Part shown: in pieces, positions 1 through 64,000 of the stretch
Layout of the letters: each line of letters opens with the position of its first letter
Position numbering within the stretch: the first letter of the stretch is position 1
Assembly (NCBI GenBank): GCA_016935525.1
Contig: JAFGQU010000004.1
Coordinates: 1,314 to 65,313 of the forward strand
DNA: 64,000 bases
Reading direction: 5' to 3'
DNA from: Candidatus Omnitrophota bacterium
Lineage (GTDB): Bacteria; Omnitrophota; Gorgyraeia; Duberdicusellales; 4484-171
Program-made: the position numbers and the translations under genes
Notes under the pieces: model-generated
The model's input: the letters and a program-made list of their open reading frames with translations, nothing else
The model's database searches: none
Told to the model about the DNA's origin: nothing

Positions 1-353
1 TTGGCATAGATAATAGGGCAATCAGGCGTCTTGATATCAACAATAAAGATCCCATCCGAGGTTGATTCTACAGCTTGGGTAAGAATATGTATTTGTCCTT
101 CGGCGAGTTTCTGATGCTCTCCCTCCAACTTTAGCTGTTCATCTCTTAATTTCAGTTTACCATTGCGGTACTGGACCTCTTTTTTCAGACCATTACGGGT
201 TTCCCTTAGACGATTAACTGTTTTTTTTAATCGAGCACGTTCCTCATTACGGGATTCATGTTTCTTGGGTTTACCTATTTTTGATTTAACAATCTTCTTG
301 GAAGTCGGGCGGTTTCGTTTACCATGGATGATTTTATGTTTACTTCGTTTCAT
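1..353 (-). CDS. N-terminal fragment of a PAS-domain sensor protein, truncated by the window edge. A basic coiled-coil region is followed by a PAS-like stretch. This ORF is not in the supplied ORF track.
   Basis: Reverse-strand ATG at 353..351 opens a frame that runs to the window start. Translation begins MKRSKHKIIHGKRNRP..ERARLKKTVNRLRETRNGLKKEVQYRNGKLKLRDEQLKLEGEHQKLAEGQIHILTQAVESTSDGIFIVDIKTPDCPIIYA. The leucine-zipper-like heptads and the TSDGIFIVD segment are typical of a PAS core. No obvious Shine-Dalgarno sequence. Confidence 0.35.
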   Translation of the reverse strand, partial: MKRSKHKIIHGKRNRPTSKKIVKSKIGKPKKHESRNEERARLKKTVNRLRETRNGLKKEVQYRNGKLKLRDEQLKLEGEHQKLAEGQIHILTQAVESTSDGIFIVDIKTPDCPIIYA

Positions 354-477
354 TATAATGCTTTATATCTTCTGGTATCGGGGCTTCTTACGGTTTTTTC
401 CTAATTATATCGCTCTGTTCCGACATGTCAATATTACTTTAAAGGGGGAAAAATCCGGCTTCCGCCAGACTTGTGCG

Positions 478-700
478 CCCTCTGGCGTAGGCGGATAAAC
501 TCCGTGTCCCGTGGAAATCCGCTCGCTCCGTTGCTGGAAGCTCACGGAAGCACTGAGACGAAATTACAGGTAGGTGAGGGTAGCCGATGAGGACGCAGGG
601 ATGCCGCGCCTTCCATCTATGCAGGCAAGGCAGACCGACGCCGCAAGTCAGATTGTATCAAGGGGCTTTCCTTGCTGATATCCACGGGCGACGCCAGAGG
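478..700 (+). ncRNA. Candidate structured RNA or riboswitch-like 5' leader upstream of the radical SAM/SPASM gene. Its class could not be identified.
   Basis: GC-rich segment inside an otherwise AT-rich intergenic region. A long-range closing helix pairs 478..488 (ccctctggcgt) with 691..700 (acgccagagg), and 508..514 (cccgtgg) with 683..689 (ccacggg). There is an internal hairpin at 653..668. Segment 567..580 (caggtaggtgaggg) is complementary to 793..808 (ccctcaccgctacctg), giving possible alternative pairing. No ORF longer than 45 aa lies in the region. Confidence 0.3.
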
Positions 701-885
701 TGGAAAATAGTGAATCGGCGGATATTATCTTAAAGAAGAAAAACAATGTTCTAATATATATTTTCATAATCGTAACGCGTATTAAGCTTAAACCCTCACC
801 GCTACCTGCCCGCCCTTCCTGAGTACAATCAGGAAGCAAGCGGTCCGCTATTCGCTAAACGCTCCCTTTAGTGTATAATACGTCC

Positions 886-1875
886 ATGAAAGAAAATACG
901 TTTACACCCCAGGAGATCATGTTTTCGCCGACCACTCAGTGCAATCTCCATTGCGCGCATTGTGATACTGAACAAACCGGGAAGGTTCTTCCCAAAAAGG
1001 CCGCCCTTAAATTCCTGGACGCATGCAATAGATCCGGGATTAAACGGGTAGGGTTTACCGGTGGTGAACCGTTTTACGCGCTCGACTTTCTCTGTCTTAT
1101 CTCGAAAGAAGCGGTCCGGAGGGAAATGTTTTTTGATCATATAATAACCAACGCCAGTTGGTTTAAGACCGAAAAAGAATTACGTTCGGCACTGAACCGG
1201 CTGTTTAAATCCGGATACGACGGGAAATTTTTTGTAAGCGTTGACGCGTTCCACCGTCAGGATTTACGAAAAGTCGCCTCGTTCATAAAAACCGCAAGCC
1301 GGATCTGGACGCGGCCAGATATCGTTTCGATTGCCAGCGTAAAAGGGACAAGAGAAAACGAAACCAGAAAAAAACTTAAAAAACTTGCCGTCATCCTTAA
1401 CGCCCGGTTTACCGGGCTGACGTCTCAAGCCCCCCGTATAAAGAACCAAAACCTTATCATCAATATCTTTTCGTTTAATCTTAGTCCGGTAGGCAGGGCG
1501 GCCGGATTAAAAGATCCCTGGGACGGAAAATGGTTTAAAGACGATTTCTGTAAAGGTCCCGGCCATATTTTTTTCGTACTTTCCGACCAAACCGTAAAAC
1601 CGTGCTGCGGATACGCGCATAAAGCGGATATTCTTACTCTCGGTTCGATACGCCGGGATAGCCCGCGGCAACTTTTATTACACGCGCGGAAAAACCGGTT
1701 TATCTCTACTGTGTTCGAATCCGGACTGCACGTGATCAGAAAACAACTCGAATCGTCCGGCGTACGGTTCCCGGGTAAAACCACAAACCATTGTTTCTTC
1801 TGTTATTACCTTACGCACCATATATCACGGCTGACCCTCAACCGTTGTCTTAACGCGCTCCGTAAAAAGCCTTAA
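886..1875 (+). CDS. Radical SAM protein with a C-terminal SPASM/twitch-like domain.
   Basis: CNLHCAHC (CxxxCxxC) lies about 20 aa from the N-terminus. The C-terminal motif VKPCCGYAHKADILTLGS is SPASM-like. The track ORF begins at GTG 871, but ATG 886 (MKENTF..) is preferred. Confidence 0.7.
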   Translation: MKENTFTPQEIMFSPTTQCNLHCAHCDTEQTGKVLPKKAALKFLDACNRSGIKRVGFTGGEPFYALDFLCLISKEAVRREMFFDHIITNASWFKTEKELRSALNRLFKSGYDGKFFVSVDAFHRQDLRKVASFIKTASRIWTRPDIVSIASVKGTRENETRKKLKKLAVILNARFTGLTSQAPRIKNQNLIINIFSFNLSPVGRAAGLKDPWDGKWFKDDFCKGPGHIFFVLSDQTVKPCCGYAHKADILTLGSIRRDSPRQLLLHARKNRFISTVFESGLHVIRKQLESSGVRFPGKTTNHCFFCYYLTHHISRLTLNRCLNALRKKP

Positions 1876-1934
1876 ATACTTCAAAAAATAGAGAAGTTAT
1901 TCAATAAAAAGGAGAGAGTTAACCTTTGCTCTAC

Positions 1935-4217
1935 TCAACCGGACAACTTCACCGTACGTAATCGAAGAGCGTTACCGATCACCGAAACCGAACTGAAACT
2001 CATCGCGGCACCGGCAATCATCGGATTCAACAATAATCCTAAAAAAGGATAGAGTATACCGGCCGCGACCGGGATACCCAGCGCGTTATAGATAAACGCA
2101 AAAAACAGGTTCTGACGGATATTACGCATCACCGCCCGGCTTAAAGTTAACGCGTTCACGATACCGGTTAAATCGCCTTTTACCAAAGTAATCCCGGCGC
2201 TTTCGATAGCGACATCCGTTCCGGTCCCCATCGCCACGCCGACTTCAGCTTCGGCTAACGCCGGCGCGTCGTTGATCCCGTCGCCGGCGGCCATAACGAA
2301 CGCGCCTTCTCGTTTCAACTTTTTCACGATATCCTGTTTATCTTTCGGTTCAAGACCCGCATAGACTTCAGTGATACCTAATTCTTCAGCGATCGCCCGG
2401 GCAGTTTTTTGATTATCACCGGTCACCATGACGATCTTGAGTCCCATCTTATGTAACGCATCAATCGCACCCGGTGTCGTTTCTTTTATAGGGTCAGCGA
2501 CACTAAGTATCCCGGCTATCCGCTCTGCGACCGCGACCCAGATAACCGTTTCGGCTTTCTCCTGAAGCTGGACGGCTTTCTTTTTCAGTTCTTCGGGCAG
2601 ACCTATTCCGGAGCTTTCAATGAATTTTTGTTTCCCCAGAAAGACAGCCTTGCCGTTCAGCGCACCTTTCACTCCACCGCCGGTTACGGACTGAAAATCA
2701 TCAATCGGGTCTAATTCGGCCCCTTTCTCTTTCGCATGTGCAACAACGGCGCGCGCGAGGGGATGTTCACTGCTTTGTTCAAGAGAAGCCGCAACATTCA
2801 ACAATGCCGGTTCAATCCACCCGTCGGCGGTAATCACCGTCTTTACGTGCGGTTTCCCGGCAGTCAACGTGCCGGTCTTATCGGTAAGGAGATGGGTAAC
2901 TTTTTCGCACTTCTCGATCGCTTCGGCATTTTTGATCAATATTCCCGATTGCGCGCCGCGGCCGACACCGACCATGACCGATATCGGTGTTGCCAATCCT
3001 AACGCGCAGGGACAGGCAATGATCAGGACCGAAATCGCGCTGACCAACGCGTACGCTAAAGCCGGCCGGGGACCAAATACAAACCATACGATAAAGGCGA
3101 CAACAGCACAGGCCAGTACCGCGGGAACAAAATAACCGGAAACCTTATCGGCAAGGGTTTGAATCGGAGCGCGGCTGCGTTGCGCCTGGGCTACCATATC
3201 CACGATCTGGGAAAGTAATGTTTCCGACCCGACCTTTTCGGTACGCATGACGAACGTGCCGGTCTGGTTCACGGTCGCGCCGATGACCCGGTCACCTTCC
3301 TTTTTAGTCACCGGAAGAGGTTCGCCGGAGATCATCGATTCATCGACCGTGCTTTTTCCTTCAATAATGATACCATCTAAAGGAACTTTTTCGCCGGGAC
3401 GTACCCGCAACATATCGCCTTTTTGTACCTCTTCGATAGCGACCTCTTCTTCTTTACCGTCACTAATACGATGCGCACCTTTGGCGGCAAGGCCGAGTAA
3501 CGCTTTGATCGCTTGTCCCGTCCGCGTACGGGCCCGCGCCTCCAGAAGCTGGCCGAGAAGTACCAATACGGTAATAACTGTCGCAGCTTCAAAATAGAGG
3601 CCGATCTCGCCGGCCTGCTTCAATGACGCAGGGAAAATACCGGGAAACAATACCGCCAGAGCGCTGAACCCGTATGCCGCGCCCACACCCATCGCGATCA
3701 AAGTGAACATATTCGGGCTTTTATGTAAGATCGAACGCCAAGCTTTTACAAAAAAAATGCTGCCGGACCAGAACACGACCGGAGTCGCCAGAATAAACTG
3801 GACCCAACGGGAAAATCCGGAAGGGATAACTGTTCGTAGATCAAAGCCCGGGATCATCTCGCCCAGAGCAAGGATGAAAACAGGTAATGTTAAGGTCAGT
3901 CCGATCCAGAATCTATGAAATAATGACCGTGTTTCCCGGTTATCGTTTTCGTCTGCGCCGGCGACGTTTTTTAGTTCAAGATGCATACCGCATTTCGGAC
4001 AATCGCCGGGAGTATCCTGTTCGATCTCAGGATGCATCGGACAGGTATAAATACCGGTATCGACCCTATCGCCGGACGGACGGCTCTTATGTAAGAACTT
4101 GTCCTGACATTTTTGACTGCAGAAAAAATAGGTTTTACCGTCTTTTTCTGATCTCAACGAATTCTGCTCATTTACCGCCATACCACAAATAGGGTCTTTA
4201 GTCATATTTTTCACCAC
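1935..4217 (-). CDS. copA: Copper(I)-translocating P1B-type ATPase with N-terminal TRASH/YHS-like and CPMHPE metal-binding motifs.
   Basis: Motifs found: [24 protein letters not shown], the transmembrane CPC motif ([13 protein letters not shown]), DKTGTLT, TGDN and GDGINDAP. Confidence 0.9.
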
Positions 4218-4259
4218 CTATTTTATATTATTTACTGATCGACAAGCAGGATCTCTCGG

Positions 4260-4742
4260 TCACTGGACAATATCCCGAGTGATATCGCCGCTGGGTTTTA
4301 TCTGGCTGACTTCTTTTATCCTGATCTTTAAAATACTCACGGTTTTAAGCGAAATAAGTTCATCCACAAGACTGCGCGTGCTTTTCCTCACTCCCTGGAT
4401 GACTCGTTCGGTAGCTAATCTGACCTGTTTACTGTTCATCTCACCAGAAAGCTGCCGGAACACGTCGCCTTTATCGATCACCTCGGCCCTACCGTACAAT
4501 TGATAGCCGATGACTTTATTCATATCGACCGCCGATAAAGAGATCTTCGGGTTACGTTTTATGTTTTTATAGGTCCGGCCCACGACGAAATCGACCAGAT
4601 AAATATAGTTGTCCTCTATCTTTAACAAGGGTTTGGCGGACGTATGCGGCCGGCCGCGTTTATCGGAAGTACCGATAAACAGAAATACCTGGCGCCGCAA
4701 AAAATCCATGATCTCTTTTGTAAATAATTTTCTGTCTATCAC
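4260..4742 (-). CDS. Pyridoxamine 5'-phosphate oxidase-like FMN-binding protein.
   Basis: FIGTSDKRGRPHTSAKP and YQLYGRAEV fit the PNPOx split-barrel pattern. The start overlaps the stop of the upstream radical SAM gene (ATGA), indicating translational coupling. Confidence 0.5.
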   Translation of the reverse strand: MIDRKLFTKEIMDFLRRQVFLFIGTSDKRGRPHTSAKPLLKIEDNYIYLVDFVVGRTYKNIKRNPKISLSAVDMNKVIGYQLYGRAEVIDKGDVFRQLSGEMNSKQVRLATERVIQGVRKSTRSLVDELISLKTVSILKIRIKEVSQIKPSGDITRDIVQ

Positions 4743-6421
4743 GGCCTATTCTTCCTTACATGGGTTTGCGCTTCTTTCAGTTGATCAAGAAACGTGCTTT
4801 TCTTAAATTTCTGGGTCCACCCTTTCATCACTATCCAGCCTCCGAAACGGGCCAGACTGTTCCGCCACGGCCGGTACCATTGTCTCCATCCTGATTTGAT
4901 GTTATGCAGAAAAAAGATCATCGCGGGGAACGTGAACACGTGGATACCGATCATAAACATGTATTTTAACTGGTAAAACCGGCCCATGATCTTATGCATC
5001 GCGACCTGTAATTCCTGGGCCGAAAGCGGCGCGTCGGGTTCAAATATCGGAAAATTACCGTCATAATATTCCCATCCGATATCGGCAAGCGGATAGACCC
5101 GGTTCTGATGTTGAAGGCGGTCCCGTAATTGAGTACCCGGTAACGGGACCGGTAATAATACCTGTATCGTATCGATCTTCGCTTTTTTGATAAACGTCCT
5201 GTACCGTTTGATCCGTTCGTTAAGAGATATTTTTGGGGCCGACGCCTCTTTGAACGGGTAGCCGAAAATAAACATCCCGTGTACCAGAAACCCGAACCGG
5301 TGATAGACCCGCGCAAGTTCTATCATGTCTTCAGGCCGTAACCGTTTATTCATCGCTTTTAATTCTTCTTCGATCGGCGATTCAAAACCGATGGCTACCG
5401 TATTGATACCGGCGGAACGCATAGCTTTAAGTAATTCAGGATCTTTCGCGTTATCCAACCGTATTTGGACCGTCACATCTAACCGTTTACGTGTACGCAA
5501 CTGATAATCCCGTAACATATGACAAAACCGTATAGTCTCATCCCTGTACTGGCCGAATAAGTCGTCTATAATAAAAAAATGCCGGGCATCATAAGTTTCT
5601 AAAAGGACTTTGATCTGTTCAAGCAACCGTTCCGAAGAAGCGCATCGAGGTTTACCTTTGACGGCACAGAACTCGCAATCCATCCCGCACCCGCGGATTT
5701 TCCCGATCGGATACATTTTGATCCGGGCATACCGGACCAGTGAAAAATCAGGGATCGGTAACGCGTCGAAATCGGTGATCGGCTCGCGCGGGGCGGTGAC
5801 CATGACCTGATGCTCTTTCAAATACGCGATACCCGGGATCTGGCTGATCTCTTTCGTACCGGTAAAACTTTTAAGCAGTTCTTTTATCGTCTCCTCTCCT
5901 TCACCGATCACCACATAATCTATACCCGATTCTAACGCTTCCCGGATATTGTCGCCGGCAAAATGCTGTCCTCCGGCGATAGTAATGACCCCTCTTTCTT
6001 TATAAAACCGCGCTACATCATAAAGCCGGGGGATCGTACTGGTAAGCCCGCCGTAGAACCCGACTACATCCGCGGGACGCTCCTGCTGTAAATACTCGTG
6101 GTTTGCGCCGCGTGAACCTCTTGGCCCATACCCGCGAAGATTGTTTTCGTCAATTACCTCGACATCCCAATTTTCCATCTTGTTGACGGTAGTGGCGATA
6201 CATACCGGGCCGAGCGCGGTCGTCTTATCGGCAATATTCGAATAGATGTTAAACGCCGGATATACGGGATTTATGAGCCTGAATCGGTGTCTTTTTTTTG
6301 TTATATCAAACATAATTATAAAAGTGAATCTCCTCGGACTAAAAGCCCGAGGCTTCTTCACGTTCCGCCAAACTCCGTTCGGCGGGACATCCGCCTGAGG
6401 CGGATAATTTCTCGCATTCAT
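4739..6421 (-). CDS. B12-binding-domain radical SAM protein with a hydrophobic C-terminal extension.
   Basis: N-terminal Rossmann-like B12-binding region (VVGFYGGLTSTIPRLYDVARFYKERGVITIAGGQH). The radical SAM motif is CGMDCEFC (CxxxCxxC). Confidence 0.75.
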   Translation of the reverse strand: MNARNYPPQADVPPNGVWRNVKKPRAFSPRRFTFIIMFDITKKRHRFRLINPVYPAFNIYSNIADKTTALGPVCIATTVNKMENWDVEVIDENNLRGYGPRGSRGANHEYLQQERPADVVGFYGGLTSTIPRLYDVARFYKERGVITIAGGQHFAGDNIREALESGIDYVVIGEGEETIKELLKSFTGTKEISQIPGIAYLKEHQVMVTAPREPITDFDALPIPDFSLVRYARIKMYPIGKIRGCGMDCEFCAVKGKPRCASSERLLEQIKVLLETYDARHFFIIDDLFGQYRDETIRFCHMLRDYQLRTRKRLDVTVQIRLDNAKDPELLKAMRSAGINTVAIGFESPIEEELKAMNKRLRPEDMIELARVYHRFGFLVHGMFIFGYPFKEASAPKISLNERIKRYRTFIKKAKIDTIQVLLPVPLPGTQLRDRLQHQNRVYPLADIGWEYYDGNFPIFEPDAPLSAQELQVAMHKIMGRFYQLKYMFMIGIHVFTFPAMIFFLHNIKSGWRQWYRPWRNSLARFGGWIVMKGWTQKFKKSTFLDQLKEAQTHVRKNRP

Positions 6422-6503
6422 TCCCGGTGTGAAGCCCGGGGATTTCTGCGTAGAAATTAAAGAAATTTAGCCCATCCTTATTTTATACTTCTGCCGGAAA
6501 GAT

Positions 6504-7577
6504 TCAAGGGGACAATTGAGAAGGATGAGCAGGAATGATTTCTTTCATGGTATCCATCCAGGAAGGATCGTCATGGCGGACCTTCCGGTAATACCAATAT
6601 TCCACCCCCCAGAGAAAAACGGTGTCGAACCCCACCGACGCCATTTCTTTAAACACCGAAGTATAGCTCTGAAGGGGGCACATCAATTCTTCTTCATCCG
6701 CGTGGACAAGCTTGCCGGGTTCCCAGGGTTCCGCCTGGAGTTCGGTGACCCAGGCCTCTTTCTGCTGTCCGTGCACTTTTTGTACAAGAGAACGTATATA
6801 GAAAACCAGCTGTTCCATCCGTGTCTTAAAACAGAATCTCATACCGCCCCATTTATGCCCTATCACCGGATAGATATTAAAAGCGGGTATATCCGCTATT
6901 CCTACCGTTTCCCGTATCGGGTCGCGCCGGTAGATCAACCGGAAAAGAAGACGTAAGAATGTATTAGAGGTAGCCAGCACATTCACCACGACCGGCCGGT
7001 TTTCAGGATCGAGTCGTCTCACCAGCGCGATCTCTTCTTGAAGGAAATCTCTTCCGATCCGCCAGCCGAAAGGGCCGGAATGATTGAAGGGTTCGTTCTC
7101 TATCTGCCAGGCGTATACCGCTTCATGTTCACGATAACGGCCGACTACTTTACGGATAAACTTCAGCACTGCCGCGCGCACTTCTTCATGTTGAGTTATA
7201 TCGGCGCCGCGGCGCATCCTGATCTTTACTTTCAGCCAGTCCGGCAGATAATACTCGGGCCAACGCGGCGACTTCATCCCTACCGTCAGGAGCACTTTTA
7301 TTTTCTTTTGGGCCGCGATATCCAATTGCCAATCAAGTTCGGAAAAATCGTATTCCCCTTCTTCTCTTTCTATCCGCGACCAGTAGGCACCGAGGCGTAA
7401 GAACTCGAAATCCATGCCGGTGATCTCTTCATACGTCTCTTTCCAATCGATACCGAGATAATCGCATTGCTGCTGACTGAATGTAGTTCCCAGGCGCGGT
7501 TCGGCGGCAGGACATAAACCGATGGCCACACTGTGCAATAGGATAACTGCGGACAAAATGAAGAGTCTCATAGGCAT
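6504..7577 (-). CDS. Secreted glycoside hydrolase, GH5-like (beta-glycanase).
   Basis: Signal peptide MPMRLFILSAVILLHSVAIG. WQIENEP matches the GH5 acid/base NEP motif. WVTELQ is a candidate nucleophile-Glu strand. Confidence 0.6.
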   Translation of the reverse strand: MPMRLFILSAVILLHSVAIGLCPAAEPRLGTTFSQQQCDYLGIDWKETYEEITGMDFEFLRLGAYWSRIEREEGEYDFSELDWQLDIAAQKKIKVLLTVGMKSPRWPEYYLPDWLKVKIRMRRGADITQHEEVRAAVLKFIRKVVGRYREHEAVYAWQIENEPFNHSGPFGWRIGRDFLQEEIALVRRLDPENRPVVVNVLATSNTFLRLLFRLIYRRDPIRETVGIADIPAFNIYPVIGHKWGGMRFCFKTRMEQLVFYIRSLVQKVHGQQKEAWVTELQAEPWEPGKLVHADEEELMCPLQSYTSVFKEMASVGFDTVFLWGVEYWYYRKVRHDDPSWMDTMKEIIPAHPSQLSP

Positions 7578-9221
7578 CTAATTTTTCCGGTATTTTTCCG
7601 TTACCCAGAATTCCATGTATTTACCTAACATCAGGCGGGTTTGCGCGTCCAGGGCGGGAACAGCGCTTAATACGATAACGGCCACCGGAATAAAGAACCA
7701 CTCGAAAACGTGTCGTACCTTTTTGAATATTCCGTATCGCACTCTGCTTTTAGGTAAAAGCAGCGAACTGATGATCATACATATGAATATTCCCATTGAT
7801 CCCAAACTATAAATCGTTCCTTTAATACGGGGAGCGGTATAATAAATCATACTCGAAGAAAACGCCTGGGAAGCGAAAAGGCCGGGCATCCATAATCCAA
7901 AAGATAAGAGAAACGACCAGGTCGCCCAGGAAATAAACCCTTCCAGCATTTTATAGGTATGAGATATTTTCTTACGAAACGGTATAGACCGGGATTTTAA
8001 AAAGGCCCGGATGACGATCGGTAAGTTCTCCACGCCCCAGGCCCAGCGGCGTTTCTGTTTATAAATATTTAAAAACGTCTTTTTCATAGACGGGCCGGTC
8101 GCGATATCCATGGAAACGATCGTATATATCGGAACAGCCTGATAATTCCCGTCATAATGGATGAACGCTTTCCAGAATATCGCCGAATCATCGGAAATCA
8201 TATCTACCGGCCAGCAGCCTACCTCCATCAACGCTTTGAACGTCATACTGTGGCTTGAAAAGGTAACCAGCTTTTGAGGATTGGTCGCTTCGATCAATTG
8301 GAAGAACGAGGTCCCGATATCGATGATCCGGGCAAAAGCCGGCGCTTCCCAGACATTATTGTGATATACGGGAATAGGTTGATAACTTGATTTTAACCGG
8401 TCGGGAGAGATCATAAAATAATACGTCAAACAACCGAAATAACGGGAGTTAGGAACGGTATCGGCATCAAAACAGGAAACCAGAACGTTTTCAAACGGAA
8501 TATTGCGTTTCGTAAGATATCCCGCGGCCCATTTGGCGGCATGAGTGGTATTTGCTCCTTTTACTTTCGCTTCACCCGGCTGACCGGCCGGATGGATGAT
8601 GACTACAAAATCGAGAAACACGCCTTTATATTTTTCTTTTATCCGATACATGTCTTGTTTGACCTCATCGGTCGCGCTTTCTTCCAGAGCGATTATGACC
8701 AAGAACCTTTTGCAAGGGTAATTGCCTTCTTTAATCGCTTTCACCCCCGGTTCTACGATATCGATAGTTTCCCGGATGACCGGGATGATCACCAGATGAT
8801 GGATATCCCGGGACAATGGCGGTAAGTCATCCCTTCGGATAAGCCCCCTCAATTGTCGACAATAGAGGTATGCCGATATCTTATTTTTGAGGCTATTGAT
8901 CTTATCCGGTTCACAAAAATCCGGTGCCCGCGATCGCAATTGATCTATGGCTGATATCCGTTCCATCCAGTCGGTATTTTTTTCGATCTCAAGACGCATG
9001 TAAGAAAGAATAAGAAAAATATTCATGTACACCAGCCTGAGCAGCCAGTAAAGGATAAACGCGATCATAAATACGGCCGCGGCGAGAGGCTGCACTATCG
9101 AAAATACAAATATTCCGATGATAATCGTCCAGCTTAACGCGCCGGGAACGATCTCCAGGAACCGTTCGAGCCTTTTTTCTTTCTCCGAGAGTACATATCG
9201 AGAATATTTGAAATCCATCAC
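7578..9221 (-). CDS. Processive family-2 glycosyltransferase (cellulose-synthase-like exopolysaccharide synthase). No PilZ domain.
   Basis: Multi-pass membrane protein. CFDADT is a DxD motif. QKRRWAWG is the Q(Q/R)xRW motif of processive GT2 synthases. The start overlaps the upstream gene stop (ATGA). Confidence 0.75.
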   Translation of the reverse strand: MMDFKYSRYVLSEKEKRLERFLEIVPGALSWTIIIGIFVFSIVQPLAAAVFMIAFILYWLLRLVYMNIFLILSYMRLEIEKNTDWMERISAIDQLRSRAPDFCEPDKINSLKNKISAYLYCRQLRGLIRRDDLPPLSRDIHHLVIIPVIRETIDIVEPGVKAIKEGNYPCKRFLVIIALEESATDEVKQDMYRIKEKYKGVFLDFVVIIHPAGQPGEAKVKGANTTHAAKWAAGYLTKRNIPFENVLVSCFDADTVPNSRYFGCLTYYFMISPDRLKSSYQPIPVYHNNVWEAPAFARIIDIGTSFFQLIEATNPQKLVTFSSHSMTFKALMEVGCWPVDMISDDSAIFWKAFIHYDGNYQAVPIYTIVSMDIATGPSMKKTFLNIYKQKRRWAWGVENLPIVIRAFLKSRSIPFRKKISHTYKMLEGFISWATWSFLLSFGLWMPGLFASQAFSSSMIYYTAPRIKGTIYSLGSMGIFICMIISSLLLPKSRVRYGIFKKVRHVFEWFFIPVAVIVLSAVPALDAQTRLMLGKYMEFWVTEKYRKN

Positions 9222-10663
9222 CGATTCTCCTGTCTCTCTTTTTCACCAAACGCGAAAGGTATCATCGTTTCTTTAAGGAGGATCTTCAGTTTCTTTAGAC
9301 CTCCGTTTTGATCCAAATAATATATATATCCGTCCTCATCGGAATAAAAGATATCGGAATTATTCTGAGCTCTGACGATATATTCGAGGTGGTGCTTTTC
9401 GTCCGACATCAATTCCAGTAAAAACAACCGGTCTCTCTCCCGGTAAAGTATATGAGTCCCGTTATGCACCCAAAAACATTGAGCGATGTTCCGGCCGCCG
9501 CTATAGACTAACCGCACCGAAACCGGATACTGGAATAACGATTCGCTGTCATCTTCACCGGTGAAATCGGCGACCCAGATCGTATCGTTCGTCCAATAGA
9601 GAAGACGTTTTCGCTGTTTATTATAATCCACTCCTTTCACCCCTTCCTCAGCGAGGATATGCGGCGGAATCGTTACGATCAAATCTCCTTTATCGCCCCA
9701 AAACAGAAACACATCGTTATCAAGAAACCGTACCCGGTAAGACCGTGATGTATCGAATATTCTTTCTCCGAAATATTTACCTTCAAACAGTACCGTAGAC
9801 AGCTCAAGGTCTACTGTCGTTCGTAAAAAAGAGTTGTTTTTCTCCAAGACATACAGCCATCTTCCCGAAGCGCCGAACCCTTTCATCTCATTGATAAAAC
9901 GGGGAGACAACGACATTTCCCGGAAATTCACGCGGTTCACATACCCGTTATACACCGCGAAACAATCTTCCTCATCCAAAACCCTCCACAGAAATCTATC
10001 GGGTTTCTCGGAGATAAGTTTCGTAATATCTACGGGTTCTTTTTCCCCTTCGGTGAGATCGATCAAATAAAACTTTTTATCCCACAACGACCCGCCGTAC
10101 ACGATGGCACTTTTTCCGCCTCTTAGCAAGTATAGTGAAGATACCGCAAAATCCCGAGTCGGTGCGTATTCATTCGTAAAAGAAACAACTTTCTCTTTTT
10201 TCCGGTCGAAACCATAGAAATCTTTAAGCTGGGCTCCTTTTTTCAGTATAACTCCTCCGCTTTCCGGAAAAAACATCAGGCTTGCGTATTTCGATTCCGA
10301 AGAAAGTTCCTGCGGTTCCCATACCGCGGGAACAAGAAGGATATTATTAAATGCCGATGCTTTGCCTTCTTCAATCGTCACCCGATGCCGCCAGGGACGA
10401 AACCCTTTCAACCGGACCGTTACTTTATATTTTCCGGGAAGCAGTTCGGTAATTGAGGTAGGGGTTTTATATCTAAACCGGCTGTTTTCCAGATATACAT
10501 CGGCTCCGGAAGGGATTGTCGCCAGATGAATCAGGCCGGTATGGGAGATCTCTTTCTTTATAGGGTGGAGAATATATCCGAACGAATAAAAAATGATGAG
10601 AGGGCAAAGTATGCAATATGCCGCTAAGAAAACATAAAAAGTGATTTTTCGCGCGATAAACAT
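9218..10663 (-). CDS. Membrane-anchored periplasmic protein with a PEGA domain and a large beta-rich domain. Putative co-polymerase partner of the GT2 synthase (BcsB-like role).
   Basis: N-terminal TM helix. The PEGA-like segment is IPSGADVYLENSRFRYKTPTSITELLPGKYKVTVRLKGFRPW. About 380 aa of W/Y/F-rich repeats follow. First gene of the three-gene operon. Confidence 0.5.
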   Translation of the reverse strand: MFIARKITFYVFLAAYCILCPLIIFYSFGYILHPIKKEISHTGLIHLATIPSGADVYLENSRFRYKTPTSITELLPGKYKVTVRLKGFRPWRHRVTIEEGKASAFNNILLVPAVWEPQELSSESKYASLMFFPESGGVILKKGAQLKDFYGFDRKKEKVVSFTNEYAPTRDFAVSSLYLLRGGKSAIVYGGSLWDKKFYLIDLTEGEKEPVDITKLISEKPDRFLWRVLDEEDCFAVYNGYVNRVNFREMSLSPRFINEMKGFGASGRWLYVLEKNNSFLRTTVDLELSTVLFEGKYFGERIFDTSRSYRVRFLDNDVFLFWGDKGDLIVTIPPHILAEEGVKGVDYNKQRKRLLYWTNDTIWVADFTGEDDSESLFQYPVSVRLVYSGGRNIAQCFWVHNGTHILYRERDRLFLLELMSDEKHHLEYIVRAQNNSDIFYSDEDGYIYYLDQNGGLKKLKILLKETMIPFAFGEKERQENR

Positions 10664-10765
10664 TTATTCCCGTTCTCCTAAATGACCTCCCGCCCTAAAC
10701 GTTATGCCATTATACCAGAACGGGAAAATTTGATAAGAAAAACAGGGGGGCAAATTGCCCCCTGT

Positions 10766-11074
10766 TCAATGGACAGATATTTTTCGGGCATGCAGGAAGC
10801 TTTTTTCCACGGGTGCGGTTATTCTAAGCATGCCGTCCCGAAAATCGGCATCTATCCTTTTGGTATCTACCTCTTCGCAAAACCGGTAGCAGGAATCAAA
10901 AACCAAGTCCTCCTTTTTCGCTTTCAGGCAGAACCCGGCTTTTCCGGCATCCAACACGATATCTCTTTTTCTCACTCCGGCCAGATCTATCTCGGTAGTA
11001 ATGGTGCTTCCTTCATCGCTGTAATACATGTCTACCGGCGGACACATATGAAATTCTATCTTTTCTCTTTTCAT
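10766..11074 (-). CDS. Hsp20/alpha-crystallin family small heat-shock protein.
   Basis: IDLAGVRKRDIVLD and FRDGMLRITAP are the alpha-crystallin domain hallmarks. Confidence 0.55.
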   Translation of the reverse strand: MKREKIEFHMCPPVDMYYSDEGSTITTEIDLAGVRKRDIVLDAGKAGFCLKAKKEDLVFDSCYRFCEEVDTKRIDADFRDGMLRITAPVEKSFLHARKISVH

Positions 11075-11358
11075 ACCCCCCTCCTTTTACGCCTTGCATC
11101 TTCTTAAATAGCCTCTCCCCCTTTTTTATTTAGATAAGGGAAATCGAAGAAAGTTTCAAATAAAGACGGTATTTCCAGGGAAATCAGGAAGGGAAAAAGA
11201 ACGGGCATACTGCGGTCAACAGGTAAGACGGAATGCGCCGGCTATTTTTCTGCCGGTTTTCACGCGTTCATTAAAAAGAGAAACTGCCGTGGCGTGTCTG
11301 TTTTTTTTCACTATAAACTCACGGCCGACGATTATCGACTATTCGGGCGGGATCAGGG

Positions 11359-11787
11359 TTAAACCGTTTTAATCCATCCCTCGATTGTTTCCTTGATTTT
11401 ATCTCTTACGATCCTGGTTTTCGCTAATTTTTCCTGGGGTGAACCCTGAAAACTCGAGGGATCGGCGAATCCCCAGTGAAGCATCCGGAGCGTATTAGGA
11501 AAAATCGGGCATTTCTGCGACTGCGATTCATCACATACGGTGATGACGTAATGGTACCGTTTACCCTGTTTGTAGAAATCGAACGCGCTTTTGGTCTTAT
11601 TCCCGGAAATATCGATGCCGATCTCTTTCATGACCTCGACCGCTACCGGGTTCAACCTACCCGGTTCAAGGCCGGCGCTTTCGACTTCAAACCGGTCGCC
11701 GGCAAGCTGTTTTAAAAAAGCCTCCGCCATCTGGCTGCGGGCCGAATTATGCACACAGACAAATAAAACCTTCAATTTATCACTCAT
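11359..11787 (-). CDS. arsC: Arsenate reductase of the LMW-PTP/thioredoxin-coupled family.
   Basis: [15 protein letters not shown] contains the CX5R P-loop. Downstream cysteines are in the expected context. Confidence 0.85.
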
Positions 11788-11805
11788 AAGATCTCCTCCT
11801 TCTTT

Positions 11806-12015
11806 TTATTTAATGTACAATTCGGTAAGGATAAACATTAATAACGCTATAATAGATAATATTCCAACAACCAGATATCCTTGAACCAGATTATCTTTAA
11901 TTGGACACTCGCATTCTTTATTGTCACATTTTCTGGATTTCCACATAAAATACCTGTAAATGCCCAAGAAAAAAAGAACAGATACGACGGATTGAATCAA
12001 TATTTTAATATTCAT
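11806..12015 (-). CDS. Small two-TM membrane protein with an inter-helix Cys cluster (CDNKECECP), sitting in the ars operon.
   Basis: Internal start MNIKIL is preceded by GGAGG 8 nt upstream. The longer track start at 12036 is less likely. The Cys-rich loop lies between two hydrophobic helices. Confidence 0.35.
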
Positions 12016-12157
12016 GGTTCTGACCTCCGCTAACATGGTTACCTGTACTCGAGATAAAAAGACAACAAGGTCCCGACTTGCCTCGTTCAGGAGAAGACAG
12101 CAATGCAGACACTAACAACCCCGCCACAACAAGGATGTATTTAAACCACATTTTCAT
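12005..12157 (-). CDS. Small (50 aa) secreted or membrane peptide with a signal-peptide-like N-terminus and a CC motif. Below the ORF-track size cut-off.
   Basis: Translation is [50 protein letters not shown]. It lies between ACR3 and the small membrane protein and overlaps the latter out of frame. RBS is weak. Confidence 0.2.
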   Translation of the reverse strand: MKMWFKYILVVAGLLVSALLSSPERGKSGPCCLFISSTGNHVSGGQNHEY

Positions 12158-12179
12158 GTTTAAACCCCGTTAGAGAATT

Positions 12180-13364
12180 TCATCTTCGAGCGTTGGTCTT
12201 CTCTAACGGGGTAAACCAATATTGTGTATTAAGACAGAATTTAACAAGCATCAACATTACCGGAACCTCAATGAGAACCCCAACTACGGTCGCCAGAGCC
12301 GCTCCGGATGACAGGCCGAATAACATTGTCGCGGTAGCGATAGCAACTTCAAAATGGTTGCTTGCCCCGATCATGGCCGACGGCGCCGCGTCTTCATAAC
12401 TCAATTTTATTTTTTTCGCCAGCCAGTACGTAATCGCGAATATTAAACAAGTCTGTATAAAAAGCGGTATCGCGATCCACAATATCGTCAACGGTTGAGA
12501 AAGGATAATCTCACCTTTAAACGAAAATAAAAGGACAAGCGTTACCAATAACGCTGTTATTGAGACCGGCGCGAGAACGTGCAGGAACTTCTCGTTAAAC
12601 CATTCAATCCCTTTAGAACCGATGATCCATTTTCTTGAAAAATAACCGGCGATAAGCGGCAGCGCGACATAAATCGCGATAGACAGCAACAACGCCTGCC
12701 AGGGAACCGGCATACGCCCGATTCCAAGAAGAAAGCCTCCCAGGACACCGTACAGCAAAAGCATTGTCAAAGAATTGATCGCGACCATGACCAGAGTATG
12801 TCCGTCATTTCCTTTGGATAAATATCCCCACACCAGCACCATCGCCGTGCACGGCGCGATACCAAGCAAAATACACCCGGCAAAATAACTTCGCCATAAC
12901 GGGACCTGTAGCATTTTCATCCCTTCATGAAAAACTACTCTTCCTGAGCCGTGAATAGAGCCCAGGACCCAATCCGCGCCGGGAGGAAGTTTCACGAAAT
13001 CTACCGCTTCCGGTCCGATCAGGCCTTTAAACAATACCCCCAAAAACAAAAACGCGATACCGTACATGGTAAACGGCTTTATCGCCCAGTTCACAAATAA
13101 AGTCAACCCGACCGGCTTCGGGGATTTTCCCGCTTTGATGACTTCCGCGAAATCAATTTTTACCATAATGGGATACATCATAAAAAACAGACATACTGCG
13201 ATCGGAATGGAAACCACCGGAGCGCCGCTCACATTTATGGCAAAGCTATCAAGCGCCTTAGCAACACCGGGTGCCATTTTCCCCAGCAGTATTCCGGCAC
13301 CGATGCAGGCAATCACCCATACGGTCAGATATTTCTCAAAAAACCCTAAACTTCTTTCAGCCAT
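12180..13364 (-). CDS. acr3: Arsenite efflux permease of the ACR3 family.
   Basis: [10 protein letters not shown]-terminal signature. Ten-TM profile and the correct length. Confidence 0.85.
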
Positions 13365-13661
13365 TTACTTCTCCTTAAATTTACAACAACCGCCTTCAAT
13401 CTTTATTGCCTTAATATTCACTAACGCGTCGGCTATTTTTTTATGCGCTGATTCTAATATACGGGATATGGTTGAACGATGAACTTTCATCTTCTTTGCC
13501 ACTTGCATTTGAGTTAAACCTTCAAGATGAGAAAGCCGTATCGCTTCAAATTCGTCTATTGTCATATACACACCATCTAATTTATTCAAAGGTTTACACT
13601 GGGGACGAAAACACCTCTCTCCCGGCTCGCATTTCACCCATCGTGTTTTTTTCGGCCTCAT
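13365..13661 (-). CDS. DUF134/UPF0251 predicted DNA-binding protein with an N-terminal Cys motif. It occupies the regulator position of the ars operon.
   Basis: MRPKKTRWVKCEPGERCFRPQCKP..LTQMQVAKKMKVHRSTISRIL shows the sigma-70 region-4-like HTH typical of DUF134. Its stop abuts the ACR3 start. Confidence 0.6.
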   Translation of the reverse strand: MRPKKTRWVKCEPGERCFRPQCKPLNKLDGVYMTIDEFEAIRLSHLEGLTQMQVAKKMKVHRSTISRILESAHKKIADALVNIKAIKIEGGCCKFKEK

Positions 13662-13787
13662 CGGTCACCTCCTATAATGCACATATGTGCATTATAGTTT
13701 AATACCCGCGCCCGGGACCGTCAATAGAAAATCCTCATTATTTTTTTCGGCCAAAGAAAGATCAATGAATAAATTTTGGGCAGGATT

Positions 13788-14423
13788 TTAATAGGTACGC
13801 TTAAACTGAATCATGTAGCTGTGCCCCAGATCAGTGATGCCGGTCTTTTCAAAGCCATACTCTTTCATAGCTTTTTCGACTTCTTGAGGCGGCACGCGTA
13901 TCTCAAGGGGCGGGCCGAACCCGGTTTCTTCTTTTTTAAACTCGATAATCGCAAGCTTACCCCCGGGTTTAATGATCCGGACGAGCTCATTTAACAGGGT
14001 ACCTGTATCTCCGGATAAATCTAATCCGTGAAGGACCTGGGCGATAAAACATACATCGATACTTTTATCCTCAAACGGCAAGGAAGAAGATATATCCGAC
14101 GTTATCCCTTTTACATTATGCAATTTCGCAGTGTGAGCCTTGCCGGTTACGATCGCAATCACTTCTTCCCACTGATCGAGAGCATATACCGTGCCGGAAG
14201 GGCCGACGATCTTTGCCGCTTCCAGTGAATAATCGCCCGCGCCACACCCCAGATCAAGAAAAGAACATCCTTCTTTAAGAGCAAGCGCAGCAAAAACACG
14301 TTCAGTATCGTACCGATTGAAACTGCTTATCCCCTGTTTCTGCCGTTCGATACCGCCGTGGTCGTGTTCGTGGCGAAGCCTGTTTTTATCTTTCATAGCA
14401 TCATCCCCCTCAGGTAACCGCAC
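13788..14423 (-). CDS. Class I SAM-dependent methyltransferase (type 11) with a His-rich N-terminus. First gene of the ars operon.
   Basis: Motif I is LDLGCGAGDY. The N-terminus carries HEHDHGG. Not a canonical ArsM in length or Cys pattern. Confidence 0.6.
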   Translation of the reverse strand: MRLPEGDDAMKDKNRLRHEHDHGGIERQKQGISSFNRYDTERVFAALALKEGCSFLDLGCGAGDYSLEAAKIVGPSGTVYALDQWEEVIAIVTGKAHTAKLHNVKGITSDISSSLPFEDKSIDVCFIAQVLHGLDLSGDTGTLLNELVRIIKPGGKLAIIEFKKEETGFGPPLEIRVPPQEVEKAMKEYGFEKTGITDLGHSYMIQFKRTY

Positions 14424-15177
14424 CTGGCAACCTACGCGGTTGCCAGGTAATTACTCATCATCAACATCAAAAATAAGACTTTTTATTTTTGCTAACTCCC
14501 GCTGATAAGAAATCCTGTCTGCAACGAAATCCCGATATATTTTGGGACACATCTGAAATAAATCGCTGTATTCACAAATTTTTTCCGTATCCTTATCAAA
14601 AGCGATATATTCCCTATACGAAGATGGTTCCCATTCACAAAGATTCTCTACAAGACAAGCTGTCGTCGGATTGAGATGGATATACCGGGTTAAATGCAAC
14701 AATTGTTCATCGTTTTCTACTAAAACTTTTTTGAAACGACTTTCCCATAGTGGCCCTTTTCTATTATGTTTTGTATTAAAATAACGCGTATAGCTGTTAA
14801 GAATATTATTCATAAAATTTGATATTCCGTTATCTGCCACTTGTTTCAGTATTAAATGGATATGAGTAGGCATAAAACAATAAGCAATAATCTTTACTAT
14901 TTTTTTGTGAGCATCAAGTATCTCTTTGTTTCTTTCCGTATCATTTGCCGCGCGATTGAACTTGCTAAAACTAATAGCTCTATGCTGATATCTATAATAT
15001 CCTATCATTCTCCTCATACGCAGGTAATCACACTCATTATGGAATATTTCGAATTTTGCAATAGTGCGTGAATATACATGATATATTTGCCCTGTCGTTA
15101 ACATTTCAACTTTGTTCGTACGCATTGATTGTGTCCTCTACTCACCTCTGGCAACCGCGTAGGTTGCCAGAGGTGAG
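14422..15177 (-). mobile_element. IS200-like/REP-associated tyrosine transposase (RAYT) element bounded by inverted REP-like hairpins.
   Basis: Hairpin 14422..14448 is acctggcaacc-tacgc-ggttgccaggt. Hairpin 15141..15177 is ctcacctctggcaacc-gcgta-ggttgccagaggtgag. They are mutual reverse complements and immediately flank the Y1 transposase gene. Confidence 0.65.
14451..15125 (-). CDS. HUH-Y1 transposase of the IS200-like family (RAYT-like, 224 aa).
   Basis: The HuH motif is HIHLIL. The catalytic Tyr region is RYIHLNP. YHVYSR and GPLWESRF are typical of PF01797. Confidence 0.7.
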   Translation of the reverse strand: MRTNKVEMLTTGQIYHVYSRTIAKFEIFHNECDYLRMRRMIGYYRYQHRAISFSKFNRAANDTERNKEILDAHKKIVKIIAYCFMPTHIHLILKQVADNGISNFMNNILNSYTRYFNTKHNRKGPLWESRFKKVLVENDEQLLHLTRYIHLNPTTACLVENLCEWEPSSYREYIAFDKDTEKICEYSDLFQMCPKIYRDFVADRISYQRELAKIKSLIFDVDDE

Positions 15178-15212
15178 TCAAAATATTTTCTCTCGTCTTT
15201 CTTTCTTTTGCA

Positions 15213-15255
15213 ATTAAAAAACCCCGGTTATGTTATATATAACCGGGGTTTATGA
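15213..15255 (-). terminator. Rho-independent terminator downstream of nikM/cbiM.
   Basis: 12-bp stem aaaccccggtta / taaccggggttt with a 9-nt loop, followed on the minus strand by TTTTAATT. Confidence 0.5.
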
Positions 15256-15271
15256 TATATTCCCGTTGTTT

Positions 15272-16171
15272 TTAGTAAGTCTTTACGGTCTCCAAACCGG
15301 TCAGCCCCTTCGCTACGAGCCAGGCAACGAGAAAGGTCAGAGCTACACCGATGAGTCCGGCAAGACCGGTCGCCAGCATCTCATTACTGATTGCCGAAAC
15401 AGTATAATCCGGCAGAGGGCTGACGAATGCCGGAGCAGATTCGTGGAGAAAACTGTATTTTTCCGCGACCCATTCCAGCCCGTCCGGCAGGCCGCTGGCA
15501 AACGGGCTTAACAGAGTTGCAATGATTCCCGATGCAATAAGCGGGACTGTAACCGACCGTCTTTGCGAAACCGCCGTTACTTCGAAACGTAACGCCGCGC
15601 ATACGGCGACAGTGATCAACGCTTCCCCTATACCGATAAAGGCGTGCGTCGAAAGCATCGCGCCGGCAACCTGGAAGAACCCGATCGTTCCGGAAAGAGC
15701 AAGTTCGATACTGCAGACCAGAGCGGCAAGCATCACCGCACACCACGCCGCTATACCTACGCGCGCAACACTGTCTCGATTTCTGTTCAATGCCGCGTAG
15801 ATCAATCCGCCTAACCCGGCGCCGATAATCGCCATGTTAAGGATATTCGCTCCCAGCACCGTAAATCCGCCGTCGGCAAATACCAGGCATTGAATAGTTA
15901 CCACAAGCGCCATCGAGAGTACCCCGAACGGGATTCCCAACAAACTTGAAGCCAGTACTCCTCCCAGCAGATGGCCGCTCGTTCCGCCGTTGATCGGAAA
16001 ATTCATCATCTGACCGGCAAAGATCAACGCGGTAATCGCGGCAAACTTAGCGGACTGCGGTTTCGTTTTTGACCGAAACGCGAAGAACGCGGCCAGACCG
16101 ACTCCCAGAGCGCTGACTACGGCCGTCACCGGACAGATCGTTCCGTTTAACATTTCATTCGGTATATGCAT
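15272..16171 (-). CDS. cbiM: ECF-type Ni/Co transporter substrate component CbiM/NikM, possibly an M-N fusion.
   Basis: The N-terminus MHIPNEML matches the MHIxDG-type CbiM start. About eight TM helices. NikR lies nearby. Confidence 0.7.
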   Translation of the reverse strand: MHIPNEMLNGTICPVTAVVSALGVGLAAFFAFRSKTKPQSAKFAAITALIFAGQMMNFPINGGTSGHLLGGVLASSLLGIPFGVLSMALVVTIQCLVFADGGFTVLGANILNMAIIGAGLGGLIYAALNRNRDSVARVGIAAWCAVMLAALVCSIELALSGTIGFFQVAGAMLSTHAFIGIGEALITVAVCAALRFEVTAVSQRRSVTVPLIASGIIATLLSPFASGLPDGLEWVAEKYSFLHESAPAFVSPLPDYTVSAISNEMLATGLAGLIGVALTFLVAWLVAKGLTGLETVKTY

Positions 16172-16198
16172 ACCCCACCTCCTTTAATTCCACATGGT

Positions 16199-16939
16199 TC
16201 ATAATGCAATAGTTATCCCGTAGGTAACTTGTAAATCGAAATCGGCACGGGACATTCCGGTACCCACGCCAAGGTCCAAAGTTATCGTGTCGGCAATCGC
16301 ATAATTGAATCCGAACAATATCGCGCACACATTATCATTAAACTCTCTTTTTAATACGGTTTCTCCGACAACTTCACCGACAAGATTGAATTTCTCGTTT
16401 AACGCATATTCGAACGCCAATCCATACGTAAAGCCGTCTTCATTATCCTCTTCCTCGAAATCCTTGCGAAACGCGTATCCGATATTGAGATGCGCGGTGA
16501 ACGGTTCAAATGTTTTTGAAAAAACGCACGCGAGCGAATATTCCGGCCTCCCGGCCCCCACTCCTCTTTCATCGTTTCCCGATTCCGACATATACCCAAA
16601 CACCAAAGCACTATCGGGAAAGGACCCTTTCTCTTTTACCAGGTTCCATTTCAGAGACCCGCCCACGTCCGCAAACCCGTCGGAGTCACTCTCTTCTTTC
16701 GCATCGATAAAGATGTAAGGAACCTCCACCGCCGCGTCCAGGGTATCCCCCACGCCGAAGGTCAAAACAAGACCCATCTCGGTTTCATTATCAAATCCCT
16801 TGACATGTTCGATACCATATTCGATCTCAATATTTCCTCTGCCTACCGTCCCGGCATCGTTGACCGATAACGGCCGGGCCGCAAAGACCGTAACAGGAAA
16901 TATAACCGTCCCCACGATTATACTTACCATCTTTTTCAT
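16199..16939 (-). CDS. Small outer-membrane beta-barrel protein with a signal peptide, sitting between nikR and nikM.
   Basis: Signal peptide MKKMVSIIVGTVIFPVTVFA. Alternating amphipathic beta-strand pattern rich in G, Y, F and D. Confidence 0.4.
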   Translation of the reverse strand: MKKMVSIIVGTVIFPVTVFAARPLSVNDAGTVGRGNIEIEYGIEHVKGFDNETEMGLVLTFGVGDTLDAAVEVPYIFIDAKEESDSDGFADVGGSLKWNLVKEKGSFPDSALVFGYMSESGNDERGVGAGRPEYSLACVFSKTFEPFTAHLNIGYAFRKDFEEEDNEDGFTYGLAFEYALNEKFNLVGEVVGETVLKREFNDNVCAILFGFNYAIADTITLDLGVGTGMSRADFDLQVTYGITIAL

Positions 16940-17098
16940 CCTTCCCCTCCTTGTTGTTACCTTTTAATAAATCGTAACACCTAAAATCAAAAAAAATTAG
17001 CTTCCCCTCTGTGCATACAAACACGGCTCTCTCAGTCGAGGAAGCTTCGTTGCAATCAAGTTATTTCGGCCATGCGATAGATGAGAAAGAACTCACAA

Positions 17099-17512
17099 TT
17101 ATTTGCCCGAATATACGCCACTCGCCACCAACTGTCCATGCTTCATCCCTTTTATCCCGATCAGTTTATCGGCCAGTTCTTTTAACTTCCTCGCTTTACC
17201 TTTTAACGCGATGATCTCCAGACAATTATGATGGTCAAGATGGACATGCTGGACCGACAATACCAGTTCCTGATACTGGTGCTGGATATCGATCGATCTG
17301 TTCAGAAGGTCTCGTTTATGATGATCATAGACCAGGACTGCACATCCGGCAACTTCCCGGTTATGTTCCCAGGCTAAAGATACGAGGTTGTTATTGATAA
17401 GAAAACGTATCGCCTGGGACCGGTTGGGGAATTTATGCCCGGAGACGAACGCGTCAAGTTTTTTTAACAGGCCCTCTTCCAGCGATACTCCGAATCTTTT
17501 TACTTTTTTCAT
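17099..17512 (-). CDS. nikR: Nickel-responsive regulator NikR (ribbon-helix-helix plus metal-binding domain).
   Basis: MKKVKRFGVSLEEGLLKKLDAFV..RSQAIRFLI is the RHH signature. The C-domain carries His/Cys residues HHxR..H..H..C. Confidence 0.8.
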   Translation of the reverse strand: MKKVKRFGVSLEEGLLKKLDAFVSGHKFPNRSQAIRFLINNNLVSLAWEHNREVAGCAVLVYDHHKRDLLNRSIDIQHQYQELVLSVQHVHLDHHNCLEIIALKGKARKLKELADKLIGIKGMKHGQLVASGVYSGK

Positions 17513-17611
17513 AGTAATATCTTTTTTAAAATAGTAACACTATAAAGATTTGTGTCAAGGAGAATCTCTCCCGTCATACGTACTGCGCCGTGAGTATCGC
17601 ATATGTGATGC

Positions 17612-17704
17612 GGTCTTTGGTTTATCGTCTCTGGTCTTTAGTCTTTGGTATATAGTTTTTCTCTTGTTTTTCCACTAAATACTGTCGACCATAGACTAAC
17701 GACT
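17612..17704. repeat. Cluster of TAGTCTNTGGT-family short repeats: three tandem direct copies plus one inverted copy. Includes a 20-mer identical to 51093..51112.
   Basis: Direct copies gtctttggt (17613..17621), gtctctggt (17628..17636) and tagtctttggt (17640..17650). Inverted copy accatagacta (17690..17700). The segment tcgaccatagactaacgact (17685..17704) is the exact reverse complement of 51093..51112. Confidence 0.6.
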
Positions 17705-17706
17705 TT

Positions 17707-19674
17707 TTATTCGTACCGTAACGCTTCGATAGGGTTCAGTTCCGAAGCTTTCTTCGCCGGCCAAAGTCCAAACCCGATACCTACCGTGATAGAAAACGTC
17801 GTCGCGAGCACGATACTGAACGGCGTGACCCGTGTCGCCCAGCCGGCAGAAATCGCCAGGACCACCGCCATCGCCGACCCTAACGCGATCCCCATCAGCC
17901 CCCCGCTGAACGTCATCACTACCGCTTCGATCAAAAACTGGGTCATAATGTCGCCTTTACGGGCGCCGAGCGCTTTACGCAGGCCGATCTCTCGCGTACG
18001 TTCGGTCACCGATACCAGCATGATATTCATTATTCCGACGCCGCCGACCAGAAGCGAGATCGCCGCGATGCAACCTAACAGCATACTCATAGTCTGGGTA
18101 GTACTGGAAAGCATATCCTGGATCTCACTCATGTCCCTGATATGAAAAGAATCCGTATCGTCTTTGTTTAGCCGGTGCCGTTTGATGATCAGGTTCTCTA
18201 TTGCCTGGGTCGCCTGTTCCATAAGATTCTCGTTACTTACTTCTATAAAGATCGTATCAAGATAATCTTTTCCCAACACGCGGTACATCGCGGTCGTAAC
18301 CGGTATATACGCCACGTCATCCTGATCACGGAACCCGCCCGAACCCTTAGGCGGGGCGATACCGATGACTTTGAAATTAATACGGTTTATCTTTATGGTC
18401 TCACCGACCGGGTTTTTATCGCCGAACAGGTTCTTTACTACCGTCATCCCCAATACCGTGACTTTCGCGCGTTCTTCGATCTCATCGGGAGTGAACCACT
18501 GGCCGACGGCAGGAACGGTCGCCCGCATCTGGCCGTAATCATATCCTACGCCCTCAAGGCTTGTGTTCCAATTCGCGTTCTCATATACGGTCTGCGCGGA
18601 CCCGCCAACCCGGCCGCTTGCTTTTGCAACCAGCGGGCTGAGCGCGCGGATCGCGGACACATCGTTAAACGTAAACCGCTCGACCGAACCGACACCCATC
18701 GCTACTCCGCGTATCCTGGCCGAACCGCCGCGGACCATAAGCAGGTTGGAACCCAGGCTTTTTAACTGTTCCCGGAGCGATTCTTTTGCGCCTTCGCCTA
18801 ACGCAAGCATGGCGATGACCGCCCCGACTCCGAACAGTATTCCCATCATCGAAAGGATCGAACGGGTCTTATTGGAAAGGATCGCGTGAAATGACTGGCG
18901 AAGATGTTCGAAAAATTCGATAGTACCCCAGGCCGAATGGGTCTGCCCGGTGACTTCATCAAGAGATATTCCTTTATCTTTTTGAGAAATACTCCCCGGA
19001 GAAGATTTCTTTTCGTCGGAAAGGACCTTCCCGTCACGCATCGTGATGACCCGGGATGCGTATTGGGCGATCTCGCGGTCATGAGTGACTACGATTATGG
19101 TCTTACCCTGGCCATTCAGTTGTTTGAGAATACCCATGATCTCTTTACCGCTTTTACTGTCAAGGTTCCCGGTAGGTTCGTCGGCAAAAATGATCGTCGG
19201 ATCGTTTACTAAAGCGCGGGCAATCGCGACCCGCTGCTGCTGGCCGCCGGAAAGTTCGTTGGGCCGGTGCAGAGCCCGGTCGTTAAGCCCGACTTCTGCC
19301 AACCGTTTATCCGCCTCATGAAAAATATTCTTTTTCCCGGCATAGATAAGCGGTAACGCGACATTTTCCCGCGCGGTCACCCGGCGCAGGAGATGAAACT
19401 GCTGGAACACAAATCCCGCCAGATGGTTTCTTAACGCGGCAAGGTCACCGTCGGAAAACCGGGTAAGATCTTTACCGAATATTTTATAGATACCACCTGC
19501 ATCCGGACGGTCCAGGAACCCCAGGATATGCATAAGCGTGGATTTACCTGAACCTGAAGGCCCCATGATCACGATAAATTCGCCCGGCGAAATGGCAAGC
19601 GAAACATCGTGTAACGCTTTAAGCGCGACTTTACCGGTATAGTATGTTTTGGATATATTCTGTAATTCAATCAT
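17707..19674 (-). CDS. macB: MacB-type ABC transporter (fused ATPase plus FtsX-like permease).
   Basis: Walker [10 protein letters not shown], the ABC signature [15 protein letters not shown] and Walker [13 protein letters not shown]. The C-terminal region has four TM helices with a large periplasmic loop. Confidence 0.85.
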
Positions 19675-19676
19675 AG

Positions 19677-20630
19677 TTATCGCCGGCGCGGCATAAACGG
19701 ATTTATCCCGCCGTTCTCTTTTTGCGGTATATACATCTGGCTCTGTATCACTACCGTATCGTTCACGTGTAATCCCGAGACGATCTCGACGTTGGTATCA
19801 TCACTTAACCCGGTCTCGACCGGCCGGGTCTCTATCGTTTTATCGGATGAGTCCTCTATGAATACGACCTTACGGCCGTCCCGGGTCTGTAACGCCATAA
19901 CCGGGATCATAAGTACGTTATCTTTTTCTTTTTCGATGACAGTCACGTTGGCGCTCATCCCCGAACGCAGGAATTCCGGTATTTCGACCGGTACGATATC
20001 CACATCATAGATAATCACGTTATTCACTATTTGCGATTCATACGCGATATGGTCGACTATACCTTCGATCTTTACCTGAGGATAGGCGTCAAGCGTAATG
20101 AACGCTTTCTGCCCGACTTTTACCCGGGCAATATCGGTTTCATCGAACTGCGCTTTCATGATCAGCCGGTCGGATAATACCAATACCGTATCGGCCGTCG
20201 TCACGGTCTGGCCCGGTTCGACGTCCCGTACGATCACCTCACCGTCGATCGGCGAGACTAACATGCTTTCCTTATATACGTTTTCCCAGTATTCGGTCGC
20301 CTGATCTCCTTGAGCGCGAGCGACGTCGATAAGCGCCGCGCGTTCGGTAGAACTCATCTTCGCCAGGACTTCCCCTCTTTTTACCCGGTCGCCCTCTTTC
20401 ACGAGGATATCGTCGATACGGCCGCTGATCGAAGGTTTTATCTGAAGACGGTTTTGCGGTTCGACCTCACCGGTCGTAGAAAGAGTGACCATGATGTGTC
20501 CGTATACCGGCCGGACCATCCTCATGGTCGTTGTTTCCTGCGAGGTACCGTTCTTATACCTGTACGCAAAAAACAGGACGATACCGAGCACGATAATCAT
20601 CACCACGATAATTCTCTTAATTCCGGTCAT
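19677..20630 (-). CDS. macA: Periplasmic adaptor (HlyD/MacA family membrane fusion protein).
   Basis: N-terminal TM anchor, coiled-coil, then beta-barrel layout. Adjacent to macB. Confidence 0.8.
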   Translation of the reverse strand: MTGIKRIIVVMIIVLGIVLFFAYRYKNGTSQETTTMRMVRPVYGHIMVTLSTTGEVEPQNRLQIKPSISGRIDDILVKEGDRVKRGEVLAKMSSTERAALIDVARAQGDQATEYWENVYKESMLVSPIDGEVIVRDVEPGQTVTTADTVLVLSDRLIMKAQFDETDIARVKVGQKAFITLDAYPQVKIEGIVDHIAYESQIVNNVIIYDVDIVPVEIPEFLRSGMSANVTVIEKEKDNVLMIPVMALQTRDGRKVVFIEDSSDKTIETRPVETGLSDDTNVEIVSGLHVNDTVVIQSQMYIPQKENGGINPFMPRRR

Positions 20631-21885
20631 ATTCTAACGTACCTCCTTTTGCCTGAATCCAACGGGCTTCGCTCACCAGCATGTTCGCCCGGGCATTTAA
20701 AAAATCTTTTTTCGCGTTTACCAGATTATTTTCGATAATGATCCAATCGTCGAACGAAATCAGGCCGGTCGAATACTGGGCCGAAGCGATCTTGGCCCGT
20801 TCTTGAGCCGCGGCAAGAAATTTCTCTTTTACGCCGACCGTACCGATAGAATCTGCAAGGTCCGTCCAGGTCTCTTCCAGCGTCACCAGTACCGTATCCC
20901 GACCGCTGCGCTCATCCGCGCGAGCTTGAGTCAATGCCGACTGGCGTTTCGCGACCTGAGCGATACGGCTACCGCCTTCAAACAACGGAAATGATACGCT
21001 CACGCCTACTCCCCACTGGTCGTCCTCCGGCGGCCATTTTGAAGAAGACCTTGCCGCGGAGGTATTGACATATACCTGCGGAAAAAAATCGGCCTGTGCC
21101 GATTGAACATTAAAACGGGCGGCATCTTTTTTCGCGATAAGCTGCTGTAATAAAGGAGTATTGTCAGCAAGATAGGTAAAATCCGGAGTCGGGCCGTTTC
21201 CTTCCGATACGGTAAAATCTCCGGTGACGCTCATATCGATCGTACGCTGAGTACGGCCGAGCTCTTTTATCAGCTGACTTTGGGCTAAAGAAACGTCGCG
21301 CCGGGCCTGATCGACTTCGAATTCGGCTTGGGCCAGATCGGCCTGGGCGGTATATAACGCGCCTTTATGTTCTCTCCCGGCGTCGTACCGTAACTGGACG
21401 AGATCGAGGTTTTCTTTACGGCGTTTGGCGATCGCCTCGGTAAGCGGGACAAGTTCCTGCGCCCGCAAGAGCGCGATAAACGCGTCACGTAAGGCAAGTC
21501 TGACGTTCGATGAGGTCACCGCGTAACCATACGTCTGGGCGGTCACGGTTTGATCGGCGACTTTTATGTCGGACGAGATTTTGTTCCCGTCGAAAAGGAG
21601 CTGTTCGCCGGTCACCCCGTAAGAATACGAGTCCTGGGTTTCACCGTTCGATTTGGATGTCCGCGCGGACATCTGGCTGGCAAACTGGGTAAGCATCCGG
21701 CTGCGGACAATATCCCGGTCCGAACGGGCTTGCCGGATAGTTTCCTGGGCCGAAATCAGATCGGGATGGGTTTTAAGCGATTCGCTGATACAATCGTCCC
21801 AGGTAAGCACCTCTTGAGTATATCCCGGTAATACCAGATAAACAGCTATCGCACCAATAAAAATGAAGATGCGAAAATACCTCAT
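20617..21885 (-). CDS. TolC-like outer membrane efflux protein.
   Basis: Signal peptide. Tandem repeat of alpha-helical and beta-barrel halves (about 420 aa). Sits in an operon with macAB. Confidence 0.75.
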   Translation of the reverse strand: MRYFRIFIFIGAIAVYLVLPGYTQEVLTWDDCISESLKTHPDLISAQETIRQARSDRDIVRSRMLTQFASQMSARTSKSNGETQDSYSYGVTGEQLLFDGNKISSDIKVADQTVTAQTYGYAVTSSNVRLALRDAFIALLRAQELVPLTEAIAKRRKENLDLVQLRYDAGREHKGALYTAQADLAQAEFEVDQARRDVSLAQSQLIKELGRTQRTIDMSVTGDFTVSEGNGPTPDFTYLADNTPLLQQLIAKKDAARFNVQSAQADFFPQVYVNTSAARSSSKWPPEDDQWGVGVSVSFPLFEGGSRIAQVAKRQSALTQARADERSGRDTVLVTLEETWTDLADSIGTVGVKEKFLAAAQERAKIASAQYSTGLISFDDWIIIENNLVNAKKDFLNARANMLVSEARWIQAKGGTLEYDRN

Positions 21886-21944
21886 CTTATGTTTTTACGC
21901 CCTCTCATTTTAGACATAGGTTGCTCCCTAAAAGTTCCCCCATT

Positions 21945-22193
21945 TTATTGACGGCCCCCTTTTTCCCGCTCTTTTTTCAACCCGGAAACAGGTTCTTGCG
22001 GATACTGTAATACCTGCGATATACGTTGTGCCGGGATAAAACTGATCATATCTTTACGGCCCGGCGGTCCCGACATGACAATGAGTTGATCTCCGGCGCT
22101 GATTTTCAGGGCTTTTCTCACTTTCATCGGGATCACCACCTGCCCGCGCTGGCCTATAGTCACCGTACCGTATACCTGGGAAGGCTCCTTCAT
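21945..22193 (-). CDS. AbrB/MazE/SpoVT-family DNA-binding protein.
   Basis: GTVTIGQRGQVVIPMKVRKALKISAGDQL is a swapped-hairpin barrel signature. Confidence 0.5.
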   Translation of the reverse strand: MKEPSQVYGTVTIGQRGQVVIPMKVRKALKISAGDQLIVMSGPPGRKDMISFIPAQRISQVLQYPQEPVSGLKKEREKGGRQ

Positions 22194-22431
22194 CTTTTAC
22201 CTCCTCGTTTAAAAATAGCGTACATCCGATAAATATGAAAAGTATGATTTATCATATAAAACATACTCCTGTTTTCTCTTTTTGTCAACGAAACAGATTT
22301 ACATCTCGACAGAGACTCGCCGCTTTCGGCCTTCCCAATTCCTAAAAAAACCCTATAATGAGATAATCACGTAACGCGAAACGCGTCACGCGTAACGCGC
22401 CGAAAAGAAAATCAGAACGAAATAAATTATT

Positions 22432-22449
22432 GAAATACAATTGTATTTC
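22432..22449. promoter_or_regulatory. Perfect 18-bp palindrome GAAATACAATTGTATTTC, a putative operator in the abrB-like/ygiQ divergent intergenic region.
   Basis: Exact dyad symmetry lying 76 bp upstream of the ygiQ start. Confidence 0.4.
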
Positions 22450-22463
22450 ACGAAGCAGAGCTG

Positions 22464-22496
22464 AGTATATTTCGCGAAACGAAGTTGAGCATATTT
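22464..22496 (+). promoter_or_regulatory. 33-nt motif M (gtatatttcgcgaaacgaagttgagcatatttc) with an internal TTTCGCGAAA palindrome. Copies also at 52908..52940 (minus) and 53019..53051 (plus).
   Basis: Near-identical copies (1 to 3 mismatches) are found upstream, in the same orientation, of ygiQ (28 bp from its start) and of the CxxCxxCC gene at 52476..52853 (54 bp from its start). Confidence 0.45.
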
Positions 22497-22524
22497 CTAT
22501 TGCATTTCAATTCGTATTGAGAAT

Positions 22525-24300
22525 ATGAATAATGATTTTTTGCCCGTATCGCAGAAAGACCTCAAAAAAAGAGGATGGGATCAACTTGATATCATCCTGA
22601 TCACCGGAGACGCCTACGTTGACCATCCTTCTTATGGTACTGCGGTCATCTCAAGGGTCCTCGAACAGGCCGGGTTTAAAGTCGGTATCATCGCCCAACC
22701 CGACTGGCGTCATACAAAAGACTTTACCGCGTTAGGCGCACCCCGGTTGTTTTTCGGGATCACCTCCGGCAATACCGATTCGATGATCGCCAACTATACC
22801 GCTAACAAAAAACTTCGTAAAACCGACGATTACTCACCCGGTTCAAAACCCGGCCTGCGGCCGGACCGGGCGTTGATCGTGTACGCTAATAAAGTACGCG
22901 AGATCTACGACCGTGTTCCGATCATAATCGGCGGAATGGAAGCAAGTCTCCGACGGCTGGCTCATTATGATTATTGGGACAACAAAGTGCGCCGGTCGAT
23001 CCTGCTCGATGCCCGCGCCAACATCTTGGTCTACGGTATGGGTGAACGGCAGGTCGTAGAGATCGCCCAACGCATGGATAAAGGAGAAAAGATCGGTACG
23101 CTTATCAATATCCGCGGTACAGTAGTCGTAAAAAAGAATATCGACGACATAAGCAGGTATCTCGTCATCCCCTCTTACGAAGAAATAAAAGACGATAAAG
23201 AAAAATTCAACGAAGCGTTCCGAAACGTGTATAGTCAGATGAATCCTTATACCGCAAAACCGCTTCTACAGAAACACCATGTCCAGAACGTCATCCAGCT
23301 TCCGCCGGCCGAACCATTCTCAAGCCAAGAACTCGACCGTATCTACGAGCTTCCCTATCAGAGGAACTGGCATCCCCGCTATACCGCGCAAAGCGGGATC
23401 AAAGGATTTAAGACTGTAGAGTTTTCTCTTATCTCGCATCGCGGCTGCTGCGGAGAATGTAGTTTCTGCAGTCTTCATCTTCATCAGGGACGTATTATCC
23501 AAAGCCGCAGCGCCCGATCGCTTATCGACGAAGCCAAATCGCTTAGTGAACGAAAAGGATTTTATGGAGTCATCACCGATATCGGCGGCCCGACGGCGAA
23601 TTTCTGGCAGGTAGACTGTTCGTTATGGCACAAAAAAGGGTTCTGCGATGATACGCATTGCCTGTTACCGGTAAAATGTAAAAATTTAAAGCTGGGATAT
23701 AAAGAAAGCCTGTCCCTTTATAAAGATATCCGCGCGTTACCGAAAGTGAAACATGTTTTTATAGCCAGCGGGTTCCGTTACGACCTTCTTACCGAAAAGT
23801 ATGCCGACGAATATCTAAAAGAAGTCTGTACCCATCATATCAGCGGGCAGATGAAAGTCGCCCCCGAACATGTCTGTGCCCATGTACTGGCGGTCATGAA
23901 CAAACCGGAACTGCCGGTTTTCGAAAAATTTCTTGATAGATTCAGGACAATAAACACCCGTTTAAAGAAAAATCAGTTTCTGGTGAACTATTTCATCTCG
24001 AGCCATCCCGGCTCCACTCTCCCGGATGCACTTACGGTATCAAAATATCTTGCGAAGACGAAACTCGCTTCCGAACAGATCCAGGATTTTATCCCTTCCC
24101 CGCTGACGCTTTCGACCTGCATCTACTATACGGGAACACACCCCTTTACCGGAGAGAAGGTCTATGTACCGCGGACGTTTCACGAACGGAAGATGCAGCG
24201 GGCGCTCATCCAGCATAAAAACCCCAGGACGAGAAAATTACTGAACGAAGCACTGAGACAACTTAAAGGTTCCCATCAGATTAAAAATCTGCTTTATTAA
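22525..24300 (+). CDS. ygiQ: YgiQ-family (UPF0313) radical SAM protein.
   Basis: N-terminal GWDQLDIILITGDAYVDHPSYG signature. Radical SAM Cys cluster CGECSFC. Length 591 aa. Confidence 0.85.
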   Translation: MNNDFLPVSQKDLKKRGWDQLDIILITGDAYVDHPSYGTAVISRVLEQAGFKVGIIAQPDWRHTKDFTALGAPRLFFGITSGNTDSMIANYTANKKLRKTDDYSPGSKPGLRPDRALIVYANKVREIYDRVPIIIGGMEASLRRLAHYDYWDNKVRRSILLDARANILVYGMGERQVVEIAQRMDKGEKIGTLINIRGTVVVKKNIDDISRYLVIPSYEEIKDDKEKFNEAFRNVYSQMNPYTAKPLLQKHHVQNVIQLPPAEPFSSQELDRIYELPYQRNWHPRYTAQSGIKGFKTVEFSLISHRGCCGECSFCSLHLHQGRIIQSRSARSLIDEAKSLSERKGFYGVITDIGGPTANFWQVDCSLWHKKGFCDDTHCLLPVKCKNLKLGYKESLSLYKDIRALPKVKHVFIASGFRYDLLTEKYADEYLKEVCTHHISGQMKVAPEHVCAHVLAVMNKPELPVFEKFLDRFRTINTRLKKNQFLVNYFISSHPGSTLPDALTVSKYLAKTKLASEQIQDFIPSPLTLSTCIYYTGTHPFTGEKVYVPRTFHERKMQRALIQHKNPRTRKLLNEALRQLKGSHQIKNLLY

Positions 24301-24355
24301 AATTACTATTTTATATCGGCCTTGCCGCTCATCGCTTACCGCTATACACTACCCT

Positions 24356-25357
24356 TTATACTTTCATCCGCCAGAGATGATGGATCGTGCGGTTACGGTA
24401 ATCTTCGGGGATGGTTTTAGGGGTAAGTTTTACGATCTCTTTTACTTCGATACCGTCGAAGCGCGGGACGAACCGTTGGTGGTTGGTCGAGAAAAAAATG
24501 TCTCCTCCCGGCGCCATAACTTTCAAGACCCGTTTTATCAGGTCGGGATGGTCCCGGTTGATATCAAACGATACCTGACCTTTAAGGTCTTTGAAAAAAG
24601 ACGGGGGATCGACAAACGCCAGGGTAAACCGCTCATTCGTACGCGCGGCCTGTGATAGATATTTCATTACGTCGGATTGGGTAAGCCTATGCCGTACGCC
24701 CCATAATCCGTTTAACATCAGGTTATCTTTTGTCCAGTCAATATAGGTCTTCGACCGGTCAACGGTAACGGTAGCCTTTGCTTTTCCAAGTGCGGCGGCG
24801 CAGGTACACGTCCCGGTATAAGCAAACAAATTCAAAAAATCTTTTCCTTTTGCCAAGTCACGGATAATGACCCGGGTATCGCGATGGTCCGAGTAGAGCC
24901 CGGTATCAAGAAAATCGGTCAGGTTCACCAGAAACCGCAGATCTCTTTCGGATACCTCTATCCGTTTACCTTGTGAACCCATCTTTTTGTACCGGGGCCC
25001 TCCGGCGACGTTGGTATGCCGCCGTTTGATATGGACACGTTCAAACGGAACGTTCAGCGCGTTCGCCACGGCATCAGCCATCTGCGGTAAATAATCCGAA
25101 CCGGTCTGCAGGCGTTCATATTCAGCGACCACGATATGCCCCCCATACCAGTCGACGACGATACGGATATCGGGAGAATCCCAATCATACAGCCGGAAAC
25201 ATTCGATATCCTGCCGTTTGAACCGGCGGGACAGATGACGGAACTTCTTTATTACGCTACGGGTAAGGACCTCGGCATGGATACGGGCTTTTTGCGGAGT
25301 CACAAACCCTTTGGGAACGGGTTTGGTAAATCTTTTTTTACTATACTGTCCTTTCAT
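24356..25357 (-). CDS. Class I SAM-dependent RNA methyltransferase (RlmI/RlmK-like).
   Basis: The SAM motif is LNLFAYTGTCTCAAA and motif IV is FVDPPSF, giving a Methyltrans_SAM-type C-terminus. Confidence 0.55.
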   Translation of the reverse strand: MKGQYSKKRFTKPVPKGFVTPQKARIHAEVLTRSVIKKFRHLSRRFKRQDIECFRLYDWDSPDIRIVVDWYGGHIVVAEYERLQTGSDYLPQMADAVANALNVPFERVHIKRRHTNVAGGPRYKKMGSQGKRIEVSERDLRFLVNLTDFLDTGLYSDHRDTRVIIRDLAKGKDFLNLFAYTGTCTCAAALGKAKATVTVDRSKTYIDWTKDNLMLNGLWGVRHRLTQSDVMKYLSQAARTNERFTLAFVDPPSFFKDLKGQVSFDINRDHPDLIKRVLKVMAPGGDIFFSTNHQRFVPRFDGIEVKEIVKLTPKTIPEDYRNRTIHHLWRMKV

Positions 25358-25375
25358 TGTTCGGTGTAAGTCTCC

Positions 25376-25675
25376 TTAAAAAAGCATCCGGTAATATTCG
25401 TTAAAAGAATTTACGAGCCTTATGAACGATTGAAACAGGAAATACGTCAAAAGGATCACGATAAAACTGACCGTCATCTTTTTCTCCCTGCTGTACCGGG
25501 GATGGAACCAGACCAACGGCAGAGCCAGCGGCCCGGCGCTCAAAAGCGCGATCACGACGATAGAGGTTTTGAAATACCATTGTTCTTTCGGCAAAACATT
25601 CAGGAATTCTCCGCAATACCGGCATTTGACCGCTTCATCCTGTATTTCTTCGGCGCAAAAAGGGCATTTTTTCAT
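25376..25675 (-). CDS. Zinc-ribbon membrane protein.
   Basis: CPFC..(12)..CRYC N-terminal zinc ribbon, followed by two TM helices. Confidence 0.4.
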
Positions 25676-25736
25676 AATTATCCTTTCTCAAAAGATATAT
25701 ATCGAACCAAAAGATCATCGGCTAACCTTACCTCAA

Positions 25737-27608
25737 TCATGGTTTTTTGAGAAGATAGGCCGGATAAACCTCATTTAAAAATTCGACCTTACCCTGAGCT
25801 ACCAACCTATACTCTTTGGAAACCGCGACAAAATCAGCTAATTTTGCGATTTCATCTTTAAGCGGCGTATACGCAATCCTACTGAGGAAATCATTGACTC
25901 CTTGCCGATCGATCCATATATCAAATCCTTTCCCATACGACATAAATCCCCCTCTCCCTTCTCGCCGATATATATGCTGCCACATATAGACAGTACTTAA
26001 CGGTGGGTCAAAAGGGATGTTTTTAAAATTGGAATAGTCTTTTTTCAGCCAACACTCTCTTGATCGGGGAACATCGACTACTATAATATAGTCGAATGTA
26101 TCATAATATTTAAAAAATTGCCGGTAAGGATTATACGCCGCTTCAATAGCGGAAAAAATAAATTTCTTCCTCAACAGATACTTTAAAAAGGTTAATTCGT
26201 TCCCGCCGAGAACCCCTTCCCGGCGTACGATCCCTACCCGTAAACGGTCCTGAGGGACCGTTTCCAGCTCATCTTCAAACGCGGCCAGGGTCTGTTCGGT
26301 AAAACGAAGCGGTGCGGGTTTACGCACCCAATAGTATTTTTCGTTGGTATAGAACCAGGAAAAATATATATAGTGGATAACACATAATCCGATAATGGCC
26401 ATACATACTGTCTTTTTGTATTTTAGCCAAAGCGTTTTATACCGGAAGCTATTGATATGAATATACGAAAGGCCGTGTACCGACAGCAATCCTATCGCGG
26501 GCAAAAGAGGAAATACATATTTTGGACATCTATTCGCTAAGCAGGAAAACAACCCTAACGGGACAGCTATCCACATAAACAGAATAGATTCTTTTACATT
26601 AACTCTCTTTTTGAAAAACAATAAAGAGAATAGGCCGATTAAAAAGAGGATAAGAAAAGGCCAGGAAACAAATGGGATAATCCCATGTTTCAAATAATAT
26701 CTTATAGGAACCGGGTTGTATTCCCCTTTGACAGAGATAGAGATTACGTCTTCTAAGCTGAAAGTGGATGCGCCGCCCGGATATATCGCTATGTTGGAAA
26801 ACTGTTGTACAATAGCAGCTATATTCCCTTTCCACCAGAACGAAGATATGGCCAAGAAAAAAACCAAAGCCCCAACTAATCCTAAGATTGTCGATATCCC
26901 GACATTTTCCTGGCGTCTATACCATCTTTTCAGAAAGACTAAAAATACAATAAGGATCGGAAAAGAAACAAAAAAAATGATCTGCGGTTTCATTAAAATT
27001 CCCAACCCCAAAATTATTCCTAAAGATAGAGTCGGAATGATCCTGGTAAAATAACGAGAATACATAAGCAGACAGATAGCCGCACTGGTAAAGGCGACTA
27101 ACGGGAACTCGTGAGAATACCCCCGGCTGGCGCCCAATATACCCGGATAGAGTGACACCAGAAAAGCCGCCCACAGACCGGTTTTTTCGTCTTTTATTAT
27201 TTTCCCGATGAAATATACCGAACACATCAGGATCACAAAATAAAAAATGTTGATACATTTCACGAGAAATACCGAAAAGCCCAGGATATATATGAACGGT
27301 ACGGCCGCAAGGAAGATCAACCGGGATTTATCGACCCCGGTAATCGAGTCGCATTTGTAAGTATTTTCAAGAAGTGTCCCGGCGTGACGGACAAGATCTA
27401 AAGGAGAAGATGCGGACCGGGTAAGATCCAAAAATTCTTCATAGAAACTGATTAAATTATTGAAATGGATGTCCTCATTCAAAGCGACGATGTTAGACCC
27501 GTCCCGATAAAGCCAAAGAGCATTTCCGATACAGTGAAAAAGGATTATTAACCCCAGGAAAACATATTCCCGTTTTAATCCTAAAAATATTTCGTTGTGT
27601 TTCGTCAT
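25737..27608 (-). CDS. GT-C fold integral membrane glycosyltransferase (ArnT/PMT-like) with a C-terminal soluble domain.
   Basis: About 12 TM helices in the first 430 aa. The hydrophilic C-terminal domain of about 190 aa matches GT39/GT83 topology. Confidence 0.4.
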   Translation of the reverse strand: MTKHNEIFLGLKREYVFLGLIILFHCIGNALWLYRDGSNIVALNEDIHFNNLISFYEEFLDLTRSASSPLDLVRHAGTLLENTYKCDSITGVDKSRLIFLAAVPFIYILGFSVFLVKCINIFYFVILMCSVYFIGKIIKDEKTGLWAAFLVSLYPGILGASRGYSHEFPLVAFTSAAICLLMYSRYFTRIIPTLSLGIILGLGILMKPQIIFFVSFPILIVFLVFLKRWYRRQENVGISTILGLVGALVFFLAISSFWWKGNIAAIVQQFSNIAIYPGGASTFSLEDVISISVKGEYNPVPIRYYLKHGIIPFVSWPFLILFLIGLFSLLFFKKRVNVKESILFMWIAVPLGLFSCLANRCPKYVFPLLPAIGLLSVHGLSYIHINSFRYKTLWLKYKKTVCMAIIGLCVIHYIYFSWFYTNEKYYWVRKPAPLRFTEQTLAAFEDELETVPQDRLRVGIVRREGVLGGNELTFLKYLLRKKFIFSAIEAAYNPYRQFFKYYDTFDYIIVVDVPRSRECWLKKDYSNFKNIPFDPPLSTVYMWQHIYRREGRGGFMSYGKGFDIWIDRQGVNDFLSRIAYTPLKDEIAKLADFVAVSKEYRLVAQGKVEFLNEVYPAYLLKKP

Positions 27609-27621
27609 AACAGGATGATCG

Positions 27622-29055
27622 CTACCCTTTCACCGGAAAACACACATCACTTTTGACAGTCATCAGCCCTATCGCTGACCGCGCATATCGTGCGAATTCA
27701 TCAAAAGATTTTATATTGCATAACGTATCGATAAGATACCCGGGCCTAAAATAAAAAGACCGGTAGGCACGTATCGTAAAATCTTCTATTTGCTTTTCGG
27801 TCAGGCCGGTCCAGGGCGAAGGTAACCGTTCTTCACCGGCAACGCCTAATACGAATTCCCGCCAATAATCTCTTTTCATGATGACTTTCACCTGTTCATA
27901 CAGTTCGGTACACGGTTTTGCCATGACTTTATGAAACTGGGCATAATCGACTTTTAATTGTTCGGCGAAACGTATCGTTTTTTTCACGCTCTCTACCGTA
28001 TCTTCCGGCGCCCCGATCAGGAAAAATCCCAACGCTTTCATCCCCTTGGCTTTGGTCATAACGATTGCGCGTTGTATCTGGGCAATAGTGATCCCTTTTT
28101 TTATCGTATCGAGAATACGCTGGTCGCCCGATTCTATACCGTACAGAATTTTTTTAAAGCCGGTCCGGGCCATAATCGCTAACAACTCTTCATCTACCTG
28201 GTCAATCCGGGCCCGGCAGGAAAAGTGGATATCAAGTTTCCGGTTTTGTATCTCCCGACAGATCTCGATAATGCGTTGTCTATCGATGGTAAAACTGGGA
28301 TCGAATATATCGATCTCACGGATATTATATTTCCGGTAACATTGTTCGATCTCATCGGCCACGCCCACCGGCGAGCGGCAACTGTAAGGGGTATTCTGGA
28401 TATGACAGAACGAGCATTTACCGGGACAACCTTTACTGGTCATCAATATCGTGAAGTTTTTTCTTTTGGACATGACTTCCCGATAACACTGGTTAGGAAG
28501 CAGATGCCGGGCCGGAAAAGGCAACGTATTAAAATCTTCATAAAAACTTCCGGGATAATGGATAACGACTTTCCCGTTTTTTCGAAACACTATCCCTTCT
28601 ATATCTTCCAGAGAACCGTTTTTTTCTAAAGCCGAAAGCAGTTTAGGAAGAGAGTGTTGGGCCGAGCCGATAATCCCGTAATCGATCTCTTTATGGCTAA
28701 ACGTCTCCTCCGGGTAAAGCTGTAATTGGATATTCCCTACCAGTATCGGGGCGTTAAGATGTCTTTTGATATACTTTATCCAGGATAAGGTGAGTTGAAA
28801 AGTCCATACCGTAAGCATGAACCCGATCAGGTCGGGATTAAACTCCCGTAATATCTTCACTGTTTTTTCCTCACTGAACCTTAACGCATTCGCGTCTATA
28901 ATGATCACGGTATGGCCGGATTGTTCCATAATCGCCGCCGCATAGGCGAGCCCTAAAGGCGGCATAAGTCCGAATTCACGGCCGACCACATCGATATCTT
29001 CTTCGAACCGTCTATGCCGGTGGCTATAATGAGGAAATACAAGCGCGATGTTCAT
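27622..29055 (-). CDS. B12-binding radical SAM protein (HpnJ-like architecture).
   Basis: N-terminal B12-binding Rossmann region. The radical SAM motif is CPGKCSFC. 477 aa. Its stop overlaps the start of the YdjC-family gene. Confidence 0.7.
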   Translation of the reverse strand: MNIALVFPHYSHRHRRFEEDIDVVGREFGLMPPLGLAYAAAIMEQSGHTVIIIDANALRFSEEKTVKILREFNPDLIGFMLTVWTFQLTLSWIKYIKRHLNAPILVGNIQLQLYPEETFSHKEIDYGIIGSAQHSLPKLLSALEKNGSLEDIEGIVFRKNGKVVIHYPGSFYEDFNTLPFPARHLLPNQCYREVMSKRKNFTILMTSKGCPGKCSFCHIQNTPYSCRSPVGVADEIEQCYRKYNIREIDIFDPSFTIDRQRIIEICREIQNRKLDIHFSCRARIDQVDEELLAIMARTGFKKILYGIESGDQRILDTIKKGITIAQIQRAIVMTKAKGMKALGFFLIGAPEDTVESVKKTIRFAEQLKVDYAQFHKVMAKPCTELYEQVKVIMKRDYWREFVLGVAGEERLPSPWTGLTEKQIEDFTIRAYRSFYFRPGYLIDTLCNIKSFDEFARYARSAIGLMTVKSDVCFPVKG

Positions 29056-29876
29056 GCCGCTCTCTCTTCGGTCGATCCTATCTCATATTCAGCAATCATT
29101 TCCCGGACATCATCGGATAATAACGCATGCGTTTCCTGATCCCGGCTTTTACCCGGCGCGGTCCGATCAACGCGATGGCCGGGATGGACCATCAATTCAG
29201 TAACCCCTGGGGGTAATGAATGTAACATAGCAATTAAATCTTTTTTTTGCACACGACAGCTCCGGTCAAACCCTTTAAACCAGTTACTGGTCTGTAACCC
29301 CTTATTTTGAATTTTTTTTCTTAACTGGGCTGCGCAATATCGCACCGCCGCCCCTAACAGAGTCCGCCGTTCGGAATAAGGGCATCGTACGTAAGGGATC
29401 CCGTATTCTTGAGCGCACTCCAGCAGAAAATCGGTAAAAAAAGGGAAAAGATGAGTATGCTGATGACTGTCAAGATGGGTAAGGATAAACCCTTCCCTTT
29501 TTATCCGTTCGATCTGGGCTTCGACTTCTTGTTTCACCCTTACCATATCTATTTTGCCTAAAAAGAAATTTTTTATTATCTCCGGATACCGCGGGAAGAA
29601 AAAACCTTCGGGAGACGTGAGCCCTTTGATGGGTCCGGACAACGGTCTCCCTTCACCGACCAAGACAATATGTATCCCGATGGCACGGATCCCTTCTTCT
29701 TTTAAGAGAGCGAACGATTCGGGTATTCCCGCAATATCATGCGCGCACAGTGAAACGCGATGCACACTTCCGGCTTTATAACAGGCGATGATGTTTTTAT
29801 TGATTTCTTCAGCGAAACCATAATCATCGGCATTGATTATGATCCGTTTTGAACTATGAGGAGGTTCGACCGACAT
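29052..29876 (-). CDS. YdjC/ChbG/HpnK-family carbohydrate deacetylase.
   Basis: IINADDYGFAEEINKNI is the YdjC N-terminal metal-binding motif. The HLDSHQH motif follows. Confidence 0.75.
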   Translation of the reverse strand: MSVEPPHSSKRIIINADDYGFAEEINKNIIACYKAGSVHRVSLCAHDIAGIPESFALLKEEGIRAIGIHIVLVGEGRPLSGPIKGLTSPEGFFFPRYPEIIKNFFLGKIDMVRVKQEVEAQIERIKREGFILTHLDSHQHTHLFPFFTDFLLECAQEYGIPYVRCPYSERRTLLGAAVRYCAAQLRKKIQNKGLQTSNWFKGFDRSCRVQKKDLIAMLHSLPPGVTELMVHPGHRVDRTAPGKSRDQETHALLSDDVREMIAEYEIGSTEERAA

Positions 29877-29918
29877 GGTATACGTATTATAACAAAAAAC
29901 ATATATCCGGCCCGGATA

Positions 29919-30401
29919 CTATTCCTGCCGGACCCGAAGAGGAATATTGCCGCTTTTAAAATGTTTTTCGATCCATCCGTTTTTTATATCATCACGGGAA
30001 TCGAAATGCACCACATACGGCTTGATATCCAGTAAGGGCGTCCTGTCCAGCATATCGACCTGGGAAAAAGCGATGACGTTTTCCTCGATTTTCTCCAGTT
30101 TCACGATAGAGATCCCGATATGGTTCGGACGCAGGGGGCTTCTGGTGGCAAATACACCGTGCGATTCGTCTTCTAAAAACGGTTTGGCCACGGTCTTCTC
30201 TTCCTGAGCCCGGTTGAAATAATAAATAAGGATAAGATGAGAAAATCCTTCGATATCTTTCAATCCTTGTCTATATTCGGGAAACACCTCGATCAGGCCG
30301 ATTGTGTCTTTTTCGAATGTGCCCTGGATAGGCATCCCTTTATCATATTTATAGGGAGTATGGATCACTCCTATCGGTTTAAGTATGATCTCTTCTTTCA
30401 T
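29919..30401 (-). CDS. trmO: TrmO/TsaA-family tRNA (m6t6A37) methyltransferase (UPF0066).
   Basis: IGVIHTPY..RPNHIGISIV..LLDIKPY are conserved TsaA-like motifs. Confidence 0.7.
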   Translation of the reverse strand: MKEEIILKPIGVIHTPYKYDKGMPIQGTFEKDTIGLIEVFPEYRQGLKDIEGFSHLILIYYFNRAQEEKTVAKPFLEDESHGVFATRSPLRPNHIGISIVKLEKIEENVIAFSQVDMLDRTPLLDIKPYVVHFDSRDDIKNGWIEKHFKSGNIPLRVRQE

Positions 30402-30431
30402 GTTTGACGCTTTCTGAGTACTCCAGGGGGA

Positions 30432-30890
30432 CTATTCCATCTTAAGAGATTCCACAAGCGCGCTTATCGCATCTTGAATATCTTTTTCAATAGAGAGTTT
30501 CGCCTGAAGATGGAAAAAAAATAAGAAAACGAAAAAGATGGTAACCGTTATCTTCCCGATTTTCTTACGGGGAAGCATCCAGCCGGCAATCGCGCCCATG
30601 ATGATCCAGTAGAGAAATACGATCAACGTAACAAAAGGTTCCGAAATAGGTTGCGGCATACGCAATACGAACAGTACCGGTACCGAAGCAAAAAACAGTA
30701 TGATACCGTCGAGGCCTAACTTTTCGGCAATACCGAAGACCCCCAGGATCATCAACAACCCACCCCCCCCTAATCCGCAGAGCGCGCCTTTTATCCACGA
30801 ATACGTAACTATTTTCATACCAAGGCCATCCTTTCCGGTCAAGCTAACTGTATCGTACGATGTACATCGAATTCTACGCCGGCCTCCCAC
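30432..30890 (-). CDS. Hypothetical membrane protein.
   Basis: Four predicted TM helices and no recognisable motif. Confidence 0.3.
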   Translation of the reverse strand: MGGRRRIRCTSYDTVSLTGKDGLGMKIVTYSWIKGALCGLGGGGLLMILGVFGIAEKLGLDGIILFFASVPVLFVLRMPQPISEPFVTLIVFLYWIIMGAIAGWMLPRKKIGKITVTIFFVFLFFFHLQAKLSIEKDIQDAISALVESLKME

Positions 30891-31189
30891 AGCCCTTTCT
30901 CTACTTCTCTACACCATCTCACCTTTACGTTTTTCTGTACCGGGTTACGGATATAAGAAGATCGTACGGCAATCGAGATCCTCTCACCCACAGAAAGAGG
31001 GAGATTAAGTACTATCTTCATCCCTCTTACCGAAACATCCTTCACTTCCGCGGGTTTTTCCACTACTCCGTCCCGGGAAACCTGCGCTGAAACTTCCATG
31101 CCTAACCGGGTATACGCGCGGCGATATTTACTGTATGTTCTGCGATATACCGGGAGAAAACTTTTATCGGTCTCTGAACGTGTATTCAT
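30839..31189 (-). CDS. PilZ-domain protein (c-di-GMP receptor).
   Basis: The RxxxR motif is YRRAYTR and the D/NxSxxG motif is DVSVRGMKI. Confidence 0.55.
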   Translation of the reverse strand: MNTRSETDKSFLPVYRRTYSKYRRAYTRLGMEVSAQVSRDGVVEKPAEVKDVSVRGMKIVLNLPLSVGERISIAVRSSYIRNPVQKNVKVRWCREVEKGLWEAGVEFDVHRTIQLA

Positions 31190-31261
31190 ACCCCTCCCTT
31201 TTTTCTCCCCTTGTATCGGTGGCGATTCCGGAATACTTTCTTTCCCCGAAAACAGAACGAC

Positions 31262-32950
31262 TTATCCCAGCGATGCGACTTTCTGCTCCAGCTCGATCAT
31301 TTTCGTCGAAACATACCGGTTTACCATGCCCCGTTCCAATACCCCTACTACGCGTTTTTCTTCAGTCACTACCGGAAGATAATCCAGATTACACTTATCC
31401 ATCATTTCCCGGGCTTCACTGATAGGGATATGAGAAGGAATGTCCGGAGGCGGGGGATCCATGATATCGTGAGCGACAAAAATGTGTCCCAAGTCGTGAT
31501 ACTGGAAGCTTCGGCGGATACTTTCTACGGTAATCACGCCGGCTAACCGCTCACCGGTCTCTACTACCGGGTAATACAGGCATTCGTGCTGGCTGAAAAT
31601 ATCAAGGATGTCGGTCAACGGAATATTCTTGTACATCAACGGATAATTCTTATCCATCACGTCTTCTACTCTGGCTTTACGTAATATGTCCTCTTCGGTA
31701 ATATTTAATCCCACTTCCTGCGCTTTTTCTACGGCATACTTGACCGAAGTCGGCCCGAGTAATTGGACCACAAACGTAGATGCGGTAATAATGATCACGA
31801 TAGAAAGGCCGATATCTCCGGGGAAAGCGTGATAGGCTACTATAGACAATCCGATAGCGACCCCGGCCTGGCTGAAAAGACAAAACGGTAAATATTTCTG
31901 GACTGTACTGGGAGCGCCGGAGAATCGCCCGCCTAACATCGCACCGACCATCTTTCCTATCGTCCGGCCGATAAGATAAATACTGGCAATGGCGATCACC
32001 GGTAAGGTCATGTTATGCATATTGAGTTTTGCCCCGATAAGGACAAAAAATAACACGTAAAGAGGCGAAGCGAATGAAGAGACTAACTTGAATACCTCTT
32101 TACTCATCCGCGGCACGCAATTGACCACGACCGTACCTAACGCCATCGCCGCAAGCAGCATATCCACTTTTATCGCCAAAGAAAAACCCAGCACAAACAG
32201 TACCGCGCCTAAGGAAAACGCAAGGACCCGTTCCCGTTCGGTATATTTACGGATCATCTTAGAAAGGCTCAGGCCGGCAAGCGTTCCCACCACGATTGCG
32301 CCGCCTATTTCATACAACGGATGCACGAGTGCCGGGATAAACCCTTCGGTACTTTGTCCCAAAAGTTTTGCCGCGATACTTGAGGCAATCGCAAAAAGCA
32401 TAAGCGCTAATCCGTCATCCATCGCGACGATCCCTAAGACCATCGTCGTAAGCGGCCCGCGGGTCTTATATTCCCATAACACGTCCGTCGTTGCCGCCGG
32501 CGCGGTCGCCGATGAAATCGCCCCTAAGAGCAATCCCAACGCCCAGTAATACGTCCCCTGGCCGAAGAACAAGGTACCCAGAAACCCCACCAGAAGAAAC
32601 ACAACGATAAAGGCGATAAGTCCTTCCGACAATAAAATAATGGCAAACTGTTTCCCGTAGCGTTTAAATACCTCTCTCTTCAATTCTCCGCCGATAGCGA
32701 ACCCAATCAATCCTAACGCGAAATAGTTGAACGGCTGCATGGTCTCGATAATCTCTTTATCGATAATGTTAAACCCGGTCTGTCCGACGACAATACCGAT
32801 GATAATATAACCGACCACCTGAGGGATCTTGAGTTTCTGGAATACCCGTCCGCCGATCGTTCCCCCGAAAAGGGCAAGACCTAAAAGCAGAAGTATATTC
32901 AGGTCGAAAAAGGATATCCGGGTAAATAGAGGGGAAACCTGTTCAAACAT
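31262..32950 (-). CDS. Monovalent cation:proton antiporter (CPA family) with a C-terminal CBS pair.
   Basis: Na_H_exchanger-type N-terminus (LLLGLALFGGTIGGRVFQKLKIPQVVGYIIIGIVVG). Two C-terminal CBS motifs. Confidence 0.75.
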   Translation of the reverse strand: MFEQVSPLFTRISFFDLNILLLLGLALFGGTIGGRVFQKLKIPQVVGYIIIGIVVGQTGFNIIDKEIIETMQPFNYFALGLIGFAIGGELKREVFKRYGKQFAIILLSEGLIAFIVVFLLVGFLGTLFFGQGTYYWALGLLLGAISSATAPAATTDVLWEYKTRGPLTTMVLGIVAMDDGLALMLFAIASSIAAKLLGQSTEGFIPALVHPLYEIGGAIVVGTLAGLSLSKMIRKYTERERVLAFSLGAVLFVLGFSLAIKVDMLLAAMALGTVVVNCVPRMSKEVFKLVSSFASPLYVLFFVLIGAKLNMHNMTLPVIAIASIYLIGRTIGKMVGAMLGGRFSGAPSTVQKYLPFCLFSQAGVAIGLSIVAYHAFPGDIGLSIVIIITASTFVVQLLGPTSVKYAVEKAQEVGLNITEEDILRKARVEDVMDKNYPLMYKNIPLTDILDIFSQHECLYYPVVETGERLAGVITVESIRRSFQYHDLGHIFVAHDIMDPPPPDIPSHIPISEAREMMDKCNLDYLPVVTEEKRVVGVLERGMVNRYVSTKMIELEQKVASLG

Positions 32951-33185
32951 GTTTCTTTAGTCGTTGTTATCGGGTGACGGGTATCGGGTTTCGGGTACCG
33001 GTGAAAATTCCAATTTTTTTCTACACCCTATACCCGGCCCCCTATGGCATGACCAGAGATTATAGACTCGTCCCCAAGTATCAGGCTATTATATCAAAAA
33101 GACACCGTTTGGTAAGGATTCTTCCGGAAACTATTTTTGCGGCATTCATAGGTATGAACAGTCAACGGTTCGGGGGCGGCCCTAT

Positions 33186-33815
33186 TTAGAAAATCCCGAA
33201 TAATAACGCGATCAACCGGTAGATGATGTTCTGTATGAAATCTATTATCGGATACAAAAAACCGGTAAACAACAGGATTATGATTACAAAAAACCCGTAA
33301 GGTTCGAACGCGGCAAAACTGCGTTGAATATCCGGGGGCAGGAATCCCATAAGCACTTTCGAACCGTCAAGCGGAGGTATCGGTATCAGATTGAACGCCC
33401 CTAAGATGATATTGATCCGGGCGACGACAGAAAGGATCGTCACGGCGGCCTGATTACCCAGTATTGACGGAAACTGCAGCAAAAAGAGCGCGACCGTCGC
33501 GATAAGGATATTGGTCAGGCATCCCGCGAGAGAAACGGCGACAAACGCGGCCCGGGAATTTTTTAACGCGTAATAGTTCACCGGGACCGGCTTGGCCCAA
33601 CCGAACCCGGCCACAAACAGCATCAAGGTCCCCATCGGATCAAGATGATTGAACGGATTAAGCGACAATCTTCCGGCATCTTTTGCCGTCGTATCGCCGA
33701 ACCATCCGGCGACAACCCCATGCGCTAATTCATGAGCGATCACCGAATAGAGTAACGGGAACGCCAGAATAATAAATGCCACCGGATTATGGAGTAATAG
33801 CGAAAGTAATCCCAT
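33186..33815 (-). CDS. Site-2 protease family M50 zinc metalloprotease.
   Basis: HELAHG is the HExxH motif within a TM helix. A downstream NxxPxxxxDG-type motif is LNPFNHLDPMG. Confidence 0.65.
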   Translation of the reverse strand: MGLLSLLLHNPVAFIILAFPLLYSVIAHELAHGVVAGWFGDTTAKDAGRLSLNPFNHLDPMGTLMLFVAGFGWAKPVPVNYYALKNSRAAFVAVSLAGCLTNILIATVALFLLQFPSILGNQAAVTILSVVARINIILGAFNLIPIPPLDGSKVLMGFLPPDIQRSFAAFEPYGFFVIIILLFTGFLYPIIDFIQNIIYRLIALLFGIF

Positions 33816-33854
33816 AAATAATATTGTTTCTCTTTAAATCTCTTCGGTCGGATT

Positions 33855-34979
33855 TTACTTTTTATTCCCGTTCCCGTTATCGTTTATCTTCAGTTTACTG
33901 TTATCCATAACTATCTTCTCGACTTCGGCGAGCAATTTCGGTTTAATGTAATGGCTGATGGTAACGGTAGAATTCTCTTTCCATACCTGGTTCTTCTTAT
34001 CGAACCGTTTATGCCCCAAGCGTTCGGCGATCTCGAGGTATAACTCACGGATATCCTCTTTGGTGGCTTCTTTTCTGGTCTTAAGGAAATATTTTACCCG
34101 GGCAGTCGCGAAATACGACCTCACGATATGCGGAAAAAATTCTTTACCGCAGTACCGTTTGAACGCTTCGCGGAAATGGATATCCTGCAGGGGCCGGCGC
34201 GTATGTCCGTTTATAAATACATATTCGTTTCTTTTCTTACTTTTAAGTATTTTCCGTAATCTCTCTATGTAGATGTCGGGAAACCGCCGTTTGATCTCGA
34301 TAGGGACGCCGTCTTTTCCGATATAATTAAAGGTCACCTGGTTTTTCCGGATCGTGATATCTTTTTTCTTAAGCGTAGTCAATCCTTTATGTCCGCTGGT
34401 CTTATAATAGATCTCGTTGCCGATACGCATATACGTCTTAAGCAGAGTATACATCGGCACGGCCATGGCATCTTCGGGATCGTGGAGCGCCCGGCGCAGG
34501 TTTTTTCGGAGTTTACGGAAATACCGTTCAAAATCTTTTACTACCTGATATTTCCTTTTTACAAGTTCTTTCTTTTTCTCAAGCGTATAGACATAAGAGT
34601 AGGTCCCGCCGGGATTCTTGTAAAGGACATTCCAATGGTAATTCGAGTTCTCGTTATGGATGGTCAGTTCCGGAGAGAACAGAGAAAAGGCTTTATCCAG
34701 CTTTTTGCCGTTCGGCAGCACGTTGATCCGGGCCCCTTGAGGCTGTCCGTCAGGAGACAACTGGCCCTTAAGAAATTCGGGATTTTTTTTATCGATAAGG
34801 GCGCTGAACCGTTTATGCGCTTTGAAAAGCTTAATGACCAGGAGTGCTTCGGGAAAAGTCCGGGATGATCTTTTCCACCCTTTTCTACTTCTCTCATATA
34901 CCTTAAGCCCCACAGCCTTTATGCGGACCGTCCCGGGGAGAGTTATCTTCACTTTCATCTTTTTCTTCCGTTTTTTCAT
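33855..34979 (-). CDS. Eukaryotic/poxvirus-type DNA topoisomerase IB.
   Basis: RIGNEIYYKTSGHKGLTTL matches the conserved TopIB (R/K)xGNE..G..L core. Further basic catalytic residues are present. A SHY tyrosine lies near the C-terminus. Lys-rich tails. Confidence 0.55.
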   Translation of the reverse strand: MKKRKKKMKVKITLPGTVRIKAVGLKVYERSRKGWKRSSRTFPEALLVIKLFKAHKRFSALIDKKNPEFLKGQLSPDGQPQGARINVLPNGKKLDKAFSLFSPELTIHNENSNYHWNVLYKNPGGTYSYVYTLEKKKELVKRKYQVVKDFERYFRKLRKNLRRALHDPEDAMAVPMYTLLKTYMRIGNEIYYKTSGHKGLTTLKKKDITIRKNQVTFNYIGKDGVPIEIKRRFPDIYIERLRKILKSKKRNEYVFINGHTRRPLQDIHFREAFKRYCGKEFFPHIVRSYFATARVKYFLKTRKEATKEDIRELYLEIAERLGHKRFDKKNQVWKENSTVTISHYIKPKLLAEVEKIVMDNSKLKINDNGNGNKK

Positions 34980-34987
34980 AGGAAAAG

Positions 34988-35257
34988 TTACCGACTTACC
35001 AGCTTTTCTTTCTGGGCGCGCGTCATCCTTTTGATCCGTGATTCCTCACGCATCGCGTTTTTAAGATAGGTATATTCTTTTCTCCACACAAGCTCGACCG
35101 GCAATCTCGCGCGGGTACAGCGCGAGGCTTTTGCGGCATTATGTTCCTCTACACGCCGGTTGAGATCATTCGTATATCCGGTATAGTAGGCGCCGTCGTT
35201 ACATTTTAAGATATATACATAAAATTTCCCCGATCGCACCACTTTCCGCTTTTTCAT
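34988..35257 (-). CDS. GIY-YIG nuclease-domain protein (UPF0213-like).
   Basis: KFYVYILKCNDGAYYTGYTNDLNRRVEEHN is a GIY..YIG..R..E..N core. Confidence 0.65.
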   Translation of the reverse strand: MKKRKVVRSGKFYVYILKCNDGAYYTGYTNDLNRRVEEHNAAKASRCTRARLPVELVWRKEYTYLKNAMREESRIKRMTRAQKEKLVSR

Positions 35258-35287
35258 TTTATCATAATTCCGATTTGATTGGGATTG

Positions 35288-35539
35288 TTATATCACTCTG
35301 GTCACTGCCGGATGAGCGCTTAACGCGGCATAAATCCGATTACGGACAGCTTCGGTCTCGACCGATACCGTCAATTCAAGCGAGATATATTTCCCTTTAC
35401 TGCTGATATTGGAAAACGAAAGATCATAGTCTCTTTGACCAAGGATATCTTCGACGGCGCATTTGATCGACTCCCCGTCGGTCCCGATGATCCGATACCC
35501 CCATTGGCAGGGATATTCTATTTTTGAGTTTTTCATCAT
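35288..35539 (-). CDS. DUF493/YbeD-family protein.
   Basis: YPCQWGYRIIG signature. 83 aa. Confidence 0.5.
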   Translation of the reverse strand: MMKNSKIEYPCQWGYRIIGTDGESIKCAVEDILGQRDYDLSFSNISSKGKYISLELTVSVETEAVRNRIYAALSAHPAVTRVI

Positions 35540-35598
35540 ATTTTTTTGCCGGCTGACGATGTAATGGGAAAAGACCCGGATTCGGGAAGAAAGATTTT

Positions 35599-37101
35599 TT
35601 AACGGGCCCGCTGAGTTTTTTTAGTCAATTCACTTAAATATTTTTTTACCGGAAGGCCGATCTCCTCGGCACGCAGGCGCCATTCCCAGTTGCCTTTAGC
35701 CACCGAGGGGACATTCATCCGGCAATCTTCTCCCAACCCCAGTATATCCTGAATGGGAAAAATAACGGTATTGGCCCGGGAATCCATGATCCGGCCGATA
35801 AATTCTTGCGCGACCCCCTCCGGCGTCGCCTCGGCTCCTAAAAATTCACCTACTCTACGCAGCTCTTCTTCACCGGCTTCATGTTCAAACCATCCCCGCG
35901 CGGTATTATTGTCATGCGTACCGGTATAAGCAATACAATTTTTCTCGTAATTCCGCGGCAAATAAGGATGCCGGGGATTATCTTCGCCAAAAGCGAACAA
36001 AAGGACTTTCATTCCGGGCAGTTTGAACTTTTTCATTATTTCTCTCACATCGTCAGTGATCAAGCCTAAGTCTTCGGCAATGATCGGTAACGGCGAGAAC
36101 TCACTCCTCAATGTGTTGAGGAAACTTTCAATCGGGGCCTTTACCCATTCTCCGTTGATAGCGGTCGTCTCCCCGGCAGGGACCTGCCAGTACGCGACTA
36201 ATCCCCGGAAATGATCGATCCTTACAATATCAAAAACACTCAAGTTATGTTCCATACGGGTCATCCACCAGGTAAACCTTTTTTGTTTCATCACGTTCCA
36301 TCTATACAGAGGATTACCCCAAAGCTGGCCGGTCGAGCTGAAATAATCCGGGGGAACTCCGGCAACATGCGTCGGTTTTTTCTGAGCGTCTAATTTGAAC
36401 ACACCCGTACTCTTCCATACCTCAGCGCTGTCGTAACTGACATAGATAGGCATATCGCCGATGATCTTTACCCCTTTCTTTTTACAATATTTCTTAAGCG
36501 CATACCACTGGCGGAAAAATATGAACTGCAGGAATTTTTCTTTTTCGATCTCACCGGAATGCTGTTTTTTGAATTCATTGAGGTCTTTTGTTTTGCGATC
36601 CCGCAAGCTTTCCGGCCACCCGTCCCAGGATTTTCCGCCCAATACCCGTTTGATCACTACAAATAAAGCGTAATCTTCGAGCCAGTAAGAATGCTGAGTA
36701 CAGAATTTTTCATATTCCGGCAGTCTCTTTTTTTGTGAGGAAAATTTCTCAAAAGCACGGCTATATAACCGCATTTTATACTCGGTGACCGCGGCATACT
36801 CGCATCGCCGGGCGGGAAAATCCGGCAGAGGCTCTATCTCATCCGGTGAGAGAAATTGTTCTTTGATAAGCAGGTCCGGACTGATAAAAAGAATATTACC
36901 GGCAAACGCGGAATTACTGCTGTAGGGAGAATTCCCGCAGGCTGCATCGGTAGGGTTTAACGGTAATATCTGCCAATAACTCTGCCGGGCCTCACTAAGG
37001 AAATCGACAAACGTATAGGCGTCAGGACCGAAATCACCGATACCGTATCTTGAAGGCAATGAAGAAATATGCAGGAGTATCCCGCTTGCCCTTTTTTTCA
37101 T
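35599..37101 (-). CDS. malQ: 4-alpha-glucanotransferase (amylomaltase, GH77).
   Basis: The MKKRASGILLHISSLPSRYGIGDFG N-terminus is typical. 500 aa. Confidence 0.85.
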   Translation of the reverse strand: MKKRASGILLHISSLPSRYGIGDFGPDAYTFVDFLSEARQSYWQILPLNPTDAACGNSPYSSNSAFAGNILFISPDLLIKEQFLSPDEIEPLPDFPARRCEYAAVTEYKMRLYSRAFEKFSSQKKRLPEYEKFCTQHSYWLEDYALFVVIKRVLGGKSWDGWPESLRDRKTKDLNEFKKQHSGEIEKEKFLQFIFFRQWYALKKYCKKKGVKIIGDMPIYVSYDSAEVWKSTGVFKLDAQKKPTHVAGVPPDYFSSTGQLWGNPLYRWNVMKQKRFTWWMTRMEHNLSVFDIVRIDHFRGLVAYWQVPAGETTAINGEWVKAPIESFLNTLRSEFSPLPIIAEDLGLITDDVREIMKKFKLPGMKVLLFAFGEDNPRHPYLPRNYEKNCIAYTGTHDNNTARGWFEHEAGEEELRRVGEFLGAEATPEGVAQEFIGRIMDSRANTVIFPIQDILGLGEDCRMNVPSVAKGNWEWRLRAEEIGLPVKKYLSELTKKTQRAR

Positions 37102-37150
37102 TTTTGTTCTCCTTACGCCGCAGACCGACCAAGTTTAAGAGATACCTAGA

Positions 37151-38383
37151 TCAACCTTGCAAGAAAAAAACCATAAGCGCGAGATAATCGCTAAGATGGC
37201 GGGTAATCAAAAAGTTGCGACGAGTATATTCTTTCGCGTTTTCTCCGATACGGGCAGCTGCTTCCTGATTGTTCAATAAATACCGTATACGGTAAGCGCA
37301 CCCTTCAACAGAATTCACCGTAAACCCGGTACGGCCGTACACGATCTGGACCGTGATCCCGCCTACGGCTCCGCCGATCACCGGTTTCCCTTTCCACATC
37401 GCCTCGGCCACGGTAAGCCCGAACCCTTCTTTGGTGGATTTCTGCAAAATAACCGTGGCCGCCCGTTGAAGAGCGTTGATCACGGAATTCGCGTCCGGCG
37501 GAAGGTCAAGAATAATGATATCTTCGTCCTGCCGAGCCGCTTCTTGTACGTCATGCAATACCTGTAACCCTTCCGGATCATCCGTCGCGCTCCCGCCGGC
37601 AAGAATAAGCCGGCAGGCGTTATATTTTTTAACGATCCGGTAGGCTTCGATCACCCCCAGCGGGTCTTTGAACCGGTCGAAACGGGATACCTGCAGAATG
37701 ATCGGTTTATCGCGGGGGATAGCGTATTGAGTCAACACCCCGTTTATTTCTTCCTCGGTCAATTCTCTATTTTTATCGCTTAACGGGTCAATGGAAGGAT
37801 ACATCAAAAACTGCGGAATCGAAAGTTTCTGGGCAAAATTCGGCAACGAGAATATCGCTCCGTCGTATCGGGATACGTATTCTTTTAAAAAGTTCCAGAC
37901 TTTACGCTGGGGACGGGAAATATCGATATGGCAGCGCCATAACCATTTTGCTTTTCTGGGTTTTTTATAAATAAATCCGGCCGGCTGGGGATCGTGAATC
38001 ACTGTGAAATCGGCGTCGAAAGAGATCTTACGCGCGTTCTTTTTATTCACTTTTATGTATTCTTCGTACATCTGAGAAGTTATCAACTGCGCCTGTCCCT
38101 GTAACGCGTTATGAAAACTTTTTGTGGTCTGATAAAACAAAGGAGTCCCCTCGATGATCTCCCAGCGGGTAGGGATCTCTAATTCATTGAAGAACGGCAC
38201 AAGACGAAGCAACATTTCCGCGACCCCGCCGCCCAGGCGCGTAGAATTTACATGCAGGAGCGTTCGATTTTTAAGCCGTTCGGCAAGATGGTAAATCAAA
38301 TCGACCGACCCGGGAGGAGTTACTTCGCGATAGGATTGAAGCGATACCATGTTATCCATGCAATTCTCCCTGGCATAAATCAA
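37151..38383 (-). CDS. GT4-family glycosyltransferase (TreT-like trehalose or glycosyl-glycerate synthase).
   Basis: HVNSTRLGGGVAEML N-terminal motif. Retaining GT-B C-terminus (E..KEGFGL). Confidence 0.55.
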   Translation of the reverse strand: MIYARENCMDNMVSLQSYREVTPPGSVDLIYHLAERLKNRTLLHVNSTRLGGGVAEMLLRLVPFFNELEIPTRWEIIEGTPLFYQTTKSFHNALQGQAQLITSQMYEEYIKVNKKNARKISFDADFTVIHDPQPAGFIYKKPRKAKWLWRCHIDISRPQRKVWNFLKEYVSRYDGAIFSLPNFAQKLSIPQFLMYPSIDPLSDKNRELTEEEINGVLTQYAIPRDKPIILQVSRFDRFKDPLGVIEAYRIVKKYNACRLILAGGSATDDPEGLQVLHDVQEAARQDEDIIILDLPPDANSVINALQRAATVILQKSTKEGFGLTVAEAMWKGKPVIGGAVGGITVQIVYGRTGFTVNSVEGCAYRIRYLLNNQEAAARIGENAKEYTRRNFLITRHLSDYLALMVFFLQG

Positions 38384-39050
38384 GCAATTTAATCCTTAAC
38401 GCTTCCAGACTGTACATATAGCTGTCGATCATTTCAAACTTATCAGCAAGTTCTTTACGTCCTAACACCTGTTCGATCCATAAAGCAAAATCGCTTCTTC
38501 CCAGCCTGTCGCGCAGACGGGCTTCAAATACGTGATTATAAATAGCGCTGGCATCGGTTGTTTTTAACGCTTCGACGAATTCCGCCAGGTTCGCTACCGA
38601 TACGCCGGTAGGGACCTCGATGATATGGGACTGCATAAAATAAAACGGCTGGCCGTAGACAACCGCCGGGACCGTCTTAAGTTGAGACAAATGGCTGTCG
38701 ATGATCTCGATAAATTCGCTGCGGATATCTTCGATCGTCTTGCCGCCGCTTGCGGTCACATCGGCAAGTCTTTCTCCTAATACCCGATCGCGCACCTGGA
38801 TCGCCGCCCAATTGGCGAAATCATTAGGGTATTCACCGGAAATATAGTAATGACGTAAAAAATAACTGTGGGTATGGTAATAGATCGAATCGACCGGGAC
38901 CTCTTCAATAAGTTCAAGAAGCTCCTGCTCATCATCGGCTCTTTTACCGAGAAGTTCTTTGATCTCGATGCATCCCATAAAATGGAATTCGTTCATCGTC
39001 CGCCTTCCTTGCGATCTAATAAAAAATACACAAACTCTCTCATCGGACAA
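38352..39050 (-). CDS. Hypothetical protein whose gene overlaps the GT4 gene by 32 nt. The start may be the internal Met at 38994.
   Basis: No recognisable motif. Operon context with the GT4 gene and malQ. Confidence 0.3.
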   Translation of the reverse strand: MSDERVCVFFIRSQGRRTMNEFHFMGCIEIKELLGKRADDEQELLELIEEVPVDSIYYHTHSYFLRHYYISGEYPNDFANWAAIQVRDRVLGERLADVTASGGKTIEDIRSEFIEIIDSHLSQLKTVPAVVYGQPFYFMQSHIIEVPTGVSVANLAEFVEALKTTDASAIYNHVFEARLRDRLGRSDFALWIEQVLGRKELADKFEMIDSYMYSLEALRIKLLDLCQGELHG

Positions 39051-39271
39051 CCTTTATCACTTTAACATATCATTTTTATTTTTCAAGAAGAACAAAGACG
39101 CGTTTTCTTCCGGGAAAATCCAAAGGTGGACTTTTAACCTTTCCGGACGGCGGACACAGTAAACTCCGGAGCCTTCACATAACAATCAGGCAATAGGGCC
39201 GGTCCCTCTAAGCCATGCGCATTGAGTACCGAGCGAAGAGACGATATTGGCGTTTTTTTCAGGCGGTCCTT

Positions 39272-40723
39272 TTATCCGGCCGCAACAGGATCTTCTTCCT
39301 CCGACACGGATAGGACATCTTCGTCCGGAGGGCACTTGCCGGTCCAACAGTACAGACAGAGTTTCTCGCGAGGCAAACCGATAGCTTCTACCATATCGTC
39401 GATTGTCTGATAACGCAACGTAGTAACTCCTAAATCACGGGCAATCCATTCGACCATTTCCCGATACTGCGGGGTAGTATGGTCAAGATATGCCGAGATA
39501 TCTTCGATATCTTTTCCTTCGAGTGCCCCGATAGCCCGACGGGCGACAAGCTCTTCCCTGCTGCGAGTAGAAAGACAGAACCGGCAGGGAAACATCAACG
39601 GCGGACAGGCCGGCCGGGCATGGACTTCTTTCGCTCCGCAATCCCACAGTTTACTTACCGTAAAATTCTTAAGCTGCGTCCCTCGGACGATCGAATCTTC
39701 ACATACCACGATCCGGTTCCCTTCAATGATCTCTTTGATCGGAATCAATTTCATCCGGGCAATAAGGTCACGAGTCTCCTGGGCCGGAGGGGTATAGCTG
39801 CGACCATATCCGGGAGTATATTTGATCAGCGGTCGGCGGTAAGGTTTTTTTGATTCCATCGCATACCCTATAGCGTGCGCTATTCCCGAATCCGGCACGC
39901 CGGAAACAACGTCTATTTCGATATCTTTATCCCGACGGGCAAGAGCTCTTCCGCAGCGTTCTCTGACCACTTCGACATTGACCCCTTCATAACTCGATGC
40001 GGGACATCCGGTATAGATCCATAAAAAAGCGCAAATTTGTTTTGTATTGTGTACGGAATTTTTCTCAATAACCCCTTCTTCATTTAAAAGGACTATCTGG
40101 CCGGGATTGAGATCTTTTATTACTTCAAACTCAAGATTCGTAAAAGCAGCCGTCTCAGCGGTTACGGCCCAGGCGTTTTCTTTTTTCCCAATCACCAGAG
40201 GAGTATATCCCAACCGATCACGAGCGGCATAGATACCGTCTTTATTGAGGATCAAAAGCGAACAGGAACCTTTAATCATCTCAAACATCCGTTCGATCCC
40301 ATCCACCAGATTCTCGCCCTGACTGATAAGTTTCGCAATCAATTCCGGCACGTTCACTCCGTCATGGCTCACCTCGCTGAATGACAAGCCTTTTCTTAAT
40401 ACTCCGGCAGCAAGTTCTTCTTTATTTTCAATAAGACCGGCGGTCACTATACAGAACGGCCCGAACTTGGAATTTAAATATATCGGCTGTTCATCGGAAT
40501 CGCTGATCACACCGATCCCTTTATTTCCCCGCATATGTTTATAGTTTTCATAAAACTTAGATTTAAACTGGCTCTGGCTGATATTATGGATATACCGGAT
40601 AAGCTCCTTATCTAACACCGCCAACCCTCCGTATTCGGTCCCCAGATGAGTATGGTAATCCGTACCATAAAATAAATCCTGAGTACAATCTTTCTTTGCT
40701 ATGATGCCAAATATCCCGCTCAT
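39272..40723 (-). CDS. PurF-like class-II glutamine amidotransferase/phosphoribosyltransferase with Ser replacing the N-terminal nucleophile Cys.
   Basis: The N-terminus is MSGIFGII, against canonical MCGIVG. The PRTase motif is VVSGVPDSGIAHAIGY. C-terminal Cys residues (CPPLMFPCRFC and LCLYCWTGKC) are consistent with a [4Fe-4S] site. A strong RBS AAGGAGG lies 7 nt upstream, immediately after the DUF190 stop. Confidence 0.65.
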   Translation of the reverse strand: MSGIFGIIAKKDCTQDLFYGTDYHTHLGTEYGGLAVLDKELIRYIHNISQSQFKSKFYENYKHMRGNKGIGVISDSDEQPIYLNSKFGPFCIVTAGLIENKEELAAGVLRKGLSFSEVSHDGVNVPELIAKLISQGENLVDGIERMFEMIKGSCSLLILNKDGIYAARDRLGYTPLVIGKKENAWAVTAETAAFTNLEFEVIKDLNPGQIVLLNEEGVIEKNSVHNTKQICAFLWIYTGCPASSYEGVNVEVVRERCGRALARRDKDIEIDVVSGVPDSGIAHAIGYAMESKKPYRRPLIKYTPGYGRSYTPPAQETRDLIARMKLIPIKEIIEGNRIVVCEDSIVRGTQLKNFTVSKLWDCGAKEVHARPACPPLMFPCRFCLSTRSREELVARRAIGALEGKDIEDISAYLDHTTPQYREMVEWIARDLGVTTLRYQTIDDMVEAIGLPREKLCLYCWTGKCPPDEDVLSVSEEEDPVAAG

Positions 40724-40741
40724 CGTTCAGCCTCCTTATGT

Positions 40742-41083
40742 TTACCGTATCTCGCTATGCCGGTATTTAATGACTTTCACCTTTTCTAAAGTTACCAACC
40801 CTTCGGTAACCGTTTCGTCTAAAAACGGTATTAATTTATTTAAGTTCTCTTCCGTATCGACCAATTCGATCACGATCGGCATGTCTTCGGAAAGCCGCAT
40901 GATCTTTGCCGAATGCATGTGGCTATCGGCGCCAAACCCCATAATGCCCCTGAGTACGGTCGCTCCGGCAAGCCCCAGCTCTCTCGCCTTCACGACGATC
41001 TGTTCATATAACGGCTTACCGTGATATTTATCGGACTCCCCGATAAAAATCCTTAACAGCGCCCCTTCTTGAGGTAATCTCAT
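40742..41083 (-). CDS. DUF190/UPF0166 (PII-like) protein, the usual partner of CrcB.
   Basis: GATVLRGIMGFG motif. 113 aa. Confidence 0.7.
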   Translation of the reverse strand: MRLPQEGALLRIFIGESDKYHGKPLYEQIVVKARELGLAGATVLRGIMGFGADSHMHSAKIMRLSEDMPIVIELVDTEENLNKLIPFLDETVTEGLVTLEKVKVIKYRHSEIR

Positions 41084-41093
41084 ATAAGACCTC

Positions 41094-41477
41094 CTATCTG
41101 ATGATATGTAACACCGACCGTGAAAGAAAAAATCCGCATACGGCCAGCGTAATCCCCAAAATCAGACTTGCCGCGATATTTATACCGGCAAGCATATATT
41201 CACCGTCCCGTAACAGGTGGAAATTTTCCAGAGAGAAAGTGGAAAATGTGGTAAACGACCCCAGGATACCGATGAACAGGAATAACCTTATATTCTGGGG
41301 GACCGTAGTCGTTTCAAACATCCCCCATAATAATCCGATGAGAAATGAACCGGAAAGGTTTACTACCAATGTCCCCCAGGGGAACGTTCCGCTGGTAAAC
41401 CGATAGACCAATCCCGATACCCAGTATCTGAGTAACGCTCCCAGAGCCCCACCAATAGCTATATATACTATCTTCAT
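41094..41477 (-). CDS. crcB: Fluoride channel CrcB/Fluc.
   Basis: GALGALLRY..GTFPWGTLVVNLSGSFLIG matches the Fluc pattern. Start taken at the internal MKIVYIAIGG, since the track's upstream extension is unlikely. Confidence 0.7.
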   Translation of the reverse strand: MKIVYIAIGGALGALLRYWVSGLVYRFTSGTFPWGTLVVNLSGSFLIGLLWGMFETTTVPQNIRLFLFIGILGSFTTFSTFSLENFHLLRDGEYMLAGINIAASLILGITLAVCGFFLSRSVLHIIR

Positions 41478-41566
41478 CATACCATGCGGAGTATAAAATA
41501 TTGTATAAGGCAGACAGGGTTCGTGCAAGCCGAATACTAAAAAGAGAAGATACACCTGAAAAGATA

Positions 41567-42163
41567 TCAACGCAAGGTAAACCAGACCTTCTCCAGAGCG
41601 ATCGATGCGGCGATATTTATCGGATGCATTTTACGGCCGAGATCAGAACCGATACATAACACCTGTACCGTAAAATCAGTCATATTCGAAGGATGGAACC
41701 CGTCTTTGAGCATTTGTTGAGTCTTCTGATAACTCTGCGGATATTTTGCCCTGATGATCTTACAGCTGCCGTACACATATTCATCGTGCTTATTTTTTAC
41801 CGTAAAGAAACCGAACAGGCGGCAAATGAGCGGCCGAAGAGCATATATCCGACAGCGCCCGTTACCGGAGGTGACCGGATCGGCTTCGAAAAAGACACAT
41901 AATCCGGGATACAAGGACCGTTCGATCTTTTCCAGCCAGTAGTCCGCAGTATTCTGTGCCCATAGCTCTACCGCAAGCGGCAGCATCTCCAGTGCCGTCG
42001 TCTCGACATCCGGCCTCATACAGCAAGCCCCGCAATTATCCGGACAACGGATGCCGGTCATTCTCTTGAACCGGATGGTCTCTTTATCCACCTGATGAAA
42101 CAACCTCAATAATTGCCGGATAGTCCGATGGTCCTGAATACTGAGTTTTTTTATTATATTCAT
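41567..42163 (-). CDS. YkgJ/UPF0153-family putative Fe-S/Zn-binding protein (CxxCxxCC).
   Basis: CPDNCGACC motif plus a downstream Cys cluster (CRIYALRPLICRLF). Confidence 0.55.
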   Translation of the reverse strand: MNIIKKLSIQDHRTIRQLLRLFHQVDKETIRFKRMTGIRCPDNCGACCMRPDVETTALEMLPLAVELWAQNTADYWLEKIERSLYPGLCVFFEADPVTSGNGRCRIYALRPLICRLFGFFTVKNKHDEYVYGSCKIIRAKYPQSYQKTQQMLKDGFHPSNMTDFTVQVLCIGSDLGRKMHPINIAASIALEKVWFTLR

Positions 42164-42258
42164 CTTATTTTTTCTTTTACCAGAACCGGCATATTATATC
42201 AGAAATTGGACAATTTGATATAAAATGGTAGTATATCTGTACATTATTAAGGAATAAT

Positions 42259-43446
42259 ATGGATTTCAACCGAAAAAATACGGTTCTTATTACCGCCAGC
42301 CGGGGGCTGGTCCCCTACCTTAGCCGGGAAGTCGAACAATTGGGATATGAGGTGGCCTCAACGCATGCGACCGGCCTGGAGATCACCGCTTCGCTTAATG
42401 ACACGATGCGGCTCAATCTCCGGTTACGTACGGCGTTTAACGTCCTGTATCTTTTAAAGACATTCGAATGTGACGGCCCCGATGAACTTTACCGCAACAT
42501 ATTTTCAATCGCCTGGGAAGAGATCGCCGGGCCGGATGAATATGTAAGTGTCGTATCCCGTATCGAACATAGTTCGATCAACAATACGATGTTTGCCAAT
42601 CAAAAAGCGAAAGACGCGATCGTAGATAAAATACACCAAGAAAAAGGAGCCCGCCCCGATTCGGGGCCTGAACGTACTAATATTGTAATCCATCTTTACT
42701 GGAAAAATGATCGAGCCTGGGTATACCTTAATACTTCCGGACAGAAACTCGCCGACCGCAGTTACCGGAAGATACCGTGCGCGGCTCCCCTGCAGGAGAC
42801 TCTTGCGGCCGGGATACTCTTTGCCTCAGGATACGACGGGAACACCCCGTTGGTCGTCCCCATGTGCGGATCAGGGACACTCGCGATCGAAGCGGCGTTA
42901 ATCGCGCTCGGACGCGCGCCGGGCCTCCTGCGCAGCAATTTCGGTATTATCCATGTGAAAGGATTTGATAAAAACTTCTGGCAGGAAATCCGGCGCGAAA
43001 CATTGAAAAGCGCATACAAAAATCTATCAGCTCCGATCATTGCTACCGATATCGACCGCAAAGCGATAGAAGCCGCAAAGAAAAACGCCCGCACCGCCGG
43101 ATGCGACCATTTAATCGAATTTAAGGTTTGTGATTTCACCGATACGCCTCTTCCCGAGAACCCTGGTATACTTATTTTTAATCCTCCCTACGGCGAACGG
43201 TTAGGCGAACTCAACTGGCTTGAGAAATTGTATAAAGCGATCGGAGATTTTCTCAAAACAAAATGCACAGGTTACACCGGATATATTTTTACCGGTAACC
43301 GCGAGCTTTCTAAAGCGGTAGGATTACGCACCAGCCGTAAAGTCCCGTTCTATAACGGTGATATCGAATGCCGTCTGCTGCAATATAAAATGTATAGCGG
43401 AAGCGTAAAGAAAAAATATAGAAGCGGGCCGGAAGATCTAACGTGA
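42259..43446 (+). CDS. THUMP-domain class I SAM-dependent RNA methyltransferase (RlmL-like m2G methyltransferase).
   Basis: N-terminal THUMP region, motif I VPMCGSGTLAIEA, and the catalytic motif NPPYGERLG. Confidence 0.7.
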   Translation: MDFNRKNTVLITASRGLVPYLSREVEQLGYEVASTHATGLEITASLNDTMRLNLRLRTAFNVLYLLKTFECDGPDELYRNIFSIAWEEIAGPDEYVSVVSRIEHSSINNTMFANQKAKDAIVDKIHQEKGARPDSGPERTNIVIHLYWKNDRAWVYLNTSGQKLADRSYRKIPCAAPLQETLAAGILFASGYDGNTPLVVPMCGSGTLAIEAALIALGRAPGLLRSNFGIIHVKGFDKNFWQEIRRETLKSAYKNLSAPIIATDIDRKAIEAAKKNARTAGCDHLIEFKVCDFTDTPLPENPGILIFNPPYGERLGELNWLEKLYKAIGDFLKTKCTGYTGYIFTGNRELSKAVGLRTSRKVPFYNGDIECRLLQYKMYSGSVKKKYRSGPEDLT

Positions 43447-45027
43447 TTTGGTCCTTTTATTCTCTTTCGCCCGTTCGACAATCGGCCGTTTACTGACCTT
43501 TTTCTGTTTAAAGGCGCGGATAATCACCTCGGCTTCGGCAAACGGTACGGTAATAAAAGAGAATTTATCGAACACCCGGACATCACGTATTTTATGAGGA
43601 TCGATCTCGGCGACAGCTTTCATCATCTCTATTACCTGGCGCGCGTCCATATTGTCTACTTTACCTCGGGCGACAAACAACCTGGTCGTCCCTTTCATAT
43701 CGACCGATACGTCACGGATCTTCCCGTAACTGCGCGCGTTTAATTCATCGCCGAACGTCTGTTTAAGAAAAGCGGCGAGCACCTCTTCCGGCTGATTTTG
43801 AGCAAGGATCTCTTTAGCAAAATCCACATATTCCTCACCCGGAGAAGATTTAAGGATATTCTGGATATCATTTTTGATCCGATTTTTTTTCGCTTTGATC
43901 ACATCTTCTACGGCGGGGATTTTTTCTTTACGGATATCGGTCTTCGCGACCCGTTTGATCACGACCAGTTTACGGTATTCATCGGGCGTCACAAAGGTGA
44001 TCGCGGTCCCCTCTTTTCCCGCCCTCCCCGTTCGGCCGATACGGTGGACATAACTTTCCGGGTCCTGGGGCAGAGCGAAATTGATCACGTGGGTAAGGTC
44101 ACTCACGTCTATGCCTCTGGCGGCGACATCGGTCGCGACCAGCACATTGATCCGTTGTTGACGGAACTTACCCAATATCCGTTCACGCTGATGTTGAGAA
44201 AGATCGCCATGCAGGCCTTCGGCATCATACCCGCGTTCACCCAGTTTTCTGGCTACGGTATCCACATCTACTTTCGTCCGGCAAAAGACTAAACCGTAAA
44301 ATTTCGGTTCTGAATCAATAATCCGGCATAACGCTTCCAGTTTATCGGAATGAGCTACTTCAAAATATATCTGGTCGGTCAGACTTACCGTCAACTGTTC
44401 TTTCGCGACACGGATGACTTTATATTTACCCATATACCGTTTTGCCAGTTGCAGGATCCGTTCAGGCATCGTTGCCGAAAAAAGCAGTGTCCTTCTCTGA
44501 GCATTGGTATACCCCAGGATCTCTTCGACGTCATCGATAAACCCCATGTTCAACATCTCGTCGGCTTCATCGAGTATCGCGTAAGAGACCGATTTAAGAT
44601 TAAGCGTTCCGCGGCCCAGATGATCTTTTATCCGGCCCGGAGTCCCCACGACAATATCAACCCCTCTTTCCAGACGGCGTAACTGCTGATCCATCGATTG
44701 GCCGCCGTAAATCGCGATGATCTTCAAAGAATGTTCCCCTTTTAAGGAATTGATCTCTTCGGACACCTGCAGGGCAAGTTCCCGGGTCGGTACAAGGATC
44801 AACGCTTGGACTCCTTTTTTCCCTTTTTCCAACATTTCGATCAACGGCAACCCGAATGCCGCGGTTTTTCCGGTCCCAGTCTGAGCCTGACCTACGATAT
44901 CGATATCGCCGGTAAGTAAAAGAGGAATCGTTTCTTCCTGTATTTGGGTCGGTTCTTCGAACCCTTTTTTCTTTAAGGCTTTGAGGGTCCGTTCCGATAA
45001 ACCTAACGCTTTAAATTTTTCTAACAT
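43438..45027 (-). CDS. DEAD-box ATP-dependent RNA helicase with a C-terminal DbpA-like RNA-binding extension.
   Basis: AQTGTGKTAAF, PTRELA, DEAD, SAT and HRIGRTGRAG motifs. Start placed at MLEKFK, which has AAGGAGA 5 nt upstream. The track's longer start overlaps pfkA. Confidence 0.85.
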   Translation of the reverse strand: MLEKFKALGLSERTLKALKKKGFEEPTQIQEETIPLLLTGDIDIVGQAQTGTGKTAAFGLPLIEMLEKGKKGVQALILVPTRELALQVSEEINSLKGEHSLKIIAIYGGQSMDQQLRRLERGVDIVVGTPGRIKDHLGRGTLNLKSVSYAILDEADEMLNMGFIDDVEEILGYTNAQRRTLLFSATMPERILQLAKRYMGKYKVIRVAKEQLTVSLTDQIYFEVAHSDKLEALCRIIDSEPKFYGLVFCRTKVDVDTVARKLGERGYDAEGLHGDLSQHQRERILGKFRQQRINVLVATDVAARGIDVSDLTHVINFALPQDPESYVHRIGRTGRAGKEGTAITFVTPDEYRKLVVIKRVAKTDIRKEKIPAVEDVIKAKKNRIKNDIQNILKSSPGEEYVDFAKEILAQNQPEEVLAAFLKQTFGDELNARSYGKIRDVSVDMKGTTRLFVARGKVDNMDARQVIEMMKAVAEIDPHKIRDVRVFDKFSFITVPFAEAEVIIRAFKQKKVSKRPIVERAKENKRTKSR

Positions 45028-45059
45028 GTATTCTCCTTGATCTTTACCCGATATGCTTA

Positions 45060-46178
45060 TTATAAAACGAGAGAATGACAATCACCAAAACAGGTCCCTA
45101 CTGACCGGGCCGCACGGATCAATTCGTGATCAAGCGGAACCAGCCGGCTCCCTTGAGCGACCACATCGAGCGGTATAGGCAGAAGTTGGTTTTTGACCAC
45201 ACCGACCATACATCCGAATTTCTTATCTATAATGAAATCTATCGTTTTCGCCCCTAACTCTGTTCCCAGGATACGGTCCGCCGGGATAGGAGACCCTCCC
45301 CGCTGCAGATGGCCCAGGACCACGGTCCGAGTCTCGATACCTGTCAAGTTTTCGATTTTATCTCCTAACGACACACCGACACCGCCTAAGCGTACCGGTT
45401 CGGACCCATCGGTAACGAGTTTACGCACGGTCACTTTCCCGCCTTTAGGTTTTGCTCCTTCAGAAATAGCGATAATACTGAACCTTTTTCCTTTTTTATG
45501 CCGCATCTTCACACATTGAGTGACGATATCCATATCGTAAGGTATTTCCGGTAAAAGGATCAGATCCGCGCCGCCGGCAACTCCGGAATAAAGCGCGATC
45601 CATCCGGCTTTACGTCCCATGACTTCAATGATCATCACCCGATGATGAGACTGAGCGGTATCATGAATACGGTCAATTGCTTCGGTCGCGATGTTCACCG
45701 CCGAATTAAACCCAAAAGTGATATCGGTCCCCTTAAGGTCGTTATCGATGGTCTTAGGTATACCGATCACCCGTACCCCCTGATTCATCAATCCGTGAGC
45801 GATAGCCATAGTCCCGTCTCCGCCGACACAGACCAGACACTCTATCTTGAGTTTTTCTATGTTTTTGATCACCGTGGCCGAAACATCCTGATATTTTATT
45901 TTCTTCCCTTTTTTTACGGGATATCTATAAGGATTGGCGATATTGGATGTACCGAGGATCGTCCCCCCGCGGGTCAAAATACCCGATACGTCGGTAAATT
46001 CGAGTTTTCTATGGCGGTTATGAATAAGGCCGTCATATCCGTCGGCAATACCGATCACTTCCATATCGTGATCAAGAATAGCTTTCTTCGATACCGCGCG
46101 GATCACGGCGTTCAAACCGGGACAATCTCCGCCGGCGGTAAGGATCGCGATACGTCTGATTTTCGCTTTTTTTGCCAT
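45060..46178 (-). CDS. pfkA: 6-phosphofructokinase with the ATP-type signature (GGDGT).
   Basis: IAILTAGGDCPGLNAVIR..CVGGDGTM and further PFK motifs. Confidence 0.8.
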   Translation of the reverse strand: MAKKAKIRRIAILTAGGDCPGLNAVIRAVSKKAILDHDMEVIGIADGYDGLIHNRHRKLEFTDVSGILTRGGTILGTSNIANPYRYPVKKGKKIKYQDVSATVIKNIEKLKIECLVCVGGDGTMAIAHGLMNQGVRVIGIPKTIDNDLKGTDITFGFNSAVNIATEAIDRIHDTAQSHHRVMIIEVMGRKAGWIALYSGVAGGADLILLPEIPYDMDIVTQCVKMRHKKGKRFSIIAISEGAKPKGGKVTVRKLVTDGSEPVRLGGVGVSLGDKIENLTGIETRTVVLGHLQRGGSPIPADRILGTELGAKTIDFIIDKKFGCMVGVVKNQLLPIPLDVVAQGSRLVPLDHELIRAARSVGTCFGDCHSLVL

Positions 46179-46249
46179 AATTCGTTTCCTTTATAAGAGA
46201 GTATTATAACAGATTGGCCGTTGTTTGGTAAGGAAATTTAAGAAGGGTT

Positions 46250-46345
46250 TGCCCGTTGACCCGTCCGCCCGTTCTACCCGTTCAAAAAACGGGGGAACGG
46301 GAAATCCCGCCACGGGCGGGATAACGGGTATACGGGAGAACGTAT
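46250..46345. promoter_or_regulatory. Dyad-rich divergent intergenic region between pfkA and pfp (CCCGTT/AACGGG repeats).
   Basis: The segment gtccgcccgtt..acccgttcaaaaaacggg..aacggg..cacgggcggga forms nested palindromes. It contains six or more ACGGG/CCCGT half-sites. Confidence 0.35.
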
Positions 46346-46431
46346 CTATCAAATTTGTATTTGATTTTTTGTGCTATTGTGCTAAATTAGTCTTTAAATC
46401 TATAAAGGTACCTTACAAAAAAGGAGTTTTT

Positions 46432-47637
46432 ATGAAAAATATCGGTATTATTACCTCGGGCGGGGATTGCGGCGGATTGAACGCGGTCATCAAAGGAGCC
46501 GCCCGAATGGCGCATACACAAGGGCTTTCCTGTTTTGTCATTCCCAACGGATATGCCGGATTATATAATCTTCTTGAATTTGACAAACTGGTCGAACTTA
46601 CTCCCGAACGGATAGATAGTGTCGGAGCGAACATGGCCGGTTCGGAAGCCGGACATTCCCGGGTAAAAGTAAAGAAGATTGAAGACCCGCAAAAATATGA
46701 ACGGATAAAACAGGGCCTTAAAAAATTCAATATCGACGCTTTGATCATCTCCGGCGGTGACGATACCGGTTCGGTAATCGTCGATCTCACTTCTCAAGGG
46801 ATCAAATGCATTCATGCTCCTAAAACCATGGATCTCGACCTTCAGACCTATTCGGTCGGCGGAGACTCCACGATCAACCGGATTGCCACGTTCGCCGAAG
46901 ACTTGAAGACTACCGGAAGGACGCATAACCGGATGATCGTGGTCGAAGTATTCGGAAGATACGCCGGACATACCGCGTTCCGCGGCGGGATCGCCGCCGA
47001 TGCCGACGCGATCCTTATTCCGGAAATACCGATCGATTTCGATATCCTCTACCACCATGCCAAAAAACGTTATTTCCGCCGGATCGAGCAATCCGACGTC
47101 CATGCCGGAACATATCTGATCGTCGTTGCCGAAGGATTAAAGAACGCCGACGGAACCGAACTGTACGATGAGTCGGCCGGGATCGACGCGTTTGGACATA
47201 AAAAGCTCGCCGGAGCCGGAAAATATGTATGCCAGGAACTTTCCAAAAGGTTTAAAGAAGATCCCGAAATAGAAGGGTTGATGAAAAAGACAAAAATGTT
47301 CGTTCCCGGGGTATATAAAATACCCGAGGTCCGTTCGGTCCAGCCGGGACATCTGGTCCGTTCCGGGCACGCTTCCGCCTATGACGTGAATTTCGGGATC
47401 CAGGCCGGCGCGGCAGCGGTACTTTTGCTACTCAACAATATCAACGGAGTGACCGTTTCCAACGTCGAAGGGAAAAAAATCAAATACGTCGCAACGGCTG
47501 AGGCGATCACCCAACGCCATGTGGACCTTGCCGACGTGGTCCTCTATGAAAATATGGGCGTCTGTTTCGGACGGAAAAAAACAAAACTCGATGTGTCTTT
47601 TGAAGAACTTAAAGGACATATTCAGAGATATATGTAA
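46432..47637 (+). CDS. pfp: Phosphofructokinase with the PPi-type signature (GGDDT).
   Basis: Start placed at MKNIGIITSGGDCGGLNAV, with AAGGAG upstream. The track's 46225 start runs through the intergenic palindromes. ISGGDDTGS has Asp at the Gly104-equivalent position, as in PPi-dependent PFKs. Confidence 0.75.
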   Translation: MKNIGIITSGGDCGGLNAVIKGAARMAHTQGLSCFVIPNGYAGLYNLLEFDKLVELTPERIDSVGANMAGSEAGHSRVKVKKIEDPQKYERIKQGLKKFNIDALIISGGDDTGSVIVDLTSQGIKCIHAPKTMDLDLQTYSVGGDSTINRIATFAEDLKTTGRTHNRMIVVEVFGRYAGHTAFRGGIAADADAILIPEIPIDFDILYHHAKKRYFRRIEQSDVHAGTYLIVVAEGLKNADGTELYDESAGIDAFGHKKLAGAGKYVCQELSKRFKEDPEIEGLMKKTKMFVPGVYKIPEVRSVQPGHLVRSGHASAYDVNFGIQAGAAAVLLLLNNINGVTVSNVEGKKIKYVATAEAITQRHVDLADVVLYENMGVCFGRKKTKLDVSFEELKGHIQRYM

Positions 47638-47688
47638 AACACGTCACACGTCACAGGTCACACGACACACGATTTTCAACTTTTATTC

Positions 47689-48033
47689 ATGAAAAAGAAA
47701 GCGAGCGATTATTTTCATCTGGGATGGCACCGGTTTAATTGCGCTCAATCGGTTGCCAAATATTTCCAGGAAAAATTCGGCCTTTCCGAAGACCTGATCG
47801 GATCATATAAAGATAAAGGAAAAGGCGCAGCTCCCGAAGGAATGTGCGGGTCGTTTTTTGCCGCATGCGCGCTTCTTAAGGACCCCGAAGATATCGCGTA
47901 TTTAGAAAAAAAGTTCACCGAAGCCGCCAGCTCGACAAAATGCAAAGAAATACGTACACTGAAAAAAGTCACCTGTAAAGAGACCGTCGATCTTGCCGCC
48001 GATACTCTCGATACGATCCAACACAAAAAATAA
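47689..48033 (+). CDS. C_GCAxxG_C_C-family putative redox-active protein.
   Basis: FNCAQSV..CGSFFAACALL..KC are the signature positions. Confidence 0.55.
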   Translation: MKKKASDYFHLGWHRFNCAQSVAKYFQEKFGLSEDLIGSYKDKGKGAAPEGMCGSFFAACALLKDPEDIAYLEKKFTEAASSTKCKEIRTLKKVTCKETVDLAADTLDTIQHKK

Positions 48034-48037
48034 AACC

Positions 48038-48709
48038 TTACCGGGCATATTCCTCTATTCTTACGATCAGCCGGCCGATATCTTGGGCAATCTCACCCGG
48101 CAGGATATCCAGCGTCTCCACGTCCCGTTTAAAAGAACGCAACACCGCGAGGAAACGGTTGACCGCGACCTTGCCTCTCTGAGTACGCAGATGCTCGCTG
48201 TCGACGTCTTTACGTCTTTTCAGAATGAGCGCGGTAAGATCTTTTTTTACTTCATTTACGTCTTTATTTTTCTCAAAAAGATCTTCTTTGACTTTCCTGT
48301 ATTCACTTTCCGGCAAGGCCCGTTTTGCCTTCTGGAGAATATCGACTGTCTCGAAACTAAAAGCGTCCTGCGGTTTTAAAGGACTTTCCGGACGGTTTTC
48401 CTGATCGGAATAAGCCCCCTGATAATCGAGATGTTCATTTTTCAGAAACATATAAGAACGGATAAGTTTCATCGCGGTATGTTTACGGACAAACACTTCT
48501 TTCGCGGTATAGTCATCGAATTTCTCATATCCCCAACGGGCATATAGCTTATTTTCCCAGACAATATGTAGAGCTTTAGCCAGAGCCCGCCAGGAATTTT
48601 TAAAGTCCCGAGTCGCCCGTAACACTTCCTCACGGGCACCTTCGGGGTCGACTATGCCGGAAGGGCCACCATTTCGTTTCACAAGGCTTAAAGAGCCAGA
48701 GGCGTTCAT
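48038..48709 (-). CDS. Hypothetical protein.
   Basis: 223 aa, charged and helical, with no recognisable motif. Confidence 0.3.
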   Translation of the reverse strand: MNASGSLSLVKRNGGPSGIVDPEGAREEVLRATRDFKNSWRALAKALHIVWENKLYARWGYEKFDDYTAKEVFVRKHTAMKLIRSYMFLKNEHLDYQGAYSDQENRPESPLKPQDAFSFETVDILQKAKRALPESEYRKVKEDLFEKNKDVNEVKKDLTALILKRRKDVDSEHLRTQRGKVAVNRFLAVLRSFKRDVETLDILPGEIAQDIGRLIVRIEEYAR

Positions 48710-49036
48710 ACTATATCCTTTCTTTAAAAATATACCTATCGTGTGAATTACTCTTACGGTCTATTGCGGAAGGATATATTATATAAGAAAGAAGCTCCGT
48801 TTATCAAGAACTCAAATTAAATATATTATTGTATGTGAATCATTCAAGATATCTGTTTACACTCAGAGATATTTCACCACGGAGGACACGGAGTTCACAG
48901 AGGGAAAAATGAGAGATTTCGATCTCGGCGTATTGAAGATATTGGATGTATCCCCATCGAATATCCTATGTATTATCTCTGTGGTGAGAACGTATCCATT
49001 CTGTCAACACATCCTCTGAATAACATATTTTATGCA

Positions 49037-49696
49037 CTAAAAATTAAGCTTTATTTTTGTGCCTAACACATGCAGGTCGTTCCACTTCTCGTTTTTTTCG
49101 CTGGTTTCCCAGAGATAAAAAATATCGCCGGATACCTGTTTTGTGATCTTAAAACTTATCCCGCTGAAAAAACGGTTCTTATTCAGGGTTTCGGCATCGA
49201 AATCATAGAATATCTCATCGGCGACAAACGGACGGATCTCAAACCGGGTGAACTTCCAAGGCAGTTTTACCGTAAAATTATTGCGGTAACGCCAATAATC
49301 CTCGGCATCTTCCCGTTCGCGGTACTCAAACCGGCTGCGATCGCTCAAAGAGAAACCGAACCGGCTCCACTTTACCGTCGCGTTCAGATGAGGCTGACTA
49401 TCATCTTTCCACCGGCTGTTTCTCTCTTCCCGTACATAACGGTAATTGACGCCGACATCCAGCCATGACGCTATCCCGGAATATACCACCCCCAAATCGG
49501 AATGCTGATAATAAATATTCCCGCCGTCATCGCCGAACCGGAGTTCTTCCTCCAGAGTAACCTTCCAGTTTTCATTTACTTTCCAGGATATACTTTCGTT
49601 ATTCCAATATTGGAAATCGCCGTCGTCAAAAGCGGCACAATCAGAGAGAAAAAACACCGAAAAGAAAAGTAATACGCCTATACCATAGAATCGCTT
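49037..49696 (-). CDS. DUF2490-like outer-membrane beta-barrel protein.
   Basis: Start placed at MKRFYGIGVLLFF (signal peptide). W/Y-rich beta-strands and a C-terminal F. Confidence 0.45.
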   Translation of the reverse strand, partial: KRFYGIGVLLFFSVFFLSDCAAFDDGDFQYWNNESISWKVNENWKVTLEEELRFGDDGGNIYYQHSDLGVVYSGIASWLDVGVNYRYVREERNSRWKDDSQPHLNATVKWSRFGFSLSDRSRFEYREREDAEDYWRYRNNFTVKLPWKFTRFEIRPFVADEIFYDFDAETLNKNRFFSGISFKITKQVSGDIFYLWETSEKNEKWNDLHVLGTKIKLNF

Positions 49697-49704
49697 CATA
49701 GCAA

Positions 49705-50571
49705 TTACCCCCGTACGGTTTGAATGATACTCCACGCTCCTAACACGATGGTAAGTGCCGCGATAGTCAATTTCAACTTTTTCTCGGTGATTTTTTTTAC
49801 GCTTTTTGCGGAAAAAGGCACCGAACATATCGCTCCGATAATAATAAACGGAGCTAATTGAAAGTCCAAAGGTTTCTTCGAAACCAGCACATACGTAAGG
49901 ATACCCACGGCGCAGGTGATCCCTTCGGCTAAAGACGTAATGCCTACGGCGCTTTTACCTTCCACTCCGGATAATATCTGGCCGCTGGTGACCACCGGTC
50001 CGTACCCGCCGCCGCTTATTCCCTTATTAAAAGAAGCCAGGACCCCTAACCCGATGATTTTACTCCAGGAAAATCTAAAGTCTTTATTGAAACAGATCAG
50101 GATCACTACGCCCATCATAAATACCAGGACGCCGATATAGAGTTTTATCCAGAATTTAGGAAGATTAAGCGCGATGAACACGGCAATGACCGTTCCGACG
50201 ACACTGCATAACGCTAACAGCAACGCCACCTTAAGATGCGGAGGGACTCCCCTCCGGAAACTCATCGCCGGGCCAAGTTCTCTCAGCCGCCGGGCAATGA
50301 TAAAGGGATCCAAAGTTTTTGGTTTAAGATTGACGTTACCTTCACGATGGTGTAATACTCCGGCCAATAGCCCGCTGAACAACTCCGAAATCAAAACTAC
50401 CGGGACGATCTGTAACGGATTATATCCCATGATCAAAAGCACCGGGGTCAACGTCGTACCATACCCCATTCCTAATGTAGAATCCATATATTCGCAGAAA
50501 AAAGCCAGTATAATCAATCCGAAAATAAAACCTAACGACAATCCTAACATGAAATCCTCCTTTGTGAGCAC
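49705..50571 (-). CDS. TauE/SafE-family sulfite/anion exporter.
   Basis: Two-repeat 4+4 TM architecture with G-rich motifs (GxGGG). Confidence 0.7.
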   Translation of the reverse strand: MLTKEDFMLGLSLGFIFGLIILAFFCEYMDSTLGMGYGTTLTPVLLIMGYNPLQIVPVVLISELFSGLLAGVLHHREGNVNLKPKTLDPFIIARRLRELGPAMSFRRGVPPHLKVALLLALCSVVGTVIAVFIALNLPKFWIKLYIGVLVFMMGVVILICFNKDFRFSWSKIIGLGVLASFNKGISGGGYGPVVTSGQILSGVEGKSAVGITSLAEGITCAVGILTYVLVSKKPLDFQLAPFIIIGAICSVPFSAKSVKKITEKKLKLTIAALTIVLGAWSIIQTVRG

Positions 50572-50613
50572 AGATGATCGCAGATATGCAGCACACAGAT
50601 GATCACAGATATG
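50568..50613. repeat. Direct repeat (2 x about 21 nt) CACAGATGATC[G/A]CAGATATG in the DUF1634-TauE intergenic spacer.
   Basis: Copy 1 is 50568..50588 and copy 2 is 50592..50613. Inverted GATCATC elements follow. Confidence 0.5.
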
Positions 50614-50653
50614 ATATCAGCGATCATCACTCGAACATCGGCGATAGCCTGTC

Positions 50654-50983
50654 TCATCTCATACCTTTAGCTACCAATAAAGCAATCATCGCCACCGGGA
50701 AAAACAGGTCGAAATTTACCACGAAATCAGTATAATAATCCGGTTTGTCGGCGAAATTTTTCATTGTATCTATATGGATAATCTCGTGACATCCCCGAAT
50801 AAAAGCGGCCGAAGCGAAAATGACTGCAGTTACACCGATAAAAATATCTCCCCGCCATAAAAATAACATTCCCACTACACCAAAAATGCCGTTCACATAT
50901 ACGATGGGATTCATTACCACCTCCGTGTATCGCGTCAGCGTAAAGAGCGCCAACATTTTTAAATCACTGTAACCTTTCCTCAA
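50654..50983 (-). CDS. Small membrane protein (DUF1634-like partner of TauE).
   Basis: Three TM helices. Sits immediately upstream of the TauE gene. Confidence 0.4.
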   Translation of the reverse strand: MRKGYSDLKMLALFTLTRYTEVVMNPIVYVNGIFGVVGMLFLWRGDIFIGVTAVIFASAAFIRGCHEIIHIDTMKNFADKPDYYTDFVVNFDLFFPVAMIALLVAKGMR

Positions 50984-51030
50984 TCGCCGTAATCAAGTGC
51001 TGTGGTATACGGCAACAGCACAAAAAAAAA

Positions 51031-51078
51031 GAGGCTAAAAAGCTCTGGAAATCAGAACTCTTTAGCCTCCGGTTGTCC
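51031..51078 (-). terminator. Rho-independent terminator on the minus strand.
   Basis: 9-bp stem gaggctaaa / tttagcctc with a 21-nt loop, followed on the minus strand by a run of nine T. Confidence 0.6.
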
Positions 51079-51314
51079 GGTCAGCCATTTTTAGTCGTTA
51101 GTCTATGGTCGATAGTCTCTAGTTCACGTGTTAGCCCGTGCTCGCGTTACTCCGCTGAAGTGAACGATGAAACGAGGGACGTTCGCTCATTTTATTCACT
51201 GAGACGACCGCTCACATCGTTCGCTAGGACGCATCATTCGTCCTTCGTCCGAATGACCAAAGGGAATGGTCGTCCTTCGTGTTTTCACCGTATAAGAACG
51301 GGTCTAACGGAAAA
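51079..51314 (-). ncRNA. Candidate structured RNA, 3'UTR or attenuator region between the DUF2292 gene and the terminator. It carries a 20-mer identical to one at 17685..17704.
   Basis: Multiple local helices (gttcac..gtgaac, gaacg..cgttc, ggacg..cgtcc, gacca..tggtc). A direct repeat tcgtccttcgt occurs twice. No credible ORF. Confidence 0.3.
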
Positions 51315-51503
51315 TTACCGTACTCTCAACTTGTTTATTTTATCGATCTGTACGATCTTCCCGTCCTGGATATGGATCTGGACCGATCCGTAACGTATCT
51401 CTTCCAATGCCCGGGCGATATCGCACAAGATACTGTTCTGCATATGGACCTCTTTTCCGGAACCATTTTTTTTATGCAATTCTTTCGACATCCGCATAGA
51501 CAC
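51315..51503 (-). CDS. DUF2292/YezD-family small protein.
   Basis: YGSVQIHIQDGKIVQIDK matches the YezD signature. Confidence 0.5.
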   Translation of the reverse strand: MSMRMSKELHKKNGSGKEVHMQNSILCDIARALEEIRYGSVQIHIQDGKIVQIDKINKLRVR

Positions 51504-51504
51504 G

Positions 51505-51906
51505 TTACACTAAATCGGAAAGTCTCAGTTTTTCGAGGCGGTCCGAGACATAATCCCGTATTTCTTTTAAGACCCGCAATATCTTTTTTTCCTTTTCCAA
51601 AGGCGTATGCGCGTAAAAATATTTACTTACCGACTCACTCGGGGCAAGCGCACCGTCCATCAACCTGGCGATCTCGGCCACACTTATCCTGCCGGCGGAT
51701 TTGGAAAGTCTATACCCGCCGTGAGCGCCGCGTTTAGTCTTTACATAGCGGGCCTGTTTAAGGATAAGGAACAGCTGTTCCAGGTATTTCTTGGAAATAT
51801 CGTACTCGGCGCAGATATCCTCGATCTTTATATACTCGTCTTTCTCGTGACGGGCGATATAGATCAACGCCAGCAATAAATATTCGCTTTTGGTGGTAAG
51901 CCTCAT
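51505..51906 (-). CDS. Rrf2-family transcriptional regulator.
   Basis: MRLTTKSEYLLLALIYIA N-terminal HTH. Start chosen at the Rrf2-typical Met, since the track extends 12 codons further. Confidence 0.65.
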   Translation of the reverse strand: MRLTTKSEYLLLALIYIARHEKDEYIKIEDICAEYDISKKYLEQLFLILKQARYVKTKRGAHGGYRLSKSAGRISVAEIARLMDGALAPSESVSKYFYAHTPLEKEKKILRVLKEIRDYVSDRLEKLRLSDLV

Positions 51907-52062
51907 TTGTCTACTTTGTTTATAGAGATTATAGACTAACATGTCCGGCTTGTCAAATTATTTTTCAGAACTCTCTGATTACGGTGATTTCTCTGGGCAA
52001 ATATTGCCCAATACCCCTTCCCTCTTTCGGGAGAAGGGATGGAAGATCCGGCGGGATTTTTA

Positions 52063-52365
52063 TTATTTCACTAATACCAGGAGCATTTTGAATCTTTCGG
52101 GCGCGTGGAGACTGTGGGGCTTATGGGCCGGCATAACGATCATCTGGCCCTCTACCGCCTTATGCACTTCTTTGTCAATGGTGATCTCGGCGCACCCGTC
52201 TAAAATATACACTAACGCGTCAAACGGCGCGGTATGTTCGCTTAATCCCTGGCCTTTATCGAACGCGAATACCGTGACGGTGCCGGTCGTTTTTTTGATG
52301 ATCTCTTTACTCACGACCGCGCCGGCCTGATAACTTACCAGATCTTTTAGATTCTCCGCATTCAT
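52063..52365 (-). CDS. Cupin-domain protein.
   Basis: Two-motif cupin layout (G(X)5H..E and H..H) in a small beta-barrel. Confidence 0.55.
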   Translation of the reverse strand: MNAENLKDLVSYQAGAVVSKEIIKKTTGTVTVFAFDKGQGLSEHTAPFDALVYILDGCAEITIDKEVHKAVEGQMIVMPAHKPHSLHAPERFKMLLVLVK

Positions 52366-52475
52366 ATTATTCCTTTCTTTTTTCGTCTGTGAAATGTGCT
52401 GCGCTTTTCTTACGAAAAAGCCATAGTCACACGTTTATTAAATCCTATCAGCCTTACAGGTTACCGAAGACGGAT

Positions 52476-52853
52476 TCATTTTTTCCGGCGGCGCGGCTTT
52501 TTAGCTTTACGTTTTTTTCTGATTTCCTCTAAATAAGCGTCCAGCGCCTGAGGAGTAGAAAGAAGAATTTCATAAAACGGGCCGTGGTGTTCGCACTCAG
52601 CCTGAGTATACCGGCGGCACCGGCTGGGCCGTTGTTCATAGATCGCGCAACGATTGTCTTTGGTCAGATACATACAGTCACTTTCGATAAGCTGGTACCA
52701 TCGCCGGTGGCGGATGAACACTTTTACTTTCTCAAACTGAAGCTGCCATTTTAGATCTTCGATCTCGGTTTTGGTGACCGGACGGTATATCTGAATCGCG
52801 AGGTTACGGCAGCAAAGCGCGGCGCATGTTCGGCATAAACTATGTACAGACAT
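52476..52853 (-). CDS. YkgJ/UPF0153-family CxxCxxCC protein, the second copy in the window.
   Basis: CRTCAALCC motif. Lys/Arg-rich C-terminus. Confidence 0.55.
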   Translation of the reverse strand: MSVHSLCRTCAALCCRNLAIQIYRPVTKTEIEDLKWQLQFEKVKVFIRHRRWYQLIESDCMYLTKDNRCAIYEQRPSRCRRYTQAECEHHGPFYEILLSTPQALDAYLEEIRKKRKAKKPRRRKK

Positions 52854-52907
52854 GGCGGTTACTTTATGTACCTGCTATCTGAGGCGGGTCGAGCCGGAAA
52901 TACAGTG

Positions 52908-53051
52908 GAAATATGCTCAACTCCGTTTCGCGAAATATACCCCTACGGGGTGAAAGAAGTTCGCTTCGTTCACGAAATTGCGGGAAATAGATTGTAACAA
53001 TGTATTCCCATATATTTCTATATCTTTCGCGAGCGTAAGCGAGCATATTTC
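52908..53051. repeat. Inverted pair of motif-M copies (52908..52940 on the minus strand, 53019..53051 on the plus strand) separated by about 78 bp.
   Basis: Each copy is 30/33 or more identical to 22464..22496. The internal palindrome TTTCGCGAAA is conserved in the minus-strand copy. Confidence 0.45.
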
Positions 53052-53064
53052 AATTCGTTAAGTT

Positions 53065-53571
53065 TTATTGGACCGAAACGATCTTTACGTCAAACTCCAA
53101 AGTCTTACCGGCTAACGGATGGTTCAGATCAAGTATTACCGCATCTTCTTTTACGTCGGTTACGCGAATAGGCACTTGCTGGCCGGTATTGGTCTTCATC
53201 TGCAGATACATTCCCGGTTTCACATTGACATCCGGCGGTAAAGACGTTTTAGGGATCTCTTTCACCGCTTCGGGATTAAATACGCCGTATCCTTCTTCGG
53301 GAGATACGGTGATCTTCTTTTCGTCTCCGGCTTTCATCCCGGCTAACTGTTTGGCAAGACCGGGGATGATCTGTCCGGTTCCTTGAGTATACTCAAAAGG
53401 ACCGCGTCCTTTCGAGGTATCGACTACTTCACCGTCAACCGTGAGGGTATACTCAAAGCTGACCTTACTTCCGTCTTTAATACTCATCTTCTTTGCCCCT
53501 TTCACTTGCTGCGCACCCATCAATACCATAATAACCAGTCCTAACCATAGAATACGTCTTGCCATTTTCAT
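53065..53571 (-). CDS. FKBP-type peptidyl-prolyl cis-trans isomerase with a signal peptide.
   Basis: GQIIPGLAKQLAGMKAGDEKKITVSPEEGYG FKBP core. Signal peptide MKMARRILWLGLVIMVLMGA. Confidence 0.8.
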   Translation of the reverse strand: MKMARRILWLGLVIMVLMGAQQVKGAKKMSIKDGSKVSFEYTLTVDGEVVDTSKGRGPFEYTQGTGQIIPGLAKQLAGMKAGDEKKITVSPEEGYGVFNPEAVKEIPKTSLPPDVNVKPGMYLQMKTNTGQQVPIRVTDVKEDAVILDLNHPLAGKTLEFDVKIVSVQ

Positions 53572-53717
53572 AACTTTATCCTTTCTGTTAGAGTGCGATT
53601 TTAAAGAAAACAGTACAAAGCGCAGTTATCTCAAAGCTCTGCGGCATCGAGGTAGCCAAGCTTTTTACTATTCTACCGGATTACGTCTTTTTGTCAACTC
53701 GACCGGCCGGCTAAAAT

Positions 53718-54611
53718 TTACGCGGCTTCTTTCTTTTTATCAAATATCCCCGCCGGAGTATATCCGCCGGAGTCCACTCTCAGACGAGGTAACGGCAGTC
53801 CTGCTTCTTTAAACTTTTTGATCAATTTTTCTCTGATCTCACAACGCAGATCCCAGGTCACGGGGGCATTGGCGCCTTTCCCCAGGATCCTTATTACCAT
53901 ACTCTTTTCGGTAAAGTCCACGACCTGTACGGCCGCGACCTTCTCTGCGGTCGAAAAAGCGCTTTCGTGTACGATCTCTTTTACCCATTTTCTTATCATA
54001 TCCACATCACAGGTATAATCGACATACAGCATTACGACCCCTAAGAGCGAAGGATCTTTTATCGTCCAGTTCTGAATCACTTTTTTTGAAAGGACATCAT
54101 TGGGTACGATGATACGGCGGTTATCCCAGGTACGGATAATGGTATTCATAAGCGAAATCTCTTCGATCCACCCAAAATCGTCCTCAAAGATCACCGCGTC
54201 GTTCAGCCTTACCGGCTGGGCGAATGAGATGGAAATGCCGGCGATGATATTGGAAAGCGAGTTCTGAGCCGCCATGCCGATCACGACACCGGCGATACCG
54301 GCGGACGCCAACAGTCCGGTCCCGATATTACGCATCGCCTCGAATTGAAGCAGGAAAAGAATAAACGCAAAAAAGTAGATACCTACCGACAGGATCCTCC
54401 GGGTGATCAGAAATTTTGTTTCTATCGAAGAGATATCCGCGGACCTCTTTTTTTCCAATTCGCCGATAAGCTGCGTATACCAGCGGGATAAGAAAACGCG
54501 TAATATCCGCGTGATGATTACCGCGGCGATAAAAATAAGAAGCGTAGTCAACACTTTAGGTATCACCTGTTCGTTCATCGATAAAACGTATTCCTGTAAT
54601 CTTTGCCACAT
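53718..54611 (-). CDS. MscS-family mechanosensitive channel.
   Basis: Three TM helices followed by a beta-domain, with the conserved pore helix G..A..G pattern. Confidence 0.75.
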   Translation of the reverse strand: MWQRLQEYVLSMNEQVIPKVLTTLLIFIAAVIITRILRVFLSRWYTQLIGELEKKRSADISSIETKFLITRRILSVGIYFFAFILFLLQFEAMRNIGTGLLASAGIAGVVIGMAAQNSLSNIIAGISISFAQPVRLNDAVIFEDDFGWIEEISLMNTIIRTWDNRRIIVPNDVLSKKVIQNWTIKDPSLLGVVMLYVDYTCDVDMIRKWVKEIVHESAFSTAEKVAAVQVVDFTEKSMVIRILGKGANAPVTWDLRCEIREKLIKKFKEAGLPLPRLRVDSGGYTPAGIFDKKKEAA

Positions 54612-54650
54612 AGGTTCTCCCCCTCTTTGTCACACGTTCGGTGTTACGAT

Positions 54651-55541
54651 CTATTTATTGCCCGCTAAACGATCTATCGCCGGAGTGAGCTGCACATGGA
54701 CGTCCTGTTGCGGAAAAGGTACAGTGATCTTTTCACGACGGAACGATTCATCGATCGCGTAATTGATCTGGCTGCGCAGGAGATATTGTTTTTCCGGTTT
54801 CTCGGTCCAGATTAAAAGGTCAAAATCAAGCGATGAGTTTCCGAACCGCAAGAACCATACGTCCGGCGCCGGAGTATCCAGCACATCGGGATGGTTACGG
54901 GCAACCGCCAGTAATGTTTCTTTTACTTTCGGGATATCTGAACCGTAAGCTACCCCGACCGGACAATGTATCCGTACCCGCGTATCGCCGTAGGCCCAAT
55001 TGGTCACCTGATTTTCGATGAATTTAGCGTTAGGGACGATGATCGAAACGTTATCGAGCGTATTAATCACGGTCGCCCGCATGTTCACATTCGATACGAT
55101 ACCCACCTTATCCTCAATACTGATAAAATCACCTACTCCGACCGGCCGTTCGATAAGCAGAATCAATCCGGAAATAAAATTAGAAGTGAGATTTTGAAGC
55201 CCGAATCCGATACCTACCCCTAAAAACCCGAACATCACGGTAAGGCTGCCCAGGTTTATACCGATAAACTGGGTCGCCAGGATCAATCCCAGTACGATAA
55301 CCGTATAATGGGCAATACGTTGAAACGCATACGTCATCGCATCGGAAAAATGGAGACTCTTTTTGAGCCGTATCGCGATAAGCCGACGCACGACGCCGGA
55401 GATGACCAGTGAAAAAAGAAACACGAACAGGCCGCTGGTGATACCGCCTAAGGTCACCGGCCCGCCGCCGATATAGATGATCGGCGTATTTATCCATTGA
55501 AGAAGTGTTCCAAAAAACTCGTTCATAATTTCCCCCAGCAC
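54651..55541 (-). CDS. MscS-family mechanosensitive channel, a tandem paralogue.
   Basis: Same architecture as the preceding MscS. GFGLQNLTSNFISG pore region. Confidence 0.75.
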   Translation of the reverse strand: MLGEIMNEFFGTLLQWINTPIIYIGGGPVTLGGITSGLFVFLFSLVISGVVRRLIAIRLKKSLHFSDAMTYAFQRIAHYTVIVLGLILATQFIGINLGSLTVMFGFLGVGIGFGLQNLTSNFISGLILLIERPVGVGDFISIEDKVGIVSNVNMRATVINTLDNVSIIVPNAKFIENQVTNWAYGDTRVRIHCPVGVAYGSDIPKVKETLLAVARNHPDVLDTPAPDVWFLRFGNSSLDFDLLIWTEKPEKQYLLRSQINYAIDESFRREKITVPFPQQDVHVQLTPAIDRLAGNK

Positions 55542-55795
55542 ATTAAAATACCTATTAAGATAAAAAGGGTCCCGCCGCCATAACGGATGAGCTCAGGTCT
55601 TAGGGCTTTGCCTAATAATACGCCGATAATCACCGAAAGGCCGGTCACGACTATATATGCCGAAACCGAAGCGAGAAAGACCGTTAAGGGTTTCCCGGAT
55701 TTCGCCGTCATGCTTATCCCGATCATTTGAGTCTTATCGGCAAGTTCCGCCAGAAAAATTGCACCGAACGTCGCAGTAAAGATTGGCCAATTCAT
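55523..55795 (-). CDS. UPF0016/GDT1-like half-size membrane protein.
   Basis: The ELADKTQ motif is E-x-G/A-D-K-T. Confidence 0.5.
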   Translation of the reverse strand: MNWPIFTATFGAIFLAELADKTQMIGISMTAKSGKPLTVFLASVSAYIVVTGLSVIIGVLLGKALRPELIRYGGGTLFILIGILMCWGKL

Positions 55796-55810
55796 TATAT
55801 ATCTCCTCTA

Positions 55811-56425
55811 TTATTGTTTGTTCCAGATCTTATTTAAATATCGGTCCCGGCCGGAATGATAACGGTAAAACTTATACTTTATCGGATGGGTTTTATAATA
55901 ATCCTGATGGTAACCTTCGGCCGGATAAAAATCGCCGGCTTTGATGATTTCGGTCACAATCGGGGCATCATACCGCCCGGATTTTCCGATATCCTTTTTT
56001 GATTGTTCGGCGTGTTGTCTTTGCTCTTCGTTATGATAAAAGATCGCGCTGCGGTACTGGGAACCGCGGTCAACAAACTGGCCGCCGGAATCGGTAGGAT
56101 TTATCTGCCGCCAGAATACGTCCAAAAGTTGCCGGTAGGTTATTCGCGAAGGATCATAAGGCACTTCTATCGCTTCGATGTATCCTTTTTCGGCGTAATC
56201 ACCGTAGGTAGGATTTTTTCCCTGCCCACCGATATATCCGGAGATCACATTTCCTACTCCGTCGATTTTTTCAAACGCCGATTCCATACACCAGAAACAT
56301 CCGCCGGCGAACGTAGCTTTTTCCATCGTGCCCGCTCCTTTATTTTTTTCGTAACTCTGCGCCGCACCGTATCCTAACACAAAAAGAACACACACCAGGC
56401 TTATTTTAAAAATAATACCTCTCAT
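55811..56425 (-). CDS. msrA: Peptide methionine sulfoxide reductase MsrA, secreted.
   Basis: GCFWCME active site. N-terminal signal peptide. Confidence 0.85.
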   Translation of the reverse strand: MRGIIFKISLVCVLFVLGYGAAQSYEKNKGAGTMEKATFAGGCFWCMESAFEKIDGVGNVISGYIGGQGKNPTYGDYAEKGYIEAIEVPYDPSRITYRQLLDVFWRQINPTDSGGQFVDRGSQYRSAIFYHNEEQRQHAEQSKKDIGKSGRYDAPIVTEIIKAGDFYPAEGYHQDYYKTHPIKYKFYRYHSGRDRYLNKIWNKQ

Positions 56426-56451
56426 CGTTCTCCCTCTTTTTCCGTTTTTCT

Positions 56452-57444
56452 TTATACACTATTTTTCAATATTCTCTGGGCGGCGGCGTACCCTTCTTCA
56501 ATCGCTTCTTTACCGCGATGAAAGTCCAGGATACCGATATGCATATTATCGGGAATGATCACGATATCGCCCTTCTCGGCTTTATACCGGGCGATCTCAT
56601 ACTCCATGGAAAACATGGTCTGACTGAGCACATAAAAAATGTCGGGGGTATCGGAATCTATTTTTCCCCATACCCGGGGAAGTTTGTTCCATAACGTATC
56701 GACAAAACCCTGGACCTTATTTATTTTCTCACTTCCTTCTTTTGAAAACATATCCAGTTGAGCTTCTACCGCAGTATTTTCTTTCGATGGGATGTTCTCT
56801 TCGGTATGTTCAGAAAATGCTTTCGCTCCGGCTCTTTTACGGTGGATCGGAGGCAAGATCACGTTACTTACGATAATCCGGTCGGCACCCATTTTCCGCG
56901 CGATATCTACAGGCACCGGATCGACAATCCCTCCGTCGATAAGGAACCGGTCACCGTATTTTACCGGGATAAATATCACCGGCATCGAAATACTGGCCCG
57001 GACCGCTTCAATCACCGACCCTCTATCGAGGATCACCGCTTCCCCAGTATGGGCGTCGGTCGCAACGACGGAAAGGGGTATTTTCAAATCACCGAAATGT
57101 ACATCTCCGATCACTGTTTTCAGGAGCTCGTTCACTTTCTTCCCGTGAATGAACCCTTTGAACATCACGGCCAGATCTATATCGGCAAGATTCAGAAGGC
57201 GGGTAAAATTCGTCTTTAATACTACCCGTTCAAATTCTTCGATACTGCCGGATTTCGCATAACATGCCCCCACTAATGCCCCGATACTGGTACCGGCGAT
57301 CATATCGATCGATATGTTCCGTTCTTCCAACGCTTTGATCACGCCGATATGGGATAACCCACGTGCCGCGCCGCTGCTTAAGACAAGCGCGGTCTTTTCT
57401 GTTTTCCGTAAAGATCGAAACCACTTCACTATATTCTTCATCAT
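56452..57444 (-). CDS. Patatin-like phospholipase.
   Basis: GGAARGLSHIG oxyanion motif, GTSIG (GxSxG) and a DGG catalytic Asp motif. Confidence 0.8.
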   Translation of the reverse strand: MMKNIVKWFRSLRKTEKTALVLSSGAARGLSHIGVIKALEERNISIDMIAGTSIGALVGACYAKSGSIEEFERVVLKTNFTRLLNLADIDLAVMFKGFIHGKKVNELLKTVIGDVHFGDLKIPLSVVATDAHTGEAVILDRGSVIEAVRASISMPVIFIPVKYGDRFLIDGGIVDPVPVDIARKMGADRIIVSNVILPPIHRKRAGAKAFSEHTEENIPSKENTAVEAQLDMFSKEGSEKINKVQGFVDTLWNKLPRVWGKIDSDTPDIFYVLSQTMFSMEYEIARYKAEKGDIVIIPDNMHIGILDFHRGKEAIEEGYAAAQRILKNSV

Positions 57445-57627
57445 GATTATTCAGTTTTTCTCAAGGCACGGACGATAAAGGGAATTTACCCCATAACTTC
57501 GTTATTTTACCACTTTATCGGAACTATGGGAATGCATTAACCGGGAAGAAAAATAATGGGGGAATGGCAGGTAGCGCAAGGTGCCGCCTTCCCGCTGGCA
57601 ACAGGAATAATCATATTAACACACTAC

Positions 57628-58236
57628 TCATCTACTCTCGATAACAAACACTTCCTGAATATCGTTAGAATACATTTTCGTCATATAATCCCGTGGCGGA
57701 CAATATTCCTGTAATTGCGACAAAGAGGAGTAATGAGAAGAATGAGACTTTCCTTTCATCTGATGGATATCGTGGATCAATTGCATCCCTTTTTTGGTGA
57801 AATCGCTCAATATACACTTACCCTCTCGTCGCAACACCCGCAGCGCTTCAGTAAGGACTTTCCCGGGAGAATCGAAATGATGGATGGAATTTACGCAAAA
57901 TATAGTCTTAAAAGTGGCATCGGGAAAAGGCATGCTCTCGGCATTGTAAATACGGAAATCGACTTTACCCCTTAAAGGTAATGACCGTATCAACCTTTGA
58001 GCGAAATCTTGTTCCGCGCGCGAGATATCGATACTGATCAACGAGTAACCTTGTTGGGCAAGTTCAAGAGTCATATACCCTTTTCCCGTACCGATCTCCA
58101 ATATCGGTTCATAAAACGGAAATGCCGATTCAAAGATAAATTTACGCTGGGATTCGATATCGTAACCGTGCTCCTTATAAAATTCTATTCGTTCCACATA
58201 TCGTTGATACTGCTGACTGGTCACCTCAATTTTCAT
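57628..58236 (-). CDS. Class I SAM-dependent methyltransferase.
   Basis: ILEIGTGKGYMT is motif I. Confidence 0.6.
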   Translation of the reverse strand: MKIEVTSQQYQRYVERIEFYKEHGYDIESQRKFIFESAFPFYEPILEIGTGKGYMTLELAQQGYSLISIDISRAEQDFAQRLIRSLPLRGKVDFRIYNAESMPFPDATFKTIFCVNSIHHFDSPGKVLTEALRVLRREGKCILSDFTKKGMQLIHDIHQMKGKSHSSHYSSLSQLQEYCPPRDYMTKMYSNDIQEVFVIESR

Positions 58237-58299
58237 CGTTTCTCCTCCTGTAGAAAATAATTTCCACCAGAAAAATCAACCCAATAAACCTCGCTGGAT

Positions 58300-58617
58300 T
58301 CAGCATTTTTGCTTATATTGTTCTATTACTGATTTGACCGTGCCGGAGACTCCGGTAATCATCTTCACTCCGGCAGCTCCAAGGGTATTAGAGGCATTCG
58401 GCCCTACATTACCGGTAAATACTATGAGCACTCCTTTTTGCGCGACCAGTTGAGCCGGCTGGATGCCGGCTCCGCCGGCGATATTCACATCGGGGTTAGC
58501 CACACCTTCAAAAGAATCGCTTTCGGTATCGGCAAAGATAAAGTAGGCACATCGGCCGAATCGAGGATCAACCTGACTCTCAAGATCATCACCCTGAGCG
58601 GTTACACATATTTTCAT
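58300..58617 (-). CDS. NifX/NifB-like dinitrogenase FeMo-cofactor-domain protein.
   Basis: MKICVTAQG..DPRFGRCAYFIFAD matches PF02579. Confidence 0.65.
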   Translation of the reverse strand: MKICVTAQGDDLESQVDPRFGRCAYFIFADTESDSFEGVANPDVNIAGGAGIQPAQLVAQKGVLIVFTGNVGPNASNTLGAAGVKMITGVSGTVKSVIEQYKQKC

Positions 58618-58726
58618 AATTTCTTCTCTACTGAATGTGAGGGATATTTATTTTTTCGAAAAGGAATGGGCGAGTCATCGCAGGAGACAATGCTCCCCAG
58701 AGACTTCTCAGCGCCGTTGATCCTTT

Positions 58727-59122
58727 TCACTCCTCATGCGAATGATCACATTCGTCTTTTTCCACGCCATATCCTTTTCCTGCCCCGGGTTTACAGAGAC
58801 TTTCTCCGCCTTTTAAAGTGCCGGCAGCAGCTTCCTTCATTATCTCGTCGATCTTACCACGTATCCCCACGACGGTCCGAATACCCGCCTGAACAAACAG
58901 ATCCTGTGCCCGCTGCCCCATCCCTCCGGCGACAATCGCATTGACCCCCTGTTGTTGTAAAAACCGAGGTAAAAATCCGGGATGGTGTCCGGGATTATCA
59001 ATTGTCATCTTATTTACCAGCCGACCATTGTCTATCTCAACAATGGTAAAAGAAGGACAACGGCCAAAATGAGCTGATACATATTCTCCATCTGTAGATA
59101 TCGCAAACTTCAAAATATCCAC
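58727..59122 (-). CDS. NifX/NifB-like domain protein with a C-terminal Cys/His tail.
   Basis: FAISTDGEYVSAHFGRCPSFTIVE. C-terminal CKPGAGKGYGVEKDECDHSHEE. Confidence 0.65.
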   Translation of the reverse strand: MDILKFAISTDGEYVSAHFGRCPSFTIVEIDNGRLVNKMTIDNPGHHPGFLPRFLQQQGVNAIVAGGMGQRAQDLFVQAGIRTVVGIRGKIDEIMKEAAAGTLKGGESLCKPGAGKGYGVEKDECDHSHEE

Positions 59123-59186
59123 CTCCTTACAAATCCCTCCGTTTCGCTCTTAAGAGCGAAACGGAGGGATTGATTATTCTCTTTTT

Positions 59187-59534
59187 TTATTCCTCTTTGG
59201 TCGATTCTAACTCTTTGATACGCTGGTTGATCACATTGATTTCATCCTGCATCGTATGGGCCTCTTCTCTAAGCATTTGACTCTCTTCCTGCCGGCTCAT
59301 ATTTGTAGCGGGGCCATGACCACCATAAGCGTAAGGGGCCGGATACCAACGCCAGCCAAAACCACGCCCCATACCGCGGCCAAAGCCTCTTCCCCTCCCG
59401 CGCCCAGGACCAAACCTTCCCCTCCCAGAGCCAGAGGGCATATGTCCCGGAACGGCATAGCCGGCACAAAAACCTCTTCCTCCTCCAGTCATCGCGCCTT
59501 GGCCAGAAGGACCTGTACCATCAAATCTTGGCAT
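59187..59534 (-). CDS. DUF5320-like Gly/Arg-rich protein.
   Basis: MPRFDGTGPSGQGAMTGGGRGFCAGY N-terminus, RGRG repeats and a C-terminal coiled-coil. Confidence 0.5.
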   Translation of the reverse strand: MPRFDGTGPSGQGAMTGGGRGFCAGYAVPGHMPSGSGRGRFGPGRGRGRGFGRGMGRGFGWRWYPAPYAYGGHGPATNMSRQEESQMLREEAHTMQDEINVINQRIKELESTKEE

Positions 59535-59588
59535 ATTACACCTCCTTTTAATTATTGAAAATCATTTTCAATAATATTTTAAAAAAAA

Positions 59589-60002
59589 TTATACTGTTTT
59601 TTTACGACATTTACCGCACGTTCCGTAAAACTGGATAAGATGTTTTTCTATAGAAAAATCGTACTTTTCCATTAACCCTCTTTCGGTCTTCTCCAGGAGT
59701 TCTTTTTCCTGATCGATAAATTCGGTATAATCGATAACCCGTTTACAACGAGTACAAACCAGATGATGATGATGGCCTTTTTTTACCTGGAATTCTTCGG
59801 CCAACTCATAACGGGCCCGCCGATCGCCGAAATCGAACTTAAACAATACCCCCATATCGGCAAGCAGTTCTAACGTACGGTATACCGTGGTTAACCCGAC
59901 ATGAGGATAACTCTTTTGGACAGCCAGATATATATCTTCGGCACTGAGATGTTTTTCGGTCCCGCTTAATACCTCAAGAATAACCTGCCGGGGCACGGTC
60001 AT
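59589..60002 (-). CDS. Fur-family metalloregulator.
   Basis: Winged HTH, a HHHLVCTRCKRV..CGKC structural Zn site and a regulatory His cluster. Start chosen at MTVPRQ, since the track extends 22 codons further. Confidence 0.75.
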   Translation of the reverse strand: MTVPRQVILEVLSGTEKHLSAEDIYLAVQKSYPHVGLTTVYRTLELLADMGVLFKFDFGDRRARYELAEEFQVKKGHHHHLVCTRCKRVIDYTEFIDQEKELLEKTERGLMEKYDFSIEKHLIQFYGTCGKCRKKTV

Positions 60003-60165
60003 ACGGTACCCGCGCCCTTGAAACTTCGGCTGCCACCAGGATTGTCCTTGTCTACATCTTTTCTGCATATTTACTATTATTGAAAATGGTTTTCATTATC
60101 AATTAAAGTATACCTCCCCTTCCGGGTAGTTGTCAAGATATACTTCTTTTGTTCTCAAGAGAAGA

Positions 60166-61191
60166 TTACGAAGGGAGAAAAGAATCGATCCGTGCAGGAT
60201 CCTTTGCGTAAAAGCGCGAAGGGCCGTCTAATATCTTCCATTCGGCTTCTTCGAAGACTTTCCGGCAATCAAGAACACTCATCCCCCGCGCTCCTTTGGT
60301 CTCTTCTTTTGTGTCACGAGGGTTCGCCCCCACTTCAGCCCATAAAAGGTTCGCACCGGCAGCTACACCGATCACGTTCGGCTCATGAGTACAGTTACCG
60401 GGTATGGTCGACGGCAACGCCAACCGTACCACCGCGATAATATGAGCCATTCTCGCTTCACTGACCATGCCGTATTGAGCGAGATGAGTATCGGGAATCA
60501 AGATACGCCGGGCCGCACCGCTGTAACAGGGTTCGGCATCACGGGTAATAATTGTTTTTTCGACCAGTTCTTCAATAGAATGTTCGTTCCCTACCGGCTC
60601 AAGACAGGTACCCAGGGTAAGCCCGGCTTCTTTGGCGTGACGAAATGTATCAAGCCTTTTTTGTGATGAAATCGTCGTATCCCTTCCTTCTCCTAGACGG
60701 ACGGCGTGATATATTCCGGAAAACCCAGTCGCTTTTAACTGTTTTGCCTCTTCATAAGTAAAATCACCGACATTGGCGATAAGCACCGTATCGGATTTAA
60801 GTGCCCGGCGGATCTCCCTGCCTATTTCGATAAACTTCCCGAAGGGATAATCGGCAGTCGCCATGACAAAAATAGCGTTGGCTCCATCCGCTTCAAATTG
60901 AAGAGTACGACAGACCGCTTCTTGGGGAGCAATCTCACTTTTTCCCTTGAATACCTTATTCACTGCGGCAAACGCACAAAATTTACAGTTGCGAGGGCAG
61001 GGGGCGATGTTTAAACCTACCTGAGCATGGACTTCCGCTAACCCGCCTGAAGACTGTTCGCTTTTTTCCCGTGCGGCAGCAATAATACACGCCGATTCTT
61101 CGGAAAATAACGGCACTCTAAACAGTCGCGCTATTTCCTGTTCATTCAATATTTCATCAGCCATAGATTTTTTGATAATTTCTCTAATCAT
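60166..61191 (-). CDS. Radical SAM protein of the BioB/HydE/PylB clade.
   Basis: CPRNCKFC close to the N-terminus, in a BioB-like context. 341 aa. Confidence 0.65.
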   Translation of the reverse strand: MIREIIKKSMADEILNEQEIARLFRVPLFSEESACIIAAAREKSEQSSGGLAEVHAQVGLNIAPCPRNCKFCAFAAVNKVFKGKSEIAPQEAVCRTLQFEADGANAIFVMATADYPFGKFIEIGREIRRALKSDTVLIANVGDFTYEEAKQLKATGFSGIYHAVRLGEGRDTTISSQKRLDTFRHAKEAGLTLGTCLEPVGNEHSIEELVEKTIITRDAEPCYSGAARRILIPDTHLAQYGMVSEARMAHIIAVVRLALPSTIPGNCTHEPNVIGVAAGANLLWAEVGANPRDTKEETKGARGMSVLDCRKVFEEAEWKILDGPSRFYAKDPARIDSFLPS

Positions 61192-61208
61192 ATAAACTCC
61201 TTATCTTA

Positions 61209-61772
61209 TCAGGGAACTAATTTTTTATAAAAAAGATCTATTTTCTTATTCAATACTTTCTCGTTAAGATCGCGACTCTGTAAAGGCAGAGTAGGATATT
61301 CTATAGTCTGCTTATCGGATATCAATTCAGCCAGCTGGACGAGAGCATTTTCAACCCCTGTTTTATTGGTAGTGCCGAAAAGACCGATTTTTTTAGAAGA
61401 CACATCATCATATTGAGTGACAAACGTCCTTACCGCCGGAGTGACGTTACCGAACCAACTAGGGGTGCCAATCAAAATAATGTCATAATTTTGCGGATCA
61501 AGAACAAGGGGCTCAATTTCAGTGAGATTGCCAGCAAGAGCATCTTTTCCCGCCCGGGAAAAACCGACCGGACCGGTACGTTTTCTCCTATCAATCAGGC
61601 GCTCAGTATCGGCATTAAACTTTTTAGCCAGCTTTTCAGCTACCATATGCGTCGTCCCCGTACGGGAATAGTATACTACCAGTACTTGAGGGGTATTTTG
61701 AGAAAATATCTCAGATGGGAAGAACAAAACGCATAATAAAAATAATTTGACGAAAATCAACCTCATCATCAT
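61209..61772 (-). CDS. Flavodoxin-like protein with a hydrophobic N-terminal leader.
   Basis: VLVVYYSRTGTTHMVAEKL is the flavodoxin FMN-phosphate loop. N-terminal MMMRLIFVKLFLLCVLFF. Confidence 0.5.
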   Translation of the reverse strand: MMMRLIFVKLFLLCVLFFPSEIFSQNTPQVLVVYYSRTGTTHMVAEKLAKKFNADTERLIDRRKRTGPVGFSRAGKDALAGNLTEIEPLVLDPQNYDIILIGTPSWFGNVTPAVRTFVTQYDDVSSKKIGLFGTTNKTGVENALVQLAELISDKQTIEYPTLPLQSRDLNEKVLNKKIDLFYKKLVP

Positions 61773-61785
61773 AGGACTGTTCTTT

Positions 61786-62730
61786 CTATGATACTCCAGA
61801 TACAGATAAAAATCTATCCTTGTTTTCTGCCATAGACGTCTTCCACCGATCATGTATCCAACCCCACTGAGCAGGATATTTCCTTATCCACGTTTCAATC
61901 ACTCCCGTATAGCGGGTAACGTTTTTTTGGATAACAAGACTTTTATCGCCATCATTTTCCAACTGCTGAAAAGGCATAATTTCTATGGTATACGTATGGT
62001 CGGGATGAGACCGTATATACATCGGTACAATCGGAGCCCCGGTGCGCAAGGCAAAAATAACCGGGCCCGGAGGAGTTGATGCCGGTCTATTGAAAAAATC
62101 CACCCATATTCCCCGCGATCCGTTATCCTGATCCATCTGGATACATACAATCCGATTAGACCGTAACGCTTCTAGCGTTTCGGACACCGCCTGTCTACGC
62201 GGCAAAGAATAAATCGTTCTCACATCAAAACGATCACGTAGTTTCTTAAAAAACAAACCAACTTCTTCGTCTTTCATCGGCCGGGTAAACACAGAAAATG
62301 GCAAACCGGCCCGGGCAAGCGCCAGATGCAGTAAGGGAAAATTACCAAAGTGGGCAGTAAGCGCAATCACTCCTCGCTTTTTTTCTAATGCTGAAATAAG
62401 ATGCTCTTTTCCATAAATCGTAATCGGCAAAGAACTCTGGGGATGTTGCAGGAAATAAAGAGTGTCAAACGCATTGTGAACCATATGACAACACATATCT
62501 TTTATGATCTGAACTCTTTGCGTTTGAGAAAGATCAGGGAAAGCGGTTTTAAGATTGTTTTCTGCTTTACTGAGCGTCTGCGAAGCACTACGATAAAACA
62601 ACCCACCTACTCTTGTTGAAATAAAGAAGCCACAACAACGAGGGATCATACCAATTCCGCGAAAGAGTAATTCCAAAGCAAAGATTAAAAAAATCTTTCT
62701 GAATGTCCTTTTTATCTTTTTTTTACTCAT
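61786..62730 (-). CDS. Lipid A biosynthesis (LpxL/HtrB-family) lysophospholipid acyltransferase.
   Basis: N-terminal TM helix. TAHFGNFP is the HX4D-equivalent region. Length matches PF03279. Confidence 0.65.
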   Translation of the reverse strand: MSKKKIKRTFRKIFLIFALELLFRGIGMIPRCCGFFISTRVGGLFYRSASQTLSKAENNLKTAFPDLSQTQRVQIIKDMCCHMVHNAFDTLYFLQHPQSSLPITIYGKEHLISALEKKRGVIALTAHFGNFPLLHLALARAGLPFSVFTRPMKDEEVGLFFKKLRDRFDVRTIYSLPRRQAVSETLEALRSNRIVCIQMDQDNGSRGIWVDFFNRPASTPPGPVIFALRTGAPIVPMYIRSHPDHTYTIEIMPFQQLENDGDKSLVIQKNVTRYTGVIETWIRKYPAQWGWIHDRWKTSMAENKDRFLSVSGVS

Positions 62731-62741
62731 AGATTGGGAAA

Positions 62742-63449
62742 TTATAGTTTAATATGGTATTTTATTTTTTGGAACACTTCGGAATAATATGTCTTATATA
62801 TGTAGCGGCCTACCGAACGGGCCATATCGATCGCTTCCTGATTTTCCGTATAACTGGCGACATTCCCATTAAACAGCCTGTTGATCTTTTCCACGTCACA
62901 GGTTTTATACATTTCCTTGATAACCGGCTCCATCAGAGAAATCCCCGCGCAGATGACCGGGGCAGCACCCAGTCCCCGCAGATTATGTAATAATCCGGAT
63001 AAAGCACCTTCATTGCCGATCGTCGCCGAGATAGCAAGATTGCCGACCGGTTTTCCTGAGAACGGATTATCGCGCATCTTAAGACTTCTCAACCCCATCA
63101 ATCTTCCCCTCTCCCGCTCGTGGAATACACGGGAACGCTGGATAAAATTAATCACACAGGCCGGCTGTTGATAGGAATAGACCGGGGAGGAAAAAATGAG
63201 CCCGTCGGCCCCGGCTACTTTGTCGAAAAGCTCTTTTCCGTCATCCTCAGGATCGGAAAAAAGCGGACAGTCTTTGCCGCAAAAACACAGGTCACAGGAA
63301 GTACAGGGTTTAAGGTTGTATTGGATAAGGCGTATCGACTCCGTCGCCGCGCCGAGCGCCGCTGCCGCAGCAAGAGATTCATTTAGAAACCACTCGCTTG
63401 CCGCTTTCCCGTTTTTCTTATTCGTTCCGCAGATACCTAATATCTTCAT
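62742..63449 (-). CDS. Iron-sulfur flavoprotein (Isf/NADPH-dependent FMN reductase family).
   Basis: MKILGICGTNKKNGKA FMN loop. Compact Cys motif CTSCDLCFCGKDC. Start has GGAGC 6 nt upstream. The track's upstream extension was rejected. Confidence 0.6.
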   Translation of the reverse strand: MKILGICGTNKKNGKAASEWFLNESLAAAAALGAATESIRLIQYNLKPCTSCDLCFCGKDCPLFSDPEDDGKELFDKVAGADGLIFSSPVYSYQQPACVINFIQRSRVFHERERGRLMGLRSLKMRDNPFSGKPVGNLAISATIGNEGALSGLLHNLRGLGAAPVICAGISLMEPVIKEMYKTCDVEKINRLFNGNVASYTENQEAIDMARSVGRYIYKTYYSEVFQKIKYHIKL

Positions 63450-63699
63450 CGTTTTGCTCCTTCCGTATGAATGTTTTTTCATATCTATACTCTCCAAAAA
63501 AAATAAACCGTTCCCAGGTTTATAGATACACTGAGAACGGCTTTGTTCACAGGAGAAATATAGAATGATTATTACAAAATAATAATTCCTGTCAAGCATT
63601 TTTTAAAAAATATCCCGGCTCTCTGCTTGCATACACCCCGGCTGACCAAAAAGCCTTTATTTTCAAGGTAAAATAGACTGGAAACCCGGGAATTGTTTG

Positions 63700-63708
63700 T
63701 GGTATATT
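63700..63708 (+). promoter_or_regulatory. Candidate extended -10 promoter (TGgTATATT) for the yjfB-like gene.
   Basis: TG at 63700..63701 and TATATT at 63703..63708, 26 nt upstream of the ATG. RBS AGGAGG at 63723..63728. Confidence 0.3.
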
Positions 63709-63734
63709 TTAACCATAAGCCCAGGAGGTAAAAA

Positions 63735-63923
63735 ATGATAACCGTGGCTGATGTGTATGCGGTAAGCGCAGTCACATCTTCAAATGCAGTAAACAAAAGT
63801 ATTGCCGAAGCTCTGCTTACCGCAATGACCCAATTAAATACCCAGATCACCAAACCTTCGGCCTCAGCTAAAGTCGATTTCTCACAGGTACTGAATCCCG
63901 CACAAGTCGATATTTACGTATAA
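63735..63923 (+). CDS. YjfB-like putative motility protein (62 aa).
   Basis: Pattern similarity to PF14070, with an N-terminal Ala/Ser/Val-rich helix and a C-terminal P..Q.VDI..V. Strong RBS. Confidence 0.4.
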   Translation: MITVADVYAVSAVTSSNAVNKSIAEALLTAMTQLNTQITKPSASAKVDFSQVLNPAQVDIYV

Positions 63924-63986
63924 TTAGTCTCTGGTAGAAAACATAGCTACTATCGACTAGAGACCAGAGACTAGAGACTCTATTTT
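63924..63986 (+). terminator. Stem-loop built from an inverted pair of TAGTCTCTGGT repeats downstream of the yjfB-like gene. Possible terminator or REP-like element.
   Basis: tagtctctggt (63925..63935) pairs with accagagacta (63963..63973). A further copy is gactagagactc (63970..63981), followed by tattttat. Confidence 0.4.
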
Positions 63987-64000
63987 ATGGTACAATACCT

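Follow-up and report, generated by a model that had tools for sequence, protein, structure and literature searches.

Three open reading frames follow one another on the minus strand of the window, the whole 64,000-nucleotide stretch of Candidatus Omnitrophota DNA that was analysed (assigned to a MAG of this group by protein matches of 100%), at 9218..10663 (481 aa), 7578..9218/9221 (546/547 aa) and 6504..7577 (357 aa). The first-pass annotation had described three successive genes joined by ATGA overlaps; the genes are indeed present, but the overlaps are not. The genes and the sites that flank them are as follows.

9218..10663, minus strand: partner-subunit gene; its 481-aa product crosses the membrane once and combines a PEGA domain with a predicted periplasmic beta-propeller; 5' of the GT2 gene in 86/86 loci
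7578..9218, minus strand: gene of the GT2 synthase-like enzyme, 546 aa from the ATG at 9218 (start in the ORF list, GTG at 9221)
6504..7577, minus strand: gene of a predicted clan GH-A (beta/alpha)8 glycoside hydrolase, secreted or anchored (357 aa; NCBI start two codons later)
10740..10767, minus strand: intrinsic-terminator-like hairpin with a 10-bp stem (6 GC pairs) and a T-run, ending the upstream Hsp20-like gene
10709..10736, minus strand: candidate sigma-70-like promoter, TTATCA-16-TATAAT with a TG extension (10/12); the best of the region, as a match to consensus only

The stop of the PEGA gene and the start of the GT2 gene read GTGATG, giving a 1-nt overlap with the ATG start, which is the one used by homologues, and a 4-nt GTGA overlap if translation begins at the GTG. 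At the second junction, TAGATG, the GT2 and hydrolase genes abut and are free of overlap. Among relatives, the PEGA/GT2 junction was found to overlap by 4 nt in 33/75 loci and by 1 nt in 9/75, and the tight coupling of these two genes is real despite the absent ATGA overlap. The hairpin marks the 5' boundary of the transcription unit, and the promoter-like site, located after this terminator and just 5' of the PEGA gene, would be the module's own. The substance of the earlier description holds, with two corrections required: the ATGA overlaps and the assignment of the hydrolase to GH5.

The GT2 enzyme and its membrane partner

The GT2 enzyme is laid out as two N-terminal transmembrane (TM) helices, a GT-A domain, interface helices, two more TM helices and a hydrophobic C-terminal helix (AF2 model: pLDDT 83.6, pTM 0.86). 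TM prediction gave four clear helices and, beyond these, the hydrophobic C-terminal one, whose topology is ambiguous. Its principal motifs are the following.

8460..8468, minus strand: DxD motif, D251-A-D253, kept in all family members and aligned with DGD of PgaC and DCD of BcsA
8187..8195, minus strand: S342-D343-D344, equivalent of the TED catalytic base, aligned with TED of PgaC and BcsA
8043..8057, minus strand: Q388-K-R-R-W392, the acceptor-binding motif QxxRW, on a predicted interface helix (378-408)
7593..7610, minus strand: F537-W-V-T-E-K542, matching the BcsA/CesA gating-loop motif FxVTxK; near invariant

[quoted passage not shown] Over 47 Omnitrophota and 61 wider family members, DxD, SDD, QKRRW, K220xxN223 and FxVTxK are invariant or near invariant. 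An invariant Glu179 stands where the canonical UDP-binding Asp would be expected. FWVTEK is preceded by a conserved PALDAQTRLM and has its E. coli BcsA counterpart in FNVTAK at 617; its meaning as a gating loop is taken from earlier work (PMC11658790; 10.1101/2023.11.20.567928). Should helix 504-522 span the membrane, FxVTxK would be periplasmic and hence could not serve as a gating loop.

Likeness in sequence to every characterised synthase is marginal. The Pfam model Glyco_trans_2_3 scored 29.5 bits against a cut-off of 27, the Omnitrophota GT2 profile had no match in the PDB, and E. coli BcsA provided the only PDB matches of the broad family profile at E<0.01. Alignment by hhalign brought all motifs into register with both PgaC (probability 96.6%, E 6.6e-10, 327 columns) and BcsA (E 2.8e-4). 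Identity as a dolichyl- or polyprenyl-phosphate transferase was rejected: the motifs align with those of PgaC and BcsA, and Glyco_trans_2_3 is matched by 47/47 family members as against 1/47 for PF00535.

Three regions were delineated in the partner protein.

10568..10660, minus strand: N-terminal TM helix, aa 2-32 (AF2 helix 2-32; Kyte-Doolittle hydropathy 2.41)
10349..10537, minus strand: PEGA beta-sandwich, aa 43-105 (Pfam PF08308, 39 bits vs cut-off 20.8; AF2 strands)
9284..10282, minus strand: beta-propeller, aa 128-460, about seven four-stranded blades (AF2 secondary structure)

The protein is, as had been claimed, a TM-anchored PEGA protein (Pfam 7e-10 over residues 44-105), and what had been described as aromatic-rich repeats are all-beta repeats over approximately 330 residues, modelled by AF2 as a beta-propeller. 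Foldseek returned generic beta-propellers only, with Lp49, WD40 propellers and BT4663 sensor propellers as top matches, and no PDB sequence match was found for the partner, in agreement with the initial view that it is no characterised subunit. Equation with a characterised protein unrelated to polysaccharide export was rejected, as it matches no characterised protein. It appears to be a new type of membrane-anchored periplasmic subunit, non-homologous to known synthase partners. Its best-conserved segment is the TM helix (entropy 1.50 vs 2.50 for the propeller), which carries the motif R5..FY..F...Y...CP..I.Y..G....P and would dock onto the synthase within the membrane.

A two-gene core and a facultative hydrolase

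The partner gene lies directly 5' of the GT2 gene, on the same strand, in each of the 86 related Omnitrophota loci searched for their co-occurrence; because it recurs in 86/86 independent loci, the arrangement is more than chance. The hydrolase gene adjoins the pair in 23/75 assessable loci, with no neighbouring hydrolase in approximately 70%. The proposed three-gene module is hence a conserved core of two genes, PEGA partner and GT2, with the hydrolase as a facultative third member. The pair extends over a very large part of the phylum. No other gene was recurrent in the flanks of 83 loci, where neither an outer-membrane porin/TPR exporter nor a c-di-GMP module was found within ~6 kb, and no sugar-nucleotide gene was linked to the module. 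The PilZ protein gene reported at 30839..31189 is real (Pfam 3e-10); no link between it and the module was seen. Relatives of the GT2 from Patescibacteria and Brevibacterium do without a PEGA partner.

The hydrolase begins with a signal-like hydrophobic segment and carries two putative catalytic residues.

7089..7097, minus strand: N161-E162-P163, with invariant Glu162 as putative acid/base; aligned with NE of GH42 and GH10 enzymes
6738..6746, minus strand: T278-E279-L280, with Glu279 as putative nucleophile, in the invariant TELQAEPWEP

Of its original description as a signal-peptide, GH5-like enzyme with NEP and TEL motifs, the segment and both motifs (161-163 and 278-280) stand, but GH5 is too specific. 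The Pfam matches of the window protein are to GH42 (N-terminal part, 4e-15) and GH10 (6e-9), not to PF00150, and among 43 family members GH42 was matched by 43, GH10 by 37 and GH5 by 30. From its sequence, the enzyme is best described as a clan GH-A barrel of ambiguous family among GH42, GH10 and GH5; its NCBI label is 'beta-galactosidase'. Same-strand adjacency to the pair turns up in five or more distinct clades of the GT2 tree; the genes overlap by 4 nt in 6 loci, and in 5 others no more than 5 nt separates them. Two GH homologues looked up independently both adjoin a PEGA-GT2 pair, and at least 13 top GH matches share contigs, often of 5-8 kb, with GT2 matches. Given this adjacency in separate clades, the reverse look-ups and the shared contigs, the hydrolase family appears dedicated to the PEGA-GT2 locus.

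Proposed function and relation to known synthases

The module is probably a two-subunit, synthase-type glycan polymerase/translocase of the inner membrane with an accessory hydrolase. The GT2 would be a stripped-down, BcsA-like and presumably processive enzyme; its cytoplasmic GT-A domain would use a nucleotide sugar as donor, in all likelihood a UDP-hexose, and add the sugar with inversion at the non-reducing end of a presumably beta-linked chain held by QKRRW; the chain would be threaded across the membrane between the few TM helices of the enzyme itself. Packed on the synthase, the TM helix of the PEGA/propeller protein would take the role of BcsB, GlxA or PgaD, with the PEGA sandwich and propeller receiving or guiding the chain as it emerges on the periplasmic side. 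In loci that have it, the secreted and retaining enzyme of clan GH-A may trim, release or proof-read the beta-glycan, as do BcsZ, CslZ and PslG. Points against this reading are the marginal likeness to characterised synthases, the small number of clear TM helices, the Glu at 179, the periplasmic position that FxVTxK would have if helix 504-522 spans the membrane, the presence of QxxRW in non-processive lipid glucosyltransferases, the loci that have no hydrolase nearby and the GT2 relatives that have no PEGA partner. Grouping of the GT2 with dolichyl- or polyprenyl-phosphate transferases was not found, nor was an unrelated match of the PEGA protein, and the overall interpretation of the first pass is supported.

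There is precedent for core synthases paired with non-homologous single-pass partners (10.1101/2023.11.20.567928), and the best reading is of a module analogous to both BcsA-BcsB-BcsZ and CslA-GlxA-CslZ but with a non-homologous partner. With the proteobacterial cellulose synthase it shares DxD, the TED equivalent, QxxRW and FxVTxK, together with a neighbouring gene for a single-pass, mostly periplasmic partner and a gene for a periplasmic glycanase. Unlike BcsA, to which its sequence likeness is marginal (E 0.0075, broad profile), the Omnitrophota GT2 lacks PilZ and helices after the gating-loop motif, and has fewer helices (four clear and one ambiguous) than the six of the BcsA channel. BcsB has CBD/flavodoxin-like domains and a C-terminal anchor, whereas the partner here has PEGA and propeller domains and an N-terminal anchor; the order of synthase and partner genes is reversed, no BcsC porin is linked, and the hydrolase is apparently of clan GH-A rather than GH8. 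In Streptomyces, the core GT2 CslA is likewise translationally coupled to a non-homologous partner, GlxA, in which an N-terminal TM helix is also combined with an extracytoplasmic domain shaped as a propeller (10.1101/2023.11.20.567928). There too a glucanase gene adjoins the pair, and the TM helix of the partner has been proposed as the element that binds the synthase. GlxA, however, is a copper radical oxidase that carries a Cys-Tyr cofactor, whereas in the Omnitrophota propeller, which is joined to a PEGA domain, no His or Cys-Tyr site is conserved; CslA shares 27% identity with BcsA and has a partial PilZ, the Omnitrophota GT2 being far more divergent and shorter. The hosts also differ, an actinomycete there and here a PVC-group lineage, which we take to be diderm. 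The PNAG synthase PgaC, the best profile-profile match (through the C-terminal helices), is similarly small and PilZ-free and needs a small membrane partner, PgaD. It lacks FxVTxK, the GT2 scores 31 bits against the TIGR03937 cut-off of 422, and no PgaD, PgaB (deacetylase) or PgaA homologues lie near the module.

An alternative that we consider unlikely is that the GT2 works at the cytoplasmic face and transfers a single sugar, or a small number of them, to a lipid or lipid-linked acceptor, as would a glycolipid synthase or a PcManGT-like enzyme, with the PEGA/propeller protein using or flipping the glycolipid outside. In its favour, TM prediction gives no more than about four helices, the GT2 gene is nearly universal and, at 55-75% identity, as strongly conserved as a housekeeping gene of lipid metabolism would be, Patescibacteria relatives sit alone amid housekeeping and cell-wall genes, and QxxRW is not restricted to processive enzymes, being present also in the lipid glucosyltransferases of GT21. 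PcManGT, the Pyrobaculum 'minimal cellulose-synthase-like' mannosyltransferase (PDB 6yv7), is 200 residues shorter, its sole sequence signal is a weak match at the N-terminal nucleotide-binding motif (E 0.35), and we know of no periplasmic partner or hydrolase associated with it. BcsA, HAS and CesA give longer alignments, BcsA with a higher score. The obligate periplasmic partner and the recurrent, dedicated secreted hydrolase also argue against a lipid product, the latter implying that a glycan with glycosidic bonds, internal or terminal, exists outside the cytoplasm. FxVTxK, KxxN and SDD are typical of beta-glucan synthases, and for Mycoplasma synthases that reportedly make polymers, models show channels of down to three helices (PMC11658790). 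Like the Omnitrophota GT2, these stand-alone GT2 enzymes are compact and PilZ-free, with few TM helices in their modelled channels, and the glucan makers among them share, at the level of motifs, the DD/DxD/KAG/ED/QxxRW/FxVTxK logic, of which KAG, ED and FxVTxK together mark glucan synthases (PMC11658790); they differ in having no partner subunit and wall-less, monoderm hosts.

Rather improbable, in our estimation, is an OpgG-OpgH analogue making a periplasmic (osmoregulated-glucan-like) or wall-associated glycan kept in the envelope, its chain length set in the periplasm by the hydrolase. Product destination is the sole difference from the preferred synthase reading. As in opgG-opgH, a periplasmic protein gene precedes and overlaps (in E. 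coli) that of a membrane GT2, both systems are without a dedicated outer-membrane exporter (none within ~6 kb in the 83 loci, nor a c-di-GMP module) and both have a housekeeping-like, here phylum-wide, distribution. Against this, likeness to OpgH is not detectable (hhalign E 0.46), the GT2 is much smaller, the partner lacks an OpgG-like fold, and the genome could encode an exporter at another locus. That the hydrolase is instead a secreted enzyme against prey, host or environmental polysaccharides, downstream by chance in some lineages, is very improbable: its limited adjacency (23/75), the 'beta-galactosidase' label and the proposed predatory or parasitic habit of Omnitrophota with their many secreted CAZymes (PMC10066038; 10.64898/2026.06.07.730766) would agree, but the clade spread, close junctions, reverse look-ups and shared contigs given above speak against it.

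For the favoured two-subunit synthase, the logic of synthase, partner and hydrolase first proposed holds, but an exopolysaccharide is one possibility only: with no linked outer-membrane exporter, the product may be retained within the envelope. With the PilZ domain, a linked c-di-GMP gene and an outer-membrane porin absent and the distribution phylum-wide, these ultra-small cells more likely make a constitutive glycan of the envelope or surface than a switchable biofilm matrix. Bacterial synthase machinery, which produces sugar polymers and exports them, would be present here in a form not described before.

Layout of the module and its surroundings

The three genes of the module were recovered as consecutive minus-strand open reading frames (ORFs) at the positions assigned to them by the first-pass annotation. 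These genes, the signals that precede them and the other genes of the window that bear on the reading of the module are as follows.

Genes and signals in and around the module
9218..10663, minus strand: partner gene, ORF of 481 aa
7578..9221, minus strand: GT2 gene, ORF of 547 aa from a GTG or 546 aa from an ATG at 9218
6504..7577, minus strand: hydrolase gene, ORF of 357 aa
10740..10767, minus strand: strong terminator-like hairpin between an Hsp20-like gene (10766..11074) and the partner gene
10709..10736, minus strand: promoter-like site with an extended -10, the best in the region, after the hairpin and before the PEGA gene
4739..6421, minus strand: B12-binding radical SAM gene, overlapping the PNPOx/HutZ-like gene by 4 nt
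4260..4742, minus strand: PNPOx/HutZ-like gene
30839..31189, minus strand: stand-alone PilZ-domain protein of 116 aa (Pfam, 3e-10)

Each of the three proteins has a 100%-identical database entry from a metagenome-assembled genome labelled "Candidatus Omnitrophica bacterium". The ATG at 9218 is the start used by all GT2 homologues. At the junction of the partner and GT2 genes (cggTGATGg), TGA and ATG overlap by 1 nt, or by 4 nt if the GTG is the start, and at the junction of the GT2 and hydrolase genes (TAGATG) the stop codon abuts the start; the tight coupling proposed earlier was nevertheless retained, with these readings in place of the ATGA overlaps. The hairpin and the promoter-like site provide a clean operon start at the PEGA gene, and no terminator comparable to this hairpin was found after the hydrolase gene. 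The radical SAM and PNPOx/HutZ-like genes lie 82 nt downstream of the hydrolase gene with no clear terminator between, and the best NCBIfam matches of the former are BchE/HpnJ-like, at approximately 100 bits and far under the cut-offs. Neither gene (4260..6421) was retained as a member of the module, given that they did not recur in 83 loci.

The PilZ protein noted by the first-pass annotation elsewhere in the window is genuine. A Na+/H+ exchanger-CBS gene (31262..32950) lies immediately upstream of its own gene, the 3' end of which is overlapped by an unannotated ORF of 152 aa. It was rejected as the missing c-di-GMP receptor, being 20 kb from the module among unrelated neighbours, with no PilZ gene recurring near the module in other loci. 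Elsewhere in the window, a second B12-binding radical SAM gene (27622..29055, minus strand) overlaps a YdjC-like gene of the carbohydrate deacetylase family (29052..29876). Upstream of the module on the minus strand (11359..13661), genes for an arsenate-reductase-like protein, an ACR3-like arsenite carrier and a small DUF134-like regulator were read from their translations, as was a copper-type P-type ATPase downstream of it (1935..4217, minus strand); together, the arsenic-type genes and the copper ATPase would form a metal-resistance neighbourhood.

The GT2 enzyme and its PEGA partner

The GT2 protein matched the Pfam family Glyco_trans_2_3 at 29.5 bits (cut-off, 27), and its score against the NCBIfam equivalog PgaC_IcaA (TIGR03937) was 31.2 bits, below the cut-off of 422.3. 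No match to the Pfam family Cellulose_synt was obtained in 47 members of the family, and neither the protein itself nor a profile of these 47 Omnitrophota sequences found a match by sequence in the PDB; with a broader family profile of 61 sequences, BcsA of E. coli was the sole match at E<0.01 (E 0.0075). Alignments made with hhalign related the enzyme to E. coli PgaC (probability 96.6%, E 6.6e-10, 327 columns) and to E. coli BcsA (E 2.8e-4). An AF2 model built from the 47-sequence alignment (pLDDT 83.6, pTM 0.86) retrieved BcsA as its top Foldseek match in the PDB (4e-9), followed by PcManGT, hyaluronan synthases and Chs1, and the overall predicted fold, a GT domain fused to interface and transmembrane (TM) helices, agrees with that of the solved synthases. 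The polyprenyl-phosphate GT2s (DPMS/GtrB/ArnC), a grouping that the first-pass annotation had held would count against its proposal, were the closest family neither by fold nor by sequence. Other proposed relatives fared poorly: the alignment with OpgH had an E value of 0.46 and a probability of 0.1%, and that with NfrB was not significant. Close kinship to the plasmid-borne Gtf/Tts-type synthases (lactic-acid-bacterial beta-glucan synthase genes) was likewise unsupported, since a tblastn search of 72,556 plasmids gave just three marginal matches to pgaC regions, at E 2e-3 or weaker.

The register of the motifs was read from the hhalign alignments with the E. coli proteins and from the broader family profile.

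Motifs of the GT2 protein and their counterparts
IIPVIRE: the canonical xPxYNE
ALEES: xxDDG
KVKGAN: KAGNxN
FDADT (D251, D253): DxD, aligned with DGD of PgaC and DCD of BcsA
SYQPIP: the Q(T)P motif
ISDDS (S342-D343-D344): the catalytic-base motif, TED of PgaC and BcsA
Q388KRRW392: QxxRW, on the interface helix 378-408 of the AF2 model
FWVTEK (537-542): FxVTxK, the gating-loop signature of BcsA/CesA (FNVTAK at 617 in E. coli BcsA)

D251-A-D253 is invariant or near invariant in the family, D344 is found in all of the 47 Omnitrophota sequences and in 90% or more of the wider family (61 members), and Q388 is invariant across these 61 diverse members. Within FxVTxK (n=47), F and K are each found in 46 sequences, T in 40 and V in 39. 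The protein ends with ...PALDAQTRLMLGKYMEFWVTEKYRKN, four residues past this signature. An invariant Glu occupies residue 179 (window 8682..8684, minus strand), where the UDP-binding Asp of "DDG" is expected; it occurs in the contexts ALEE, ACE or AGE, and the replacement holds family-wide, distant members included, which may hint at another donor or at a different geometry of binding. In motif surveys, the set of DD, DxD, KAG, ED, QxxRW and FxVTxK is a mark of beta-glucan synthases (PMC11658790).

From the model and hydropathy, the protein would begin with a basic N-terminal tail and a two-helix hairpin (27-74), followed by the cytoplasmic GT-A domain, the interface helix 378-408 that carries QKRRW, TM helices at approximately 424-448 and 468-488, a basic loop, a hydrophobic helix (496-530, core 504-522) and the FxVTxK tail. 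Four TM helices are predicted clearly, and that at 504-522 is ambiguous. This layout matches that of BcsA from IF2 to the gating loop but ends there, without TM7, TM8 or, as the first-pass annotation had observed, a PilZ domain, to which no match was found in the protein. Helix 504-522 may lie at the interface or span the membrane; at the interface, it would leave the FxVTxK tail on the cytoplasmic side, the placement that we infer and that both a gating loop and the positive-inside rule would favour. The TM helix of the partner may contribute to the channel of the GT2. Functional synthases of Mycoplasma have modelled channels with as few as three helices (PMC11658790).

The PEGA domain reported earlier in the partner was confirmed with Pfam (PF08308, residues 44-105, 7e-10, 39 bits against a gathering cut-off of 20.8), and it is present in all 19 partner homologues among the matches listed. 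No PDB chain was matched by the partner's sequence. Its AF2 model (pLDDT 75, pTM 0.50) consists of a helix (2-32), a beta-sandwich (43-105) and approximately 33 strands in four-stranded sheets (128-460). This last part matched only beta-propellers with Foldseek (for example Lp49, WD40 proteins and the glycan-sensing periplasmic propellers of BT4663), albeit with the low TM-scores that a multidomain model would give, and the "aromatic-rich repeats" described earlier are hence better read as predicted propeller blades. The partner evolves faster than the GT2, with 36-51% identity among its 16 full-length homologues versus 55-75% for the enzyme. Its most conserved segment is the TM helix (pattern R5..FY..F...Y...CP..I.Y..G....P), the mean column entropy in a 72-sequence alignment being 1.50 for the helix, 1.96 for the PEGA domain and 2.50 for the propeller; that the anchor should be more conserved than the ectodomain speaks for specific contacts between helices.

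Conservation of the locus and its hydrolase

Relatives of the GT2 number more than 2,700 in the protein collection, the best 120 being 55-75% identical, and nearly all of the named entries among these 120 are labelled Omnitrophota. With one genome scanned per GTDB species, GT2 loci were located in at least 567 species-level genomes; the 80 loci among the matches listed come overwhelmingly from Omnitrophota metagenome-assembled genomes (MAGs), and several named genera are represented among them, as is Ca. Velamenicoccus archaeovorus LiM with its complete genome. Many of the MAGs with a typical Omnitrophota pair of PEGA partner and GT2 (L007, L018-L020, L025, L030 and other loci) are labelled uncultured Planctomycetales/Planctomycetia, Spirochaetaceae, Kiritimatiellia or Deltaproteobacteria; such labels probably reflect loose or wrong taxonomy and not real occurrence outside the phylum.

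Co-occurrence of the PEGA protein with the synthase, a check proposed with the first-pass annotation, was surveyed in the 86 fetched loci, the six-frame ORFs of which were all searched with HMMs. The partner gene lies directly upstream of the GT2 gene on the same strand in every one of them (86/86). Where the junction between partner stop and GT2 start could be measured (75 loci), the genes overlap by 4 nt in 33 and by 1 nt in nine. ORF clustering in 83 loci found no other recurrent flanking gene, the next commonest cluster occurring in 11 loci, and no outer-membrane porin or TPR exporter, PilZ or GGDEF gene, or sugar-nucleotide enzyme recurred in these flanks. On one metagenomic contig (L097, 2564..4994), the genes for the PEGA protein (298 aa) and the GT2 (354 + 169 aa) are called as truncated or split, with an intact hydrolase gene downstream and a Y1 transposase gene adjoining them; either a copy in decay or a fault of the assembly could explain this.

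Among the 75 loci with enough flank, the hydrolase gene adjoins the pair in 23, in 22 directly downstream and in one upstream on the opposite strand, and the loci that bear it are spread over at least five separate clades of the GT2 tree. The GT2 and hydrolase genes overlap by 4 nt in six loci and are separated by 5 nt or less in five more. Reverse look-up from two hydrolase homologues on long contigs led each time to a PEGA-GT2 pair, and at least 13 of the best hydrolase matches appear to share contigs with GT2 matches, many of these contigs being 5-8 kb. With its adjacency in several clades, the reverse look-up and the shared contigs, the hydrolase family looks dedicated to the locus but dispensable. 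A 449-aa GH2_C-like protein near the Kappaea locus was rejected as a displaced module hydrolase, its similarity being weak and at the level of the clan only.

The hydrolase has a signal-like N-terminus by hydropathy, and its N-terminal half, up to the NEP acid/base motif, aligns with the barrels of GH42, GH10, GH35 and GH5; alignment to PslG is marginal, and the PDB search returned weak matches to clan GH-A only. The NEP and TEL motifs singled out earlier contain the two Glu residues, E162 (NEP) and E279 (TELQAEPWEP), that are invariant in 43 family members and 117 residues apart. From these motifs, the protein reads as a clan GH-A enzyme of the retaining type, in which the Glu of NEP would be the acid/base and the Glu further downstream the nucleophile. 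Pfam matches among the 43 members were to GH42 (43), GH10 (37), GH5 (30), GH2_C (14) and GH35 (11). The window hydrolase has no match to GH5 (PF00150) at E<=0.01, the best E value among its relatives is 6e-11, and GH42 and GH10 match equally or better; the earlier description of a GH5-like enzyme therefore holds for the predicted clan GH-A barrel and is ambiguous for the family itself. The annotation as a "beta-galactosidase" (GH42) was rejected: the match of the window protein covers profile positions 11-141 of 376 only, the full three-domain GH42 architecture was not found, and the protein has 357 aa and a signal-like N-terminus versus approximately 660-700 aa in the solved GH42 matches. Retaining clan GH-A enzymes cut beta-glycosidic bonds, and an inverting GT2 that uses an alpha-linked nucleotide sugar forms a beta linkage; from family knowledge, the cleavage expected of the hydrolase would thus fit the product expected of the synthase.

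For the wider family, an exhaustive profile search of 1.84 billion cluster representatives identified 441 clusters at E<1e-30, many of them proteins of approximately 500 aa with a different N-terminal region; those that carry names belong to the Patescibacteria group, apart from one of Brevibacterium litoralis. These proteins retain all of the motifs, including the C-terminal PALDAQTRLMxGKYxx[FY]xVTxK, which assigns the GT2 to a wide and as yet uncharacterised part of the cellulose-synthase-like superfamily. The PEGA partner was absent beside the distant relatives in all six loci examined.

Loci of distant GT2 relatives
L087, L091, L092 and L093: Patescibacteria-type contigs
L094: Brevibacterium litoralis
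L095: a further locus

In these, the GT2 relative stands alone among housekeeping and cell-wall genes (for example PBPs, MreB, DUF3048 and DUF4012); that of Brevibacterium adjoins an EamA transporter gene. The distant relatives constitute an uncharacterised synthase-like GT2 family in their own right, and among the loci examined, the PEGA/propeller partner accompanies the GT2 only in those of Omnitrophota type.

Relation to known synthases and proposed function

Synthase-dependent systems consist of a GT2 core with lineage-specific partners, of which BcsB, PgaD and GlxA each showed how translocation couples to extracytoplasmic events. The DxD, the TED-type base, the QxxRW helix and the fold of the D,D,D,QxxRW synthase group (BcsA/CesA/HAS/Chs/PgaC) were all found in the Omnitrophota enzyme. 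[quoted passage not shown] PgaD, the deacetylase PgaB and PgaA were not found in the flanks of these loci, and the enzyme has no significant homology to OpgH. Together with the score against the PgaC equivalog, these differences place the module outside the Bcs, Pga and Opg families. Its closest functional analogues are BcsA-BcsB-BcsZ and CslA-GlxA-CslZ of Streptomyces, and in the latter GlxA combines a propeller domain with a TM helix at its N-terminus, and the synthase, to which it binds, needs it for activity; core synthases are described as pairing with partners "lacking homology" (10.1101/2023.11.20.567928). The TM helix and propeller are common to GlxA and the Omnitrophota partner, but the copper-centre-type site of GlxA is absent from the latter, there being no conserved His or Cys-Tyr site in the homologue alignments.

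The best-supported reading is that the module would encode a glycan polymerase/translocase of the synthase type, made up of two subunits and optionally joined by a trimming hydrolase. The main rival holds that the GT2 is a non-processive, lipid-directed glycosyltransferase of the "minimal cellulose-synthase-like" kind, as the rank of PcManGT as second-best structural match and the few predicted TM helices would suggest; against it stand the motif set of glucan synthases, the periplasmic partner, which is obligate, and the secreted hydrolase dedicated to the locus. For the polymerase/translocase, the best guess at the product is a beta-linked hexose polymer, perhaps a glucan, with the periplasm, wall or surface as its candidate destination. 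Since no exporter is linked, c-di-GMP control is lacking and the distribution is very wide, a glycan made constitutively for the envelope is more likely than a biofilm matrix under regulation.

A broader proposal is made tentatively, and we think it somewhat more apt to fail than to hold: that the PEGA/propeller protein represents a class of co-subunit recruited independently, the fourth after BcsB/CcsB, PgaD and GlxA, that the pair builds a phylum-defining envelope glycan of the Omnitrophota, and that the GT2 represents an ancient "minimal BcsA-like" family with the signature PALDAQTRLMxGKYxxFxVTxK, common to the Patescibacteria and a few Actinomycetota. If true, this would suggest a surface polymer shared by ultra-small bacteria that depend on hosts, and possibly used for attaching to the host cell.

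Neither the module nor the PEGA-GT2 pairing was described in the literature searched on PEGA with glycosyltransferase, Omnitrophota polysaccharide and Velamenicoccus. The logic of the synthase-dependent pathway is known already; new are the architecture of the co-subunit (a TM helix, a PEGA domain and a beta-propeller), the very divergent, truncated and PilZ-less BcsA-like enzyme that it accompanies, and the phylum-wide conservation. A systematic database annotation is also corrected, the 357-aa "beta-galactosidase" being the module hydrolase and not a GH42 enzyme. We know of no isolates of the Omnitrophota, whose cells measure approximately 0.2 um and are thought to be dependent on, or predators of, other cells. 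With its invariable pairing across the loci, the PEGA-GT2 pair provides a concrete handle on the envelope chemistry of this phylum, and a cheap one, as heterologous expression would involve two genes. The pair is also a candidate factor in contact between cells, and it offers a minimal model of how glycans are translocated.

Follow-up and report, generated by a model that had tools for sequence, protein, structure and literature searches.

What regulates an arsenic resistance operon whose first gene encodes a DUF134 protein? The As(III)-responsive repressors characterised so far in prokaryotes are, to our knowledge, all members of the ArsR/SmtB family. In the stretch of DNA that we analysed, 64 kb in length and referred to here as the window, a compact operon on the minus strand has the gene order DUF134-ACR3-(ORF A)-ORF B-ArsC. 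Literature searches on DUF134, UPF0251, COG1342, PF02001, Omnitrophota arsenic and ArsEFG, which covered few subscription journals, returned no function for DUF134. From its sequence, we think it likely that this is a compact ars operon under the control of a Cys-rich DUF134 regulator rather than an ArsR/SmtB protein, and DUF134 very probably represents a novel kind of gene switch that responds to arsenic. If so, a non-homologous protein would have replaced the usual regulator in a resistance operon that is among the most studied, and there would be a first functional handle on the DUF134/UPF0251/COG1342 family, which at 50% identity comprises more than 3,000 clusters. It would also account for the control of arsenic genes in Omnitrophota and neighbouring uncultured phyla; there, an annotation pipeline searching for ArsR would come up with ‘no regulator’.

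Gene content of the locus

All six minus-strand ORFs listed in the original prediction are present where it had placed them (Table 1), and the large genes of the locus are ORFs far beyond chance expectation. The ATG of the ACR3 gene directly follows the DUF134 stop codon. Its product scored 380.9 bits against TIGR00832, above the equivalog cutoff of 282.8, and its translation carries both the PCTAMV Cys of TM4 and the NHFE Glu of TM9, which we take to be functionally important residues. ArsC, preceded by an AGGAGG Shine-Dalgarno sequence, matched PF01451 (LMWPc) with E=7e-19 but stayed below the equivalog cutoff of TIGR02691 (125.4 bits against 174.3); by its LMWPc match it is a divergent member of the LMW-PTP family. 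It has the CX5R P-loop (C11-VHNSA-R17) and the downstream redox cysteines C85 and C93. The window holds the inorganic-arsenic pair ACR3 and ArsC only.

Table 1. Features of the DUF134-ars locus, in coordinates of the window
Feature	Coordinates	Strand	Basis or remark
DUF134 (UPF0251) HTH protein, 98 aa, Cys-rich, first operon gene	13365-13661	-	PF02001
ACR3 arsenite efflux permease, 394 aa	12180-13364	-	TIGR00832
ORF A, possible 50-aa peptide	12005-12157	-	coding status uncertain
ORF B, 69-aa small membrane protein	11806-12015	-	homologs and codon-position pattern
ArsC, LMW-PTP type, thioredoxin-coupled type, 142 aa	11359-11787	-	PF01451
Class-I SAM methyltransferase, 211 aa, neighbour outside the operon	13788-14423	-	Methyltransf_31
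Sigma-70-type promoter of the ars operon	13696-13724	-	consensus scan
Predicted operator, 24-bp palindrome	13673-13696		direct sequence reading

The methyltransferase gene had been counted as part of the operon and proposed as a candidate for ArsM, and neither proposal survived. The 126 bp that separate it from DUF134 hold the ars operon's own promoter and predicted operator, and none of its homologs neighbours DUF134 in other loci. The protein has a His-rich N-terminus (RLRHEHDHGG, with the gene caller starting at M10) and matched Methyltransf_31 with E=4e-21. Against the ArsM model NF008823 it scored 68.9 bits (cutoff 263), with the Rossmann core (residues 47–160) alone aligning. In this alignment the Cys of the ArsM motif VISNCVIN falls on a Gln in DVCFIAQVLH, and the N-terminal Cys pair and C-terminal Cys regions of ArsM are absent. 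The score and the Gln in place of the catalytic Cys rule out ArsM.

DUF134 at the head of arsenic operons

An HMM search bore out the family assignment of the 98-aa protein, which scored 73.2 bits against PF02001 (cutoff 27; residues 2–92 of the 98-position model). No ArsR-type match was found in Pfam or NCBIfam (no HTH_5 or HTH_20), phmmer against four ArsR-family seeds gave only E>3, and an iterated ArsR profile search did not recover the protein. The AF2 model has a core of a strand, three helices and a second strand, with a confident tri-helical HTH. The best Foldseek matches of this core were sigma-70 region 4 and DeoR/SorC HTH domains, and the top 50 included no ArsR/SmtB protein. Judging from the model, the fold resembles that of sigma-70 region 4 and DeoR and not that of ArsR. 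No solved structure of a DUF134 protein was found, and the structure matches are weak HTH ones only. The closest solved HTH is the N-terminal domain of Bacillus subtilis DeoR/SorC (PDB 7bhy, 8r7y; 36% identity over 39 residues, rmsd 0.6 Å, with weak structural E-values of 0.01–0.04). DeoR resembles the role proposed here for DUF134 in being a repressor on a palindromic operator, but DeoR/SorC proteins differ in their large effector domain, which binds sugar phosphates, and they lack both Cys tails and any connection with arsenic.

The original prediction had called for a survey of DUF134 and arsenic permeases across genomes. We assembled 80 non-redundant loci from species-representative genomes, mostly Omnitrophota, each with a DUF134 homolog of at least 67% identity; these are the best-scoring relatives among at least 582 such loci, and describe the ars clade rather than DUF134 overall. 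Co-occurrence within this clade is essentially complete (80/80 loci): DUF134 is always the first gene, and arsenic genes come next on the same strand, often overlapping. ArsP or ACR3 follows immediately except in L044, L081 and L074, where ArsM or ArsF-ArsG comes between DUF134 and ACR3. The genes further downstream often encode ArsM, ArsE, ArsF, ArsG and ArsC; partner proteins scored 341 bits for ArsM (cutoff 263), 102 for ArsE (62), 116 for ArsF (60) and 284 for ArsG (200). The same DUF134-ars arrangement recurs in independent metagenome contexts, and the DUF134 protein of the window has homologs that are 80–95% identical; all homologs come from uncultured organisms. Long-form operons of Omnitrophota with DUF134 as first gene contain homologs, above curated cutoffs, of the organoarsenical modules of Campylobacter and Shewanella (ArsP_1, ArsM, ArsE, ArsF and ArsG). 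The ArsP/ArsM/ArsEFG systems described so far are controlled by ArsR. One apparent fusion of a methyltransferase to DUF134 (P0070) was set aside: on its 1.1-kb contig, DUF134 is joined to a piece of a downstream ArsM-like gene, and the joint is probably an assembly or deletion artefact.

Promoter, predicted operator and candidate regulators

The operon has a sigma-70-type promoter with a -35 box TTGACG (13724–13719), a 17-nt spacer and a -10 box TAAACT (13701–13696). Of 71 related loci, 61 have a promoter that resembles TTGACA-N16/17-TATAAT and matches it at 10 or more of 12 positions, and 56 have TTGACA as the -35 box. Abutting the -10 box is a perfect 24-bp palindrome, TATAATGCACATATGTGCATTATA, centred 23 nt before the DUF134 ATG, which we propose as the operator. 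Its 16-bp core, ATGCACATATGTGCAT (13677–13692), is unique in the window, with 0.14 occurrences expected by chance. The DNA target had originally been sought upstream of position 14423; the predicted one lies upstream of DUF134 instead (Table 1). A corresponding 16-mer palindrome is present in 79 of the 80 non-redundant upstream regions, centred 21–32 nt before the ATG. Relative to the end of the -10 box, its start falls at -2 to +6 nt in 70 of 71 scorable loci and at +9 in the remaining one. Matches to the motif are largely confined to this position, with 68 of 70 in 871 kb sitting 15–40 nt upstream of a DUF134 start.

The consensus of the operator is ATG[C/A]AC-N4-GT[G/T]CAT, with three symmetric variants. 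Half-sites are ATGAAC in 38 loci, ATGCAC in 27 and ATGCAT in seven, and only eight loci are asymmetric. Mutual information with operator class is highest for protein columns 63, 50, 65, 61, 54 and 53, all of them in the HTH, and the variants track residues 61–65 of the predicted recognition helix: CAC operators accompany H61-R62-S63, AAC operators S61-R62-P63 and CAT operators H61-Q62-S63. L038 and L043 pair S63 with CAC, but L065 pairs it with an AAC operator. This co-variation is confounded by phylogeny because the operator classes are largely clades. We consider it highly likely that DUF134 is the operon's DNA-binding regulator and acts at this palindrome.

Since sigma-70 region 4 domains are among the best structural and sequence matches of DUF134, it could activate transcription or serve as a sigma-like accessory factor instead of acting as a repressor. 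We think this very unlikely. The -35 and -10 boxes are already near consensus, so these promoters should need no activator, and the palindrome, located over the start site and at the -10 box or downstream of it, occupies a repressor position. The closest DNA-bound match is the HTH of a repressor, DeoR, and the symmetry of the palindrome implies that a dimer binds there and not a sigma factor.

Nor do we give more than a very slim chance to an RNA hairpin in the 5’ leader that would affect stability or translation and leave DUF134 with an unrelated role. The symmetric changes from GCAC/GTGC to GAAC/GTTC would indeed also keep the stem, and the compensatory half-site changes would on this view maintain RNA pairing. 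The left arm, however, overlaps or abuts the -10 box and would therefore mostly go untranscribed. Moreover, there are only three sequence classes, with most of the 16 core positions near-invariant across a phylum, whereas a stem would be expected to vary freely, and operator class tracks residues of the HTH; no Rfam family matched at the palindrome.

Could an ArsR protein encoded elsewhere regulate the operon, with DUF134 as a co-transcribed passenger? The search for ArsR reached across 64 kb of the source genome and ±7 kb around the loci of its relatives. Neither tblastn and phmmer with four ArsR-family queries nor an iterated ArsR profile search found an ArsR/SmtB gene in the 64-kb window. 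The original observation that none is present thus extends to the whole window, and DUF134, as the first gene, occupies the regulator slot of the metalloid operon as had been proposed. The profile search did find an ArsR-family gene within ±7 kb at six of the related loci. A distant ArsR nevertheless strikes us as barely plausible: besides the lack of any ArsR in the window, it would leave unexplained the first-gene position in 80/80 loci, the DUF134-specific palindrome and the co-variation with the HTH. In L060 and L061, an SmtB/ArsR-like gene heads a divergent ACR3-ArsC operon beside DUF134-ArsP. DUF134 and ArsR-type regulators can therefore coexist, and where they do they may sense different species.

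Cysteine tails, proposed arsenic sensing and the small ORFs

The candidate arsenic sensor of DUF134 is its set of cysteines. The original prediction rightly pointed to an N-terminal Cys motif, but gave it as CxxxxC..C; the actual pattern is C11-x5-C17-x4-C22, joined by a C-terminal C92-C93 pair. All five are invariant in 20 diverse homologs and are all present in 62 of 72 locus proteins, with C93 in 72/72. In the AF2 model they lie in flexible tails flanking the HTH core, with pLDDT <50, too low for any claim about the geometry of a binding site. Strands 30–34 and 85–89, if paired, would bring the two Cys tails together.

Generic DUF134 proteins share the Pfam family, the HTH core and the N-terminal basic segment with the ars clade, but carry the motif YFKPxG(I/V)P and are without C17, C22, C92 and C93, which are specific to the ars-linked clade. 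The window protein has C17-F-R-P-Q-C22-K-P in place of this family-typical motif. Of the 145 representatives that rank below the five best-scoring (ars-type) clusters, 95 have Y or F at position 17 and 120 have G at position 22. The window protein belongs to a divergent clade within the family, one that makes up about 5 of 3261 DUF134 clusters at 50% identity and for which we found no curated family. Members of the family also occur on enterobacterial and clostridial plasmids. The out-group control covered generic DUF134 in the contexts of three plasmids, as a second genomic copy in one case and in domain fusions. Generic DUF134 proteins are usually longer, are fused or adjacent to NifB/NifX-like Nitro_FeMo-Co domains (the domain is present in 6/10 long representatives, and NifB/NifX neighbours on 2/3 plasmids examined), and are not ars-linked. 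The presence of other ligand-binding modules on generic DUF134 fits a DNA-binding module with an exchangeable sensor.

We consider it fairly probable that DUF134 senses trivalent arsenic directly through its Cys residues. The cysteines of a DUF134 regulator might instead form a structural Zn or Fe-S centre, a redox centre or disulfides, and sense thiol or redox stress. An As(III) site takes three cysteines and five are conserved here, the long operons carry thioredoxin-like ArsE and ArsF and DsbD-like ArsG, and generic DUF134 is associated with Fe-S/cofactor-binding NifX-like and MrpORP genes. We nonetheless regard this as unlikely, as every gene under presumed DUF134 control is arsenic-specific and four of the cysteines were gained in the ars-linked clade only. 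Furthermore, they lie in flexible tails, like the known As(III) sites of ArsR proteins, and not in a folded metal-binding knuckle.

For direct arsenic sensing, we infer a model in which a DUF134 dimer on TATAATGCACATATGTGCATTATA would block transcription of the operon, including its own gene, since this site extends over the transcription start and touches or overlaps the -10 box. Trivalent arsenic would be coordinated by thiolates of C11, C17, C22, C92 and C93 in the N- and C-terminal tails. The effector here would be As(III), while methyl or aromatic As(III) is also possible in the longer ArsP-ArsM-ArsEFG operons. Arsenic-bound DUF134 would leave the DNA, and ArsC would then reduce arsenate and ACR3 export arsenite. 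Such a 98-aa protein and its 24-bp site could make an orthogonal arsenic biosensor pair.

ArsR/SmtB proteins are small dimeric autorepressors, and arsenic sites arose several times within the ArsR family. With R773 ArsR, Acidithiobacillus ferrooxidans ArsR and Corynebacterium glutamicum ArsR1, DUF134 would share the logic of a first-gene autorepressor, an inverted repeat at the promoter and presumed release when As(III) binds Cys thiolates in flexible regions; its cysteines, too, are a clade-specific acquisition. In contrast to these proteins, DUF134 is non-homologous, with a tri-helical HTH and two short strands instead of an HTH_5/HTH_20 winged helix, and it has its own Cys pattern (C-x5-C-x4-C...CC) and operator (consensus above). 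On balance we favour the broader proposal that the Cys-rich DUF134 clade is an unrecognised family of repressors, non-homologous to ArsR, that sense arsenic or organoarsenicals; that DUF134/UPF0251 proteins are one-component regulators with exchangeable sensors such as Cys tails or NifX-like domains; and that ORF B is a new membrane-anchored three-Cys accessory of ACR3 and ArsC.

The two small Cys-containing membrane ORFs of the original prediction fared differently. ORF A has a hydrophobic N-terminus and an SGPCC motif, and is only marginally better than chance as an ORF. It is weakly supported as a gene, with conservation confined to two very close relatives: in a gap-free alignment it is intact and of equal length in L011, while L010 has an early stop, TGA, as its fourth codon. 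Variation is lowest at codon position 2, but without an excess of synonymous changes. It is absent from L068-type loci, which have the other ORF B lineage, and a search of a 5.8-billion-protein database returned no protein, not even ORF A itself. Neither small ORF matched Pfam or NCBIfam at E≤0.01, and at E≤10 the single Pfam match was a spurious one to Flu_M2 (E=0.57).

ORF B, by its conservation, is a genuine small membrane protein gene. Its ATG (12015) overlaps the ORF A stop codon and is preceded by a GGAGG Shine-Dalgarno sequence. The two ORFs are not one frameshifted gene, as relatives keep two frames and L068-type loci have ORF B alone. Four database homologs are 80–100% identical, and others, at 52–55%, occur in L068 and L092–L094, in each case with ArsC as the next gene downstream. 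By codon position, the differences number 7/5/25 and 8/5/18. The protein has two hydrophobic segments and an invariant loop, K-C-[DE]-N-K-E-C-x-C-P-I (CDNKECECP in the window), with three invariant cysteines. It may be a membrane accessory to ACR3 and ArsC that probably deals with As(III) or thiol chemistry. With three Cys, the metallochaperone ArsD passes As(III) on to an efflux pump. ORF B resembles ArsD and the FeoB-associated Cys-rich proteins in being short, having a three-Cys motif and lying beside a transporter, but has no sequence similarity to them and, with its two hydrophobic segments, is predicted to be embedded in the membrane.

Gene content of the ars operon

All six minus-strand ORFs of the original prediction are present (Table), and domain searches back their identities, except that the two small ones, ORF A and ORF B, have no family match in Pfam or NCBIfam. 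The ArsC protein scores 125 bits on TIGR02691, under the equivalog cutoff of 174, and both its CX5R loop at C11 and its C85/C93 pair were found. The absence of an ArsR/SmtB gene holds for the full 64 kb, which we searched by tblastn and phmmer with four ArsR-family seeds and with an iterated ArsR profile.

Table. Features of the window and of related loci (L-numbers denote related genome loci with DUF134 homologs)
Feature	Position	Strand	Context	Remark
YHS/HMBD P-type ATPase	1935-4217			
LMW-PTP-type ArsC	11359-11787	-	ars operon	PF01451, E=7e-19
ORF B	11806-12036 or 12015	-	ars operon	small ORF
ORF A	12005-12157	-	ars operon	small ORF
ACR3	12180-13364	-	ars operon	TIGR00832, 381 bits vs cutoff 283
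DUF134 protein	13365-13661	-	ars operon	PF02001, 73 bits vs cutoff 27
24-bp palindrome	13696-13673		ars promoter	predicted operator
TTGACG-17 nt-TAAACT	13724-13696		ars promoter	
GC-rich spacer stretch	13702-13718		ars promoter	between -35 and -10
Class-I SAM methyltransferase	13788-14423	-		Methyltransf_31, E=4e-21
REP-associated tyrosine transposase (RAYT, Y1_Tnp)	14451-15125	-		
Terminator	15251-15219		nickel/cobalt cluster	strong, 13-bp stem
Nickel/cobalt uptake cluster	15272-17512	-		
CbiM-PDGLE fusion	15272-16171	-	nickel/cobalt cluster	
Phenol_MetA_deg/DUF5777-type outer-membrane barrel	16199-16939	-	nickel/cobalt cluster	
NikR	17099-17512	-	nickel/cobalt cluster	
Fur cluster	57628-60068	-		
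202-aa methyltransferase	57628-58236	-	Fur cluster	
NifX-like ORFs (two)	58727-59122 and 58300-58617	-	Fur cluster	
DUF5320	59187-59534	-	Fur cluster	
Fur	59589-60068	-	Fur cluster	
RAYT homologs	L015 5173-5847; L018 11461-12144; L026 2496-3158			
Generic DUF134	L068 9229-9552; L092 880-1203; L094 782-1105			YFKPRGIP, no CC pair

The methyltransferase, proposed earlier as an operon member and possible ArsM, is a neighbour, and we conclude that it is neither. The ars promoter is located downstream of it. Homologs in other loci do not adjoin DUF134, the distance being 1.9 kb in L090 and 6 kb in L073, and the close relative L015 lacks one at the equivalent position. Against the ArsM model it reaches 69 bits (cutoff 263) with an alignment confined to the Rossmann core, and Gln stands at the place of the Cys in the ArsM motif VISNCVIN.

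Conservation of the small ORFs was borne out for ORF B, in two sub-lineages, and for ORF A extends only to two very close relatives. Databases contain four ORF B homologs with 80-100% identity, and there are further ones at 52-55% in the second sub-lineage (L068, L092-L094), always directly upstream of ArsC. Differences concentrate at the third codon position (7/5/25 and 8/5/18 by position), a pattern not seen in the other frames, and the loop K-C-[DE]-N-K-E-C-x-C-P-I is invariant. ORF B is a real small membrane protein of narrow distribution. ORF A is whole in L011 and missing from the L068 lineage; in L010 its fourth codon is TGA, though an internal start codon is possible there. Its alignment is gap-free and keeps an SG[PS]CC[LP]F motif; there is no synonymous excess, and no counterpart was found among 5.8 billion predicted proteins. 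We leave it as a putative coding sequence.

Arsenic genes next to DUF134 in other genomes

Full-length close homologs of the window DUF134 protein, 77-95% identical, occur in many uncultured bacteria, and their named hosts are nearly all Candidatus Omnitrophota. Individual contexts read DUF134-ArsP_1-MTase-Thioredoxin_3-(LMWPc), DUF134-ArsP_1-Thioredoxin_3 or DUF134-SBF/ACR3. Scanning a single genome for each species gave at least 582 loci encoding relatives, of which the best 80 were retained and their ORFs annotated using seed proteins. ArsP or ACR3 lies directly 3' of DUF134 on the same strand, often overlapping it, in these best 80 of at least 582 loci, except that in L044, L081 and L074 ArsM or ArsF-ArsG comes directly after DUF134, followed by ACR3. 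The original prediction was to fall if DUF134 showed no arsenic-linked co-occurrence, and this refutation fails decisively, because ars genes follow DUF134 in 80/80 of the best loci.

The most frequent architecture in this set is DUF134-ArsP-(ArsM)-Trx-x-DsbD-like-ACR3-(ArsC), and NCBIfam models identify middle genes of the long operons as ArsM (341 bits, cutoff 263), ArsE (102, cutoff 62), ArsF (116, cutoff 60) and ArsG (284, cutoff 200). The short form, DUF134-ACR3-...-ArsC, is found in the window and in L002, L018, L028, L036, L046, L068 and L076. An ArsR-family gene lies within 7 kb on either side in just 6 loci. In L060 and L061, from Caldisericales-labelled MAGs, the divergent operon directly opposite DUF134-ArsP is Trx-...-ACR3-ArsC with an SmtB/ArsR-like gene at its head, and the operator is degenerate (ATGCATACTTATTCA[A/T]); this suggests that labour is split between two regulator types, perhaps between inorganic and organic arsenicals.

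A predicted operator at the DUF134 promoter

Between the methyltransferase and DUF134 genes lie 126 bp, in which TTGACG-17 nt-TAAACT precedes the perfect 24-bp palindrome TATAATGCACATATGTGCATTATA; an AGGAGG Shine-Dalgarno sequence and the DUF134 ATG come after it. The 16-bp core of the palindrome occurs once in the window (0.14 expected by chance), and the 16-mer is present in 79/80 non-redundant upstream regions, its centre 21-32 nt before the start codon. Among the 71 scorable loci, 56 have a perfect TTGACA -35 box, and in all but one the start of the 16-mer falls at -2 to +6 nt relative to where the -10 hexamer ends. A degenerate form of the motif has 68 of its 70 matches at that upstream position in 871 kb of locus sequence. 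A palindrome that covers the -10 box and the start site in a promoter already close to consensus sits where dimeric repressors classically bind, and DUF134 is predicted from this position to be one. Promoters so close to consensus, with the operator across the start site, are hard to square with an activator or sigma-like role. That the palindrome acts as an RNA hairpin is unlikely: its left arm touches or runs into the -10 box, just three sequence classes are seen, and there is no Rfam match.

In the window, the canonical TATAAT is fused to the operator and, owing to a GC-rich spacer stretch (GGTCCCGGGCGCGGG), lies 22 nt from the -35 box, which leaves TAAACT as the better-spaced -10; in close relatives such as L001 the spacer to TATAAT is 17 nt.

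The half-sites fall into three classes, ATGAAC (38 loci), ATGCAC (27) and ATGCAT (7), and are symmetric in 72/80 loci. The DUF134 columns with the highest mutual information against operator class (63, 50, 65, 61, 54 and 53) are all inside the helix-turn-helix, of which the third helix, residues 62-81 in an AF2 model, would be the recognition helix. V/I-H61-R62-S63-T-I/V65 pairs with CAC operators, I-S61-R62-P63-T-F65 with AAC and I-H61-Q62-S63 with CAT; the operator classes are mostly clades, and phylogeny therefore confounds this signal. L038 and L043, with a CAC operator and S63 in an otherwise AAC-like background, agree with the residue rule, and L065 breaks it, with an AAC operator despite S63. 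Co-variation gives strong but not conclusive support for the prediction that DUF134 reads this palindrome. Control by a conventional ArsR elsewhere in the genome, with DUF134 a passenger, seems improbable from the 64 kb searched here and the 7 kb on either side of related loci, and leaves the DUF134-specific operator unexplained.

Candidate sensor, family and surroundings

Across 20 diverse homologs, C11, C17, C22, C92 and C93 do not vary; 62/72 locus proteins have all five and 72/72 have C93. Searched exhaustively, a set of 1.84 billion representatives gave 3261 DUF134 clusters, just five of which score above 110 bits (length ~100-107 aa); the rest score at most 98 bits and are mostly longer. 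Generic DUF134 proteins have Y or F at position 17, G at position 22 (120/145) and no Cys at 92/93, so four of the five cysteines are gains specific to the ars-linked clade. The AF2 model (pLDDT 72 overall) is confident in the core (strand 30-34, helices 35-46, 51-58 and 62-81, strand 85-89) and has pLDDT below 50 in both Cys-bearing tails. ArsR proteins have As(III) sites located in flexible termini, resembling the cysteines in the flexible, low-confidence tails of this model. The clade-specific Cys tails are likely the sensor; the main rival, that DUF134 senses redox or acts via a metal cluster and not arsenic directly, we consider less likely.

DUF134 has no solved structure. Its best matches in sequence and structure, all with weak E-values, are the operator-bound DNA-binding domain of B. 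subtilis DeoR (rmsd 0.6 A, 36% identity over 39 residues) and sigma-70 region 4 domains. ArsR/SmtB proteins are absent from these best matches, so DUF134 is ArsR-like in predicted role yet outside the ArsR family. NCBIfam and Pfam label the protein just "DUF134/hypothetical", source annotations of close homologs all read DUF134 or UPF0251, and the full-text literature on DUF134/UPF0251/COG1342/PF02001 and on arsenic in Omnitrophota, in which subscription journals are thinly covered, gave no function for the family. We rate this as an ars operon with a predicted thiol-based autorepressor drawn from an unrelated family previously without function.

Among long generic representatives, 6/10 carry a fused Nitro_FeMo-Co domain (PF02579), and HypA- or Zn-ribbon-like segments occur in others, sensor-like modules that would stand in place of the Cys tails. 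Generic copies adjoin NifB/NifX-family genes, not ars genes, in 2/3 plasmids examined and in L068. A second, generic copy lies directly 3' of ArsC in L068, L092 and L094, so one genome can carry ars-type and generic paralogs as close neighbours; a methyltransferase and a NifX-like gene come next. Annotated plasmids with generic DUF134 genes number 198, many of them conjugative; they include 69 from Klebsiella, 57 from Citrobacter and 17 from Escherichia, and offer a culturable way into the wider family. On Morganella plasmid NZ_CP135145.1 (DUF134 at 52110-52430) the next genes encode a NifB/NifX-family protein and an anion channel of the SLAC1/TehA-like type. One homologous protein, P0070 (163 aa, 1.1-kb Logan contig), joins an ars-type DUF134 in-frame to an ArsM-like methyltransferase fragment, probably through a deletion or assembly artefact and not as a true fusion.

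The ars neighbourhood is rich in metal-homeostasis genes, with the nickel/cobalt uptake cluster directly upstream and a P-type ATPase elsewhere in the window. The RAYT gene is found a short way upstream of the methyltransferase and the operon. Three other genomes have RAYT homologs a few kb or less from a DUF134-ars operon, an arrangement that may be tied to mobility of the operon or of an inserted methyltransferase. The methyltransferase and NifX-like genes of the Fur cluster resemble those after the generic, non-ars DUF134 copy of L068, with a Fur-family gene in the regulator position that generic DUF134 holds there.

Follow-up and report, generated by a model that had tools for sequence, protein, structure and literature searches.

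A RAYT-like gene between cognate palindromes in Candidatus Omnitrophota, probably of the REPtron/TIRtron kind

The gene at positions 14451–15125 of the stretch of DNA analyzed here (64,000 nucleotides, referred to as the window) encodes a RAYT-like HUH/Y1 protein and is bracketed by two hairpins. We consider the locus to be probably REPtron/TIRtron-like: a chromosomal, vertically inherited, single-copy class-2 TnpA_Y1 gene between cognate palindromes. The layout as such is already known from the REPtron and TIRtron concepts and, like the class-2 signature Y-x3-NP, is documented in the literature (PMC6006769, PMC3733652, PMC5581495, PMC8266576); the locus in the window adds a further member. 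RAYTs serve as the textbook example of bacterial transposase domestication, and nearly all knowledge of them comes from Proteobacteria, to which this locus adds a large and strongly conserved RAYT-like family from an uncultured phylum. Because the enzyme never occurs without its two hairpins in this family and dispersed copies are few, it offers a clean natural system for asking whether the pair of enzyme and hairpins has any function apart from REP proliferation. The features of the locus, with the strand given where one applies, are:

from 13661: ars operon proper (DUF134–ACR3–ArsC), with its own promoter and palindrome
14422–14448: 3′ (gene-downstream) cognate palindrome, perfect 11-bp stem ACCTGGCAACC / GGTTGCCAGGT
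14451–15125, minus strand: RAYT-like HUH/Y1 gene, 224 aa, GC 0.34 (window 0.47)
15126–15139, minus strand: spacer from the upstream hairpin to the ATG at 15125, holding a Shine–Dalgarno-like AGAGGA
15140–15178: 5′ (gene-upstream) cognate palindrome, perfect 17-bp stem ACTCACCTCTGGCAACC / GGTTGCCAGAGGTGAGT
15219–15251, minus strand: intrinsic terminator of cbiM/PDGLE, separate from the flanking hairpins

The RAYT-like protein

A preliminary description of the window had proposed a 224-aa HUH-Y1 protein, and the open reading frame on the minus strand indeed carries both PTHIHLIL and RYIHLNP; the NCBI annotation starts it at M8 (15104), giving a protein of 217 aa (MBN2482765.1). The HUH motif reads PTH88-I-H90-L and the Y motif RY148IHLNP. 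H88, H90, and Y148 do not vary among 40 diverse homologues, a degree of conservation that argues for catalysis probably having been retained. Toward the C-terminus there is a conserved extension (W165..SSY..C184..YQRELAKIK). A Pfam scan returned Y1_Tnp (6.5e-10, residues 72–150) and no other domain, with neither an HTH nor another DNA-binding domain in the tail.

Among the NCBIfam models REP_Tyr_transpos (NF047646; 60.3 bits, E 1.9e-16) scores best, yet under its cut-off of 80, which counts against a REPtron, and the protein failed the transpos_IS200 model (NF033573; 17 bits, cut-off 55). A profile of the family searched against the PDB placed TnpA_REP (4ER8) first (2.6e-6) and ISDra2 behind it (3e-3); in the profile alignment PTHIHL falls on PEHMHC and RYIHLNP on DYIYINP of 4ER8. 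The AF2 model (pLDDT 81, pTM 0.80) likewise retrieved 4ER8 at the top of a Foldseek search of the PDB (1.3e-6) with IS200/IS605 TnpAs next, ranks 1–29 being chains of TnpA_REP, ISDra2, IS608, IS200, and Sulfolobus TnpA; the predicted fold is of the TnpA α/β type. The earlier label of RAYT can therefore be kept on three grounds: the Y1_Tnp match, the best-scoring NCBIfam model, and 4ER8 as the best match by profile as well as by fold. Y-x3-NP, the signature of TnpA_Y1 class 2 (RAYT/TnpA_REP; Quentin 2018, PMC6006769), is present and the IS200-type Y-x3-Q is absent.

Cognate palindromes at the locus and across the family

The two bounding hairpins of the preliminary description are perfect palindromes, and the reverse complementarity that it had noted for their cores extends to 23-nt arms (14424–14446 and 15148–15170) that are 100% complementary, the asymmetric loop included. 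The loop of the upstream palindrome is GCGTA on the plus strand and TACGC on the gene strand, that of the downstream palindrome TACGC on the plus strand and GCGTA on the gene strand. Both fold stably as ssDNA (z −4.8 to −10; none of 200 shuffles as good), the downstream hairpin at −13.2/−14.2 kcal/mol (z about −5) and the upstream one at −21.8/−21.4 kcal/mol (z −9 to −10). When the gene strand is folded from 14412 to 14458, the hairpin gains a basal helix (GTAAT/GGTTAC), short and interrupted, in which the stop codon TAA is included. With as many as 2 mismatches allowed, the 64 kb hold exactly two occurrences of GGCAACC-N5-GGTTGCC, where 0.18 would be expected. The window hairpins lack the canonical 5′ GT[AG]G foot and have GTAG in the loop/apex instead (GCGTAGG), and as perfect palindromes they allow strand specificity only through the 5-nt loop; both points count against a REPtron. 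A contig scan for TGGCAACC-N5-GGTTGCCA returned at least 119 stretches from unrelated taxa, none of which adjoins a RAYT homologue among the matches listed, and these were discarded as chance palindromes.

Flanking hairpins are found family-wide. The layout of one gene between two hairpins is present in all fetched homologous loci with flanks available (roughly 80 loci, mostly from Candidatus Omnitrophota), with one hairpin just 5′ of the ribosome-binding site and the other just past or overlapping the stop codon. Of the intervals flanking the gene, 59% of those upstream and 67% of those downstream hold a perfect stem of 8 bp or more, compared with 2% of 612 controls, and loci without such a stem have shorter or imperfect hairpins instead. 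The apex is conserved as (C/A)ACC-N5-GGT(G/T), with apical ACC/GGT in 83 of 95 family hairpins; a basal (T)AACC/GGTT(A) motif recurs, both stem flanks being symmetric (AACC..GGTT), and GTAG is absent from many hairpins (CCWGG and TGACA loop types). Stem positions outside the selection criteria are 84/67/64% Watson–Crick against 27–33% in shuffled sequences, and G:T pairs are rare. The lower and middle stem varies between genomes, stays Watson–Crick, and matches across the flanks of one gene, so that the two stems of a locus are identical at 8–10 of 10 positions in 26 of the 29 loci having both flanks. The inverted orientation seen in the window is not a family rule, since only 11 pairs are inverted while 15 are direct and 3 different; a loop without fixed orientation is a further point against a REPtron. 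Inversion of the gene between its two hairpins was considered and rejected, there being no cross-side flank matches apart from an ars-cassette swap. When clustered at 50% identity, the family has full-length matches in no fewer than 255 clusters; at 90% the number of clusters exceeds 2,500.

Away from the gene, hairpin copies are scarce. The REP arrays that the preliminary description had looked toward are absent from the 64-kb window, and the other 63 kb hold no further copy, which counts against a REPtron. Related flanks contain 21 copies away from the gene in 531 kb (15–16 of them extragenic) where about 1.6 would be expected, so distant copies are rare yet above chance there. Most of the 129 family copies (108) lie within 300 nt of a RAYT gene; extragenic singletons and inverted (REPIN-like) doublets also occur in related genomes, kilobases from any RAYT.

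A mechanism for a REPtron/TIRtron-like locus can be sketched by analogy with work on E. coli TnpA_REP and on the TnpA of IS608 and ISDra2. Where the DNA is single-stranded, as on the lagging-strand template, the palindromes would form extruded hairpins, whose apex and loop the enzyme would bind before cutting nearby through a 5′-phosphotyrosine link at Y148, with a metal on H88/H90, and rejoining the strands. Such cutting and rejoining, with or without gene conversion, could keep the two flanking copies alike, and the same activity might now and then seed a hairpin copy elsewhere while the gene itself stays put.

A more far-reaching alternative is unlikely: that the family is an undescribed TnpA_Y1 subclass, near-universal in Candidatus Omnitrophota, whose palindromes are kept essentially at the borders of the gene and are not spread as REPs. 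The conserved apex, the lack of a GTAG foot, the co-evolving lower stem, and the freely flipping loop would then be its marks. The main substrate would be the bracket around the enzyme's own gene, which might serve self-regulation, reversible excision, or locus protection, and the borders would be recurrent rearrangement breakpoints, as at the nik-RAYT/ars swap of the present locus.

Inheritance of the gene and its nickel and arsenic neighbours

The order nikR–OMP–cbiM/PDGLE–RAYT of the window is the same in a related genome (L002), where the RAYT protein is 74% identical to ours and the neighbouring genes are 57–87% identical; the same place and a divergence like that of host genes indicate inheritance rather than a new insertion. 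There is one RAYT copy in the 64 kb and one per homologous locus, and no near-identical copy in another context was found in the window or any fetched locus. Once the same contig recovered from other samples is set aside, the closest relatives stand at 74% identity and after that at no more than 58%, and a 58% paralogue may be present in the same MAG. Further syntenic RAYT pairs occur at 64–89% identity. Low GC is a property of the RAYT gene in 51 of 52 family loci and in the L002 orthologue, and thus gives no sign of recent arrival. Plasmid and phage collections, which are without Omnitrophota and so provide weak evidence, gave only partial matches of at most 40% identity.

It is improbable against this background that the 757-bp hairpin-to-hairpin unit is an autonomous, mobile IS200-like insertion sequence that transposed into the nik/ars junction, with the palindromes serving as subterminal hairpins of its left and right ends. 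In favour of this reading, the unit is compact and near IS200 in size, its hairpins directly abut the open reading frame, its GC is 13 points under that of the surroundings, and about half of the family has direct hairpin pairs as in IS200/IS605; moreover, the flank downstream of the gene differs between the window and L002, as do the near-downstream flanks of some RAYTs that are 81–89% identical. Set against these points are the unchanged position and host-like divergence in L002, the single copy per locus, the distance to the nearest relatives, the family-wide low GC, and both the Y-x3-NP signature (PMC6006769) and the failed IS200 model, as well as synteny of another pair of loci (L173/L189) further downstream.

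The preliminary description had suggested that the element may have displaced NikQ/NikO, which does not hold, since the gene order and divergence in L002 are as above and relatives free of RAYT also lack NikQ/O: the cbiM loci of further relatives contain neither. An empty-site comparison via cbiM/PDGLE led to two loci (L207 and L209, 72–74% identical) that are reordered and lack RAYT, and it yielded no clean empty site. On the other side, the ars operon had been placed no more than 1 bp away from the left hairpin. This is correct only for a mechanical GTG start at 14423 and not for the called start, ATG 14396, which is preceded by GAGGGGGA and lies 25 nt from the hairpin. The gene starting there encodes a generic UbiE/Methyltransf_31 methyltransferase; ArsM was considered as its identity and rejected, because it can be recognized only as a generic class I SAM methyltransferase. 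The further proposal that the hairpin contributes promoter or structure to ars had to be given up, as a conserved promoter and operator belong to the ars operon itself and the methyltransferase gene lies between. For the annotation of the window this means a RAYT gene that is not an active insertion sequence, does not disrupt the nickel locus, and does not drive the ars operon.

Equally doubtful is the idea that the hairpins act mainly on RNA and expression, as leader and 3′ stem-loops that stabilize or throttle the RAYT mRNA in the manner of IS200 leader control or REP-mediated mRNA stabilization, with DNA mobility minor or absent. Just 14 nt separate the upstream hairpin from the ATG, and no sigma-70-like site was found between the two; the gap leaves a promoter no room, so the hairpin would lie in the transcript leader whenever the gene is expressed. 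The position of the downstream hairpin at or after the stop codon in most loci and the clustering of copies within 300 nt of the gene agree with such a role. However, no T-run follows either hairpin, hence they are not intrinsic terminators, and the stems are Watson–Crick on both strands with almost no G:T. The locus has no Rfam match above noise, the apex is conserved in sequence beyond what structure alone requires, which suits recognition by a protein, and the extragenic singletons and doublets lie far from any RAYT. Mimicry of Shine–Dalgarno/anti-Shine–Dalgarno pairing by the CACC..GGTG apex was also rejected, since the distance from apex to ATG in the window is 27–31 nt and the same hairpin stands after the stop codon as well. 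Lastly, the perfect two-fold symmetry, the conserved ACC/GGT half-sites about 8–10 nt apart, and a conserved C-terminal helix (194–218) could speak for double-stranded operators bound by a dimeric protein through its C-terminal extension, in an autoregulated gene of unrelated function that has lost DNA processing, but this is highly improbable given the invariant H-x-H and Tyr, the tail devoid of any DNA-binding domain in Pfam, a site past the stop codon that autoregulation does not need, and the dispersed hairpin copies.

Comparison with known systems

IS200/IS608 (IS200/IS605 family, subclass 1.1) have, as far as the model can tell, the same fold and catalytic motifs, and their unit of about 0.7 kb likewise has a hairpin near each end and a leader hairpin beside the ribosome-binding site. 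The RAYT-like protein differs from them in the residues after the catalytic Tyr and in its score against the IS200 model (17 bits vs 55), and the gene in being single-copy, syntenic between related genomes, and without tnpB; the two hairpins, in addition, are perfect palindromes, with a relative orientation that varies across the family.

The E. coli REPtron consists of tnpA_REP (yafM, PDB 4ER8) flanked by REP/BIME (TnpA_Y1 subclass 2.2, Bertels Group 2). With it the locus has in common a single-copy chromosomal gene bracketed by cognate palindromes, HUH and single catalytic Tyr motifs that align, Y-x3-NP, the best solved match, and hairpin and protein that co-vary between genomes. Identity to E. 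coli TnpA_REP is only about 14%, and the protein is longer (224 aa vs 165 aa): helix A is followed by an insertion, and the conserved tail extends further. Hundreds of REPs occur in E. coli, with GTAG as the 5′ foot and a stem that is bulged and imperfect, whereas the palindromes here are perfect, conservation lies in the apex and not in the foot, a foot tag is lacking, and dispersed copies are few or absent. A subclass-2.4 REP of Cytophaga hutchinsonii, GTAG-GGGCAACC-CTTGC-GGTTGCCC, has the GGCAACC core in common with the window, a likeness that we judge coincidental because subclass 2.4 conserves the foot and varies in the apex, whereas the Omnitrophota family does the reverse.

The third system is the TIRtron/TIRYT (Di Nocera 2013, PMC3733652), which equals TnpA_Y1 subclass 2.1 (Quentin 2018, PMC6006769) and RAYT Group 1 (Bertels 2017, PMC5581495). 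Subclass 2.1 has been reported without REP-like hairpins (PMC6006769) and TIRs with a GGGGWSAS motif (PMC3733652), unlike the Omnitrophota family with its true hairpin on each side and its conserved (C/A)ACC-N5-GGT(G/T) apex. The protein in the window also has Thr instead of Asn before H-x-H (T-H-x-H) and, in contrast to subgroup 2.1.2, no C-terminal HTH or Bac_DnaA_C-like domain (Pfam). The low copy number is a common trait; TIRtron flanking inverted repeats are partly self-complementary and rarely or only moderately amplified, and the flanking 16-mers of RAYT Group 1 number about 12 per replicon (PMC5581495). The signatures given for subclass 2.1 are N-H-[VYF]-H, W-[EQ], Y[IV]HLNP, an SS tail, and a length of about 238 aa (PMC6006769); judged by published motifs alone, it is this subclass that fits the RAYT-like protein best, with W127-E, YIHLNP, S168-S169, and 224 aa.

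Gene neighbourhood, palindromes and class of the RAYT protein

The RAYT gene belongs to a co-oriented run of genes on the minus strand (17.5-11.3 kb in the window), which is arranged as follows:

17512..17099, minus: nikR
16939..16199, minus: outer-membrane beta-barrel (Phenol_MetA_deg/DUF5777)
16171..15272, minus: CbiM+PDGLE fused permease
15219-15251: intrinsic terminator of cbiM itself
15140-15178: upstream palindrome, perfect, 17-bp stem, ending 14 nt before the RAYT ATG
between upstream palindrome and ATG: Shine-Dalgarno AGAGGA
15125..14451, minus: 224-aa RAYT ORF
14422-14448: downstream palindrome, perfect, 11-bp stem, beginning 2 nt past the stop codon
14396..13788, minus: SAM methyltransferase, generic
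13672-13697: perfect 26-nt palindrome CTATAATGCACATATGTGCATTATAG overlapping a -10-like box, with TTGACG upstream, directly before DUF134
13661..13365, minus: DUF134
13364..12180, minus: ACR3
11787..11359, minus: ArsC, LMW-PTP-type

The preliminary description placed the RAYT ORF between inverted-complement hairpins, and this is confirmed: the 23-nt hairpin cores are exact reverse complements, asymmetric 5-nt loop included, no further copy of the motif occurs in the 64 kb even with two mismatches (chance expectation 0.18), and both hairpins fold strongly as ssDNA (z-scores -4.8 to -10). Folded on the gene strand, the downstream hairpin gains an extra interrupted basal helix that includes the stop codon TAA. 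The same description had the ars operon starting at this hairpin, but its actual neighbour is the methyltransferase gene, the start of which is likely ATG 14396 rather than GTG 14423. No other hairpin families were found in the window, and the longest hairpin besides the bracket is an unrelated 18-bp perfect palindrome, AATCCCTCCGTTTCGCTCTTAAGAGCGAAACGGAGGGATT (59132-59171). Given its position, the upstream hairpin must fall in the transcript leader of the RAYT mRNA, which makes an added regulatory role of the hairpins at the RNA level plausible, as a rival reading.

The RAYT ORF matches Pfam Y1_Tnp (6.5e-10), and its best NCBIfam model is REP_Tyr_transpos (60.3 bits, under the cut-off of 80). 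A protein profile built from 40 homologues identified E. coli TnpA_REP (PDB: 4ER8) as the best solved relative (2.6e-6), pairing PTHxHL with PEHMHC and RYIHLNP with DYIYINP, followed by ISDra2 TnpA (3e-3). The AlphaFold model (pLDDT 81, pTM 0.80) likewise returned 4ER8 as the top Foldseek match (1.3e-6) at a protein identity of ~14%. The HUH motif thus holds on alignment, as H-x-H and the Tyr align with 4ER8 and H88, H90, and Y148 are invariant in the 40 homologues; a C-terminal extension (W165..SSY..C184..Y197..F200..Q208) is likewise invariant. IS200/IS605 transposases came next in Foldseek. The IS200 NCBIfam model reached 17 bits, its cut-off being 55. An IS200-like element is a less likely reading of the RAYT unit. 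By the signatures of Quentin et al. 2018, the Y-x3-NP motif places the protein in class 2, which is RAYT-like and non-IS (PMC6006769). Judged by published signatures alone (W-E, Y[IV]HLNP, SS tail, ~224 aa), subclass 2.1 appears to fit best, a group that corresponds to Group 1 of Bertels and to the TIRYTs described in Di Nocera 2013 (PMC6006769, PMC5581495, PMC3733652); the protein differs from this subclass by a Thr, not Asn, preceding H-x-H and by having no detectable HTH tail.

The hairpin bracket in the RAYT family

An identical protein (MBN2482765.1) is recorded on a 216-kb contig of a Candidatus Omnitrophota MAG. The protein matches more than 2,500 clusters at the 90% identity level, the named ones nearly all from Omnitrophota; among full-length matches with E <=1e-30, an exhaustive search gave 255 clusters at the 50% level. 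The GC content of the ORF (0.34, against 0.47 for the window) lies below that of its flanks in 51/52 loci (means 0.32 vs. 0.42), both syntenic orthologues included, and is therefore a stable family trait and no mark of recent transfer, perhaps driven by the conserved K/N/I/Y/F-rich sequence.

Comparison with the loci of three homologues (L002, 74% identical; L003, 58%, same sample; L004, 57%) and 80 metagenome loci established the hairpin bracket as a property of the whole family. Of the 100-nt windows adjoining the gene, 59% on the upstream side and 67% on the downstream side held a perfect stem of at least 8 bp, compared with 2% of control windows from the same loci (n=612); where a locus fell under this threshold, its hairpins at the same positions are shorter or slightly imperfect. 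In a loop-centred alignment the common apex is (C/A)ACC-N5-GGT(G/T), with ACC/GGT in 83/95 hairpins; a basal (T)AACC / GGTT(A) is common to many of them, and the stem between apex and basal element varies from genome to genome. The search itself imposed Watson-Crick pairing at stem positions 3-9, whereas the unselected positions 10-12 are Watson-Crick paired in 84/67/64% (27-33% when shuffled), with G:T pairs at 0-8% there and ~10% further out. This pattern, with Watson-Crick pairing kept and G:T rare, fits a palindrome or hairpin at the DNA level better than a structure confined to RNA.

Stems differ between loci, but the two that flank one gene agree at 8-10 of 10 positions in 26 of the 29 two-flank loci (6-7/10 in the other three); such enzyme-hairpin co-evolution, together with concerted evolution, is familiar from REPtrons. 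A duplex operator is a less likely reading of the palindromes. The inverted orientation of the hairpins, emphasised in the preliminary description, is no rule in the family since the 29 pairs comprise 15 direct, 11 inverted, and 3 different loops, and both loops are flipped relative to the gene between the window and L002. In a perfect palindrome, flipping of the loop is to be expected as a neutral change. A different palindrome type brackets L138, L140, L149, L157, L186, L143, and L150 (for example CCGTTCTCCGATCGGG...CCCGATCGGAGAACGG, ACCAG-TTGCGGGGT-CTGGT, and TGCAAGCCC-GAC-GGGCTTGCA); these have no CACC/GGTG apex, and the hairpin type has therefore switched within the protein family.

The window itself holds no dispersed copy. 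A generic scan of non-redundant related loci (ACC-N5-GGT apex with a minimum stem of 6 bp) placed 108 copies no more than 300 nt from a RAYT gene and a further 21 at greater distance in 531 kb, where shuffles predict ~1.6. The family thus has a low-density dispersed hairpin population of ~1 copy per 25-35 kb near RAYTs, far sparser than classical REPs and in line with the values published for Group 1 / TIRtron repeats (PMC5581495, PMC3733652). Between 15 and 16 of the 21 distant copies lie outside long ORFs. REPIN-like inverted doublets occur at L128 (279/310) and adjoining the RAYT at L148, L159, L167, L188, and L192-L194; L173 has five dispersed copies, all within 3 kb of the gene. At L188, three units make up a 36-bp super-stem. 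Five copies of TGGCAACC-N5-GGTTGCCA, ~400-580 bp apart, were among the matches listed in a palindrome search of genome contigs, in Shewanella sp. TC10 (NZ_VKHR01000029.1, 2630-4649); no RAYT homologue of the Omnitrophota family lies near them and they are probably another kind of repeat.

The RAYT of L003 (MBN2483988.1), which neighbours RadC, a type I restriction-modification system, and Fic, has three hairpins (5959-5987, 6679-6721, 6758-6789) with the TGGCAAC stem core of the window. L003 is probably from the same MAG as the window, judging by the shared sample, accessions 1,223 numbers apart (MBN2483988.1 and MBN2482765.1), and a tetranucleotide correlation of 0.854, the highest of all non-homologous loci. 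If so, the hairpin stem is common to paralogous loci despite only 58% protein identity.

Inheritance at the nickel locus and the ars operon

The RAYT had been described as an insertion between the nickel and arsenic loci. In L002 (GCA_964483625.1), the order and orientation of nikR-OMP-cbiM/PDGLE-RAYT match those in the window, with the RAYT 74% identical and nikR, OMP, and cbiM/PDGLE at 87, 57, and 81% (ars genes 76-86%), and the RAYT has therefore been inherited downstream of cbiM since the two genomes diverged. Further RAYT pairs (64-89% identical) are syntenic on at least one side, homologue searches and fetched loci gave no near-identical copies in different contexts, and plasmid and phage collections returned distant and partial matches only. 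Nor is there any sign that the RAYT displaced NikQ/NikO, as had been proposed, since these are absent beside cbiM/PDGLE in L002 and equally in L207 and L209, two cbiM loci of relatives without a RAYT. At the nickel/cobalt locus of Omnitrophota, CbiM and PDGLE are fused (window 15272-17512, L002, L207, L209), and an outer-membrane beta-barrel adjoins the fusion in the three loci with nikR (window, L002, L207). No CbiQ/CbiO was found near it in these four genomes, and the energising module must therefore be encoded elsewhere or shared.

A role of the hairpin or RAYT as promoter source for the ars operon was likewise not borne out, as a promoter-like TTGAC(A/G)-spacer-(-10) overlapping palindrome ATGCACATATGTGCAT before DUF134-ACR3-ArsC is kept in the window and L002 (~1466-1515, palindrome core ATGCACATATGTGC and TTGAC(A/G) conserved). 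This region probably serves the operon as both promoter and operator, and a candidate regulator is DUF134. The ars cassette precedes nikR in L002 and in the window follows the RAYT and methyltransferase, so that its order with the nikR-OMP-cbiM-RAYT block is swapped (window 11359-17512 vs. L002 1625-6672) in a region otherwise colinear from Na/H-exchanger to B12-radical-SAM. One breakpoint coincides with the RAYT 3' hairpin, a single case; ablA/ablB-like genes lie downstream of the RAYT in L002.

Proposed mechanism and known systems

Catalytic motifs, fold, bracket, apex, co-varying stem, concerted evolution, rare dispersal, and single-copy synteny are grounded directly in these data. By analogy with TnpA_REP of E. 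coli, Stenotrophomonas, and Marinomonas and with IS608/ISDra2 TnpA (PMC8266576, PMC6006769), the palindromes would extrude as ssDNA hairpins, the enzyme would recognise apex and loop, and cleavage via a phosphotyrosine intermediate followed by strand rejoining would keep the hairpins and now and then copy them.

We consider it unlikely that the RAYT family deserves a subclass of its own, one whose function would centre on the gene borders. A full-text literature search for Omnitrophota together with "tyrosine transposase" found no paper, and the REP table of Quentin 2018 does not contain the family hairpin motifs (PMC6006769). The subclass-2.4 REP of Cytophaga hutchinsonii ABG58622.1, GTAG-GGGCAACC-CTTGC-GGTTGCCC (Table S1, PMC6006769), shares the GGCAACC-N5-GGTTGCC core with the window hairpins, yet its foot is the canonical GTAG; the shared core was judged coincidental. 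The REP/RAYT arrangement recognised in the preliminary description matches the REPtron/TIRtron, an already known kind. Unlike in canonical REPtrons, the palindromes are perfect with a conserved apex and no GT[AG]G foot, the hairpin is little dispersed, and the hairpins are tight and constant in position against the RAYT ORF.
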